Assembly: GCA_043228905.1 (NCBI GenBank) | Contig: JBHGNT010000071.1 | Span: forward strand, 57,589-121,588 | DNA: 64,000 bases | DNA from: Azolla caroliniana | Lineage: Eukaryota; Plantae; Polypodiophyta | Reading direction: 5' to 3' | Shown here: positions 1-64,000 of the stretch, in pieces | Layout: the number at the start of each line of letters is the position of its first letter | How positions within the stretch are numbered: position 1 is the first letter of the stretch | The notes under the pieces: model-generated | The model's input: only the letters and a program-made list of their open reading frames with translations | Told to the model about the DNA's origin: nothing | Databases searched by the model: none | Position numbers and translations under genes: made by a program

Positions 1-1
1 G

Positions 2-646
2 ACATTCCACGATTTCAAGAAGGAAAGAGAGGAAAAGGATGTAATGTCTGGCCAAATATGGGCAGCCTACGATGACATTGAAAGCCTACCAAGATACTAT
101 TTTAAAGTGAAAGAAATACACTCTCGGGATCCTTTTAAGGCCAACATCACATGGCTTGATCTAAGAAATATGAGTGTAGAACAAAGGGCACTGAAGGAGC
201 GTGGTTATCATCCAGTGTGTGGAGCTAATTTTCGAGGCTCCTCTTCTCAAATTGTCAACTCAGTTGATATCTTTTCGCATGTTATTAACTGGGAGAAGGG
301 TCCTAAAGGGACGATTAAGATCTACCCAACAAAAGGAGAGGTTTGGGCAATATATAGGGGCCGCAAATCGGGTATTCTTTCAAAGAGAAAGTCATCATCT
401 TTTATGTATGATATAGTAGAAATAGTGGGCAGTTATGATGAGCAAACAGGGGTGACAATTGCTTATCTAGTGAAATTGTTTCATTATAAATCTGTGTTCA
501 AGTCCTCCAAAGTCATATCTAGTATACCGGCAGAGGAGTTTTACAGTTTTTCTTACCAAGTTCCGGCACATAGGCTGAAAGGAAACGAAGCCCCAGGTAT
601 CGAGGAGGGGTTTTGGGAGCTCGATCCGGCTTCACTTCCGAGATAA
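2..646 (+). CDS. 3' end of a DUF3444-domain protein (family usually carrying an N-terminal DnaJ domain); 5' part lies outside the window
   Basis: Frame open from nt 2 (TFHDFKKER...GQIWAAYDDIESLPRYY...FSH...IYPTKGEVWAIY...FSYQVPA...WELDPASLP*). These are the hallmark DUF3444 motifs; stop at 644-646. Confidence 0.9.
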   Translation, partial: TFHDFKKEREEKDVMSGQIWAAYDDIESLPRYYFKVKEIHSRDPFKANITWLDLRNMSVEQRALKERGYHPVCGANFRGSSSQIVNSVDIFSHVINWEKGPKGTIKIYPTKGEVWAIYRGRKSGILSKRKSSSFMYDIVEIVGSYDEQTGVTIAYLVKLFHYKSVFKSSKVISSIPAEEFYSFSYQVPAHRLKGNEAPGIEEGFWELDPASLPR

Positions 647-3332
647 AGAGTTCTTTTATTTTCCTCACAATTCAGATGTAAAATCAAAGAGATGTAATCC
701 ATCCACATAATGGGTTGGTTAGAATCTTCAATGTATATTAGTGTTTTGGGCTAAAACAAAACAGTTTTTTTATGTAAATATGCACTTCGGGAAGGTGAGA
801 TTGAGGCTGACATTCATTGATTAACTGTTGCCTGCAATAGAGGTCAATCTTGAGTGCATATGGAAAAACAAAAAAACACATTGATATGGGAGCCCATGAT
901 ATTATTGATTCTGCTTTCAATATGAGGTGTGCAAAAATATCCATGTTGAGGTTACAAACTCTTTGAAAGAAGGATCTTTCTTGTGGTGTAAAAATCGAGT
1001 TTTTATGGTCTTTCTTGTGGTGTAAAAATCAGTATGCTGGATTGGGCTGCATGTCTTTTAAGGAATGTGGAAATCAACTTTAGAGGTAGAAAAGATGATT
1101 GTTTCTAATGCAGTAAAGTATTGCAAAATGCTTTATTATGTAAAATATCTAATGGAATGTTAGAAACACCCGACCACACTTTTTTAACTTAAAACCTTTT
1201 AATGTTATATATATATCACATAGTTGAGGCTATCTTCGGTGTACAAAGATAATGAGGTCACATCATTTTATGTTTGGTATATATATTTTCATAGTAACCA
1301 TTTTGTTTATTGGAAATGTTATAACATTGTAATTTTATAAAATTTGAGATCAGCTCAATTGGCATTGTCTGTAGTACAAACTCCTCATATATGCCATTAT
1401 TAATGAGTGATTCTCTTCCAGTATAAACATTTGTAATTGAAAATAAAAGAATAATAGGTATGTCAATGTTAACCGAAATGCTTGCAATCAAGTCAACTAC
1501 ATATTATGTCAAATTAAACCTAGTTAATTACATGATTAGTTAATTAATTTGAGGATGTGTAATCATACTAGAGAGCAACACTTCTATGTTCTAGCTTTGG
1601 TTCATTCCAATTTTCCTTTCCACACCTTTCTAAAGATGGGCTTGTGTTACTAAATCTCATGCACTTCAACAACATGAACTGCAACAAAAACATGTGGTCC
1701 AACCAAGGAAAGAGTAAACACAATTCTTAGTTCCCATTCTAGTTAGGAAGCATCTTGAGGTCTTGAGTTTGTACATACGCTGGAAAGAATGTGTACATTA
1801 CACATTAGGGCATGGTTCCACATCAAGAAAAACATCTAGTGGTTTTAAAATTAAGTTGGACTTTCATTGAAGATTTCAGTACCTACTATTGTAGTTGTCG
1901 TCATACTTGGCATCCAAAACTATTGTGCTCATGGAGTTTGGGAACTCAACTTAAGGAACCTTATTTCAGAAATTGTGTTATTACTCAATATACATCTTAA
2001 GCATTTGTTTCCACAACAAGAGGTATACTTGTTAGTTGTACAACTTACTGAATACAAATGGTTTAGTTTTGAACAATGAACTCGGGGATAATAAATGGAG
2101 GTCTATGATTCATGTATGCAATGTATGTCTGATGTTAAATATTGCAAATACCTTATATTAAGTGCTAACGTAAACCACTTTCTCAACCAATAGAAGTTCG
2201 AACTAATTTGTATTCAGTGAACTAATCTCTAATATACACATTAATGCAAACCACAAACATTCTAAATACAAGCATGATAAAGACCTTAACATACCAAAGG
2301 TGCAATATTCTAATATCTACCAAAACCACAATGTTCAGATCCTACCTTAACCAAAACTAAAAAAACTCGTGTCCATGAAAAATACAAACTGCATTTCAAA
2401 CAATGCCATATTTGACCCCATTAGCATGCATGTCTAAATTTATGCATAAAGCTAGTATGTTTAATCAGACAATATAAAATATTTGAAGTAGTCGCCATAG
2501 AGAATATTTAACTACATACCATTCTGGAACAACCCTTCATAATTGCTTCATGGTCAAAAATCTTGCCAGTTGATGATATCAATGATTAAAAAATACAAAT
2601 TATTGGAACTTAAACAAAAAGTAAATTTATAAACTATATTATGGATTCTAGATGCTTCCACGGTCATCATAAAGGGAAAATAATCAAATAATTATATAAA
2701 TTTTACAGGTCAACCGATGACAGAGAAGTCCGACTATATGTACAAAAAAGAGGAGAGGTTATTGGTCTAGACGATTGTCTTAGCCAACTTGTTCCATGAC
2801 AAGCAGCAGAGTTCAGACATCTATTTCTCTTCCTCGCCCATGACAAATCCATCACAACCAAGATGTACTACTTAAATGGAATAATCAACTTCTTTTTGAA
2901 ACCACAAAGAACCAAAAATTGATGTATGATTGATCATTTATACTACAAAACATTCAAGGATGGAAGCCAGTAACAATACAACTTCATATGGAATCTTCAG
3001 GAATAAAAAACTTGATACATGTTATCCTTTATACTTCAACACATTCAAGGTTGGAAAAACATGAAAACCATACAAATTCATGGGAAGCATTTTGTTGCAA
3101 TGGCATTTTCCAAATGTTTAAAATGAAGAAAACTCACAGAAATAGGCTCAAAAGGATTTTAGTTTTACAGGTTTTCCAAATAAGGATTTAGCTTTCTTAG
3201 TTTGAGAGGCTGTATTCTGAAATATATCAATCTGCAACAATTCCGAAGTCACAAAAGCCTCATTAGAAAACCAGCCTCTCATAACTTTTTTTTGTACATC
3301 ATACGAGGCCACATCTAAGCTTTAACCTCCAC

Positions 3333-3407
3333 CTTTTGGAAATATATATGAGTTGATCTTTTGGAAATATATATGAGTTGATCTTTTGGAAACATATATG
3401 AGTTTAT
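3333..3407. repeat. 25-bp tandem repeat, 3 copies (CTTTTGGAAATATATATGAGTTGAT)
   Basis: Copies start at 3333, 3358 and 3383; the third has 2 mismatches. Confidence 0.9.
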
Positions 3408-3477
3408 CTGTGTAGTTATGTTGGTGTACTCGTAAACCCCAGCAATAAATCACTACCAACGTTGTTGTGTTGGCACT

Positions 3478-5686
3478 TCAGCCATCTAGTTCTTTTCTTG
3501 CAAACTTGTATTCAGGATAGTAACTAGCAATGACTATATTGCCAGCAAACTTCCTCTGATGTAGAGAATTCTTAGCTTTGCTTGACCCATAAGTATTTGA
3601 ATACTCAACAAAAGCCTGGCATATTAATGCAATATCAAATAACCAGAACACAAATAAGTGTTTTAATCAAAAAAATTGAGTGCAATGCCATAAAAAATAC
3701 AGCCTACTTTCTTGGATATTCACCCTAATAGGCATGTGTTTCCTAAATATACCATCTCTAGTGTAAGAGGGGTATTCTAATAACTTTTGAAAATTTAGAA
3801 TATTGTCATAAACATATAACAAGGTATGTGTTTCCCCTTAACATTATTCTACGACAAAAGTACCTTCCCAAGTCCAGGAACATGCCCTCCAGTTGACAGT
3901 GGACGAGGAATATTAAGATTGGTGACAGTTCCTTCAGAACAGATAAGATGAATTATCAGTAAACCAAAGACCAAATAATAGGAACATGAATATTCTTGTA
4001 CCTAGTACTTACCAAATTTACCGCATTCTTCTTTTATAACCTCACAAATGTCTTCATATTCTTGGTGAGGCAGTGGTAGTAAATCTTGAACACATTCTCT
4101 AACAACATAGCTTTAGGTAAAGGAACTCTTACAAAGACAAGCTTATCTATAATCTTGACATGAGATCTATATGTAGATAACAGCTTTAAAATACAGAGAA
4201 AACACACCTGATTCAAACAGAAAACCTTCGTTGGAACTTCTGGAGCTCCATTTATCACGCCCCTCAAACCTTGGAAACCAACAAAAGAAGCTGCACCTCC
4301 AGTTTGTAAAACCCGTTTCTGCAAGTCTTTGAGAAATTATCAGAATAATGGGCCTAAAAAATAACAGAAATAACCTTTCCTGCTTTTAGTTGCTGCTTTC
4401 CCTTTATAAAAAAATGAGAAAAAATAACCTGCATCGCTATTTGCTGCCAATCGTGGAAGAGGATGTCTGATTGATCTGTTTTTAGTTGAGCACTGGATGA
4501 TTCAAATCTACATCAACGAAAACATGAGATTCCACGATCAATGCTAGAATGGACCAAACTCATACCTTGCATTGGTACGCCTAACTGTTAGAGATTTATC
4601 TCCCATTTTCAGGCCATTTTAGGCAGTACAAGCAACATCTGTGACTGCTTTGTCCTGATGGAGCCCAAAAATGTCGGTATTTCCACACCTTTACTTTGCA
4701 AGTGAGAAGTATCTACTTAATAGTTATGGTCACCTGATAAACACAATAACCTTTTGAGTTCCCAGTCTCCCAATCTTTAACAAGGTCAAAACCACAAAGG
4801 CCTACATGAAAAAGAAAACTTTGATATTCTTTCAGAAAATAAATTCTACCAACATTTTAAGATAAAATTGAGAAAGGTGATCAAATAAGTGAAATATACC
4901 CAAATGATTCCAGTAATCCTCTTATCTGGGCTTCAGTTAGATAATAAGGAAGTCCACCAACAAAGACTTTATCGGGTCCATCTGCACTACTAGATGTACT
5001 GCATGCACCAAATAATTAAGCAAAAACCATGCAAGAATACAATGAATTATAATGTTCAGTCTCCTCAAAAGTTACCCAGCTGACAGCCCAACAGCAGCAA
5101 GATTATAGTCACTTGGACCCGATGTAGCAGCAATTATAGTCACTTGGACCCGATGTGGCAGCAATTATAGTCACTTGGCCTTTGGACTCTTACCGTCTGA
5201 CACTGAACCAGAAAAACAAAAATAATTCAAACAAAATAATTGAATTGGCATTCACCATTTCATTCCACTTCACGTCAATTACCTCAAATACTATGCCATC
5301 CAATGACATGGTATTACTTGCTTCCTCTACAGTACGCATCTCCACAAATGCAAATTTCTTCTCATGGTTAATATAAACATTAACAACTGCATCACCTGGA
5401 ACAATGTATTGGCAAACAAAATCAGCTATATTACAAGCACAGAAAAGTGATATTTTGCCTGTACATGGCTAGAGTAATACCTGGCCCAGCAGAATTTCGA
5501 CCAATTGCAGCCATCACTTAGCTGAAAAATGTTGCTATAGTCTACAGATGAAACAGGTAGTACACATCCCTTAAGCCTTCATGCCCCAAATAGAAATTAA
5601 GTCAAGATTAAACACAGAGTCAAAAAAACTACCTGTTCATTGGCAAACGCAGACAAGCCTCCTACATAAACCCGTTGAGCATGCCT
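3478..5686 (-). pseudogene. U2AF65: Intron-containing pseudogene of splicing factor U2AF large subunit (RRM1, RRM2 and UHM exons; RS-domain 5' exons not seen)
   Basis: About 12 GT-AG exons translate to RHAQRVYVGGL, TIATFFS*VMAAIG, GDAVVNVYINHEKKFAFVEMRTVEEASN, GPDKVFVGGLPYYLTEAQI, GFDLVKDWETGNSKGY, DVACTA*NGLKMGDKSLTVRR, PTKVFCLNQ, EECGKFG, IPRP..PGLGK, AFVEYS..RKFAGNIVIASYYPE. In-frame TAA at 5518-5520 and 4619-4621, a 31-bp exonic triplication and small deletions. Confidence 0.92.
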
Positions 5687-5989
5687 TCAGCAGCACAGAA
5701 AGTATTGGATCTTCAACACAACTTTATTTCACAGAACATCTCTACTTGATTTTCAACAATCAATTGAGAAAGATGATTTACAACGCTACAATCTAGAAAG
5801 TGTCCTAACAATTTTGCAATAACAAAAAGAAGAGATTTTCGGACAATATCACAAGTCCATCCTTTTCATCCCAATGTGCATGAGAACCTCAAAGGCACAA
5901 AGCCCCACCCAAAGACGAGACAGTGCAATTGCAAACTGAACTGGACAGCATATGCACAAAAGAAGCTGATACAAATCTGTAAAGAAAAC

Positions 5990-6250
5990 CACAGAAAATA
6001 TGTACTAGATGTGCAAGACTTGAAGGCATCACTTTCTCTTCGTTCAATGACTGAATTGTCCAACGGCTGTTAATTTTTTCAGGCACTGCTGTTGTATTCC
6101 TATATAATAATCAGCCTACAGAAATATGTATTAGATGTGTAAGACTTGAAGGCATCACTTTCTCTTCATTTTCATTCAATGACTCAATTGTCCGATGGCT
6201 GTCAATTTTTTTCAGACACTGCTGTTGTAATCCTATATAATAATCTGCCT
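5990..6250. repeat. Tandem duplication of about 130 bp, 2 diverged copies
   Basis: ACAGAAA(A)TATGTA.TAGATGTG.AAGACTTGAAGGCATCACTTTCTCTTC...CCTATATAATAATC.GCCT occurs at about 5990 and about 6118. Confidence 0.9.
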
Positions 6251-6540
6251 AAACTGTTTCTGTTGTGGCGCTTCCCGGATTCTCCTTTTCTGATTCCACA
6301 TTGCACATCTGTTCTGCCCTTTTCAGTTATGCCTGTTGAGCCCTTTGGATTTTTGTTGGACCCTCAGTGTCCAATCATGAACCTCCACACCCAAACCTCC
6401 AGCCCCTTATGGAATACACTCTTGTGTAAACGTCCTACACTCCAAGCTAATGCACCGAGACAAGCAGCCCATTAAGGAATTCACCTAGCGTATCAGTCTA
6501 TGAACGAGCTTCACTAAATCCAACAATATACATTGATTCT

Positions 6541-6979
6541 TGTTAACAACACATGAGTGACATGGTTATCATGCATCACATGTAATGCATGCGCGCCAAA
6601 TGGCAAACATGCATGTCTTGCACCCTCACATGCATCATATGCATGGGGGCATCTATAAAAGACTGGAGGAAAAAGAAAAACGGGAATCAATCAATTGATC
6701 AAGCAAGTTATGTAATGAATCAAGAAAAGAATAATAATAATAAACTAGTTATCCTTTTGGTGATGTATCTTGTCCCTCAAAAATTGAAGTCAAGGAATCA
6801 AAATCTCGCTCTTAATCTGTTTCTGAATTAGAATCTCTCTCTCTCTCTCTCTCTTTGTATCTATCTTAAATACTTTCTCACTAAAGCTAGTACAACCTTC
6901 GAATCCTTCCGGTCCAGGACCTCGGTGGTCCTGCTTCATTTCGCAAACACGTGAGGATTTCCTCGACAGCGTGACAACA
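6541..6979 (+). mobile_element. Probable solo LTR
   Basis: TGTT...AACA termini, TATA (CTATAAAAG, about 6653), AATAAA (about 6738) and a CT tract. It abuts the LINE fragment at 6980. No clean target-site duplication was found. Confidence 0.55.
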
Positions 6980-8135
6980 TTTCAAGAGCTTTATTTGACC
7001 ATAGGAGCAAAGGAAGATAATAAGATACCATAAAGACCATAATCGATTGGACCACCTTAAGTCGTACATGAAAAGGCCAAAATTGACACCTCCAATACAT
7101 AAACTTATCCTCCAACCTTTTGGATACCCACTTAATAAGTTTCACATAAAAAACTTCCACATCAATTGGATATCCAAAGTGACGACAAATCATACCACGA
7201 TGTACTATCCTTCCTGACCACCTCAACCCTAACACATCTTGTTTTGTCCCTAAAATGAGGACAAATTTATGCATATTAATTCTCAACCCTTAAGTATTTG
7301 AAAACAATTCCCACACATTTCTTGTCTTACTAATATTTTCCCGATTAGGTGCCAAAAACATAATATGGTCATTTGTGAGAGGTTGAACAATACATGGCTT
7401 CCCTGATAGCAACCTTAGTCCAAGCAATTCTTCCTCCATAGCCATATTGTGTAACTTAACAAGAATAGGATGTCTCACAATAATGAATAGTAAAGGACTT
7501 ACTGGGCACCCTTGTCTAATTGACCTCCGAATAGAAATCAGTTGTGTTACTCCTCCATTAAACATCACATGTGAAAACGAAACATCCCCTAATGCGTATA
7601 TCAACTTAGACATACGATCATCAAAACCCATATGAGACATCAACTAATTTATAAATGACCAATCCACATTATCATAGGATTTCTTGATATCCAATTGTAG
7701 CAACAATAATTCTTGTTTAGACTCATTTGCATAGTCAATTTCTATTTGAACATTTAAAATATTATGTAAAATGTCTCTTTTTGCGAAGAACCCATGTTGA
7801 GCATTATCAATAATAGAAGGTAAAACCTTATGCAACCTATTGGCCATCATTTTTGCAAAAATCTTGTACATTCCCCCAACCAATGAAATAGGCCTCTATT
7901 GAGCAAAGGAAGATGGAGAAGACACCTTTGGCAAAAGCTTTATCAAACCAATCTTCCAAGAATGGCACATTTCCCCTAATGTCCACACCTTCTAAAATAA
8001 AACTGTAAAATGCCCCTTTAACTTAATCACATATTTCTTAAGGAGTTCATGTGTTAATCCATCCCACCCATAACTCTTATCATTAACAAGATGTGACATG
8101 ACATGTTCCACCTCATCCTCTGAAATATGTTTGAA
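6980..8135 (-). mobile_element. L1-type LINE, degenerate reverse-transcriptase segment (inverted 5' part of element A)
   Basis: KSYGWDGL, YKIFAKMMANRL, QHGF, LLQLDIKKSYDNVDW, RSIRQGCPVSPLLF, RHFGYPI, SYYLPLLLW across several frames with stops and frameshifts. Confidence 0.9.
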
Positions 8136-9300
8136 GGTGTACAACCTTGGACATAAATGGTGGTGTACTTTATAGAGAAGAACGGAATTAAGCTTGGAAA
8201 CATGAACATTGAAGCTAATTGGTGGAATGTAATTAATTCTGACAGGGATGTCAAATGTGTAGGGTCTATGATAGTTAATCATTTGTTGACATCTTGGCAA
8301 AGTACGTTGGATTTTCCTAACCTTCAATTTAATCAGATGGTTAGATTGGGTTTGGTAACAATTAAGGATGCTATGTTGGAGTCACAAAGAAGATTAATGG
8401 CTTTTTGAACAATAAGATCAACCTTTCATATTCCAAAAGGTTATACCTTTATTTGGGATAAGTTGCAACAAATACTATCTTCGTATGAGTCAATTCCTGA
8501 CTTAGATGGGCGATCTCAAGAGCTTGATTGGAGGTTTGTTGGAAATAAGAGATTGACTATGATCTGAACAAATGTTGCTTATCACAAGTTGATTGATAAA
8601 CATAAGTGGTTGGAAGAACGGGTTATAAAGATATGGGGTTTTCGTAAGCCCATTACTTGGTGCCTTCATGTGATCAATGCAGGTTGGTCTTCTCGATTGA
8701 TGCTACAAGCCAAGGTATTTATTTGAAGAGTTATGGTTGGAGTTTTACCATTGGGGGATGCATTAAAAAAAAGAAACATTACTAGAGGATCGAATTTCTT
8801 TTGTTTTGTAGAATTGGAATATAGTAGGCATCGATTTATTTCATGCCCGATGGTAATGATGGTTTGGAGGCGTATCAATTTAGTGTGGATGTCTCTAACT
8901 GGAGTAAGCTTATCTTCCTTCAGTTGGGTTTTTGCACTTATGAAGAACAATGAACCAATGCCTCATTTTCAAATGATTTTTGAGTTCTTGAGGTATTGGG
9001 GGCTATGGTTCAATTGGAATATGCGGAATGCCTTCATTTTTTATTCGCAAGTTGGGCTGAGAAAATATGTTCTAAAGTTAAAATGAATTCTTTTGCGGCA
9101 AATGACAGTGCTAGAGAAGTCACGAAATCGCAACCATGAAGAGAGAGAACTCTTCAAGGTCACATATCATCATATTCGCCAAAGATCTTTAGCATAGGTT
9201 GATCCAGAATGGAAATGTCACTGAAGCGAGGGAAGAACCTGCGAATCCTCTACCTTCTTGGTGTTCTCGTAGTTGAGCAGGTTGCAATGTTTTACAATTT
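8136..9300 (+). mobile_element. L1-type LINE, 3' ORF2 segment with zf-RVT-like region (non-inverted 3' part of element A)
   Basis: QPWT*MVVYFIEK...WWNVINS...KVFI*RVMVGVLPLGDAL...FCFVELEYSRHRFISCP...WNMRNAFIF, the post-RT C-terminal region of plant L1 ORF2; degenerate. Confidence 0.8.
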
Positions 9301-9309
9301 TAACCAGTA

Positions 9310-12300
9310 CATTTCGAGAGCAGGCTGCAATATGCATGGTTTTTGCATGTCACGCATAAACAAAATATACATCAGTCCGGCACTAGAAAAATTTGGAACC
9401 AATGTTGAAATCATTGCAGGGTCAGCCTACTCTGATCATATGCCGATTAAGATAACGCTAGAAACGCAGAGGAGACCACCAAGGGACTGCAATGTGAGGA
9501 TCAACAAAAAACTTTTTGAGGATGTGGAGGTGAGTAGAAATATAAGGCGTATATGGGAAAGAAATTTGGTTGGATGTGGCGCACTTGATAAACTTCGAGG
9601 GAAGATTATCGAAACGTCAACTTATCTCCATAAGGCGACGAAAAGTAGGATTACGAGGTCTAAGGAGGAAGAAATGTGTTTAAGGAGATCAATAGCGGCT
9701 GCCCAAAGGCTACTACAGAAAGATCCCTGATGCCAATGGTCTAGGGCAAGCCTCAAGGCTGCCAGAGAAACCTTGCAATGCTTGATTGATTGCATCCAGA
9801 AATACGATGTTATTTAGGAGTTCGGCTGCATGCTGGAGCAAAAATGGGGATAAGGTGAATAAACAATTTTTCATGCATAAACAACCTAGAACAAACTATA
9901 GCTACAATCCGAAGCTGGTTAAGGAAGATGACTCTATCCCGAAGGATATTTCAGAGATCTTGGAGGCAGTCACCTCAAACTATCATGAGTTGCTTTCGGA
10001 TAGTTACAATAGCCCCGAACAACCTCCTATGATAGAATATGTGCTTGAGGGAATGCAACATAAAATTTCAAATGCGGCACAAGCTAATTTGGTGAGGCCT
10101 CTCTTGGAGGAGGAGGTGGCTGATGCTTTGGCAAGTATTTGTAGAACGTCCTGCCCAGGCTCCGATGGGTTATCAAGAGATTTTTTCGAAATTTTTTGGG
10201 ACATAATCAAGGTAGATTTGGTTGATGGGCTAAAGGAGGCATGGGATGTTGGGTACTTACCTGAGCAATTTCAAGAGGGGATGATATTTCTAATTCCTAA
10301 GGTACAAGTTGTAACAACTGATGCAAGGCAATGGAGACCAATCACGCTGCTAAACACAAGATAAAAGATATTTGCTAATATACTAGCCAAGAGGGTAAAA
10401 CCCTACTTGCAAGAACTAATCCATGTTGGACAAACAGGGTTCATGGAAAACAGATGCATAATTGATAATGTGTTGACATTTTGGGAGGCGATTGCCTTGG
10501 CAAAGAAAACCAATCAACACATTGCTTGTCTCATGCTTGACTTTGAGAAGGCATATGACAGAGTTCAGTGGCCTTTTTTAGATAAAGTCATGGAAAGGTT
10601 GGGTCTACCTTTAAAATGCCGATCAATTACGCTAGCCCTTTACAAAGGAAGTTCGAGTAGGGTGTTAGTGACAGGGCATCGTGGCCCATCGATTCCATTA
10701 CGTAGGTCTGTTAGACAGGGGTGCCCGTTGGCCCCTTATCTTTTTTTATTTATTACAGAAGCATTCTCTTTCTTTTTGAACAGATCGGATGCAGGAATAA
10801 GAGGTTTAGCTATCCCACATGTGAGTAAGGAGTTGCTGGACTCTGAGTATGCAGACGACACTATGCTTTACTTGCAAGGGAATGATGCTAATTTACAGAA
10901 GGCGGAAGGACGGATTGAGTGGTTTTGCAATGCATCAGGGGGGAAAATTAACTGGAACAAAAGTAGAGGATTCTGGGTAAGTTCAAACCCACGACCGCTA
11001 TGGTGTCCCAACGTTGATTTTCAATGGGTCCCCAATGGCATGGCTGTTAAGTATTTGGGTTTTTTGGTGGGAGTTGAGACACCAAAAAATCAGCAGCTTG
11101 AGCAGGTCAAAGACAAAATTAGAAAAAAGCTTCAGTTGTGGGCATCAGTAAAGCTCTCCCTTGTTGGTAGGGTTGTGGTGGTGAACCATATTTTGTTGGC
11201 CACCATGTGGCATTCAGTGGCATGTTGGATGTTAGACAAAGCCTGCATAAAAAATATTAAGGCAATGGTGAGAGGCTTCTTGTGGTCGGGTAGAGACAAT
11301 GAAAAGGCATCAGCTAAAGTGGCGTGGGGTTGTTTAGTTAAGACAAAGAATGAGGGAGGACTTGGACTGGTGGATCCGGTTCACCAAAGTAAGGCTCTAC
11401 TTGGTAAGCTTTTAGTGCGAAGTTTGCAACCCGGACCAAAATTGTGGAAGGTGCTCCTTAGGAATAGAGTTTACCTTTGGTGTCCCAGGAATGGTGGTCC
11501 TTGGCAGGCAAATACATGGTGGTTGTTCAGCCCAGCTCTAAAGTTGAAAGAACCGGCTAGCATGGAGGATAGAGTGGTTCGCGCCATAATGAAGGCATGG
11601 TCAAGTTTAAGAGAAGGGTTAGTCTTAATGCAACCAAAAACACTAGATGAACAACTACGACAACCGTTGTTTTGGAACCCTAGGATTAGAAGTGAAGATG
11701 GTAAGATGCTTGGACAACAAAAGTACTTGCCTTGGGGGAAGATGTTAGGGTACAAGATTCAGTCGGCACACGATTGGGAGGTTTTCAGCATGAAGAGGCG
11801 GACAAGTCATACTGTTAATTGTAGGATTATTGGAAGACTAGCGAAGGTAATCCAACTGATAGATGGGGTTGTTGATGGATTGGATAAGCTGCCTGCGGAA
11901 GAGACAGTTTGGTCGGGCTGGTTTGTAGGTGAGGGTGACGCACAACTTATCCGTGGTAGGTGCTCAACTAGCGAGGATCGTTTGTGGGGTAACCGAAGTT
12001 CTTTGACAGATGATGGTAGGTGGATGGCAGTGCGGGTGGCAGTGTTGGAGGGTAAGTGGTGGCAATTGAACCCAGACCCTAAGACCCTGGATCATGATTG
12101 TAAAATATGGCTTTACGATAATAAGCCCTTATATGATTTGGAGTGGGACCCATTGGAGGTTTGGTGGCAGACACCAGGAACAAAAAACTTTTTCAAGTTT
12201 TTTGAATACAATACCAAGCTAGGAAGACGAATCGTTGGCTCCAAAACCGTGGATGTTGGAATGATTCGCAACAGTTGGAAGGATAAAGGCATTTCAAATG

Positions 12301-13264
12301 ACGATTTGAAGTCGGTTTGGAGGAGACTATGGGCATTGGATATGCCAGAAAAAATTAAGGCTTGGTGGTGGCTTCTTAGCCACAAGGCGGTACCTGTAGG
12401 CGAGTGGTTGAGCTCCCGTGGTGTTGAGGCTAGTTGTAAGTTATGTGGACAGGCTTTGGAATCAATCTCTCACTGTTTTTGGAATTGTACAGAGGCGATT
12501 AGCATTTGGAGTAGAAGCCTTTGAATTGTGGCAGCCTGTGGTGTGAAAGGGAATGTTGTGTGGGGCTCAATACAAGGGTTGTCCTTAAAAGGGGAAAGCT
12601 GGAGTGAACAGTTAACCCACAAGGACATGGATTTATAGTGCAGGGCGGTAGCGTGTTCCAAGGTGATGGTGTGAGGCCAGGCACAAATTCTGAAATTTTT
12701 GAGGAGATTTGGCTTATGGTGGCCTGTTTGACAGCCTGGCACATCTGGATCAGATGTTGTAAGGTTGTTTTTCAGCAGCAAAAGATCTCATGCGGGGAGA
12801 TGATGTTAAATATCTAGTTTGATCTTGTGGCTTGGTTGCACGGTCGGTATGATTCGATTCAAGGGGATTCAGAAGAAGCAGAAAGGGCAAGGTCAAAGTT
12901 CTTGCTGAAATGGAAGAGCTCTCCCATGCTAGTCAAATCTTCATCCAGGCCTAAGTGGAATTACCAAGCACCTAGGTGGTTGTTTCCACCAATGGCTCCC
13001 AATATTGTACATGGGTTGTAATTATGTATGTATAGCTGACACAAACGTGTGTCAGGGAGTTGTAGAGTAGGGGTAAAATAGGGTTTAATTCAATTTTGCT
13101 TGAGTTAAGGATCGGTTGAGTTTTTTTTGTTGTTTTTGGTTGATAGTTTTGGAGTTGTTTCTCCAAGTTGTATATGTTGATCCCATTGTGGATTTGGATA
13201 AACTTTGTTGTATTCTATTTGCTAACTAATGCGAAGTAGTGGTTTTTTTTTTTGGAAAAAAAAA
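9310..13264 (+). mobile_element. 5'-truncated L1-type LINE (element B): end of endonuclease, RT, zf-RVT, 3' UTR and short A-tail
   Basis: SRINKIY..SDHMPI (APE end), CPGSDG, WRPITLLN, QTGF, LDFEKAYDRV, RQGCPLAPYLF, YADD, KYLG, GGLGL, CKLC..ESISHCFWNC. In-frame stops at 9728, 10362 and 12522, frameshifts near 9800 and 12610, GT-rich 3' UTR, A9 at 13256-13264. Confidence 0.95.
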
Positions 13265-14092
13265 TAACAATTTGATTTGTTTTTTTCGCTTTCCACTCAA
13301 TTACTAAGGCAATAAGGGTTGGCAAAAATGTTCCTTGTAATTCATTTCCAAAGTTCCATGCCAAGCCATTCAGAATGGCCTTTTTAACACAATTCTTGCA
13401 AGTGATTTAATCAGCATTGTGCCTACCAAATTACCTTTCATGTGAATCTTATTTTACACAAAGTAGAGGTTTGGTTCTATCAACAACCATCTGGAATAAC
13501 AAATGGAGTCCCAAGTAAGCAAACTATGGAAAATCTTGCCAAAAGACTTTTTTTTATATTAAAGTTTTGCCTATTCCATGAGAAGGTTTTTCACATATTC
13601 TCCAAATGGTTATTTTCAAATGTTTTGGAGAATAGTAGTGATATTTGCCAAACGATAAGGAGGAAATGGTACTGAAAGTTGGAGATATAATGCCTAGTAT
13701 TTGTATACTCTTAGGGTCTCACTTGACATAGGTTTGCCCAATCACGCATGCTTGACAAATCTAGGATCAATCATCTAGTCATGCTTTTCTATTGTTGTTT
13801 TCTATATTTATCAATAGGATATCCCTTACCTTCCCAAGTGCCACCTCCCTCCCCCACCCCTTAAAGTATGTAGTCCATTTTGTCGTACAATACTTTACCA
13901 AAATATTGTCATGTGTTATTTCTTTACTCACGATTCCAAAATGTATCCTTGCCTTGAGAACGTGGAAAATACACCCTCAAGAAAGAAAGAAATATATTTG
14001 AACGCCTTTCACAAGGCCAAAATGGCCTATAAGACCAAACAAGAGATTGCATCTTAAGTGGTGTCTCATCTTTGAGAACAAGAAGATAAAGT

Positions 14093-14094
<2 letters not shown>

Positions 14095-14131
<37 letters not shown>
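14095..14131. repeat. (TG)n microsatellite
   Basis: About 18 perfect TG units. Confidence 0.95.
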
Positions 14132-14138
<7 letters not shown>

Positions 14139-15659
14139 CATAGTAGCATCCATCCTATAGTCCAATATTAATGCTTCTTTAAAAGTCTAGTTTTCTATAT
14201 TTTCAAAACAACCCCATCTAGTACATATTACCCTCTAAGTTTTTCAAGCATGCCTAGAATTTTCATTGTATCATGAACATCCCTATGTAATATATATCGG
14301 ACCAATACATATATCATCCCTAAGTTTTTTGAACATTTCTAAACACCCCTCGCTCCAAAGAAAAAAGTCAATTTTGTTGTGAGATCTTATGTTACCACGA
14401 TACTATTGTTAATTTTTCCTTCTACAAGATTAACCCTAAGTTTTTTGAGCATTCCTTGAATACCCTCTTAGTAGCAAACACATTTGTTGTATGGTACTTA
14501 ACCAAAGAAATATTGTGAGTTCTTCAAAAAATTGTGCTTTTCTAAAATAACATGACTAGCCTATATATGCAACACATAAATCATATTTATATGATCACAC
14601 TTCCATGGCCCACAATACTAAGTTTTTTCAAGCATTCTTGGAATACCCCAAGTAATGTAATCAAAATTGTAGTGTGGTACATTGCCAAAATACTTTCCCA
14701 GATTTTTCAAACTAATTCATGTTTTCAAAAACTGCATGAATATCCCTTATGTAGTATATATATTGTATTTATCGAATAACGCCACGTTTTTTCAAATATT
14801 TCTGGCATGGCTACCATCTAAGGTAGTCAATGTTTTTGTACAATGTTTAACCAATATGCTAGCCCAAGTTATTCGGATGATTTCTAGATTTCTATAATCA
14901 TATGAATACCTTTTGTTTCATGGTATACAATATTATCATTCGGATAACATTGAACTTAGTATGATGGATACTTTATATTTCATAAAGTTGTTGTGTGCAC
15001 TCTTTAATTAGTACTGTTTGAAACTTTGGTAAATGCCTAATGAGCTAGGGAGGTAGCTTAATGGTTTGCACTTTATTTTTTAGAATTGATAGGTCTCATG
15101 TCAAAAGAATTCGAGTATTTCTTTGAAACTTAGGGATATTCTTGTAAACGTATAACTTGTAATAGGGATAGCTTAATTGCCTGCACTCTCTTTTTAGGAC
15201 TGATATCATCAGACTTTCTACGACAACTTGTTGAGTGGTTGTCTTCTTCAATCTTTATATTTCATGGTTCTAAACTTCTAAAGTCAAATTTTAGGAGCCA
15301 TCCGGTTGCATGATCTCGAATAAAGTTCCAAAGGCTTTTAGAGTAAGTGTAACATCAAACCCATTGCTAGAAACTAAAAACCCTACTATTTTATCGGCTT
15401 AAGCATGCATTGATGAGTTCACACTAGGATGCCCAAATACATTTCCTCCCTAATATTGCTAGGTGTTACGGGCATGACCATATAATATCCCGTGGTGAGA
15501 ATTTACCGTAGTATTCTATACACATGGATAAGTGTGAGGGTTAAATGAGAGTGTAAAGTAGGGGAGGATTACTTTTAATCCTCGGGATTGAGACAACCCA
15601 TTAGGCCAAGTGTGAACTTGCCTGGGGGCCTTGGGTATCGCTATAAATATGAGGCCTAG

Positions 15660-16394
15660 TGTTGAGAATCGACGCTCCGATTCACCTTCTTCTCTCGGCC
15701 ACAACCGAGGAAACACACGAATCGTTGTTGCAGAAAATGGGAAATACAGAGAAAGACACGATAACACAGGGATTAACGTGGAAAACCCTGTACGGGAAAA
15801 ACCACGGGAGTACAAGACTCCGAACCAAAACTATGCACAGAGAAATATACAATGGCGAGCTGCAAGGCGACGACCTTGAGCTCGCTGTCCTCGCCACAGG
15901 CGGCGGTATTACACAGAGGCGTCGACCTCTTCCTCTCTCACGCTCTATCTCTCTCACGGCTGCTCTCTCTTCACTCCTCTAGAGTGGAAAAACAGAAAAA
16001 TGAGTAGCAACATAAACTGTTTGCCCTAAGTCATATTTATACACATATGACTTTCGGGCTATTTACAAAATGTAGCCTCAAGGGCTCTTGGCAAACATAT
16101 TCACAAATATGTCCCCGCATCCGGATCTCCCTCCGGGTACATTCGGCATCCGGCTCCGTAACCGGGGTCTTCATCATCCGGCTCCGTAACCGGGGTCTTC
16201 ATCATCCGGCTCCGTAGCCGGGGTCTTCATCATCCGGCTCCGTAGCCAGGGTATTCATCATCCGGCTCCATAGCCGGGGTCTTCATCATCCGGCTCCGTA
16301 GCCAAGATCTTCGTCATCCGGCTCCGTAGCCAGCAACCGGGCTTGCCGTCATTTATCTCCGGACATCCCATCCGGAGGGACCGAAATCCCAACA
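15660..16394 (-). mobile_element. Solo LTR (735 bp) with 5-bp TSD CCTAG
   Basis: TGTTGAGAATCG ... CGAAATCCCAACA termini; CCTAG at 15655-15659 and 16395-16399; minus-strand TATAAATA near 16035-16042; CpG-rich, so probably young. Confidence 0.93.
16147..16332. repeat. 28-bp minisatellite (CATCCGGCTCCGTA(A/G)CCGGGGTCTTCAT), about 6.7 copies, inside the solo LTR
   Basis: Units start at 16147, 16175, 16203, 16231, 16259, 16287 and 16315. Confidence 0.95.
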
Positions 16395-18440
16395 CCTAGC
16401 TACCCTCATTTCGTCATCTTTTGACTACGTCAAGACTCTAACGTTGTGGTGGTCAACTCTTTTAGCGAGCGCGCCAGCACCAGGTACAACTCGACGCCGC
16501 GGTAGTGGTATGGGACGCCGATCGAGGCTCAAGTCCGTCTCGATCCCTTCGCTCGAGGGTGGTCAGGTGGATCGGCACCCTTCTTTCTCTCTCCTTTCTA
16601 TCTATCTATCCTTTTTTCTTATCATATGCTTACGTTAGATCATAACTCTAATAGCAGGTCTTTTGTTATGATGTTTACAAACGTAGATATAGATGGGGCA
16701 TATGCGCTACAAGACACAATGTATGAGTGAACTAACTTTGTCTGAAACATTTTCATTATGGTGAATATCAATACAGTTTGACATACATGATGTGTCATAC
16801 ATGCTTTGAGATATGATGTATACATGGTTTGAATCAACATTAGTCAAAGCTTTTGTATTATGGTTGATGGCAATAATATTGTCATAATGGTGGTTAAACC
16901 TTTTGGACATATTACTAATGCAATGTGTGTTTTCCCGGGTATTGAACATTTCCTTTTCTATTATATTTGCAAGCTTCGCATGATTAGGTGGAGAGTGTGA
17001 AGATTTTGAGAGTTTGGGGCAAGATTTAGGTGTTATGGGAATGCAAAACAAAAATATAAAATATGGAATTCTGGGGGGGGGGGTGGAGATCATTGTATCG
17101 AAGGGTCAATTAAGATATGAGAGCCAAACGACGCAAGTGTGTATTTTGCTCACAAGCAAATTTCACACTATTTTTATGCATAAGCACATTTGAGGTCCTT
17201 TAAGAGTTACCACTATCAAATTCCACCGAGTATAAGGGGATTTTGTATACAAGTTCTATCTTAATAATGCTCTTACCAAAATAAAATAAAATTTGACATT
17301 TTCCAACATCTAGGGATTGTTTTGTTTAAGATGATGGCACTTTTGACTTTGGCTATGTGCATAATCACCCACATTAGAGGGGAATGGAACCGATATTCCA
17401 AGCATTAGGGAGACATTGATGTCTTTCCATGTAATCGTGCACCAAATGTTGGTTCAATGCAAGACATACTAGGTTAGAATTATGTGCCTCGTCTCAATTT
17501 GTCAAGTTTTTAGAATCCTCAATCAGTAGCAAGCTAACCATCCAACTTGTATGTTGTTTTGTAGTACCCCCAACATGATGATAACACCATTTTCGCAAAA
17601 TCATCACTTCTCTACATGAAAACCAACTTCAAATTCGGTTGATCCAATGCATGCTTACATCAGTTAGCCTACAAATTGACCCATCCTTTTTCAAGCTACT
17701 GTATCCAATTAGTGTAAGCATCGAGCTTTTGAGGCTGGATTATTAATGTATTGAGTGAGGTTCCTTGAGAATTTAGTGAACTTACATTGGAGAAGGAAGC
17801 AACAATACAATATTTAGTGAAATCTTATTTTTCACTCAAGCAAATAATCGCACATCCTAATGGGATTGCCCTTTGGGCAAACCTAAAAGGCCTCACGTGA
17901 TAATTATTACGAAATTTGTATTTCCTCGGAAAAGAATTGCAAATCGCTAGGAAAAGTGAAAGGTTGCAAGATTGAAGAATTTTAAAATAAAATAATGGTT
18001 GCATATTTTAGGGAAGGACAGGGGATGTTGTAAGACTCAGGAGGTGAATTCTTGATGATTTGGGAATTCTGAAGCTCTGTGTTCCGTTCAAGACATATAT
18101 GTCACTATTCTGAAAAAGGGGTTGATGATTACTTGAAATCCCACCTATTTTGTAGGTTGTAGCTGATATACCTTTTTTTTAAACTAATGGAAGGATATTT
18201 TGTTTAAAAATAATAATAATTCTTGATGATTTGTACACTTTTTGCATGGCAAGGATTATTTGTTACAAACAAGAGTCATTCACTTAGTTAATCATAGATC
18301 ATTTAGGTACAAATTTTTTAAACAAGGGCATGTGCATAGGGTCATTAAATACACGTGGAAATAACTTTGCGCTCAACTGAAATTGAAAATGAGGTGTCCA
18401 CACACATAAAGATCTAGAAGTGTAATGTTTGTATATATAT

Positions 18441-18446
<6 letters not shown>

Positions 18447-18501
<55 letters not shown>
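18447..18501. repeat. (AC)n microsatellite
   Basis: About 27 AC units. Confidence 0.95.
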
Positions 18502-18504
<3 letters not shown>

Positions 18505-21299
18505 CATATATGGGTATGTAATGCTACAAATAGATTCGGAAATAGAAGCAAATACCATGCAAGAATCTCATGGATACATGAAAAGTTTAAATGTTTAATA
18601 TATATAGCTTCAGCAATTGAAGGTGTGCGTTAAAATGTGTAATTAAGCAATTAATATAACTGTAGTGAATATACCAAAGTTGAAGAAACTACTATTTATA
18701 TTGGCAACTACGATACAATAGTTTTGATACATTTAAACAATAAAAGGGTTCTCACTTAATGGCTAAAGGACATCCGAATGGAAGAGGTAATACAAGGAGA
18801 TGTTGAGAAGGTTGGTTTGGGTAGAACTATAAGAAATATATGTGAGGCCTACGCTATGGGCCGATACCAGGTACAATTGGGTGAAACTTTCACTTCAATA
18901 GCATGTGAGGCTCCAATATTGTGGATTATCTTTTAAAGGAACAACGAATGGTTTCATAAGTAATATAATGTTTTAAAGTAAACAAGAGTCAAGAAGTCAT
19001 TGTATGATCATGTTGCCTTAAATATAAATGCTCAAATCTTGTATAGCCCCCCATTCTTGTCCATGTTGAAAATAACCATTTGAGAATCCAACCACGAAAG
19101 TAAAGTGAATATGTTGTCAATGTATAGGTATCATTAGTAGATGTGAATTTGCCGATAGACACTCGTGCTCATAAGCAACTCTTTGCAAATATTCCACTCG
19201 ATTTATAACAAAATGTCATTCGTACTATATTGAAAATAGCATAAAGTTCTGATAAGCACTTTTTTAGTCTCGAATTAATCTCTCCCCCCCCCCTTTTCTC
19301 AGCCATAAATTTAGCTTAACCTTCTAATGTTTGAGTGAAAGTATTGAGCCTTTATATCCAGCACTTAAGCTCTATTATTAGTAGGTGTGGTTAATTAAAA
19401 TCAAGAGTAAATACTCACTAGAATTTTGTATAATTTCTTGTTGCTTTCCTTTACTTTAAGTTGCCTTAAAGTTAATAATGTCTTTATTGTATTTGTTAGT
19501 TTATAAGAGAAGGACATGATTAGAGGATTTACTTAGGTTAGCTCTTTGGGTGCTTGCTAGGTACACATTGAGAGTGGTTGACACCCACTTCACATACACT
19601 TGGGTGCATATCCATCCAATCCTATGCACCAATTTGATGCAAAAGGTGACTATTAGTTCATTGCATTGACCCAATCCAACATGTGATAGGGTGGAAATGG
19701 TAGCACATCTCCCTTGCATTTAGTCTAATCGTGTAGGCGTGATACATCCAACTAATGCTTTAAAGTTCCCACCACAAATATGGTTTAGTCAATGAAGGTT
19801 TTAACTTCTAGTATATAACATTTTAGGATTATTTCTCAAATATTTACATCAATTAGAAACCTTGTAGCTAAATTTAAGATTGTACCACAAGTACTATCAT
19901 ATATTTGCTCTTCACATGTTTGTTCATACCATCAAGTTTTCCCACAAAATAATGTTTAGATGAACATCCTTATTCATAGATGTAGCAATACCTATTTGGG
20001 GAGAGGACGACTATCCCTACCATAATTGAGATATTTTGTATACTTTTGTTTGGAGGATGGCCTTAGATGTTCATATCTAACACATGCTTCATTGATCCAA
20101 TCACTAATTCATGGGAGGAGATGTCGGGGTATATACTTACTCAAAATGAAAAAGTCGAATTGTGTAAGCATGAAAGATGAGTACATGACAAATTGCTTAA
20201 TGAGCAAACTTCTTGTTAATTAGCATATAAACTCGTATGAAAACCAAGCACTTGGGAGGCAATCTACATGTAGACTATGAAAATGTTCACTGATTGAGTT
20301 CAAAAAGTTGTCTCCCACATTAAAATATATGGTTTAGTGGACTATCACGGCTTTTTAGACGCAATCGAGTCTAGTATGCTTCATGAATCATAGGCAGCTA
20401 GAGGGAAAGTTACAGTAAAGCCTATATTTCGAGGTCGATTCTACTTTTAAAAAAGAAAGTCTTATTTATTTTCCCCACAAGAAATAACTGACACTTCCTT
20501 GTGGAAATACGACCAGGGTTTTCTTTTTGTGTGTGACATAGTGCAGCATCGAAGGTTGTCACCCAAGGAGTTGAGGTTTTATTTTCGAGAAGAGAGTGGG
20601 AGGGGGGGAGTATGCATCATCCATTGGGGGTGCCAGGGAGGGACCATGTGATAGTGTCTCATCTTGTCGAAATCGTTACAGAAGAAGAAACCTTACAAGA
20701 CACTTGTAGGAGTACTAGTAGGAGGAGGAGGAGGAGGAGGATGTGATTGGAATCACAAGAACTCTTGGTTTTGTTCTTACCCGAGAAGAAGAATCTAATC
20801 ATTTAAAAAACTAAAGAAAATATAATAATTACATAATAAAAGGGAAAATAATAATAATAATAATAATAAATCCTCTATAAGATTAGTGAATTCAACAAAA
20901 TGTACCCTTGCGTTCTATTATGTAAGTTAAGAAGAGAAAAACGAATTAATAAAAAGGTGGGGAATACAAAATAATAATTCCTAGAACATACCCTCGTATT
21001 TCCAGGAAAATGCCCTTAGGTTTTCTGTATTTCCCGAAATGCCCTGCCCCCCTTCCAGACCTCCCTCCCCTCCCGCCCCCCAAGAAAACAGAAAACCAAA
21101 AAAACTGTCTCTAGGGTGTTCAAATTGTATGAGGGGAAAATTTTAAGGCATCATACTGGGTGATGGAAAATTAGGTCACAAAATTGATTGGGTTGAGCCA
21201 TGGGTGCAGGGTTGATCCATTCAAATATCTGGGTTGAATTAAGTAGGTGACATTGTGGACGGCCCATAATGTGAATTAATGTTAGAATGTGATGATAGA

Positions 21300-21518
21300 G
21301 AATGATTAGGGCGAAATTTTCGACGAGTGTGAATGATCAGGGTTAGGGTTTTGATGGACAGAAATTAGGGTTAATTAATTTGATGCGCGTGGAAGGGGGG
21401 GGGGGGGTGATAATGAGAATTAGGGTTAATTTGACGACCGCGAGCGATGAAGATGCTGATGGAGATGATGAGGATAGCTATGGCGTCAGTACAGAGAAAT
21501 GCACGCACACAGAGACAC

Positions 21519-21553
<35 letters not shown>

Positions 21554-21985
21554 GGAAAACACACGCTTTCTTTCTTCTTCGTCTTCTCGCTTTTCGCTTT
21601 TGTCTTTTTCTCTTCTTTCGCCCTTCCTCTTCTCTCCCAATATCTTATCTATCCTGTCTATCACTCATTTGCATCTCCCCTGTTCTAACTTCTTCTTCTT
21701 TATTCATTCATTCATTCTATCCCTAACCCTAATCCAGCCCTAATTCCAATCCCTAGCCCTAGTTTAAAATCCTTAACCATTATTCAAAATCCCTAACCAT
21801 TGTTCCAAATCCCTAACCATTGTTTAAAATCCTTAATCCTACTCCGAACCCTAACCCAAGTCCTACTTCAAATCCCCTAGACCTAGGTCAAACTTCAACT
21901 CTAACTCTATTGCAAATCCCTTAACCCTAACCCTAGTTTCCTCATCCCTATCCTTACCTTAACCCAAACCCTAATTAAAATCCCT
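21300..21985. promoter_or_regulatory. Telobox/telomere-like repeat clusters flanking GA and CT tracts upstream of the HD-Zip gene
   Basis: TTAGGG-like motifs at 21306-21430, (GA)n at 21519-21551, CCCTAA-like motifs at 21721-21975, exact teloboxes at 21344-21351 (TAGGGTTT) and 21966-21973 (AAACCCTA), and a 20-bp unit x4 at 21762-21840. Confidence 0.6.
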
Positions 21986-22198
21986 GTATCAATCATCATC
22001 TTCTTCTTCTTCTTCTTTCTTAATAGCACTCCCCTGTTTCCCCTCGCTATTTTCCCACTGTTTCTTATTTGTTGTTGCTTCTTTCCTCAGGTTTCTCGTC
22101 ATATACTCTTTTCTTCTGTTTTTCCGGCTTTGCCTTTAAGTTTAACCTGAGGATTTCTTTCTGTCTTTCAACGGAGTGAAACGGAAAACATCAGAGTA

Positions 22199-22300
22199 AT
22201 GGCTCTCTGTCTTGAGATTCCTATCGGGTTCAAGATGGCCAAGCAAGTCATACACTCTCTCCCGCATGGCAACCATCACCATGGTTTCTTCATATTTTGA
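22199..22300 (+). CDS. 33-aa upstream ORF in the HD-Zip I leader, candidate conserved-peptide uORF (AtHB1 CPuORF33-like)
   Basis: ATG...TGA encodes MALCLEIPIGFKMAKQVIHSLPHGNHHHGFFIF. It lies after a CAG acceptor (22090) and ends about 400 nt before the main ATG. Confidence 0.65.
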   Translation: MALCLEIPIGFKMAKQVIHSLPHGNHHHGFFIF

Positions 22301-22697
22301 TCATTCTTTGCTTCTTCTTCTTCTTCTTCTTCTTCCTCCTCCTCCTTTCTTTCTTTTGTTATCAGAACTAGTTGTAGATGAATATATATCTGTATATATT
22401 TAATCCACTCCACATGTCGTTCTTCTCATAGCTCGTATGAATATTATCTACATACCTCGTTTTGGCTGTTCTCATAGATTGTATTCATGCATCTGTCTGT
22501 CTATCTATGTTTGATCTAATCCAGTTTGCCTTTTAGTTACCGTAGATTGGATGCATCTATATGTCTATCTGGCTTTAGATTTGATCTGATCCCTGGGCCT
22601 AGCTTGTTCTCGCAACTTGTATGCATACATATCTATCTATATTCTGATCTGTATATTTGATCTAAAATCCACTTGTCCTAAGTCCATACTCCATTCC

Positions 22698-24717
22698 ATG
22701 GCTTGGATCAATGGCGTTATCATGGGACCTTATCATTTGGACAGCATGATCCAAGCTCGAGAAGAAGATACTGCCACAAGTCTTCAATTACCTCATCATC
22801 ATCATCATCATCAATCGCTGCAAGGGTTTGTCTCGTCGTGTAATTCGACCTCCCTTCCGAAAGGTAATTAATATAACTGTCGCCCATGATTATGAATCAA
22901 AATATACCATCCTGGTTTCCTTTGAATTCTTTTAAGATCGAACCTTAGGATTTAACATAAATGGAACAGTTTATGAATTTAGAGACCGGCAGTTTCAGAA
23001 ACGTTAAGATCTTTAGGATTTGCTCCGCATCCTCGTAGTGGAATTCAAGGGATCAAGGATGGGTTAATCATAGAATTCAAAGATTGATGATGGGTTGGTT
23101 TAAACTTTATACTCCTGTGCCTTGTTCACCCCCCAATCAGGAAACTAACTAAACATGCAAAGGATGCAAGTACTAACCATGCCCTAATCACATCCATTAA
23201 CCGTGATTCACTTACTAATCACACCACTTGTGCAAATCCATTGATGCATATGTTCTCTATTATATGTTGTTAATAACTCGGGACCACATGATGACTTTGT
23301 AGCTCGACCAAGTAGAGGTCTCAATAAGAGAACCCTTAGTCGATACTCCATAAAAGATGACAATGCATTCAATGACGACGAATTGCTATACAACCTCGGT
23401 GATCATGATTTTATCGATGACATGACAACTAACGATAATCCATCCGAGAAGAGACGCCGCCTCACAATGGAGCAAGTCAACTTCTTAGAGATGAGCTTCA
23501 ACAATGATCTCAAGCTCGAACCTGACCGGAAAACTGAAATTGCAAAGCAATTAGGGATTCGGCCTAGACAAGTTGCGATCTGGTTCCAAAATAGGCGAGC
23601 CCGATGGAAGAATAAGCAACTCGAACAAGACTATGATGCCTTGAAGGCCAATTATGAAGCTCTAGTTAAGGACAACGACAATAGAGCTAAGGAACATGGC
23701 GCCATTGTGGAGGAAAACATGAGGTTACTTGCTGAGGTCAAGCTAGCTAATCTTTAATTCTTCGTTTTGTTCCATTACCTTTCCATTTTTCCTTATAATC
23801 TTGCTTTTAAGCTCACAAGTGATTTTAGGCCATTTGTTTTCCATGTAATGAGATTAAATGTCCCACTTCACCTTTCTTAGAGGTTTTAGCATTACCATAA
23901 GTTTTGTAAGCAAGGTATCACACATGTGAAAACAATAGTCATCTTGGAAGATTTTGGAATCTTGGATAAATATAATCATATCATTCTAGAGTGTCCTCGA
24001 AACTTTGGGACAACCAAAACTTAAGATCTCGTGATAATTTCATTGTAAACATTAAAGAACATTCTAAAAGCTTTTGGAGGACTCCTTGATATTTTAAGGA
24101 TGTGTTTCTTGACATGAGGTTCTCTTTATACTTAGTTGTGTGTGTGTGTGTGTGTGTATAGAGGGGACATTTCAATGTTATGAATATTTGTAGTCCTTGG
24201 AATTACATAAGCTCACACACACGTTAGGTGGGAAAATGTCTAAAACTTATTGTAATATAACATTTGATACCATGTTTTGTCATTATCTTGCTTTCTGACA
24301 TATGTCATGTGTTTATAGGTATCGCGATTAAAGAGCTTGCTAGAGAAGCAACAAATTAACATATTTTCTGATGATGCATTAATGGTTAAAAAGGAGGAGG
24401 AAACAAGTGGGAAGTCAGAGCTGACATATTACTCCCCCACAAAGTACTCTGGTGAGGATCAAAGCGATGATTCAGGGCAAAGCAATGAATCTCAACCTTC
24501 TTTGGATGAAGAAGAAGAGTTAAATCCATCGGTAAAGATAGAAGAGGAGGAAGGAGAAGGTGATGATTTGCATTTAATACAAAGTGATGATATTCTATTG
24601 TTTCATCAAATTGCAACCACCCATGGCAATGGCATGACATGCATTAATGACGATTCATACTTGATATTCAACTCATGTGAAGACCAACTGGGTGGGTTCC
24701 CATCATGGTATGGTTAA
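22698..24717 (+). CDS. Homeodomain-leucine zipper class I transcription factor, about 332 aa, 3 exons
   Basis: Exons 22698-22863, 23303-23736 and 24319-24717 join in phase at GT-AG sites. [18 protein letters not shown]...[22 protein letters not shown] plus zipper; acidic C-terminus ending FPSWYG (AHA-like). Confidence 0.93.
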
Positions 24718-24729
24718 TGATGTGGCTTC

Positions 24730-24762
<33 letters not shown>

Positions 24763-27700
24763 GGTAAGTGTGGCAAGTATATATATCCATATGTCCTAAT
24801 TATATATTGTTCAACTTGTATGTTGGAATGCATATGCATATTAGAGTAATAAATCCTTTTTCCCAATGTTTTATGAATCATTGAATTAGTAAGACAAGTT
24901 TTCATCACACTTGAGCAGTCTTGCTAAGTGGGCTATATCATTGGTCCACATGTACATATAATGTATATGTTTGTAATACGTTGGAAAGAAGTGGATTCAA
25001 AAATCATTCAAGAATGACAAAACTCTTTTTCTAGGTTGTTTCAAATTGGCATATCACATGTGGAGAGAAATGTTTCAAGAGGTAATATAGCACATCTACA
25101 TTCTTTCCCACTCTCTTACAATTACACACAAAATCTACTAACTTCTATAGTCAAGGTGGTATTTTGTTCTCCATGGCCTTGAGCCATCATCATTGAGATG
25201 CAAGATGTACGTATATAAGCTCATTACTCTCCTCCACGGTAAGAGACGTTGTTCCCTTGATATACCTTTCATGCCTTTTTTCTCTATAACAAAGATATCC
25301 AAGGACACCTATAAGTGCATTAGCCCTCAGAATGAATTTACAAGTTGCCAGCTTGACCTAGCCTAAACTTTAAAAAAAAATGGTCCAAGATGCTTAGCTC
25401 AATGAAGAGTAGTTTAGGACGATTAGATTTTTAAATGAATAGTCCAAGATACTCATAACCAGGAAGAGAGGTGTTAATGTGTTCTTGAAAGATATTGCAC
25501 AAAGACAAGTCAATCAACATTAGGGATCATGTTTTTCTCATCTAAACTTAGTAGTGCAAATTCTTGATTCTAGCACACATGCTTCTAATTTACTTGGATA
25601 AAGCCACTCACGTATTTGTTTCCTCTAATTCCATCACTTGAAGACTCGATTTTTGATGAAACAATGTTGGGGCCCCATCAAGGAGATGCCATCCAAATTG
25701 GGATAAATTTTAATTATTGTCAAAACTCAGGGGGATCAATGAGACACTATTTCAAACTTGAAACAATAAGTTGGAGATGTTTGTCCTAAGCGGATAAAAA
25801 TGGGAGAATTTTTGAAACTTGATTGATACTTTGCATGATAAATTCTCCAATTTAACAATGGAATTCTTAGGTAAATCATAAAGCTACTTTGTCATATCCT
25901 TATAATGAAGAACTAAACACTTCTATTAGTTTTTATCATATTAGGTATTGCTAGCGAGACAATAATGTTGAATATATGACCGTTTATCTTCATAAAATTA
26001 TAAATTAAACAAAATATTCGAAGCTAATGCACAATGTGAGAGCATATAAGACATCCTCATCAATTTGATGTAAGAGTTCTAAAGTTTTACTACATACATG
26101 TAATGGTGTATTAGTACAACACCGATTTTGGAAACATAAGGTCCTAAATTCTATGTTGTGTCTATTACATGTGCCTAATAGATTATTTATATTCATGCAA
26201 GTTGCTCAGACAACTACAAATCATAGTTCACAATCTCATTTGAGATAGGGTGAAGAAGGCAGAGATTTATTATTGTCCTTAGAGGTAAATTATGCCCTAT
26301 TTTATTTTATTTTATTCCATAAAAAATATCCTCCATTGGTATTAAAATTAAAGGAACAATATACATGTGTATATTGTCTTGCATCTGTTCAAAACTAATA
26401 CAACACCACCTCGGCATATCCATAGTCTCTATAGCCTCTTTTGAGTGCATTCCCTGAGACGATATTTGAAACCATAATTATGCCCGATTTTATTTGAGTG
26501 CCTGTGGATTTGGTAACCAACCTTACTAATGAACTATGCAATAGAGAGTGCCCCCTAAGCAACATCGTTGGACAAGATTGGGGTTTACAATCCGGAGGAA
26601 ACAACCTCACTTGTGATTGAAGGTGGATCATTGTAGTAGAGTGTGATACAATGAGGGGTGGAATGAATGTAAATATTCATCTTTGCACCACCCAATTTGT
26701 TGTTTATTTTGGCTTTTAGTCACATATATTAGCTAGCTAGTTAAAAATATGTTTTGGCCTCTTCCCAATTTTCAGATGAGGCCACATAATGAAGATAAAT
26801 CGAAATGTGAAATTATTGCCTCATACATTATATAATAGACATACCACAAGATAAAGCAAAATGTAAATTTGTTGTCTTTATGCATGATAAATAAGCATAC
26901 CACTTAATGCAGATACAATAAACATTAGATGGACCCACACATTATTAGTTTACGTTCACTCTATTGTATTACATGTTGAAGTGCAACTACCAAGCATATG
27001 CTATTGAAGTGTTGATTGAGGCCCACAATCCAATTGCCACCCTCCACTCAATGTGACTTAGTAGATGACATCCAAACTTGATTGCATCCCTATTTCTTGA
27101 TTCCCTTCCTAGGTCTGAGTGGAGTTGTGCAAGGGGTGTCAACATTGCGGATTCTCATTTGCCAACACCACAAGGGTGAAGCTCCCAAAGGGATGCGTCT
27201 AAAACTAATTACAATTTCCTCTCCAAGCACAATAGGTGCGATAGGCCTCAAAATACTAGACTTGTATTATGATCAAAACATTCAATAGACAATTCACCCT
27301 TGTTACACTAGCACTATGCCCATAATGAATTCAACTCTTATGATTGGGTTATGAAGGTTGCATAATATTTTGGCATTTGACATGCCTATCGGATCTCTTG
27401 TTTGTTCCTATTTTCATCTTCCTTGCATGCATTTGTAAAGATGATCCTTGGGTTCCATGACCAATTTGATAGTGAGACTTATGTGCCTAGCATACCAAGT
27501 TGTGTGTTCTATAAATGAAATATGTGGATCACAGGATCATACACTATCAACCTTTGTCATTTCTCCATAAGATTGCATCTATTTATATGCCTTTTGATAA
27601 CTTGTTTATGATAGTTTGAAAGGTGTTCTAGAATTTATGTCATCTAGTATCATGTCCTCCTACATGTAGCATACCATTATATAAAGTTGGGTTGCTTTCC

Positions 27701-29642
27701 CCCTAACCGAGGAGCGTAGCCATGCATTTACTTCCTCAACATTATGGTCCTAGTTAGACATGGTTTAGCCTATTTTTTATCCGCATTTAGATAAGGGTGG
27801 TGTACTGAAACAAATCCTCCCCATGATAGAGAGTGAGAGAGTTATATGAAAAGATAAAGAAAAAAAGGTTTTTAAAAGGACCCCATGCATTGAACTAAAA
27901 CCTACGTATGATATGTGGCCAAGTTCTGAACAAGTACCAAACACGAACTCGATCATTTTGCTGCTTTTGGTTTTACAATTTAAGTAAAATAACACGTCCA
28001 AAGATTCAAAGTTTATGGCCCAAGACCCATAAACGCAAGGGTTTAGAAGAGATATGAGATAAGATATAGGGACATGACCAAAATTAAGGAGGTAATTTGA
28101 ATGTACGTTCTCTCTACTCAAGGGCAACACAATATGGAGAGTGGAAGAATGAATCTTACACCCAACAACAAAGTTATGGGGAATATGCGTACTTGTCTTA
28201 CATTTGTACATTCCCAAGGCCACACACCAATTAATGATATATCCCCCAACTCTAGGTCTTAGTACTTTATTCCCCATGCACTCCATCTAAACTTTGAGAG
28301 TCATGTATACATAAGGCCATTTTTGTATGAGAGATGGTTGTTGTGATGATGAAAACATATTTAAAATATTTCTAGAAAATATATATGAGGGAGTTTAATG
28401 TGTGATTGGGTATATAACACATGATCAATGAGCAAACTATCACATGTAAGCTGAGGAGTCTCTAACAAAATGAGGTTTGCTACTTTGCCATAACTTGCCT
28501 TAGAGAGAGAGAGAGGGAGACAGAGAGAGATCAACCACAATATTCAGATTGTTGCAAATAGAGAGAATTTGATTTGACAACCATGATAGCCTTCTCACTA
28601 AGGCTTGGTTGCCAACGAGACTTAGACACTGATCAATCATTGCCTTTAGCCAATAGTCTATCTTGTTATAGTCATTGAAATACCTTGATTATTAGAATTT
28701 TTACATAATGGAGAATTGGGATGTCATTGAGTTTGGAGGATCATATGTTACATGCGATTGGAGATAACATTGTAAAAGGTGAGGATTACACATGATGCAC
28801 GATGATCGACGCATAAGGGGTTATGCTTATAATAATTGATCACCCATATAAATGTTTTGGCTCCTTGATGACGTTACATTTTTTAGAGTTATTGTCGTCC
28901 CTAGGCTAGATGGAGGGGATCCATGGACAATTTGGTTAATTGACCACCAAATACTTATTCCTCGCGTGTGGACTAATGGGATGTACTTAGGAGTTTGTTT
29001 GGAGGGTCTTGTTGGTTCGTTTGTTATTTTTAATTTTGCTAAAACAACATCGTATCATAAATGGTACGTGTCTCTTTTGTATGATGCTTTTATGATGCCC
29101 AATTGCAAGGCCTATATGGAGAATTTATTTCTGGCATTTGGATTTCAATTTTCGATCACGAGCATTACAATGACCAAGTATTAGTAGACCTTGGCTCAAT
29201 TTTGATAGCCATTTCTCATGTTCCATCTCCGGAATTTAACCTCGATTCATTGTCTGTCGTCATAATCCACCACTGCGCTTTATTATCATTACTACTATCA
29301 TGCCATTCTTACAACGTGGCATTTTGGTTCATTCCTTGCTAGGGCCAATGGCATGATTGATGGGGTACAAACGATGCTAGTTTGTTTGTTTTTCGTCTTG
29401 GATCAACAACAGGGTACTGGGAGACATGATGGCAGTTGCCGGAAAAGGCTCGACATAGGACATAGGCTCGGCACAGGGAATGGACCCGACCCGACCCGAC
29501 CCTACTGACAAACTTGCATGTGTATTGTAAGTAACATGGTTCTATAGCAGACACACTTCCTTTACCGGGAACTCTGTAAAGAATATCAAACGATTTGAAT
29601 GGAAGTTGTTTGTTTTGTTTCCTTTGCATATATACCTACATT

Positions 29643-29705
29643 ATACATACATACATACATACATACATACATACATACATTATACATACATACATCATAC
29701 ATACA
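29643..29705. repeat. (ATAC)n microsatellite near the MUB transcription start; (CT)n at 29885-29921 at the start of its 5' UTR intron
   Basis: Direct reading of the tracts; GTAAGC donor at 29880. Confidence 0.85.
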
Positions 29706-29878
29706 AAGAGCCAAGAGCCAGGAGGCGATGAAAAGAAGTTTCTTTCTTTCCTTCCGGGAGAGAGAAGGACCGGGAGCGAGAGACACACAGACAGACGATA
29801 TGAATGGAAGTTTGTCTCTCTCTGAAGAGGGACTCCGAAACTAGGTGCTCAACATCTCTGCGCAGACGCCATCTCTAC

Positions 29879-29924
<46 letters not shown>

Positions 29925-30569
29925 AGTTTTAGATCTTAGTTTTTCTATCTTTCTTTGCTATATATATTGTTCTTCTCCTTCCTTCGTTTTTCCTCTGAAA
30001 TTTCTGTTTTATAGTGCCTCTGAATATTTCAATTCTCGGAATATCCCCGGACAGTAGAAAAAATTCGTGACAAATTTGGTTATGGTGTAACCATAAAACA
30101 TTGAATTGGAAGGAAGAAATTAATACTGGGATTCATCAGATTTTGTCGATTATTGTGAAAGGCTATTGTTTATTTATCCAACCTTATTTCAGCGTAATTT
30201 AACAAAAGCAAAGACCTGTCTTTCGATTTTGCAATGAAACATTTTTCTTGTGTGGATTTTCGTAAACCAAATTTGATTTGAAAAGAAGATAGTATAATAA
30301 GAGATTTTTTTTCCTATCATTTAAGTTAGTTTTATGAGAAGTATATGATTCCTTTATCTCAACTTCCAGAAAGAAGAGACTTTCTTCTCTCTCTCTCTCA
30401 CTCCCACCTTCTCTTTTGTTTAAAGAAAACATTCTTGTGTCAGGATTGTTAAATGAGATTTAATTTGAGTGAGCTTGTAATGAATTATAAAAAGACATTA
30501 TTTTTCAGGATTGTAAAATAGAATTTGGTTTGAAAAAGAGATTATAAATAAATTGTAAAGACATTGGGA

Positions 30570-32498
30570 ATGGCAGCTGAAGAGCTATTAGAGCTCAAAT
30601 TCCGCCTTTATGATGGTACTGATATTGGACCTAACAAATATGCACCGGAAACAAGTGTTCTTACCCTGAAAGAAGCCATTCTTTCTCAGTGGCCAAAAGG
30701 TACAACATATGTTTTTAACCGTTATTCGCAAACTATGATTCAAAATGGTAGAATAAAAGGAAATTTTAATTTTAAAATCATATAATCATAGAGGCGTAAG
30801 TTGTAGTTTCTTCTATTATTGGTGCTAAAGTTTGGTGCAAATTTTATTTACTAAACTAAGCCAAGAGTTGCCTAACTGTTTGTGTATGAAGTTCTAGAAA
30901 TGGGTTTATGAGGCAAGAGGCATCTTCCTTGCACAATATTAAGTGACAGAAGTCCTTTTTATGGGAATAGGTTAGTTAATAGAATATTTTTCAGTTTTGT
31001 ATCCCTAATTTTCATAAATGATTTCATAATCTTGCAGTGCAGCTCCACTTTTCGACTCTTTATAGCATGTAGGATATCCCAAACCTAGTTACTGTAGGTT
31101 GCATATTTTGAGCTAAAAGGCAACCTGAATGCATCTAACCACTTCCATTTAGGTACAATAGGCAGATTCATATTACTGTTTTGTTGTAGTTAGATTGCAG
31201 ATTAGTTTGACTATTTTGTGCTAATTGAGTGTCATCATGTCCCCAGAGAAAGAAAATGGTCCTAGGACTATAAGTGATATGAAGTTGATAAATGCGGGTA
31301 AAATTCTAGAGAATAACAAAACCTTAGCTGAATCAAGGGTGCTGATTGGCGAACTTCTTGGAGGAACAATTACGATGCATGTGGTTGTGAGTCAACCGGA
31401 TTTCGAAAAAGGGGGTAAGTATATTTATATTCATAGTTAATGAGACACTTCCGGATTATACAAATTTCATCATGATGTTTGTGTTCAGAGTTCTGATATG
31501 CTGTGTTACATTTGAGTGGAAGTTGAATCTCTGAAATTGTGCTTGTATCATTGTTTTTCCCAAATAGAAAAGGTCAAACTTCACCACTGGCGTCAGATAT
31601 TAAATTAGGCTTCAATATTTGTTCCACTTGACACTTTCTCGAAGAAGGCTTGTTTTTGTTTCTATCTTTTTGATGCTTTATTGTGATTTATATGTATCTA
31701 TAAACCCCCCAAAAAGTAATGATAACTGGCAATTATCTAAAGAGTGATTGTTACATTTTTCACTGACTTTTTACTAATAAGCAAGCTAATCCCACATGGA
31801 AGCATGTATGTACATTGAAGTTCTTTCATCTTAGAGTGACCATTTGGGATAGATTTAAGATTAATCGTTTGTCCTTGTTTTCTTGACAATAATATTTCTT
31901 AAGTGTGCCCATATGACCACTTGGGCTATCTTTAGTCTGTATGGCCAGTTGGGCTGTATTTTTATTTGCAGATTCAAATCATTTTCATATTTGTTCCTAA
32001 CATCTATAACTTACAGAGTTCCACATAGGCATAGTACTGGAAAATGTCAATTTTCTTTCCTAATTTCCCATTGAATAAATTTTGCGAGAAAAAAAAGTAA
32101 ATAAATTATTGTTTTTATTAAAATTTCAAAAAAAAATTCATCCTTTTGTTGTAACTAGTGGCACTTCTTAATTTTTCTTGCACTCTGTTTTCTTCCATCC
32201 TTCAATCATACCAAAACATGTCTTTTGGGGAATGGTATGCTATGAAGTTCAAATTTGTTTTTAGATATTTAAAGATTGTCTTGTTGCAGCTTAATATCGT
32301 AATTAATACTTGGCTAATGAGACAAAAGAAATATATTTCGTGCGCTGATGTCCAAAAATTGAGTTAGATAGTTGAACAATGTTTCTTTATAAATGATTTT
32401 ATGCAATTTCAGTTTCAATCAATAAATTTACAATTTCCTCAATTTGTTAAGCAGGTTCATTAGGGAAGAAGGGCTGTGCATCATGTTGCATACTTTGA
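30570..32498 (+). CDS. MUB: Membrane-anchored ubiquitin-fold protein, about 113 aa, 3 coding exons
   Basis: Exons 30570-30699, 31247-31414 and 32455-32498 join in phase. ELKFRLYDGTDIGP...SQWPKEKENGPRT...KLINAGKILENNKTL...TMHVVV...GCASCCIL*, ending in a CaaX prenylation motif. Confidence 0.95.
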
Positions 32499-34128
32499 CA
32501 TCTTTTTTCACTCAATGTCATCTGGATGGAGTGGGATTGGGATTGAAGAAAAGGAGCATGAGGACCCATGCTGTAATTATTTAACTATCGCAACTGTTGC
32601 ATGGCACCTGCTCCCATAGCCATCGTGAGTTAAGTCAAAATGACCCACTATTTTGTTGTGAAGATGTTTGTCATGGAGTTGGACTTGTAAATCATTTGAG
32701 AGCGGTTCATGAGAATTTAAATTGAGATCATTGATCTTGTTAGTAGTAGCTGTAGGACTCATCTCCAAAAAGCTAGTCACATATGTGTAAAGAAAAAATA
32801 GATTAGCCTCATAAATATAGCTTCAATGAGGTTACAATATGTGCTTGTAGTGGTGCTCAAACATGAGCTATTGCAATAATTTGTGTTGTCTTTCATTCTT
32901 CTTGACATTTGTGCAATTCTAAAGAGGATTGAGTAGGGAAACTCATTTATCACGCACTAATTTAAAAGATCATACATACAACATACATGCAAAAGATCTT
33001 GTCCTTGGTTAAATCAAATGATGCAACCTTGTTGCAAGAGTGACAAAACTCTGTGTTTCATCAACCAATAGAAACTTGAATCACCAATACCAATCATACT
33101 TAGTGTCAGAGGTAGTGATGTATTTGGTGTTCTTAAATATTTTAAAATCACGCCTGAATTAGTCAAGCAAAAAAATTAGATATAATAGTGTATGAGAGAG
33201 AGAGAGAGAGAATGTAAAGATTAGGAAATTACAACCATCTTTAGATGCTTTGCTCATTTATCCATTTCAAGGTAGCAATGTACATAGATGCATCTTCCCT
33301 TTTTGGATTCTAAACCACAATATTTGCTTAACAAAAGACAGGAAGACTTAACAAAAACTCAACTAACAATCTTCGGAGATGCCAAGGACATGTAGTTATA
33401 CATCTTTGTAAACTGAATCTCTCATTAAATTGACCACCCATACTTAAGCCCCAAGAAGATAACCTAGAGTTTTCTTGTTTCTTTAGGCTGCAAGCTTACA
33501 TACATCCCTACCTTTTCTAAAATTCCAAGAAATCCATGTAACAACACAGTTAGATGATTTCCCCCTTTGCTTGTTTTACATAGTTACTGTTATCTTATGT
33601 GTCGAGACTATTCTAACTTGTGTTGCAGACTATAATCAGTGATTAGAACACACTTTTGTTTCAACGTTTGAAAGAAATTTTCATCGGCTTGAAAAACTGT
33701 GGCTATGTTCCAGCCAATTCAAATGATATTACTTCAAAAAACTTATGGTTAAATAGTTTATACGTTCATGATTTATCATTAATTCTGAACATGATGCGGT
33801 ACCTATTACCTTGCCATACACACCCAATTATCATTGTCAAGTTTCATGAGTTGCTTAAAAATGTTTTATAAGATTTGGTGTAGATGATGAGCTTAAACCT
33901 TGACTAAGTGTGACTTGAACCTTCATTATGTTGGTCTATATTTTCCTTAAATCTTAGCATACATTAAGAGATCTTGATTAGTGCCTAAAACCTAAACGAT
34001 AAATTGTTTTACTTAGCTAAAACCTTGATTTCATGTAGCCACATCAAGCATTCATTAATCAAGTGTTTGTAACCCTTGATTACATACATTGTGAGGTAAA
34101 ACTTTCATTTGAGGTCATTAAGGATATA

Positions 34129-35836
34129 TCAACAATAGCTGGGTGTGAAGGTGAGACGAGAGGTGCTAGTGCTGAAGGAGAGAAGGAAACCTTGCTGTTG
34201 AATGTTTCCAAGTATAGATAAACCCCATGATGGAGCAAATGCAAGGCAATAAGTTGCGGCATCATCATCGATACCGATAAGGTAATTCGCAGTGGGAAGG
34301 CTAATTGTAAGGCTAATTGTAGCTGTAGATGGGGCTGAATTCTTGCTGCCTATCCTGCCAGGGGCATTGTCTGTCCCCATTTCCACCAAATGGAGGTCAA
34401 TAGTCGGCACACTGACCAACACCATCCCCGAGAGGTCGTAGCAAGTGTCAAATATCTCCATTCCTCCATCCACAAGCCTCAAATCTGTTGCTGCCTCCTG
34501 AAACGCCTCTCTCAATGTCGTAGGCGACCTATTCGAGCCGAGTCACTGTCGTCCCTGAATCCACCACAACACCGCCTTCACTGTTCTCCGACAACCCCCG
34601 TATCGCCGATGATATGGGCAGCCGTCTTCCTCCCACACTGATCCCTTCCAACTCAATGTAGTAGAAGGTGTCCATCCTCTGGTTCCGTAATAGCGGTGTA
34701 CTCACAGACTGTCGGTCATCTGTAGGCGTGTTTTCGCTGGATCCTGGATCGCCCGAGTTATTCAATCCGAATGCCAGAGTTCCTCCTCCATATCCCATCG
34801 CCGGAAGACAGTATGCAAAATTGCGATGGGAAGGACATGCTGCCAGCCCCAAGCCCGAGCAAGCCAGCAGAGACACTGAACCGCCCCTCATTATCATGCC
34901 CGCATCCGATCCCTATCCCTGACACCACTGCCCCACTGGAGAAGGTGGGCATCTCGGTCACTAGGTTCCCAACCTTGAATGACCCGTCGCCATATTGGAC
35001 CTCGTACGTGAAGCTCTGGATGCAGGTGTGGAGCGGGAGGTGGGCACAGAGTGGCGAGGTGCACAAGATTGGGCGGAAGGACGAGGAGGCAGAAGGCCGG
35101 AAAATGGGGTCAGGTTGGGGGTAGCATTGATTACAAAGAGCACATTGCAACCATGTGAGGTCACTAGCAGTGTCCAGGATCATGTAGGTGGGCAAGGGAT
35201 TTTCACGAGGTACTCACCGCTGCCGCGGTTTGCACCAGACGAGACCAGACTATTGATCGGTGGTGGTGGTGGTGGTGGTGGTGATGATGAGGGGCGGTGC
35301 CGGTGCCGGTGCCATTGGCAGTGTTGATCAAGCGATCCATGAAATGTAGTGGTCAGACCTGGCAGCATGGCTGCAGATGATAAGGTTGGTTCTATTGGGG
35401 CAACAAGGGGTAATGATCCGGCACGAGGGCTTCCTGAACCCATCCTTAACAATGACAAATTTTCACGGGCCCACCTCACGGCACCAAATATAGCTTCCAC
35501 TTTCCCCTTATCTCGCTTCAAACGATCCATCCTTATACTTGCTATATGAGTCTTCATGTGATTGCTCAAGGATTGCACTGATGATGGCACTATCACCACG
35601 CTATCCAAGACCTCAGTATGCCATGTCCACGTTGCATTAATTCTTTTAAGTGAGAGATTATAGGCAGTGTGGGATCCTCTTCTAGCATCTCCAAAGATCT
35701 CTAACTTTACAAACTGTTGGTACGTATAGGGAGGTTTATTGGTTTGACTAAGCTTATGAGCTATGGTAGCACAATGAGCAGTAAGTCTTAGAAGGGACAA
35801 GAGCAAAGAAACCATTGCCAACTTGAACTTTTCCAT
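34129..35836 (-). pseudogene. Intronless A1 (nepenthesin/ASPG1-like) aspartic protease with three frameshifts
   Basis: Signal peptide from the ATG at 35836; SGANRGSGEYLV | LDTASDLTWLQC..YGDGS..GCGHDNEG | FAYCL..FYYIELEGISVGG..VVVDSGTTVTRL | FDTCYDLSG..YCLAF..SILGNIQQQ. The four segments are offset by frameshifts near 35200, 34875 and 34520; first catalytic motif reads DTA instead of DTG. Confidence 0.88.
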
Positions 35837-35959
35837 ACAAGCTGCAATGGAGAATAAAAGGATTGAAACAAAAGGCCTGGAATCTTGAAGAAGAAGAAGA
35901 AGAAGAAGAAGAAGCTTGTTTTGATAATGAACAAAATGCTGTTGGCTTAGGAATTCCAA

Positions 35960-36129
35960 AGAGCACCTTTTCCAAATCAAACATAAGAATCTCTTTATTT
36001 TATTGCCTTCCAAATGCATCATGATAAAGAGGAACAAAAAGGTCCAAAGAACACCTCTTCCAAATCAAGCATAAGAATCTCTTTATTTTATAGCCTTCGA
36101 AATGCGCCATAATAAAGAGGAGCAAAAGG
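35960..36129. repeat. Tandem duplication of about 88 bp upstream of the aspartic protease
   Basis: CACCT.TTCCAAATCAA.CATAAGAATCTCTTTATTTTAT.GCCTTC.AAATGC..CAT.ATAAAGAGGA.CAAAA occurs twice. Confidence 0.9.
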
Positions 36130-37373
36130 AGTGCCTCTTCATTAAAAAGTCTATTCCTCAATATCTTAAATCCTAAAACCTTTTTATTTCTTAATTTCCT
36201 ATTTGTAAAGACACTTACAGTTAGCCAATCATCAAAGCCACTTACAGTTTAATCTACCTCACTCATTTTTAAGTTCAATCTGACTCCAGCTACATTTTAA
36301 ATTATCTACCTGGTTGACAGTCATCACAAACATAAGGATCCCAATCAGAACTGAATTCACTTCAGGTTTCATCAATTGCTCTTTGGTATTTACAATTAAT
36401 ACTCAGGTTAGTTTCACACCTAGAATTCATATGCTTCCATGTTAAGTTATTCATGACTATTCATGGAGTTCTTCACAAACTAGAACACTTGGTCGAATCC
36501 CTACTCAGCTGATGAGTTGTGCAAACAAGGTCTACCATTAGCCTCACAACTCTTCATACAACGGCAACGTCAATGTCACTACATGCAGATGCAATCCCAT
36601 CAAAACCCCTTATAAACAGTTGTATTATACACATAATAAGAAAACCACAATTGTTTTATGATGTGAAGATTTAAACTATTTTCTCACTAGGACAATCATT
36701 GTTAATGAGTAATTGATAAGAAGGGTACACAAATAGTAAAGAGATATTGATATTAATCTTTCCTCATTTTTATTGTAAAACTGCACAAAGTAATCAACCA
36801 CAATGTTCCTTCAAGAATATGACACATAAATAGCTCCTGAGAGAATCATGTGTATATATAATACATGACTCAAAAGTCCTCTATGGCACCAAAAGAATTG
36901 TTTTCACATAGAACCTGTAGAATTGACAAACATTCTCAAAGCTCAACAATTTTACAACGGAGAGAGTTACCACAAACACACCCCTAGATATATGTTACTT
37001 CTCATTTCACTATAACAATGCAAAAACTAGTTGATCTTGATGTTCCTAAGAAAATGGGACAGCTAAGATATATATTATTACTTTCCTGGAAGATCTAATA
37101 TGACCACAGAATCAAAACAATGTTTTTTGCATATTGTGTGTGGAGCTGTTAATAAACTCTCAATGCTCAAGAATTTGTAAAGAATATTATAAATATGCAT
37201 TACAATTGATATACATAGATAAGAGACCTATTAGCATGCCATACAGGTTCTCCTCAGAGGCTCAATATCACAGGGGGAGAGACATATAACAGAAACAAGA
37301 TACAGAGGAAAATGTCATATAGAGGCATGCAACAAAGATGATAAGGTTGAATTACCAATGTACAAGGAGAGCA

Positions 37374-38490
37374 TTAGCATTGGTGGGTGACACACTTGTC
37401 AATGTGGAATCGGGTCTCCTCAAATCGGATGCAAGTACAAGCATCATGAGTGGTAGTGACACGGGTGCGAAACATGACACTGTGGGAAGCATCATAAGAG
37501 GATCGTTCAGAAACCAGGGTGTCACCACGCACAAGGGGCCGCTTAATGGATGGTGGAGGAAGACCAATGAAGCTAGTTCCAGAGACACCAGAACCTGGCA
37601 CAGATGGAACTGAGGGCTTCCACTTGGGTCCTAATGGTTTCTTGTCTGGATCTGTAATGCCCCCCTTAATAGGAGGAAGTTCAGATGCTGGGTTTTCTCC
37701 CTTACTTAGGGGGCATTGGCTTGATGAGTTGTCATGAGCACCATTAGATAGGGGTTCTTCACATACCGCTTTTCTCTTTATCTTCGTCTTCTCACAAACA
37801 ACATCACCATGGGTATTACCATCATCGTTACCAGCATTGCAAGTCTTCAGTTCCTTATTATTTTTCTTATTCTCTTTCTGCTTTGCATCCTCGTCCTTAT
37901 TTTCCATAGCTGTCCGGTCTCTACAGCCCTCTTCTTCTTCATTTTTTTCTTCTTCCTTTGCATTATCCTTCTTGCTCTGGATAATTTGCAATGGTATATG
38001 AACCTCCAAGACCTCTGACATAGGTTTCCTTTGCTTTGCTTTTCTCAATACCTCTTCTTCATCCATCTCTTCTCCACTCACAATCACCACCATTTGATCC
38101 TTCCCTACCATAACTTCCTTAACTCCTGCTTCCATGTAAACCTCTTCTCTCAGTAAAACCCTAACCCGCATATACAAACATAGTAAACCCTAATGTGTAG
38201 GCAACGTACATTAAGTCCTGCTATTTTTAATGTTTATTTTACCTGCAACTCGCTTCAAATCTTTGCAAATACGAGATCTGCAACCTTCACAGCATCGGAG
38301 ATCGACCTTGAGCGAGATCTTCTGAAAAGAGGTATAAGAAGAAAAGGAAACGAGTTAGGGTTTGTTTTCACCACACACACAAGAAATATATAGATGAAAC
38401 ATTCTTCGTTATTTATCCCTGCATCCAAATTAGGGTTCTCACCATGGCTTCACGTACAACTTCTTCTTCGTCTTTCTGAAGCTCCACCAT
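37374..38490 (-). CDS. Heavy-metal-associated (HMA) domain protein, HPP/HIPP-like but without a CaaX motif, about 292 aa, 3 exons
   Basis: Exons 38490-38443, 38321-38243 and 38125-37374 join in phase. KISLKVDLRCCEGCRSRICKDLKRVAGVKEVMV..QMVVIVSG is an HMA fold with a CCxxC metal site; K/E-rich linker; ends CVTHQC*. Confidence 0.88.
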
Positions 38491-38509
38491 TTCTCTGTTA
38501 ATAGGATCT

Positions 38510-39330
38510 TCTTTTCGGAAATGTCACTTACTACAGTGGAATGATTTTTGGAAATACCAATAGTACCCTTGGTAATTTTCAGAAATATCAAAACTACCCT
38601 TCCAGGTTTAAACTTTATCTTCTTCTTCTTCTACTATTCGGAAATGTCACAACTACGCTTAGTGGTTTTTGGAAATATCAAAACCAGCTTTGTCCCGAAA
38701 TATCAATACCGCCCTTAGTGCACTTTTAGAAAAATTTGATGATGCAAACCCTTGGTGGTTCGTGATTTTGGAAATATTAACATTGCCCTTGCTTGGTTTT
38801 GGAAATCTCAATAGTAGCCTCGCAAGATTCCATAAAGGAATCCAAAAGGTATTTGCAAAGTTGAATGGAGGAATAATCATGACAATCACGATTGGCAAAT
38901 CTTTCGAGGATCTAAAGATTTTCTTCGGCAATATGGATAAATAACTAAGAAGAGACTCTAGGTTCATTTGTAAACATATCCATGTTTTACATTTTCCAAA
39001 TGGTGAGAAGTTAGAACCCTAAGACCTTCTCTTAATAGTTGGTTTAGGGTACCTTTGTCACCTCATGGTGTAGCATGCAGTAACTAGTTCTTATTTGGAA
39101 AGTTGCAACTTCCTAACATGTATCGTCCCTACTCAAACCAAAAATTTGGCTCACTCTACCCTTGTTGGTTTTTGGAAATTTCAAGAGTATACGATGATTT
39201 CTAGGAATTTAGCTCAGTAGCTTTTAGACATATCAATACTAGTCTTGGTGGTTTCTCAAAATTTCACTTCGTGGCTTTTAGATATATCAATATGACCCTT
39301 GGTGGTTTCGAGAAATATGAATACTACTAT
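38510..39330. repeat. Degenerate array of an approximately 31-bp unit (GTGGTTTTTGGAAATATCAATANTACCCTT-like) upstream of the HMA gene
   Basis: Recognisable units at about 38543, 38575, 38662, 38763, 38793, 39165, 39217, 39271 and 39302. Confidence 0.65.
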
Positions 39331-40524
39331 TGGGGCAAAAATAATCTAGAACCATTAAGCATTTCTTAGATATTTTATTTTTAACAATTAAAAACTAGAT
39401 TCCTCACTACTACATTGCCGATCAAAGCTTGATTAAGTACCTGAATCCCAAGTAAGATCATATACACTTCAATCATGTGGCATGATTACTTAATAAGAGT
39501 ACTAGATTGCCCAACAAATTAGTCTATGAAGAACGGTTGGAAAGCCCAGATGCTCCCTTGCAAGCTCGCAAATAAACCCTAGTGCTTGTTTTTATGGGCA
39601 AAGATTATACAAAACACACATTATGAAAATGACACAATGTTTGAGAGCGGCCAAATTTTATAGTTTTTCTTTATTTCACCAATTCCCATAAACTCCACAT
39701 AAAGAAAATATGTGCATTGTGTGTGTGTGGTAGCAAGTGGTAGCAATAGGTTCTTACATTTGAAGACCAGCACAGGTTTCTAAAACCCAAGTCCTACTTC
39801 AAGGCTAATAAGTGTTTTATTTGTCAAGCAAAAGGTTCCCCCTTGCCTACTCCCTCAGTCATAGAGGGAGAAACAATGATTCAATATGAGGCAAAGTTCT
39901 CAACTTTATTGAAAGAAAAAGAAATTATACCATATAGACTCTATCTAGGGTCACTTTATTGATTGTTATCTGTACACAAACTCTGCTACAATGTACATAA
40001 AAATTTGAACAATGCGTGCAAAATTTATCAATATACCACTTTACATTCTCTCTCTCTCTCTCTCCACACTAAATCGAACATCAACTTACCCACATTTATT
40101 CCCTACATCAGTGGTAAGGACATTGCTGCCAAAAAGTTGTCTTTGTTTGATTTCTTCTTTTAGTGGCAATATTCAAATCATCATGCCACCAGAAGTAATA
40201 AAATAGCATTTCATTTTCAAAAAACAGATTTATGTCAACATTTTGTGATCTTGATGATAGAAAGTGGGTTCACACACGAAGGATTTCCCCATTATTACTG
40301 GAAAAAGTCAAATTTCAAATGTTGCTCAGGACGTCTGTCCATTCATAACTAAACTAACAATTGAGGATCAAAATGCTGTTCATTAAATCATTCTCCATAA
40401 CAAAAGTGAGAAAGAGAACAGTTAAATCTCAAACATGGTTGAGAGCAATTAGGATTTTCATAGAGATGGCTCACATACAATACATGTATTCCTCACTTTA
40501 TGCCAAGTTAATAAGAAATTGTAA

Positions 40525-43500
40525 TCAATGATGGCTATGACCATGACTATGATCATGATGACAATGACTATGATCATGATGGCTATGACCATGATCATGA
40601 TGGCTATGACCATGACTATGATCATGATGGCAATGACTATGATCATGATCATGATAATGACCATGGTCATGGTGGTGGTCATGCTCATGATCATATGGTC
40701 TAGGAAATAGTAGCTTCAATCGGAATGCATCAACACCATTCAAGTAATATTTGTGAAGTCTCTTGGCACGAGTAAATCCAAGATTTCCATACAAGGCAAG
40801 GGCGCCCTTGTTTGTCACTTCAGCCTCCAATGTCACCTGCAGGCTCAAATTGAAATTTATGAGTGGGTGTTAACCTTTATAAAGGAGAAACCTATCCAAA
40901 CACAAAGAATATATACCTCTTCACAACCTGATTCATGCATAACTTGTATCGCTCTCGTTACAAGTTCAGTTGCTGCATCCAGCATGTCACTTGAGTGAGA
41001 TTTTAATGAGTTTTCTTATACCACTAAATTCAATGATGAATTTAAACATACTAGAATCTCATACCTCTCAGTACAGGTGAAATAGGAAAGCAAAGAAACA
41101 AATGCACAAAAAACTCAAATGTTTTTCAATTTAAATAATCAAGAACAAAATTTCTAGTAATGAGTATTGGCTCTTTACGTTCTAACCTCATTGTCTCTTG
41201 CGGCAATCGGCTACATTTAGTGTCGCTTCTTCCCACAAAAAATACATTCAATATCAGATCAAGATTTTGGCATAGTCTGTCTTATATTAATGGTATCTTT
41301 TTCGCCGCACAAGCAATTAAGAACTTCATCCCTAAAAGCCACAGGAACCAAGTATAAATTTTCTAATATGATAGAATTGTGAACGCAAGATTAGGGCATG
41401 GCCCATCTCACACGACATCTTTTCCCCATGTATTCTTAGCAAGACAATGATGTCTCCACCTCACAAAAAATTAAGGACTTACTCTCGAAAACCAGGCAGA
41501 AACAAATACAACTTCTCTATTATGATAGAATCATAAAAGCTTTGCACTGACAAAAGGTTGGAATGATGCATACTTGCAAGTTCCCCAAACCTCCAAGATC
41601 CTCAATTTGTACATGGTAGATCTCTCATCATCAATGAGTAATCATTCAGTAATAGATATTACTACAACGATTAGGGGATACGAGAAATGGAAAATTACGG
41701 TGGAAAAAGTGGGAAATCGGGCATTGTTCTGTTAAAAAGCCCATTCATCTTTCAGATCATGGTGTTCAATAGGGAATCATCTGTACATCATAGAATCCCA
41801 TGATCATAGCTCGGCTTAACAAGCAAGAATCTCCAAAAAAACACTGCTCTCATTTGCAAAAACAGGAGGCAATCAGACTAGAGAAAACCAAAAGAGAAGT
41901 CTTTCATTCCAGAACATTTAGTGCCACTGCTTATATTGCAACAATCTTGAAATCTGACATCACATCAACAACCATTAGAAGTGTCTGCACTTGCCACAAC
42001 CACAACTACAATACGTTTACCTCATTTAGTTCACAAACCACAACTAGATTATGCTTCACCTCATTTAGTTCTCCTATAAAACTGAAAACTGTCTCAATGA
42101 CATGAACTACCTACAGAAAAGCGCAAGCTAATGTGGAAGTTCAAAGAAATGAAGCAACATAACAGATGCGAAGAAAAACACCCATGGCAAGAATGAACCA
42201 TGGAAATTAACATGGGAATGGTGAGTATGGATGTTGTCAGTTGGTAACCTTAGTCAATGGAGGGCAGAAGGTTGTGTGTTATAACCCCCGTTAAGTTCCA
42301 CATAGTCATCTAGTAAAGCTAGTGCAGTCTGTAAGAATTTAACCCATGTGGATGGGTTAATACAAACATAGCTTACAACCAGGATACAGTTCATTATACG
42401 AAAAAATAATAAGATTATAAAGAGTTAGGGAAACTTAAGTTGAATGCTTAGTAAAATCATAACAAAAGATTACCTATTCCTCTTCCTCGAAATGGTTTTA
42501 CAACGACTAGCATCGCAATATATCCTCTGAATGTGTTTCTATGTTGACCCATTTTACACACAATGGTTCCAACACAAGTGTCTTCATGGAAAGCCTGAGA
42601 TATAAAGTAATAAATCAAAGAAACAAACCACCACCTTCCTTGGGAAGTTGCTAAAAATAACCTCAGTTATATCATTATTATTATTTATAACTTATTTCCC
42701 ACATAAAAAACAGGTACTAAGTTTCTCTTTAGATCAATTTTATTATTTACCAAAATGATCCATCTTTCTGGCATCTAATGTAATAATTCTAACACTGTAT
42801 GTTTAACACAAAGGAAAGGCTGGTCAAGCACGTTTTAATTTTGTTTGCAGCAGTGCCAAACTCATCTCTTTATTGCTTAGGTTTTTTATGTCACAAATCT
42901 CATGAAAGAAGAAGGTTTTTCTAAATCATTCTCCTTCGGTATTGTGATCAAAGCAACCATTTGAAACGTTTGTTACATGTTTTCTATACCCAATCAATTG
43001 AATCGAAACCCCACAAATTACTAATTCTTCCATGAATACATCGATTTATTTTGTAACAAGGAAAAAATCTCTTCTAATTCTTCCATGAATACATCAATTG
43101 ATTTAGTAACAAAGAAAAAACCTCTCCTAATACTTCCATGAATACATCAATTGATTTAGTAACAAGGAAAAAAATTGTCCAAAACACTCCCAAGTTTTCC
43201 TTCACGTACCTGACTGACCCTAAGTTTTCCTTGATTTTACCCAAATGCACTGGAGATTTTCCTTTATTTCTTGAAATGAAATCACCACCCAGGGGAAGGT
43301 ATCGAAAAATGTTAACTAGCTTAGATTGCAAAGTGTTATGGATCTCGTGAATTCAGAGTGACAAGCATAGGGTGAAGTGAGGATCTGTAGAATGTGCTCA
43401 GAAAGGCCAAATGGTTCGAAGGAGAAAGGACCTTTTGTTGAGACGGATGAAACTAGCCAAAAATTCTCATTTCACATGAAATCAGCGACAATATAGATGG

Positions 43501-43988
43501 TTCTGGATGATGCCCTTGAACACCCTCGTCTCTAGCAATTGTATGTACTATTTTAAGAGTGCATGTTCCTTATACAAATCCAAGTGAATCAAAACTCCCT
43601 GATACTAGTACTTCCATACATACATATGTTGATTTGGTGAAAAGGAAAAGGAAAAAATCCTCGAGGTACCCCAAAGTTTTTCTTCCCCCAAATGCCTCTT
43701 GAGTTCTCAATTGTTTCGCTGATTGACGTACCATTAAGAAATGTATATACGAGAGAAAGAAAGAAAAAAGAGGAGAAAAGTCACGGACGTGCATACCATG
43801 AAGCAGAGTTGTGGCCAGATGGTGATGAAGTAACGGTAAGTGAAGATAGAGTAAGGCTCACTGAGTTCATCGTCAACGAGTGCCATGATCGACGGCAGCT
43901 GTTCTTCTCCTTCATAGCTCACGTAACGAACGGCGGTCTGCGTCTTTCCAGTGATCTCCTCTACTGCTGCGACTGCTGCATCCACCAT
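40525..43988 (-). CDS. NAA30: N-alpha-acetyltransferase 30 (NatC catalytic subunit, MAK3), about 226 aa, 4 exons, His-rich C-terminal tail
   Basis: Exons 43988-43797, 42594-42474, 40972-40917 and 40836-40525 join in phase. [21 protein letters not shown]|[25 protein letters not shown]|ATELV..GCEE|[42 protein letters not shown]. Confidence 0.96.
43021..43175. repeat. Tandem repeat of about 54 bp, 3 copies, in NAA30 intron 1
   Basis: CTAAT.CTTCCATGAATACATC.ATT.ATTT.GTAACAA.GAAAAAA at 43021, 43074 and 43127; a related single copy near 43605. Confidence 0.9.
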
Positions 43989-44449
43989 GTTTTTACACTG
44001 CTACAAAATGAAGAAGAAGGAAGGCGAGGAAGGAAGAAGAAAAAGACCCCAATTACCACACACCTCTCGGGGGCAGCCAAATATAAAATACAAAAAGATT
44101 CCGAGGGCATTTCCGGTAAATACAAAAAAGCTTCTTCACGGCACTCCTACTTGCACTAACAATGTTATTATTAACATACATACATGTATCTCAAGAATGA
44201 TATTTCTTCAAGATGTCCGCTTTTCCATCACATTGCTCGTCACCCCCTTGCTCTTCGACTCCGTCCACCATAACTGTAATATACGCCCAGAAAATGCTCA
44301 AACAAAAAATAATCAATCTTTTGTATGCATGCTTGCGATCCTAAGATGATATTTAATCTTCATAGTGAATCGGGTCTGAAAGAATGTAAGTTTTACAATA
44401 GACACACACATGTATGTGTATGTACGAATATATGTATGTTTCTATCGAT

Positions 44450-44800
44450 GCTTGTGATTCTTGTATGATGTTATGAACATTCGTTTTTGGTGTTCCTCTC
44501 TCTTCGTGATATTGCTCATCACACCTCATTCTGATTTGTTTCGTGACGTATGGCAAAAGAACTAAAAAATGAGAAGATAATATTCTAAAAATGTGTGCGT
44601 GCACGAACACACATTGTGTATGTATTTGTATACAGTATCATGTGCATTTGCTTTTGTGTTCCTCTCTTCCATGAGATTGCTTGTCACAGCCTTGCACTTG
44701 GACTTGGTCCAACATGTCATGGTGAAAGACCTCAAGGAAATTTGGTCTTCCGATTCTTGCATGATATCATGAGCATTCGGTTTTGTGTTCATCTTTCTCT
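44450..44800. repeat. Three diverged dispersed copies of an approximately 55-70 bp unit
   Basis: (GATTCTTG)..ATGAT.T.ATG..CATT..TTTTGTGTTC.TCT at about 44457, 44635 and 44752. Confidence 0.6.
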
Positions 44801-45254
44801 ATATTATTGGCAACATTAATGAATTGCAAGCATGCCTACAAGTTTATGTTTCTTAAAAATATTCGACCCTTATTCACAAACTTAGTTTTTGAATGTATCA
44901 AGAAAAACCTTACTAACAATCTTTCTTTATTCCCATAATTGTCCATAGGGTTTTCTTCTTGTTCTCGAGCAATTGCATTTGTTTATTTCGATAATTATGT
45001 GGTAGCTCATCTCCGTTTCCCATAATGATTTGTTTTCTTAGGGCAATAATAAATCATCCCCATTTTCTCTTCATATGGTTGATCAATGGCATTTGGGGAA
45101 ACAATGTTTTTTTTATTATATTTCCCAAAGCCATTCTTTCATCTCAAAATGGGACATTGGATATCCTTGCCTATGTGATCCACCACTCATAACCCATCAT
45201 GAAAACTGGCGAGATATCAGTGTGATTTAGTCAAGTAAAATATAATTAGCAAAT

Positions 45255-46000
45255 GCCCTAAAGGAGGTGTTGGCGATTTTTTATCAAATTGAAGAAAGTG
45301 CAGGTAGGGGACTTTCGTAAATTTCCTCAATGCAATCACATCCCTTGGTACCCTAGATTTGGGGTTGTCTATCCATGTAAGTATAATAAAATATGGTTAT
45401 GAATCAAACATTTATGTAGCAAGTGCTTTAGTTTATATGTATCCAAACAATGGTTGCTTGGAGGATTCACGTGTGATGTTCAACAAAATGTTCCATCCCG
45501 ATACTATAACATGGAACACAATTATTGATGGATTGGTGTAGCATGGTAATCCCCAAAAAGCATTAAAATGCTTTGAAAAAATGAAACAATAGAATGTGAT
45601 GGTAGATAACACAACATTCCTCGGTGTTCTTTCAACTGTAATCACGTTGAACTTGTGGGTGAATGATGGCATCATTTTAGTTCAATGAATTATGTTCATC
45701 ATATCTCACCAACAATAGAGCATTATGCTTATATGATTGATATCCTTGGTACATCGAGACATCTTGAAGCAACAACTAACTTGTTACAAAAGCTTCATGA
45801 TGAGCCTTCTTTATCATCATGGATGGTTATTTTAAGTGCTTGCCTACTTCACGAGAATGTTGATGTGGCAAAAGAAGCAATTGAATTTATCATCAAGTTG
45901 AAGCCACAAACAAAACTACGTATGTGTTGTTATCTAACATATATGTTGTCGAAGAGGGAAAAAAAAAGAAAAAGCAAGGTTTTTTTTTTTTCTTACTTAT
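45255..46000 (+). pseudogene. Degenerate C-terminal fragment of a PLS-E class PPR gene
   Basis: SIHVSIIKYGYESNIYVASALVYMY..GCLEDSRVMF..WNTII, stops at about 45539 and 45590, then PTIEHYAYMIDILG..W..ILSACLLHENVDVA (E motifs); frameshifted. Confidence 0.85.
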
Positions 46001-48789
46001 CATTACCTAGAAAGATTGGCTAGGGTCATATGTAATATTGGACTATTTTGTATATTGCCTCTGACCACTTTAATTTAAATACCAATGGAGGATATTTTTT
46101 CATAAAAGAAATAAAAATAGCAAATGAACCAAAGCCAATATATTGATCTAAAATAATCAAGATTAGGAAACACGGAGATCATATGGCAAGCAAACATTTC
46201 CAATATCAATGGGTTTGCGACATATCCCAAATATTGACATGGATGTGAAAACAAGGCCGTGGTGTCTTGATAAGATATCGAATGCATGACTAGTTCCGAT
46301 AATTTAATGGCCCAAATTGACCTTATCCCAAATCTAGTCTTGACAGACTCTTTATTATGCCCAAGTAAGTGAAAACTAGTTAATGAAGGAAGCCCCCCCC
46401 AACTTGAAAACTGGATTGCTACTTATAAGATTGGCAAGAGAACCGAACATGTGACTGGCTCCGGCCATCCGATGTCTCCCATGTTGGCCATATCCCAAAT
46501 CAAGCGTTGATCGTATTGTCTTTGTTGTGCCCGAGTGAGAGCACAGTGGCTAGTGACAGAAACCCCGCCATCGGAAATCGGGTCGGTACTTCTTATTATC
46601 AGATAAGGTCCCCACAAAACCCTGTTAGAGATCCTTCGTAGGGATGGTAATGGTAATGGTATTTCTGTAGTATGGTATGCCTCCATTTCTGTCACTGATA
46701 ACAAACAAAGCATTTTCTTCATTTATCTCTATCATATGCATAAGTGTTAACAACCTTAAATCACCCACACTCGCGCTCGCGCACGCACAAATACGGTATC
46801 AGACAGAAGAAGAAGAACACGATGATTACAAGGAAATCTGACACGTCTAGAGATTACAGTATATCTGATGGTATACTCATTGTTGATCATGTGTCTAGAA
46901 GAGCCGAATCCAACTCTCTGCTAAGTAAGTGTCATTCTTTTCTCATTTCTTCCTCTTCCTCTTCCTCTTCTCCAGTCTCCTTTTCTTTTTCTTTGTTGTT
47001 GATTTAGATATATGTATACTCTCTATGTGATGACCTTGTATATGAATTTGTTGATATGTTTAAGGAGAAAACTGGTCATTTGAATGTGAAACCAGCTCAC
47101 ACGGTGAAAAATTCTTCTCTCTCTCTCTCTCATCACATTTCATCCTTTCTTGTCTTCTTCGGTTAAGATCAAATGCCTCATAATTCATCATTCTAATTTA
47201 TTAACTTTTCGGGTGTATGTTTTCTCTTAGTAATTCATTGCTCTAATTCCTCAGTCTTTTTGGGCAGAGGTGTTTTGCTTAATAGTTCATCAGTCAAATG
47301 TCTTGACTTTTTTGGCCGAAGTTGCATTAATTTCTTAGTGTTTTTGGTTGATACTTAATTGCGTTATTTTCTTAGTCGTAATTCTTGTATTTATGGTTTT
47401 TTTTGATTTTTTTTCTCAATAAATGCATTTTGATTCACTGTTTTTGGGTCAATTATTTCTTAGCCTATTCATTTTTGGGGATTCTTTAGCAGCTATTATT
47501 CTTGTTTCTGTAGGGTTGAGCACCATTTTTCTAAGTAAGCTTATTGCTGCTCTTTGTTTTTGGATTGAGTTTCTTTTGCTTACTAGTCTGTGGCCGGCCT
47601 TCAAATGAATAAATTAACACTTAACAATCTGTGTTTCTCATTCCACATGCAGCCCTGAAAAGTAGGCTGATTGTATTTAGAAGCGGCAACTTCACAAAAA
47701 TTTCTCTTTCTAAAGAAAAAGTAACTTCAAAATTTCTTGCTTTTTGGAAGAGCTATCTCCTGTAAACTCATTGCTGTTTCTCGTTTTTGGATTTAGGTTT
47801 CTTGGGTTCTTCATTTGTGATTAATGTTATGTTTTTTTGTAGGACTTTGCACAACCAAATATTAAGGAGGCATTTGATAAGTGTATTGGCAAAGGGGCCA
47901 CAAGAGTCATCATCTCCCCCTATTTCCTTTCTCCTGGTATACATTGGGATAGGGTATGTATAAAGGTCAATATACACACACACTAGAAAATAGTCGTAAT
48001 ATATTTCTTGAATATTTTTTCCTTAGCATTAGACATTGTGGTAAGTTATTGGGTATTGAGTTTATGAATGCCAACAACCCCACACACATGAACAATAAGA
48101 TGAGATACATTCAATTCTATGTGAGGTAATCATTTAGGTTAACTGATTCTTGTACAAGAAAGAACCTTATGGTTAAGCCTTTAACTACATCCACTGAGTT
48201 GTATGTGTATCCTGCAGCAAGGAGCACATGAGGGATACTTTACTTTATAGTAAATCCTTGCCATTGTCACACTTAAATGCTCTTCATTATATATTTCTAT
48301 TCGGATGGAAAGCTAGACAAGTTGAAACAACATGGAAGTTCATGATACCACCATGCTAGATTCCAATGAACTTTTGGACAGTGTGCCAGTGCTAGATGTT
48401 GAGCTCATGGAAATGATAAATCTAAATGGCCTGATGTTGATGATAACACCATCACCGTGCATTTTCATGCATGGGTAAGGCATAACACTGTTGATCTGCA
48501 CACAATCATTGAAGGAGCAATTGATTTCGTTTTGCCATTAGTTCAATATATAATGAAGATGGTGGATGTCTAGAAAATTCTTTGCAATGACTTTGAGACC
48601 AATAAAAAAACTGAGGTCCAATTTCTCTAGCATTAGTAGTCCTTTGAGTAGATGAGGGATGGTAAGAAGGCGGAAAAGTTAAATCACAAGGATAAAATGC
48701 CTTTGAGATCAGTTAGCAATACTTGAGGTGATGAAGACAGTCATTACTTTCGTGGGAAGATGATGAATAAACAGATAGAATGGAATTCC

Positions 48790-49320
48790 AGATTGTAGAC
48801 AATTATAGTTGGATGATGTGAGCGTGCTTTTTCAAGAAAATGGCCGAAGAACATGGAAAGTCTAGAAAGTGGCATAGGATGGTGTAGAAGTAACAATTCT
48901 TGAAGGCAAAGTCTTTTTGAACTGATCAAGGAGGAGAGTTTCTTTCAAATCAATTTGAGGAGTCTGTATCAACTGAAGGAATTTGGGGGTAGTTAAGTGC
49001 ACTGTATATCCCACAACAGGAATGGAGTACCCAAACATTGGAATCAAGCCGGAATGGAAATGTCCTTATTTATATTCAAAAGAACAGAACTGCATAACTG
49101 TTTCTACGTGCAGGAAGTATGTACTGCTGTCTACATACTTAAATTGAAATTTCAGGAAAGCTGTGGTGTGTATGACTCTGCTAGAAGCTTATTTAACTAT
49201 AAAACCTTTTGCCACACGTGTTTGGAAATTCAGTTCGTCAAATACAATTCAGAGTCGAAGTCGTACAGATTCTATTATTCAACTATAAGAAAGGTGACAT
49301 GTAGCTGAGACTGGAATTCT
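48790..49320 (+). mobile_element. Highly degenerate Ty1/copia integrase-region remnant
   Basis: TCCCACAACAGGAATGGAGT resembles PQQNGV, and FVKYNSESKSYRFYYSTIRKVTCS*D matches the copia post-integrase FxGYxxxSKxYRxY...SRDV motif. Confidence 0.65.
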
Positions 49321-51101
49321 TAGACAAATTATTTGACTGAGGACCCAATGAGCCTTGAACACTTAGATGTAGCCGGATATGGAATGCTAATCATTGAGTG
49401 GGTAGATAGATTCCAAGAGTCTATACAGATTCATTGAACAACTAACAACTTCTATGAACATCGTGAATGTGTTTAGTTGTTCACCCTAACAACTTCTATG
49501 AACATTGTGAATGTGTTTACTTGGTCCTTTCACGTAGTGCTAGTTTGAATTTCATTGTCAAATTTCTTTAAGTTGTCTAGTTGAAAGTATTAATCATCTT
49601 ATTCTAGAAGCCATTACCAATATGAGAACCACCTACCTTCAACCCATACATTGCCGATTAGTAAATTGCTTGATCCTCTTGGATTCTGCGTCCTCCATTA
49701 ACTTTGTCATTCCCCCTTTTTCAAAGTTGAATCAGAGAGTTGTTGAGTTTCGGATAGATGAATCTTCCTATCTTCACAAAAAATCAGATTTCTATCAACC
49801 TCAACTTGATGACTCGCGTAGTACATCTTCTAATGTTTGGTGTTATTACACTATATGCATCGACGGGTGAAGTTTTCTTTTTTTCCTGCCTTAGGCTTTT
49901 ATGGACTTAAGCTTTCAGCTTTTTCTAACTTGGCGAATCTCAATGGAAAATCCCTCATGCTTTTGATTAATTCCTCAAGTAGTAATTATAGTTCTTTTCG
50001 TTTTTCTTCTCTCCCTCACGCATTTGATTCTTGTGTGAAATATCCGCAAGGAAATTCTTTGTCCATGTGCATGTTTATAGATTGTGGATGTGCTTATGTT
50101 CTTTCAACTTTGTGTAATCAACTGAAAGGTAAAGAATGAATGGAACATACAAGTAAGTGTGCTTTTGCTCTACTCGTTAAAGTTCTTGGAATAATATGAT
50201 ATGTTCTCCTAGGGAATTGATCATAATCTCTATGCCATGATCATCTTATGGTAGAAGGGAGTGCATATGTCGTTGCAATTAGTTAGACAAGGAAAGACAA
50301 TTTTAGTAGAGGGCTGACAAGAGTATTGCTGATCAAACGTCCACTCAAATTTTATTTCTATCAAAAAGGGCAAGGTGGCAAATGTTCAACCCCACAAATG
50401 TCAAAGTCAAGTCGTTTTATATTAGCTAACAAATCTACACATTTATTTCTTTGATTTTTCATCTAGTGTGAAAGAGCTAGACTTTTACTAGTCACAAAGG
50501 TGGTAGTTTGATGATAGATGATACCAAAGGTATAATTCAACAATTCCAAAATCATAAGGGGTAGCCTTGATATTACGCAAAACATGGGGTTATTACCTGT
50601 GATTTCCCTTATGTGATTAAATGTAGGTAAAATCATTGTTATACCATTACCTTTGCCAATTTACTCCCATATACATATATATGCTGGTGTTTTCAAACAT
50701 TACCAAAACAAGTGGAATAATTTCTTGATTAAGTAGCAATTCATAAGTTGATTAAATAATTCATGATCAATAATCTAAATAATTATGCAGCAGACTAATT
50801 AGTGATGAGTTGGTAAACTTCCATTAGAAAACAAAATGTAATTAGAACCAAATTAATGTCTGATTAGGCCTAGTTAATTTTGAAGGGTCTTTTGGTACAT
50901 TTTAGAAACTGAAAGCCAGGTGCAAAAGGTAAGGGTACTTTTTCTCATTCTTGGCTATGGTGAAACGATGTCGACACTAAGGTAAGAATCCGATTATCTC
51001 ACAGTCCTTTTTCGTTTTAAAATCCTAGAAGCAAGTTTTCTTTTTTAGGGTTAAATAAGGAGAAGGAGGCTTCCGTATAGGAAAAAAAACATGAGCAAAA
51101 G

Positions 51102-53086
51102 ATGGACAAGGAGAGCTTTCATCACAATTATCGTGCATTCATTGCCTTATTCAAGGTTTGTGCAAAGAAAAAAGACCTTCAACAAGGCATTAAATTACAT
51201 GCCGAAATTTCGAAACAAGTTATACTCGAAAATAACCCATACCTAGTTAGTGCTTTGATCAATATGTATGCAAAATGTGGTGCCTTTCAAAAGCAAAACA
51301 AGTACTCGAAGACTTACCAACTCGAAATTCTGTCTCTTGGAATGCCCTTATTTCTGGATATGCACAACAAGGGCATGGTCAAAAAGCATTGGATTGTTTT
51401 GGAAAGATGCAACTAGAGGGCATTTCACCCGATGCATTCACTTTTACCTCTATCTTGAAAGTTTGTGGTAGCATAGTTGCTGTTGAAGAAGGACAAATAA
51501 TCCACAACGAGATTGTGGGTAGAGGCTTGTTAAAAAAGGATGTTGTGCTTGGCACTGCCCTGGTAGATATGTATGCCAAATGTGGTTTGCACAGAAAAGC
51601 ACAACTAGTACTCGACGAACTTCCTGAGAGAAACGTATTCTCTTGGTCTTCACTAATTATAGGGTATGTCGAACAAGGTCAAGGTCACAAAGCATTGAAT
51701 TGTTTTGAGCAGATGCAAAGTGAGGGACTCACTCCAGATTCAGTAACATTTATTTGTGTCTTGAAGGCATGTGGGCAAATAGGAGCTTCAGAGAAGGGTG
51801 GAGAAATCCATGAAGAGGTTTTGGATAGAGGCATATTGGAGAAGGATATTGTGCTTGGTAATGCTTTGGTGGATATGTATGTGAAATGCGGTTTACTTGC
51901 GAAAGCACAGAGGAACACATTAATTGTGGCATATGCTCACTTAGGGGAAGATCAGGAAGCATTGACCTGCTTTGATCAAATGCAAAGGGAGGGGCTATCT
52001 CCAGACACGGTCACCTTTCCTTCCATCTTAAAGGCTTGTGGTATCGTAGGTGCCATTGATAAGGGCAAACAAATACATTTAGATATTATGCATAAGGGAT
52101 TTCTGAATAAAGATGCTGCACTTGGAAATGCTTTGGTGGATATGTATGCCAAATGTAATATGTTTGGAGAGGCATGGAAGCTGCTGGAAGAGCTTCCTTG
52201 CCAAAATATCGTTGCTTGGAATGCCTTGATCTCAGTATATGTTGAACAAGGGCAAGGTCATGAAGCACTCAAATGCTATCAAAAAATAGAGAGAGAGGGG
52301 ATCTCTCCAGATATAGTCATGTTTACGTGCCTCCTGAAGGCATGTGGCAGCACAGGAGCCATAGACAAAGGCAAAGAAATTCATGGAGAGATTGTGAGTA
52401 GGGGTTTTCTAGAAAAAGACATTGTTCTTGGAACTACTTTGGTGGATATGTATGCCAAATGCGGCATGCTTGAAAAAGCACAAGAAGTGTTAGAGGATCT
52501 TAGTATATGAGATGTGGTCTGTTGGTCAGTATTGATAGCAGGATATGCTCGAAAGGGGAAAGGCTTAGAATCGTTGACATGTTTTAAAAGGATGCAAAGC
52601 GAAGGTCTTTCTCCGGACGAAGTCACACTCTTATGTGTTTTGAGTGCATGTTGTCATGCAGGTCTGTTGGATGAGATTCAAATGCTACACAGGGATATGG
52701 TAAAGAAATATGGTGTTACTCCAAATGTAGAACATCATGCTTGCATGCTTATGGTTTATGGATATGCAGGAGATTTTGACAAGGCAGTGTCAGTGATTAA
52801 AGTGATGCCATCTTGTTATCAGTCTCCACTTTGGCTTGTACTGTTGGGTGCTTGTAGAAAATGGGAAAATGTAAAGCTTGGGAGGTTAGCTTTTATTAAG
52901 ATTATAGAGTTAGATAATCACTGTGCTGCAGCTTATTTCCTCATGGCTAGTATTTATACAGCTGCTGGAATGCATACAGCTGCAGAAAATGTTAAATCCA
53001 TGAGATCAACAGCTGTTTCTCAGGATAAACAAAGGAATATTGTGCGGCTTGATGCAAATGGAAATATTCTTCTGTTGTCTATTTGA
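51102..53086 (+). pseudogene. PLS-E class PPR gene disrupted by a 1-nt frameshift (about 51283), an internal deletion (about 51912) and an in-frame TGA (52508-52510)
   Basis: Repeated WNALISGY / ISPDAFTFTSILK.CG / VLGTALVDMYAKCG triplets; ORFs 51275-52510 and 52514-53086 share a frame; ends with EHHAC..W..LLGAC..AAYFLMASIY (E motifs). Confidence 0.9.
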
Positions 53087-54643
53087 GATGCCAACCATTG
53101 CTGACATTAAGACATGCTCAAAACTCAAAAAATTGTCCATTTGTCCTCATCGGTACATATGAGAGGGAAACTTTACATGATTTGAATGAAATGGTATGTA
53201 CAATAATCGTCTGTCATATTTAATGTTTCTTTTTAGATCTACTTACAACGTAGAAATATAATGAGTAGACAATGAAGTGTATGTCCAACATCTAGTGTCT
53301 TAATATGGTGTGGTTGAAACTCCCCTCTACAGCAATTAAACACATTCAAGATGAGATTATTTGGGCAGTTTGTACACATAAATGCTTAATTACGTGGTTT
53401 CCTGAGCAGGGCAGGTGCACTGCTGTTTATATTCAACATATTGCAAGAGAAAGATCCCAATGTAATGCCTGCTTATAATGGATTCGAAGTTTGAGCTCAT
53501 CTACAGATGCATCAGTCTTGGGTTCCTGATAAATGTTTGTGATGGTTCCTGGAGACGCAAATACTAGAACACATTAAGAACTGGAAGGAGCTTGTCTGAC
53601 AAGGACTGAAAGACGTAGTAGAGAACTTGTGCATGACCTTTTATATACAGACATGCACACATATTTTTGATAAAATTGGAACAATACACATACATGTATA
53701 TATCTAGCACATGAAAATGTGAAGAGCTCAAACCTCAAATGCTTAACACACAGAAAGTTATATGCTCATATGGTGTTTTTGAGCTTTTGTCCAGCACCCA
53801 AATACATGATGTGGTTTTGGTTGAAAACATGATGAAATGCTTACTAAGCATTTTAATTTTCTTAATGTTTGTGAGCTCAATATTGCACGTGCCTTGGCTA
53901 ATTTTGAGGTGATTTTTTAGAGCTGCTGACTCCAAAGTATATATAGCACACATATATACTCAAGGTCCCAACTGCACACCTTGTTTGACAGATACAAACT
54001 TGTGTTCTCAGGTAGATCTCAAGTGATTGAATTCAACCTCACTGCCATTGTAGGAGATCTGGACGAGCTGATGCAATGGAATGGCTCATCCTCATTCTAC
54101 TTGACCTGCCCTCTATACACCATGATACTCTAGATGCTTAGGTAACCTATATCTGGGTATCTGGGTTCCATATCTATGCCTCCATGGACTCTCGACAAAG
54201 AGCATGCTTTGGTAAATCTTAATTGTTGTAAATTGTTTTAGCAGTGCATTCTTTTACATTGACCCCCCATATCGCAAGCATCACACTCATAAGAAATTAC
54301 AGAAAATGAGTAGTTTCTTTTTTGCTCTTAAGCTTAACAATTGTATCTAACCAGTGCCAATAAAGATTTCGGTCTTTTCAACAGCTTTTAATGCATAACT
54401 GCATGTTGGTACGATTTGATCAAATTGATGAAGTTAATGTCATATTCAATAAAGTTGTTGCCAATCGAACCAATGATGAAAAAAGATAACGCCACTCATA
54501 TATTGAATTTAATTTCAAGTTCATGTAATCATTAATTTACAATTATGGTGGCAGGCTAACTTCCAAGCTCAATGCTAGATTTATATATGACAAGGCATTT
54601 GTTTATTTCTGTTAGATTCTTCAATGAATTACTATCTACCTAT

Positions 54644-55076
54644 TTACTTGATAAGGCCAAATTTGTTCTTAGCATATTCAAGGGTATTGGATAACAACAT
54701 AACTATAGACATAGGACTGATACCCCATGGGACAGTGTTATGGCAGAGGCTATATTAGAGACCTCTTTGAAGCAAACATCTCCCACCAGCTTATAGCCTT
54801 TCTTGGAATGTGGGTCCTATAAATAAACACGGATTCAGTTGAAAGTGAGACATTTTCAATGAAATGCATAGCACAAAAATAGATAATGTGTAAAGTGCCT
54901 TTGTTTACATGGATGTAATTTAAACCAACATCGATAACGAGTGCACCATGCTTAATCCAGTCTCCACAAACAAGGTGAGGAATGCCAATTGCAGTAATCA
55001 CTACATCAGTTGTTCGGGTAATAGTAGCAGGGTTTTGTGTGTAGTTGTGTACAACAGTAACAGTAGCATGGTGCCA
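54644..55076 (-). pseudogene. folD: Last two exons of a FolD-type methylenetetrahydrofolate dehydrogenase/cyclohydrolase, frameshifted; upstream exons not found in the window
   Basis: Exon 55076-54909: HHATVTVVHNYTQNP..DVVITAIGIPHLVCGDWIKHGALVIDVGLN. Exon 54816-54644: DPHSKKGYKLVGDVCF..ASAIT then a 1-nt deletion before VPWGISPMSIVMLLSNTL (canonical ITPVPGGVGPMTIAMLLSNTL). Confidence 0.88.
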
Positions 55077-55208
55077 CTACAGGTTAGGACAATAAGCATC
55101 ACCAGAAATGTTGAATCAATATAAAAATGATTTTGAAAAAGAATGGAAATTATGGAGAATAGGCATTACATATGCAACCGAAACGTTGTGTATGAGTAAC
55201 ATGATGCA

Positions 55209-55286
55209 CAAAATATGAGACACATGAGGATGGTACATATGGAAGATACATTCCATATCTACTATCCTCATGTGTCTCATATTTTG
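55209..55286. repeat. Near-perfect inverted repeat: 36-bp arms, 6-nt loop
   Basis: CAAAATATGAGACACATGAGGATGGTACATATGGAA-GATACA-TTCCATATCTACTATCCTCATGTGTCTCATATTTTG, 2 mismatches. Confidence 0.95.
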
Positions 55287-55699
55287 GACACCCAACAACT
55301 TTCATTGGCATTGTGGGGAAAACAAATAAAAGTAATATGTTCACACGACTCATTGGCCATCAAGAGAAGAACATTGTTGGGGGGAGGGGAGGAGCAAAGT
55401 GCTTGTGGTGGCTGTCCCAACATGTGACCAAAATATCTGAAGAAATCAATAAGAAATGGACTTCTAAGTCTAGAGGCAGTGAAAGGTAGTCATGACTCTT
55501 GACTCATGAGTGAGGGAGTGTGTATTGAGAGTCTAGATTAAATTGGGCACATTCTTTTTAACAGCCCTCCACAAAATGTTTGACACTGTAGCCTAGATTT
55601 TCAAACTATGTATATGATTGCGTTTACACTTTTAAAACCTACGTCCCTATCCCTATCTCTTGGACAGATTCCAGAGCAGCCTCTGCAGATGACAGTAAT

Positions 55700-57382
55700 A
55701 TGGTAGCTCTTCCAGCTACTCGCTTCAAACGAGAATTCTCCTTAAATCTGAAAGAACATTTATTAACCCACGCCAGGAATAGAGCCTCACAACAGGTGCT
55801 AGATTATTATCAACGCTTGATCTCTTCTTCAAGTATAAAGCCTGATGAATATGTTTTAGTTGCTGCCATCAAAGCATGTGCATGTAAAGGAAACCTAATT
55901 CTAGGTAGGTACATTCATGTCGATATCATAGATGCAGGGCTTGAATCTCATGTGTATGTAGGAAGTGCACTTGTTAGTATGTACGTGAAATGTGGTAGCC
56001 TTGATGATGGTGAAAAAGTCTTTGATGGGTTATCAAGATATGATGTTGTTTGTTGGAATGCATTGCTTTCAGGCTACGCCTATCATGGACATATGGAAAA
56101 GATGGTTCAATGCTTTGACAAAATGAACAAGTCTGATCAATTTCAGCCCAATTTGGCTACTCTGAATGCATTGATTGCTGGATATTGTCGAGATAAGCTC
56201 AGCCACAAGGCTTTGCAAGTGTTTACGCAAATGCAACAAGAAGGTAATTGGATGCCTGATGGCGTTACCTATGCAAGCCTTCTCAATGCATGTAATTGGA
56301 TGGAAAAAGCTCATGATCAAGGCAAGATGATTCATGTTTTTATCATAGAGTGTGGGTTTGAATCTGATGCCTTTATCGCGAATTCCCTTGTGAATTTGTA
56401 TGTAAAATGTGAGGATTTCAAGCATGCAATTCATGTTTCCAAAAGAGTAGAAAAAATGGACTGTGTGACATGGAACGTTTTAATTGGAGGCTATGCAATG
56501 CATGGTCATATTCAGGAAGCCATTGAGGTTTTTAACAACATGCGTAAAGCGGGTATTTGTCCTGATCTTGTCACGTGGAACTCTTTGCTAACAGGATGTG
56601 TACAACATGGCTATGGTCAGCAAGCTTTTATACTCTTCCAACAAATGCAGGAACAGGGTTCAAATTCCGATAAGGTCACATTTGTGAATTCCTTAAAAAT
56701 ATGCTCCTTAGTAAGTTCTCTGGATCAGGGAAAAGTGATTCATGCTTGCCTTCTAGACACTGAAATGTGCTGTAATCTATTTGTTTGCAATGCGTTGATT
56801 GACATGTACGCTAAATGTGGGAGTTTAGATGATGCCTCTAGACATTTCCATGCCTTATCAAAGAGGGATCTAGTGTCTTGGAATACAATTATTGCATCAT
56901 ATGCCAGTTACAGACATCATATGATGGTATTTGAATGCTTCAGGGATATGCAAATAGATGGGTTTCAACCAGATGAGATAACTTTCCTCTGTGTTCTATC
57001 TGCATGTACCCATATGGGATTTTCGGAAATGGGTTGTATGTATTTTATGACCATGAGAGAATGTCTTGCCACATCTTGCAAGGTAGAGCACTATAACTGC
57101 ATTGTGGACTTATTGGCTAGGAAAGGTTGTTTGAAAGAGGCCAAGTCCCTGCTTGGAATGATGCCATTTGAAGCAAATCTTCGAGCATGGACTTCTTTAT
57201 TGAGTCATTGTAATACTTATGGTGAACTAAAATTAGGAAGGCATTGTTTTAATCAACTACTTTTGATCGATAACAAATATGCCTCAAGTTATGAACTTAT
57301 GTCAGCCTTGTATGCGCAGATGGGAATGTGGGAGGATGTGGTCCGAGTTCAAGAATTGAGAAGACGTGTCAATGCCTCATAA
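55700..57382 (+). CDS. Intact intronless PLS-class PPR protein with C-terminal E motifs, 560 aa, putative organellar RNA-editing specificity factor
   Basis: Uninterrupted ORF of P/L/S motifs (VGSALVSMYVKCGSLDDG, WNALLSGY, PDEITFLCVLSAC, EHYNCIVDLLAR..W.SLLSHC..SSYELMSALYAQMGMW); no DYW domain. Confidence 0.92.
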   Translation: MVALPATRFKREFSLNLKEHLLTHARNRASQQVLDYYQRLISSSSIKPDEYVLVAAIKACACKGNLILGRYIHVDIIDAGLESHVYVGSALVSMYVKCGSLDDGEKVFDGLSRYDVVCWNALLSGYAYHGHMEKMVQCFDKMNKSDQFQPNLATLNALIAGYCRDKLSHKALQVFTQMQQEGNWMPDGVTYASLLNACNWMEKAHDQGKMIHVFIIECGFESDAFIANSLVNLYVKCEDFKHAIHVSKRVEKMDCVTWNVLIGGYAMHGHIQEAIEVFNNMRKAGICPDLVTWNSLLTGCVQHGYGQQAFILFQQMQEQGSNSDKVTFVNSLKICSLVSSLDQGKVIHACLLDTEMCCNLFVCNALIDMYAKCGSLDDASRHFHALSKRDLVSWNTIIASYASYRHHMMVFECFRDMQIDGFQPDEITFLCVLSACTHMGFSEMGCMYFMTMRECLATSCKVEHYNCIVDLLARKGCLKEAKSLLGMMPFEANLRAWTSLLSHCNTYGELKLGRHCFNQLLLIDNKYASSYELMSALYAQMGMWEDVVRVQELRRRVNAS

Positions 57383-58818
57383 AGATTTTGTTGAATGTAA
57401 GATCTGGATACATCGTCACATTTTTTTCTTGGTAGATCTTTGATGATATGATAAAGGTAGAGAGGATGAAGAAAATAAATATAATAAACTGAAATAGTCT
57501 ATCAGGACAACATGTTTTATGTCTGCATGTCCAATTTGGCAAGCACTTCATGAGGCTAAGCTATCATCAGTCATGTCCTCAAGTTTCTTAGAGAATTTCA
57601 AGGAACTCTTACAGATTTGATCACTTCACTTAGGACCAAGCTTTCATCAAGAGAAGGCCTTGGTTATATGAAGAGGATCATTCATTGAAGATGCATCATA
57701 TTACTCGAGTTACAATGCTTGAATTATCATTCTTATGATGTATAGGATAGATGCTTTCATGTCGGGGCAGTTTTAAAAGGCCCTTAAAAAGAGATCGAAC
57801 CTCCAGCATACTAATACATTCTTTGTCAGAAAGAGTTCGAATTTCAGGATTCTGCTTGAGGCCAAAATTTCAGAGAGAGATTAGCATCTACTAGAGGCCG
57901 AAAATTCAGCCTTTGAGGAAATTCATGATTAGAAATATGGGTGAATTCATGTTATCCATATTGAAATAAAAATAAAAGTTCCATGATCATGATATTAATC
58001 CATTTGCTGAAATGGTTTTAGAGATGGTTGACAGTCATGAAGTGGGCATGAAATGCATAACTAATATGTATGGGTTGAGTAAGGGGCGATTGGACTTCGA
58101 ATCCAAAGTTACTTGGTGCTGTAGATAAGGCTATAGTCAAGTTCAAAAATTGCACATCTTTACAACAAATTATTTTTCTTCAACGAATTTGACATGATAT
58201 GATACCACAAGCAGACCACACTAGTTGGGCAAATGATGTATCTTCTATTTTATTGCCATTGATAATTTGGAATCTGAATGTGTCATGTTGCAGAAAGGAA
58301 TGCTTTTATTTGACACAGCTCAATATGATGGAATCCTAAAGAAGTTGCATATGTTTAACTCTTCCTTAGCAATTGATGAGGTAGTACCATGCTTCATCAC
58401 CTTCTATTTAATTGGAATGCAAGAGCTGAATGATTTTGGTGATGCGAATCACATATTGACAGGGAAAGAAAGAGTGTGTCCTCAGTGAATTAGAGCTTTT
58501 ACAACTGCATACAACTATTTCAATTCTGCAGGATGAGTCTCATTACCATACCAGCAGTTTGAGAGATGAGGATATTACACCAGTGTGGAAGATGCTTCTT
58601 TCATGGCCAGCATCTATGTTGTTCCCAGGTTCCCTTCCTGACTTCACTGTTATGATCATTTCTTTTGTTTAATAAATAAAGTATTTTATAGTACTTCAAA
58701 ATATAACTATCTGAATCAGAAAGCTAAATCAATCATGACAATGACTTACTACTAGAGTTTCGATGAACAGATCTTGATATTTTAAGAATCACTCTTTTGC
58801 ATCCTCAAGGCACAACGT

Positions 58819-59539
58819 TGTCGTAGTGTATTCCACACACTACGTGAAAACCATAAAATAATATATCCGATTTTAGATAAATATAAATAAATAAATAATA
58901 TATCAAAATATTTATCACGTGCATAGGGCAGGATTCGAACCCTGCACCTCCACGTAGATAAACCTCAACTTTACCTTTATGCTACCTTATCTTTAGTGTT
59001 CTACAAATAGATTTAATAACTATAAGTGCTTTAATTGCGCCTACCTTTATTAAAAGGTAAATCATGCATTTTTAGAGTGCGTGAATATTTTATAGAAAAA
59101 CGCAAGCAACTAAAAAGTGACTCATGCACATCTAGCGTGCATGAGCACTATATTTAGCAAATAAAAGCAAGGATTAGAAAAGCATCACATGCACATTTAG
59201 TGTGCATGAACATATTAGAAAAAAGCATGTAGCTATGCTTAGTCTCTCCCATCACTATATAAGGATGGGGAGCACATTGTTTTTTTTGTTGATTATTTTT
59301 CTATAATGATCAATCAATCTAAAATATTCGTGGGATTCACGAATTTGCTAAAATAATTCTCTCTTACTACCTAAATATTGACTAAATATACTAAACTCGT
59401 GGGATTCACAAGATTCTTATCTTATAACTCTTTATACCTATTCTTTACTAGCCTTATTTGTATTTTTCTTCCTCCTAGTCCAAAACCTCGGCGGTTCCCA
59501 CCCGACTCACGCAACGATCCGGAGCCGAAAGGCACGACA
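58819..59539 (+). mobile_element. Solo LTR (721 bp) with 4-bp TSD ACGT, in an intron of the PLAA fragment
   Basis: TGTCGT...ACGACA termini; ACGT at 58815-58818 and 59540-59543; CTATATAAG at about 59255 followed by T-rich R/U5-like sequence. Confidence 0.82.
58926..58990 (-). promoter_or_regulatory. tRNA-like Pol III A-box/B-box module inside the solo LTR
   Basis: Minus strand GG-TAGCATAAAGG (A-box-like) ... GCAG-GGTTCGAATCC-TGC (perfect B-box in a T-arm-like stem); no full cloverleaf. Confidence 0.65.
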
Positions 59540-62113
59540 ACGTTATTTGCACAATATGCACATTCTGGGAAAGGTGAGTACAGTCTAGATATATTGAAAA
59601 CGTTTGAGAGTGGCTAGAGTGAGTTTTTTATATGTGAATTGTTGGAGTTCTTTAAAGTTTCACAATTCTGCAGACATTATCATGGAGTCTCTAAAGAAAG
59701 CAGCTGCATTGCCTGCTATTGATGCGAATCAATTGATGTAAATACGCATTGCTGTTAACTGTTTCAGGCATTCTGCTCTTAAACAATGGATTTCATCCAA
59801 CCGAAGTGAGGTTTGTCTTACTCATAGGCTCAAGTTCTCTCAGTTGCCTTGGAGGTAAGGCTTTCTTAAATTTTCGCAGTTGTGTTTATTTTGCTAGAAC
59901 AAAGCTAATGTTAGGATAATATTTTTCCATACATGGCTGGGCCTGATGAGCAAGATCCAACATGCAGATACAGGGCTCTTGTTACTCTTAAGGTCTCTTG
60001 TAAGTTTCTCCTTGGTATTTTTTAATGTCAGGAACTATTGCTTTCTTGAAGATAAATGACAAATGGTTTTTGTTCATTCTTTCTTACAATATTAATGGGC
60101 TATTTACAATTTGTTTTATATTTCGTTTTAATTGCTTACAATACTAGAGGATATAATGTTTATATCAGTTACACAAACTACTCTTTTTTTATTTTGCAGA
60201 TCATGGATGGGCTGATGAAGAATATTGCTGTGGATTTAGATGTTGGAACCATAGCTAATTTTGCAGCTCTTTCAGCTGATTCAAACATTTCTAAAGTAGA
60301 TAAAGAAATTCAATATATTCTGGAGTCCAGTTAGATTTCCGGCAAGTTTTACAATGATAATGAAAGGTGGGGATTGCATCATCTTTTTAAGCACGTGATT
60401 AAACAAGAGACTTTCAGATGAATTATAGTTCTGAGACTAGTGATTGAGCTCACACACCAGTCGGGATTGGTAAATATTTTTCCATTTATTTTCTGGCTTT
60501 GTGAAATCCAAATGCTGGAAAACAAGAGTTGGTCTTATTTGCCAAACAATCCTCTAATGGAGAAGCACCACCTGCAAATAGCTGCCAAGCCAGCAGCTTT
60601 TGTAATGGAGACATCATTGAAGAGTAAAATGTCACTCATTCATTCAAAAATAGTTCTGCTAATTGATAATGTGCTCTCTACTGACTTTTATAACCTTAAT
60701 AAAAGGCCTATGACTTGTAATATAGAAGACCCAAACCAATAATTTGTTGTAAAGATGTGGAAGGTTGTTCAAAGATCATCATTTTTCTTCAACGAATTTG
60801 ACATGATATGATACCACAGGCAACTCCCTCAAAGGGGGAAAGATGTCTTGCTTTTCCGCTTAGCTATTACCTACGTAGACTCCAAGACGATTTCAAGGAT
60901 GGGAGAAATGTTTCGAAGTGGGACATTGTAGCCTCTGGTAGGAACACCTGAACACAGTGCCATTACAAGGTGTAGAATGTACTGGTCTGTAAAGCATATG
61001 TGCACTACTAATACAGGCGATGCAGTTCAGGGTATCAATGAAGGGTCGGAGTCTAAGATCTAGATCATGACAGTTCTTCTACCAAGTGCTGGATAAGCTT
61101 CGCCCTTGCCCTAGGTGAGCCACCTTAATAATACAGCAATCTTATTCTAGCACTTTGAGTATCTTACAGAAATGCAATTGAGTATCTAATACTAGTTAGG
61201 CTCTACTCACATAATCTTGAAACCAAGGAATGTAAGTGTGCTCTACTGAAATATATTTGAGATCAAGAAAGATGGACGTGTTCTTTTCTTATATACTTCG
61301 ATCATTTAAGGTGGACTAAGCACACCTTTAGTCTGTTAGAGACACTAATCAAGGTCGAATCAGAGGGGTTTAAACGTAAATGGTATCAAATATATAGATT
61401 AGATTCAATGCCCAAAATATGTAGCCTAATAAGCAATATAAATTATATTTCGTTCAGGTTCTCAGAGACATGAATATATTGACTCTTTCTTTCTTTCTTT
61501 ACAAAATACACATTCGTTTATAATAAAGAAGCAAAGAATAAACCCATAATCAAGTCAGGCCTCACTGATAAGTGTGAAAATATGGCAAAAGTTAACTCAA
61601 GCATCAGATGCCTCGCTGAGACACACTAGCTATTCTAACGGAGAGCTGCAAGAACATCAACATTAGATGCTCATTAAAGGGGGTAATGTTTGCTTTGTAC
61701 TTTTTTGATCCGATGGGTCACATCTGGCTAGATACTAATAAAATTAGCTAACGGCTACCTCTTCATCCCATCCTTTCCTCATAAGGTGTTCAAAATCCAT
61801 GTTCTAAAACCTTTCATGATTAAAAAGTGCACTTTTAGCTTAATGGAATCCTTTAATGCCAACCAATTTTGGGAAATTGTTCACTGGATCATTTTTTAAT
61901 CCAAACAACGCACAAGTATTCATCACAGGATTGCGGAAACCTTTGGGATATGATTTAATGTGAATGAACTAGGTTCACTCCTTGCTGATAAACCGGCAAG
62001 AAAGCATCAAAATATCATCAGTTTCCACGAGCAGGTGAAGGTGTATATATCAATAATAATGTATAGTAACGCAAAACAGTGACACTAATACTGTTCCTTA
62101 TTGGAACAATGAT

Positions 62114-62805
62114 AACTCAGAGATGAAGGACTCAAGCATGAAGCAAGAGGTAAGTAAAAGTATTAAAACATTTTCGGTCTATTTAATTAAGCAAATTATC
62201 CAGTATACTCCCTATCTCTTACAACGATTGTTCCACTTATTTTGCATAATAGAAATTCCATAAAAGAAAGATTAGATATAGCATATAAAAGAATACTATA
62301 CTATACTATATTGCAAATGTTCTAACGCAAGATACAGTGTACATTAATACTGTACAGAGATTCTATCAATGATTGAAACAGAGATAAGCGAACTCAGAGA
62401 TGAACTCGAACACGGAGCAAGAGGAAAGTTAAACAACATGAAAATAAAATCATCAAAGAATCGAACATTTAGTCTATCTAATGAAGCAAAATTATCTAGT
62501 ACACTCCACATATTTTACAACAATCGTTTCTAATGATTTTACATAATAGGAATTCCCGAAAAATAATTATTAAATATAGCGACTATAAGAATGATATATT
62601 ATATCCTAAATGTTCTGACACAAATTACAGTTTACATTAATACTGTAAAGAGATTCTATCATTTAATAGAAGTCCATCTAATTAAGCAAAATTATCTAGA
62701 ACGTTCCCTATCATTTACAACGATCATTTCTAATGATTTTGCATAACAGGAGTTCCATAAAATAAATTATTAGATACAGTCATTATAAGGATACTATACC
62801 ATACC
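62114..62805. repeat. Diverged tandem repeat of about 280 bp, two full copies plus one partial copy
   Basis: AACTCAGAGATGAA...AGCAAGAGG...TAAT.AAGCAAA(A)TTATC.AG...CATTAATACTGTA.AGAGATTCTATCA at about 62114 and 62391; partial copy from about 62672. Confidence 0.9.
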
Positions 62806-63554
62806 ATTTATCCAAGAGGCCTGCTGTTGTGGTACATAGGCATTCCCTGGAGAAAAAATTCAAATTAATAAATGACATGAATAAGAGAATCAAAGGTTGA
62901 AATATCAGTGAGGCCTAAGAAAATGCTTCAGTTCATGTACTTGGAGAGGAAAATGAAAGGTCATATGGAAGTCTTCAAAAGGCCACGAGATCAAACGTTA
63001 CATCCATGTGAATCTTATCGAAGTCTGGTAAAAGAAAGCAAAAGTAAATTGAACCTAAAGTATGCGGTTTGCCTATGTGACTAGGCTGTGATCAGAGAAT
63101 AATGGGTAGAAGTAAAGTGGAGGATACAGGATATGCTGCAGACACATTGATGTAGAGCATGAGTGGATCAGTCCATGAACACTATCATAAGATGATGCAG
63201 CTTGACATAAATCACGCTTGATCTTGAGCAATGATACACAGTAACTTCAGACGCAGGCTCCATCTTCTAATATGATAATCTGTGTATCCTTTTGTTTCTA
63301 GAGAAAAACCTTCTACATTAAAAAAAATCTCTAGAAAAAAACAGCCCTGAACATCTCCAATAATAGAACTCCATCCATGAAAATGATTCAAACCCCTCCC
63401 TAAAGAGGTAGTAGAGACGACCCCGATTTCACTATGAATTGTGATGCAGATGTGGCGCTTCTCAAACTCTGGTTCTTGCCTATGGAGTAGAAACATGGGG
63501 ACCCAGTCTTAACAAGGCAAATCATGGGAAAGATTTAGAGACCTTTAGTGTCAA

Positions 63555-63880
63555 TGATTGCCCGCCCGCATGATAAGGAGCAAAGCATCAGTGCCCCACG
63601 ATATAATCCTGGCAGAGATGGGAGCAACACCTATAATCACTGAGGCATTGTTCCGATCAGTGACATTTATCCAACACCTTTGGGAGCTCCCTAAACAAAG
63701 GTACCCAAGGTTAGCACTTATGTCGTCAAGACAAACCGGCTAAAAATGGAGACATTCATTGTTGGTATGCTTAAATGCAGCAATGGTTCGAGTCACATGG
63801 CATACCTATAGATGCACTACCCCCGTTCGAATATAGATTGGACTGTCTCCATCTAAATATAACCAAAGTGGTAACCTAAT
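63555..63880 (+). mobile_element. Short 3' remnant of a non-LTR retrotransposon ORF
   Basis: KASVPHDIILAEMGATPI..ALFRSVTFIQHLWELPKQRYPRLAL resembles the post-RT region of non-LTR elements; frameshifted downstream. Confidence 0.5.
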
Positions 63881-64000
63881 GCTAGCTTCATTTGGCTCGA
63901 TTTTGTTTTGCTTTTGAGGACATATTACAAGATAGAATAAACTGTTGCTTGAGCCAAGCAAGTGGTAGTGTTCCGGAATGTGATATGTGTGGGAACGGGG

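Follow-up and report, generated by a model that had tools for sequence, protein, structure and literature searches.

A conserved-peptide uORF (CPuORF) is present at positions 22199-22300 (+) of the 64-kb stretch of Azolla caroliniana DNA analysed here (the window), and it belongs to a family that is confined in this genome to one clade of class I HD-Zip genes. The uORF comprises 33 codons, translates to MALCLEIPIGFKMAKQVIHSLPHGNHHHGFFIF and ends with a TGA stop codon. The reading that we favour, and hold to be fairly probable, is that this CPuORF family is distinct from CPuORF33/HG14, occurs on all five genes of the fern HD-Zip I clade in this genome, and carries an N-terminal block of 14-17 residues that likely slows or arrests the elongating ribosome and would thus repress the main ORF. 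The original prediction of a conserved-peptide uORF in the HD-Zip I leader of a non-seed plant is upheld by the finding of five paralogues and of a transcribed leader.

By size alone the 33-aa ORF is unremarkable, since the window holds 323 ATG-started ORFs of 25-45 aa, seven of them ending in IF. The underlying observation of a 33-codon ORF followed by an HD-Zip I gene is nevertheless confirmed. The gene downstream has three exons on the forward strand, starts at the ATG at 22698 and has an ORF of 999 nt (332 aa). Exon 1 (22698-22863) opens with MAW, like fern homologues, exon 2 (23303-23736) encodes the homeodomain and leucine zipper recognised by Pfam (Homeodomain, E 1.1e-17; HALZ, E 1.9e-8), and exon 3 (24319-24717) encodes an acidic tail and the stop. 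These Pfam assignments, together with homologue matches, place the host in the same family as that of CPuORF33, HD-Zip class I, as had been proposed.

Both introns were seen as GT..AG joints in contigs from public sequencing runs, intron 1 in two runs and intron 2 in three; the type of these runs is a guess, none being recorded as RNA, and it is the spliced joints that show RNA. The joint-bearing contigs came from runs X1, X16 and X2, and four runs were examined for joints in the leader. RNA cover is nil before 21564, which as the first bin with cover gives the approximate start of a transcribed 5' leader of about 1.1 kb (21564-22697, +), and the ATG of the uORF is the first one past this point. 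In X1 the depth per bin is 167-685 over the leader versus 11-13 over the introns, while contigs of X2 tile 21688-22090, 22061-22299 and 22356-22861, the last being joined to exon 2. A CTT repeat at 22300-22355 is bridged by no single contig, so that the uORF and the main ORF lie on separate contigs, and we infer that they share one mRNA molecule. The ORF is neither intronic nor upstream of the transcript start, the leader being covered from 21564 and showing no splice joint in the four runs, as far as can be told from short contigs, in which rare isoforms are lost. That it is instead intronic, or a short initial coding exon joined by splicing to the HD-Zip frame, is scarcely credible and largely refuted: beyond the lack of joints, the leader has a depth like that of the exons and far above that of the introns, the motif occurs in none of the best 120 of 375 HD-Zip homologues, and the main ORF begins independently with a conserved M[AS]W, as do 14 of the 32 top homologues. 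Longer proteins with the motif were also not found, which is weak evidence, and in favour of a spliced exon stands the knowledge of the leader from contigs too short to retain a rare isoform.

A telomere-like run of CCCTAA/AACCCTA repeats lies inside the transcribed leader at 21720-21975, and is kept in the orthologue L034 described below.

A search of the 523-Mb genome with the peptide returned six places (six of six candidates), and an exact degenerate pattern recovered the same six, with none in the control. One of these copies (L029, G000:C1:36414000-36423999) is 98.2% identical to window positions 17201-27200 over 10 kb. On this sequence identity it is probably an allele, leaving five independent genes, and C71, the contig with the window, is probably an unplaced allele of a segment of C1. 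All six copies are on the plus strand before an HD-Zip I homeodomain exon, 357-571 nt before the M[AS]W start. The genome gave 12 homeodomain matches (40 candidates scored), of which the six with the uORF are the top six. No similar uORF was found before the other six homeodomain genes when 4.5-5.3 kb upstream of the homeodomain motif was scanned (best scores 20-26, versus 80-98 for the family); judging by signature, we take five of these genes to be HD-Zip I-like and one to be class II-like.

In the five paralogues residues 1-14 and Q16 are identical, the start being MALC in every case. This defines a conserved core of codons 1-17 (22199-22249, +), which is often followed by [IM]-H. Ungapped identity among the five is 0.82 in the core versus 0.24 and 0.31 in the flanks, and the variable columns of the core at codon positions 1, 2 and 3 number 2/0/15 (binomial p 4.5e-6). 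For core codons 2-17, pS is 0.755, pN 0.033 and pN/pS 0.044, while the homeodomains of the same genes have pS 0.750, pN 0.144 and pN/pS 0.19, all values being uncorrected and the pairs not independent. Mean amino-acid identity is likewise 0.95 in the core versus 0.81 in the homeodomain, and the other reading frames over the core are stop-broken or variable. The core is therefore under purifying selection at the peptide level, tighter than that on the homeodomain, and since pS is equal in the two, the uORF was duplicated with its gene and has not spread recently.

Downstream of the core the paralogues differ. Their uORFs are 33, 29, 66, 19 and 58 aa long, with stops at codons 20-67 and final residues IF, RL, FQ, MD and LL, and none is fused in frame to the main ORF; the general CPuORF arrangement, a short ORF that starts at an ATG within the 5' leader and precedes the main ORF without being fused to it, is thus present, and the conserved C-terminus and stop position of class I CPuORFs are absent from the five. 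Stop-anchored stalling, originally proposed for this peptide, accordingly finds no support as a family trait, as both C-terminus and stop position vary. The tail at 22250-22300 (+) is rich in His, and similarly rich tails are seen in three of the five paralogues; its sequence is not shared among them, His positions differ and one paralogue is without His. The suggestion that the His cluster senses a ligand is hence unsupported as a family trait, and a role of the His-rich tail specific to this locus, though conceivable given the tail's conservation in an orthologue, is unsupported as well.

Conservation was followed into other organisms. A metagenome scan yielded six contigs, all of which come from close relatives and are orthologous to three of the paralogues. 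The orthologue of the present locus, L034, encodes an identical 33-aa peptide with one synonymous change in 102 nt, versus 52 changes in 612 nt of leader (p 0.002); with the paralogue pN/pS this bears out the peptide-level conservation in orthologues that had been set beforehand as a test. Within the tail 0 of 51 nt are changed, versus the same 52/612 (Fisher p 0.013), and peptide and nucleotide constraint are inseparable from these 0/51 changes alone. Among four runs the uORF was matched in three, from organisms D, H and I, F having yielded no contig. Organism D has ten substitutions and four indels in the 90 nt upstream versus at most two substitutions in 22199-22303. The fraction of the region's 31-mers present in organisms H and I is 0.00, yet two contigs from each match just 22199-22248/22251, with 4-8 differences per 50-53 nt (most of them unclassed as to whether they are synonymous) and unrelated flanks. 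As these two match the core alone, the core extends past close relatives. The peptide is thus conserved across species, beyond the paralogues, in organisms D, H and I and in the metagenome orthologues, as is general for CPuORFs.

The longest variant of the uORF (L020:2628-2825; L031, L032, L033, L035) has a tail of His-Ala repeats that varies in length and in three of four orthologues stays in frame with an identical CFQ-stop.

At the locus in the window, an ORF of 45 aa in another frame (22266-22403, +) overlaps the uORF tail and has a strong-context ATG at 22281, and an out-of-frame ATG of strong context is similarly placed in paralogue L003. The overlapping frame could add nucleotide constraint to the tail. 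The conservation of the tail among close orthologues is unexplained by a model in which only the core acts.

This retention of paralogue-specific tails among orthologues is one point in favour of a released micropeptide acting in trans, whose N-terminal 17 residues would bind a partner while repression in cis was just passive. A second is that conservation is anchored at Met1 and not at the stop, and exceeds that of the homeodomain. We nevertheless consider a trans-acting product improbable: in the 523-Mb genome the peptide is never found away from an HD-Zip I leader, its length ranges from 19 to 66 aa with low-complexity tails, and no family or look-alike emerged from protein, Pfam and ESM Atlas searches. 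In these searches, phmmer with the peptide against 1.84 billion representatives gave just two matches, both repeat-driven and unrelated, searching with an alignment of the paralogues retained 0 of 1921 and 0 of 7985 candidates at E<=10, Pfam gave 0 matches with the peptide, and ESM Atlas no usable one; such blanks are weak, as ORFs this short are rarely called in databases.

Selection on the core might also concern the RNA. A weak hairpin within the core (22209-22236, +; codons 4-13; -9.0 kcal/mol) is predicted over nt 11-38 of the uORF in all five paralogues, in four of them stronger than in most synonymous recodings (P 0.02-0.09), and it is placed as PMC10499604 describes for initiation-boosting hairpins of the uAUG-ds type, 'within 25 nt downstream' of the uAUG; the peptide would then be a by-product. 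The hairpin segment was, however, picked after the fold had been seen, and the five paralogues are not independent. Compensatory change occurs in 0 of 14 pairs, and the fifth paralogue folds no better than an average recoding (P 0.6). Predicted energies (30-nt part, -3.8 to -10; 71 nt, -14.6 to -21.3) mostly fall short of the stability reported in PMC10499604, which is -19.9 to -34.1 for 100 nt. Changes are confined to third positions, and pS in the core equals that in the homeodomain. A hairpin as the conserved element is thus very unlikely, and on these fold predictions it would be a helper at most. A search against Rfam gave six matches, all well under the gathering score and on CT/AG repeats.

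The resemblance to CPuORF33 of Arabidopsis, on which the original prediction was built, was assessed against homology group HG14 of the ESUCA catalogue. The Arabidopsis peptide cited there agrees with the entry in ESUCA Table S1 (PMC7106846). In the 11 rows listed there, from five angiosperms, TSFFRHK is present throughout, MG starts ten, lengths are 26-38 aa and tails of 1-13 residues follow; Ka/Ks for HG14 is about 0.05-0.08 (PMC7106846). The same table contains two unlike N-terminal subtypes that have TSFFRHK alone in common, which implies that HD-Zip I uORFs remodel around a short core. HG14 is a class II CPuORF (PMC9305500), fixed at its N-terminus and free in the length of its C-terminal part (PMC2075485, Table 6), and reviews describe repression by CPuORF33 as light- and chloroplast-dependent and due to stalling (PMC7503886, PMC11263492, PMC11062462, PMC10030323). 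One of these (PMC7503886) credits Hayashi 2017 with the arrest by CPuORF33, but the main text of that paper (PMC5587730) does not contain AT3G01470 or CPuORF33.

The fern family and CPuORF33/HG14 (AtHB1/HAT5, rice HOX16, HOX5) are alike in several respects, both being uORFs of about 30 codons in HD-Zip I leaders, common to paralogues, with a fixed N-terminus, variable C-terminal length and strong purifying selection. They differ in that the conserved block lies at about residues 19-25 in HG14 and at 1-17 in the fern family, which lacks TSFFRHK (0/5 paralogues) and the MG start, has a shortest member of 19 aa and has a conserved internal Met13. The likenesses first taken as signs of homology fare poorly: the C and LE of the shared N-terminal C..LE.P are missing from the three rice HG14 rows, the final IF is found in one of the 11 listed HG14 rows and in one of five fern paralogues, and similarity of length dissolves when 19-66 aa is set against 26-38 aa. 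The core was compared by eye with the listed angiosperm rows, and to align it with the Arabidopsis row one must open two gaps over 17 residues and rely on positions that vary inside HG14. The strings IGFK, GFKMA, MALCLE and CLEIP are absent from all eight ESUCA supplements of PMC7106846 (cells to 400 characters). A genome search for the TSFFRHK pattern found it in a chance frame alone, in two copies (L042/L043) with no homeodomain within 1.5 kb; as there is also no in-frame ATG, these were rejected as HG14 copies. In the absence of TSFFRHK, membership of HG14 fails, and on sequence the fern uORF family is most likely distinct from CPuORF33/HG14. Of the two options offered at the outset, a divergent homologue or a new class, it is the new class that fits better and the CPuORF33-like label that does not.

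The host phylogeny bears on whether the fern core could still be a deeply diverged HG14 homologue going back to the ancestor that ferns share with seed plants. Among the best 120 of 375 matches, the best named relatives of the host are Adiantum and Ceratopteris proteins, behind one angiosperm protein (57% identity over 61% of the query), and named angiosperm matches of the host exon are mostly HAT5/HOX16-like. Two trees were drawn from the top matches and the genome's own genes, one of 44 hand-picked rows and one of 100 rows; in the latter the host falls in a clade with Adiantum and Ceratopteris proteins (support 100/99). A long stem (0.41-0.47) subtends the fern clade, and the AU test on 102 columns rejected none of a fern+HAT5 clade (p 0.58), a fern+alpha clade (p 0.44) and an angiosperm-only clade (p 0.33). 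The HAT5-like matches and the unrejected fern+HAT5 clade, the long stem, the same host family and position, the fixed N-terminus and free C-terminal length of both peptides, and the tolerance of two very different N-termini among the listed HG14 rows all speak for common descent. Against it stand TSFFRHK in 11 of 11 listed HG14 rows versus 0 of 5 fern paralogues with no HD-Zip-linked copy in the genome, an alignment that depends on gaps and on residues HG14 has not kept, the two other host topologies that are equally unrejected, the unlikelihood of complete turnover of a block with pN/pS of 0.04 in both lineages, and ESUCA counts for HG14 of 5 in Gymnospermae, 0 in Polypodiopsida and 0 in other Embryophyta (PMC7106846). 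Deep homology with HG14 is on balance unlikely.

In the smaller tree the Azolla paralogues are split: two cluster with genes of Adiantum and Ceratopteris, away from the remaining three (97/81, 94/90). As the paralogues are interleaved with genes of these ferns, the uORF is predicted in them too. Tentatively, the uORF may be an arrest peptide of independent fern origin on HD-Zip I mRNAs, a 17-residue module anchored at Met1, older than the split of the sampled main fern lineages and tighter than the homeodomain, with tails that tune or condition it. If so, dosage control of HD-Zip I by a stalling uORF arose twice.

Returning to the favoured reading of a distinct, elongation-slowing family, the analysis points to repression in cis by peptide-dependent slowing near codons 17-19. 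Scanning ribosomes would start at the first AUG, and Met13, the second in-frame ATG (22235-22237, +), which has A at -3 and G at +4 in all five paralogues, would catch leaky ribosomes. The nascent block, short enough for the exit tunnel, would act in cis once codon 17-19 is reached, leaving the stop position free, and queued ribosomes would lower initiation at the main AUG. With a block anchored at Met1 and ending at codon 17-19, a free stop and a shortest member of 19 aa, the peptide cannot be a stop-anchored arrest peptide. By analogy with CPuORF33, a conditional signal such as light or the chloroplast may be involved. The main ATG lies 397 nt past the uORF stop, and with eight more ATGs in between, repression could be partly passive. 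The contexts of these downstream ATGs are weak in eight of eight cases at this locus; over the five paralogues the count is 14 of 22 (expected fraction 0.41-0.67), no enrichment, and selection for weak context was rejected.

Precedents for such a mechanism come from Arabidopsis. Two CPuORFs arrest elongation right after a conserved region of 16 or 28 codons and tolerate a moved stop (PMC5587730). AT4G36990 (HsfB1/TBF1) and AT5G53590 (SAUR30), in which a short block in the tunnel suffices and the stop position is uncritical (PMC5587730), serve as a model for the fern core, likened to it by mechanism; their arrest is shown and the fern one inferred, the host genes differ, and the fern block starts at Met1. 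Class IIa CPuORFs, like the fern family, have a conserved N-terminal or middle part and a poorly kept C-terminus, this being a pattern class with groups defined in Arabidopsis and no sequence family (Causier et al. 2022; PMC9305500), and they seldom show a stop-codon PARE peak (12.5%; PMC9305500). As a counterpoint, 19 of the 22 CPuORFs in that in vitro screen showed little or no arrest that depended on sequence (PMC5587730).

Loss of uORF control over HD-Zip I dosage is harmful in Arabidopsis. The plant CPuORF catalogues consulted use angiosperm queries, so that families specific to non-seed lineages would be invisible to them, and no fern HD-Zip uORF was among the literature matches listed, a coverage outside which subscription papers fall. 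With the fern family one can test whether vascular plants inherited uORF control of HD-Zip I dosage from an ancestor or acquired it convergently, and also whether class IIa uORFs with a conserved N-terminus stall during elongation. The 19-aa paralogue uORF is a very short natural candidate arrest peptide, and the tails of the family supply five natural variants.

At window positions 22362-22633, runs X1, X16 and X3 contain two haplotypes of similar depth with 17 differences over 289 nt (about 6%), which suggests hybrid, polyploid or mixed material. Elsewhere in the window, judging by eye, long frames at 9203-12521 (+) are presumably a broken LINE-type reverse transcriptase, the long frame at 34132-35213 (-) is one that we take to be an aspartic protease, and those at 51251-53083 and 55592-57379 (+) are presumably PPR genes.

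Follow-up and report, generated by a model that had tools for sequence, protein, structure and literature searches.

The window analysed here, a stretch of 64,000 nucleotides from the fern Azolla caroliniana, carries on its minus strand what its sequence identifies as an intact four-exon fern NAA30/MAK3 gene, encoding the catalytic subunit of NatC, whose last exon continues into a histidine-rich tail. The tail is in frame and is present in the spliced transcript. It had been described as an oddity of one gene, and is rather an extreme case of a trait found throughout seedless plants. The fern tail is a real feature on a known enzyme; the part worth experiment is the ancient NAA30 tail together with its mirror image on the NAA10 of seed plants. 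That the tail is a disordered, multi-site metal-binding appendage, kept for its composition and not for its length, is a reading on which we are evenly divided.

The NAA30 Gene

NAA30/MAK3 acetylates Met-hydrophobic N-termini and binds NAA35/NAA38 and the ribosome. In the Azolla gene, the spliced model comprises four exons (the last at 40525-40836) and three GT..AG introns, with one open frame of 226 residues (Table 1). Exon 1 holds the start codon and the LSEPY motif with the Leu27 and Glu29 equivalents, and exon 2 provides the GNAT core and the first part of the acetyl-CoA motif (RxxGxA). The full motif, RxxGxG/A as defined in the available part of PMC3958825, spans the exon 2/3 joint. The four residues given as crucial in yeast Naa30 in the accessible portion of PMC7608589 (Leu27, Glu29, Glu118 and Tyr130, yeast numbering) are all kept, aligning to Leu42 and Glu44 of exon 1 and to Glu4 and Tyr16 of exon 4.

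Table 1. Coordinates of the NAA30 gene and of its HMA-like neighbour in the window.
Feature	Position	Strand	Basis and remarks
NAA30 exon 1	43797..43988	-	GT..AG model; joint in contigs of 4/4 public runs; alignment to yeast and human Naa30
NAA30 exon 2	42474..42594	-	Pfam PF00583 above cut-off; contig joints; GT..AG model
NAA30 exon 3	40917..40972	-	Contig joints and GT..AG model
NAA30 exon 4, catalytic part	40702..40836	-	Glu118 and Tyr130 equivalents; last beta strand
NAA30 tail in exon 4	40528..40701	-	58 residues; covered by run contigs; degenerate CATnnn minisatellite, length-variable
NAA30 stop codon (TGA)	40525..40527	-	TAA (still a stop) in run X1, change at 40526
HMA-like gene	37374..38321	-	CxxC exon 38243-38321, followed by exon 37374-38125; based only on pattern and splice sites

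The identification as the NatC catalytic subunit, made in a preliminary description, was borne out, as the protein is closest to Naa30 rather than to Naa10, Naa20 or Naa50 and its catalytic residues are intact. The best match in both sequence and fold was NAA30/MAK3 (human 7MX2, S. pombe 7L1K, S. cerevisiae 6YGA; Arabidopsis AT2G38130), and the window exons matched Naa30 chains first when compared with the sequences of structure chains. The orthologue P0316 gave E 6e-55 to Naa30 vs 1e-12 to Naa10, and a fold search with its model also led to Naa30. In a tree of 37 catalytic cores, the window NAA30 grouped with those of Ceratopteris and Adiantum (97/87). According to the available part of PMC9692967, Arabidopsis NAA30 can by itself rescue NatC mutants of yeast, and photosystem II efficiency depends on it.

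The solved Naa30 chains, of 150-159 residues, end at or near the last strand, without a His/Cys tail. The Ceratopteris orthologue, modelled with AlphaFold from an alignment of 50 sequences, showed a confident GNAT core, with a mean pLDDT of 83 and an rmsd of 0.9 A to human NAA30 7MX2. Past residue 174 this model, which is of the orthologue and not of the window protein, had no secondary structure and a pLDDT of 50-71. On this orthologue model, the NAA30 tail is predicted to lie outside the GNAT fold and to be disordered.

Composition and Repeat Structure of the Tail

The tail consists of the 58 codons (40701-40528) that follow LKLLFP, namely Arg-Pro-Tyr and then 55 residues (40692-40528). The preliminary description was right about these 55 residues, their 31 histidines and their place in the same exon, but skipped Arg-Pro-Tyr. 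The 58 residues include 31 His, 9 Asp, 7 Ser, 4 Gly, 2 Cys, 2 Tyr and 1 Glu, so that Cys is far scarcer than His. There are 24 HxH pairs, and the pattern H-x-C-x-H occurs twice; it was also present in 10 of 14 other tails checked. Against a background of 1207 stop-free six-frame stretches of at least 30 amino acids in the window, the runner-up His counts per 55 residues were 14, in the antisense frame of the tail repeat, and 13.

Tandem Repeats Finder reported the tail as a degenerate minisatellite with periods of 6, 21, 27 and 48 and 68-83% matches, and the tail is therefore repeat-built at the DNA level, which corrects its earlier description as unlike a plain microsatellite. The 16-residue unit quoted there does occur twice. 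The use of both His codons, which had been offered in the same argument, is correct in that CAC is present; with 29 CAT vs 2 CAC codons the argument is thin.

Searched alone, the tail had no match among PDB sequences or in Pfam, and an ESM Atlas search gave a best score of 0.87, under the level for a lead. The last NAA30 exon reached E 0.009 and 15.7 bits against Pfam Zip, for which the cut-off is 35.1 bits. This is a compositional likeness to the His-rich loops of ZIP zinc transporters, well below the cut-off, and no transmembrane transporter is present here.

Transcript Evidence and Length Variation

The introns were removed in contigs of four public runs, in which the joints were seen. Exon-joined contigs entered the tail in three of them (to 40597 in X1, 40620 in X15 and 40633 in X3), and the contigs of the public runs contained no joint inside the tail; the RNA status of these runs is guessed or unknown, and the whole tail is spanned by no single contig. 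Two of the outcomes that had been named as fatal, a tail spliced out or private to this assembly, were thus not encountered: contigs joining the upstream exons continue into the tail, and other species, metagenome loci and public runs carry it.

A second NAA30 copy, on contig C1, has a tail of 81 residues with 44 His and 3 Cys. Because the 70 kb around it (C1:36398001-36468000) align colinearly with the full length of the window at 97-99% identity, the C1 copy is, by sequence, most likely the other haplotype, with a recent duplication as the alternative. The window's own contig, C71, likewise has the appearance of an uncollapsed second haplotype or a recent duplication. Neither a third NAA30 nor a second NAA10 was found in this genome.

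The two NAA30 tails of one genome thus differ by 23 residues (58 vs 81). A k-mer simulation predicted a doubled 46-base contig for the long tail form only, and exactly this was seen in X1 and X15, while run X2 contained a piece of 99 bases that is specific to the short form. Both repeat types are therefore present beyond the assembly itself. Three metagenome loci (L010-L012), with 86-92% DNA identity, encode tails of 61-62 residues with 33 His, in which the units are reshuffled. All length changes among five close variants were in frame, and the tail lengthens or shortens as units of 12-69 bases are duplicated in frame. Tandem units with copy-number variation, the marks of a coding minisatellite, were found in this fern and its close relatives and not in moss-type loci. 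The exact length of the fern tail is unstable, and its extreme length is mostly the product of repeat slippage.

Distribution of the NAA30 Tail

A survey of NAA30 C-termini, which had been proposed as a check, found the tail to be common to most seedless plants and largely gone in flowering plants. The search was blind to the tail (core residues 1-150 as the query), and clades were assigned from source names, leaving 17 unnamed NAA30 rows out of the clade counts. Among the best 120 of 1144 matches, 8 of the 10 named seedless plants had a tail with at least 10 His (median 14.5), and none of the 92 named angiosperms did (median 2, maximum 8). The NAA30 tail of Ginkgo has 6 His, and NAA30 of Picea has 1. 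Further His-rich tails were those of Adiantum (33 His), Diphasiastrum (32), Physcomitrium (13) and the alga Netrium (27). His/Cys-rich NAA30 tails thus occur at the same position in mosses, liverworts, lycophytes, ferns and one zygnematophyte alga, with sequences that cannot be aligned.

Four moss-type loci (L013, L014, L016 and L018) have a His-rich tail without any tandem repeat, and two further moss-type loci have only a 25-base tandem repeat; slippage therefore fails to explain the trait outside this fern. Comparisons of Sphagnum tails gave replacement:silent changes of 4:2, 4:2, 2:2 and 2:0. Together with the length gap in one genome and the 29 CAT among 31 His codons, these ratios argue that constraint on the tail sequence is weak, which fits selection on composition, or none at all.

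Across eukaryotes the trait is uncommon: the best 150 entries listed included 143 full-length representatives, and 5 of these had at least 8 His in the C-tail. Most animal-type NAA30 representatives, the type being judged from shape, have a long N-extension and no C-tail. Four non-plant loci (L073, L081, L088 and L089) and the protein P0171 have NAA30 tails with 16-25 His and GGCC. These resemble the NAA10 motif of seed plants described below, and repeated convergence is possible. Non-plant NAA30s with His-rich tails, several with GGCC, comprise these high-GC loci (L073 at 10001-10530) and the proteins P0171, P0220 and P0272, one nematode included.

A Mirror-Image Tail on NAA10

NAA10 served as a control for whether NAT tails are His-rich generally in seedless plants. 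The tails of this genome's NAA10 (98 residues of Lys/Glu type), NAA20 and NAA50 contain 0 His, so His-richness is no lineage-wide habit of NAT tails. The control also brought out a mirror-image tail that the preliminary description had overlooked. The query was the core of the fern NAA10; 3 unnamed rows were dropped from the tally, and 41 unnamed rows were left out of the clade counts. Among the best 120 of 4874 matches, a His...Cys-Cys tail was carried by 58 of 61 named angiosperms, with a median of 10 His, and by none of the 10 seedless plants or 7 algae. Gymnosperm NAA10 carries a shorter form with 2-4 His and the same Cys-Cys (9/9 named sequences, 6 genera). Seedless-plant NAA10 tails are charged Lys/Glu tracts.

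When the two proteins were paired by species or genus, more His lay on NAA30 in 8 of 9 seedless pairs, with 1 tie, and on NAA10 in all 22 angiosperm pairs. Neither tail is His-rich in Riccia sorocarpa or Closterium, and Picea is low in both (1 on NAA30 and 4 on NAA10). His occurs on NAA30 and NAA10 alike in Nymphaea (7/8) and Kalanchoe (8/8), and NAA10 of Chara has 10 His without Cys-Cys. The swap is one NAA10 gain and one NAA30 decay near the origin of seed plants, not many events, and the species counts are therefore not independent.

The NAA10 tail of seed plants thus sits on a paralogous enzyme, in the same place past the last strand, and again combines His with Cys. It differs in being short, with a fixed Cys-Cys and a poly-His run, and in having the opposite distribution among plants; dispersed HxH and HxC on NAA30 stand against poly-His and GGCC on NAA10. 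On this comparison, a separate origin of the two tails is most likely.

A conserved His-run followed by G(G/S)CC was noted directly after the catalytic fold of seed-plant NAA10 (P0370-P0489, P0525-P0531), and merits separate study whatever the fern tail does. This genome's NAA10 (L090:1444-2184) has a single exon and encodes a repetitive Lys/Glu/Ser tail; the near-identical NAA10 protein P0370 is 22 residues shorter, so that NAA10 tail length also varies. Just before the NAA20 exons on contig C17, about ten copies of a 160-base tandem repeat were seen (L116:450-2020).

No description of a His-rich tail on NAA30/MAK3 or NAA10 was found in the text of a mainly open-access literature, and the available parts of PMC9692967, PMC11735805, PMC3958825, PMC4530475 and PMC8902505 do not mention one. 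The accessible part of bioRxiv 2021.02.01.429250 offers structural context only. Published plant NAA10 alignments very likely display the poly-His run even where the text is silent about it. The literature examined describes no metal input to plant N-terminal acetyltransferases. A candidate metal-binding tail that alternates between the catalytic subunits of NatC and NatA is directly testable in standard models. Native tails of this kind would stick to nickel resin, and experiments that pull down plant NatA or NatC by a His-tag can be misled by this.

A Possible Metal-Binding Role

The tail, predicted to be disordered, has 24 HxH pairs, nine Asp and Cys residues with His on either side, and would be expected to chelate several transition-metal ions, Zn first and also Cu or Ni. 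By analogy with known His-rich tails, binding of Zn, Ni or Cu in vitro is highly probable. The closest functional parallel is SlyD, in which an unstructured tail rich in His, Cys, Asp and Glu binds up to 7 Ni in E. coli and reversibly inhibits its own enzyme, according to the available part of PMC7055735; SlyD tails of E. coli and H. pylori are variable and bind Ni and Zn at multiple sites (accessible parts of PMC7055735 and PMC3292732). The likeness lies in a His/Cys/acidic C-terminal tail on a housekeeping protein-processing enzyme, and is one of working only. The tail has no PDB or Pfam match, so no homology is implied, and the fern tail stands on a GNAT domain, whereas SlyD is built of FKBP and IF domains; the fern protein does not belong to the SlyD family. 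SlyD also has established clients (HypB, hydrogenase), and the NAA30 tail has none on record.

On the SlyD pattern, the tail would bind metal at several sites with low-micromolar affinity while attached to an enzyme that works on nascent chains. Metal load would reshape it and so buffer local metal or tune the activity, stability or ribosome residence of the enzyme, and selection would act on composition rather than length. The tail itself would be dispensable for catalysis. This is probably the case, because yeast NatC works without the 17 C-terminal residues of Naa30 (available part of PMC7608589).

The recurrence of Cys beside His in NAA30 tails speaks for a metal role, and the fact that most eukaryotes do without such a tail speaks against it. 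Whether metal binding is the selected role in the cell could go either way. It seems somewhat unlikely that the NAA30 and NAA10 tails share one job, and an effect of metal on acetylation output is doubtful. The most far-reaching version is a metal-sensing tail on one ribosome-associated NAT, the job having moved from NAA30 in seedless plants to NAA10 in seed plants, with Zn or Cu tuning acetylation; we consider it quite doubtful. If it held, the direct, co-translational tuning by Zn or Cu would reach a few substrates in ferns and mosses, and in crops it would extend to the largest share of the proteome. Were metal load to tune NATs at all, micronutrient status would be wired to the N-terminal fate of proteins. 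A zinc-supply link through ZNG1 and methionine aminopeptidase is conceivable as well. A metal screen of C. elegans natc-1 was set aside as support for a sensor, since the available part of PMC4199503 concerns an auxiliary subunit and reports broad stress resistance with unchanged zinc content.

The tail may instead be tolerated filler, an old, drifting, His-biased end that a CAT minisatellite has inflated in this fern, with the NAA10 pattern a coincidence. Repeat periods of 6-48, two tail lengths in one genome, the reshuffled units of L010-L012, the loss of the tail in angiosperms and the dispensability of the yeast tail in vitro all agree with this, and for the exact length of the tail it is almost certainly right. 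As an explanation of the trait it is unlikely. His/Cys richness persists between a zygnematophyte alga and the ferns although the sequences cannot be aligned, and moss loci have it with no DNA repeat; of this genome's four NATs only NAA30 shows it, and non-plant NAA30s (L073, L081, L088, L089, P0171) also have tails with His and GGCC.

Poly-His directs proteins to nuclear speckles, and the composition could have been selected for a property other than metal binding, with the tail acting as a pH-titrated, low-complexity segment that steers localisation, condensate entry or contact with RNA or the ribosome. The computed net charge (simple pKa sum) swings from +17 at pH 5.5 through +2 at pH 6.5 to -8 at pH 7.5. 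Given the charged Lys/Glu tracts at the end of seedless NAA10, NAT tails may serve more generally for electrostatic tuning, and the location of NAA60 is set by C-terminal segments, according to the available parts of PMC9692967 and PMC11735805. Such a role leaves unexplained both the fixed Cys-Cys on seed-plant NAA10 (58/61 and 9/9) and the Cys that recurs beside His on NAA30, and we regard it as rather improbable.

An artefact, with the tail spliced out, mis-assembled or private to the assembly, is very improbable and largely refuted: the unequal copies in the assembly, the guessed RNA status of the runs and the want of a single spanning contig leave it some room, but in three runs contigs that join the exons continue into the tail, the public runs show both repeat types in line with the k-mer simulation, and three metagenome loci carry comparable tails.

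The HMA-Like Neighbour and Other Features of the Window

The gene that begins about 2 kb downstream of NAA30 had been called an HMA protein. It has a CC-x-x-C metal motif and a long acidic and Pro-rich region, and its frame ends without the C-terminal CaaX box expected of a HIPP. The CxxC pattern and the exon layout, judged by eye, agree with the name, but Pfam does not confirm it, with no match on the single exons. A tblastn search with the neighbours' frames found nothing at E 0.01 in 80 related loci (29 of at least 10 kb; mosses, angiosperms and others), and an HMA-motif scan of these loci and the window fired in the window only. Synteny of NAA30 with an HMA gene, which had been suggested as a check, was therefore seen in 0 of 80 related loci, in a test of low sensitivity, as the exons are short and divergent and the sequence of the three closest loci stops before the neighbour's position. 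From the sequence comparison, the HMA neighbour is probably a coincidence, unrelated to the tail.

Several other features were noted in the window. From motif patterns, we take 9203-12524 (+) to be a LINE-type reverse-transcriptase element with in-frame stops, 23245-24717 (+) an HD-ZIP homeobox gene and 30571-31416 (+) a membrane-anchored ubiquitin-fold gene. An aspartic protease (TAXi_N/TAXi_C) at 34129-35213 (-) lies across three frames, which suggests frameshifts or a pseudogene. A CbiX/SirB-type chelatase exon was identified at 47843-47953 (+; Pfam PF01903, E 3e-9). The PPR genes at 45308-46023 and 51081-53086 (+) are interrupted by stops or frame changes, and a further PPR gene at 55592-57382 (+) has an open frame of 596 residues.
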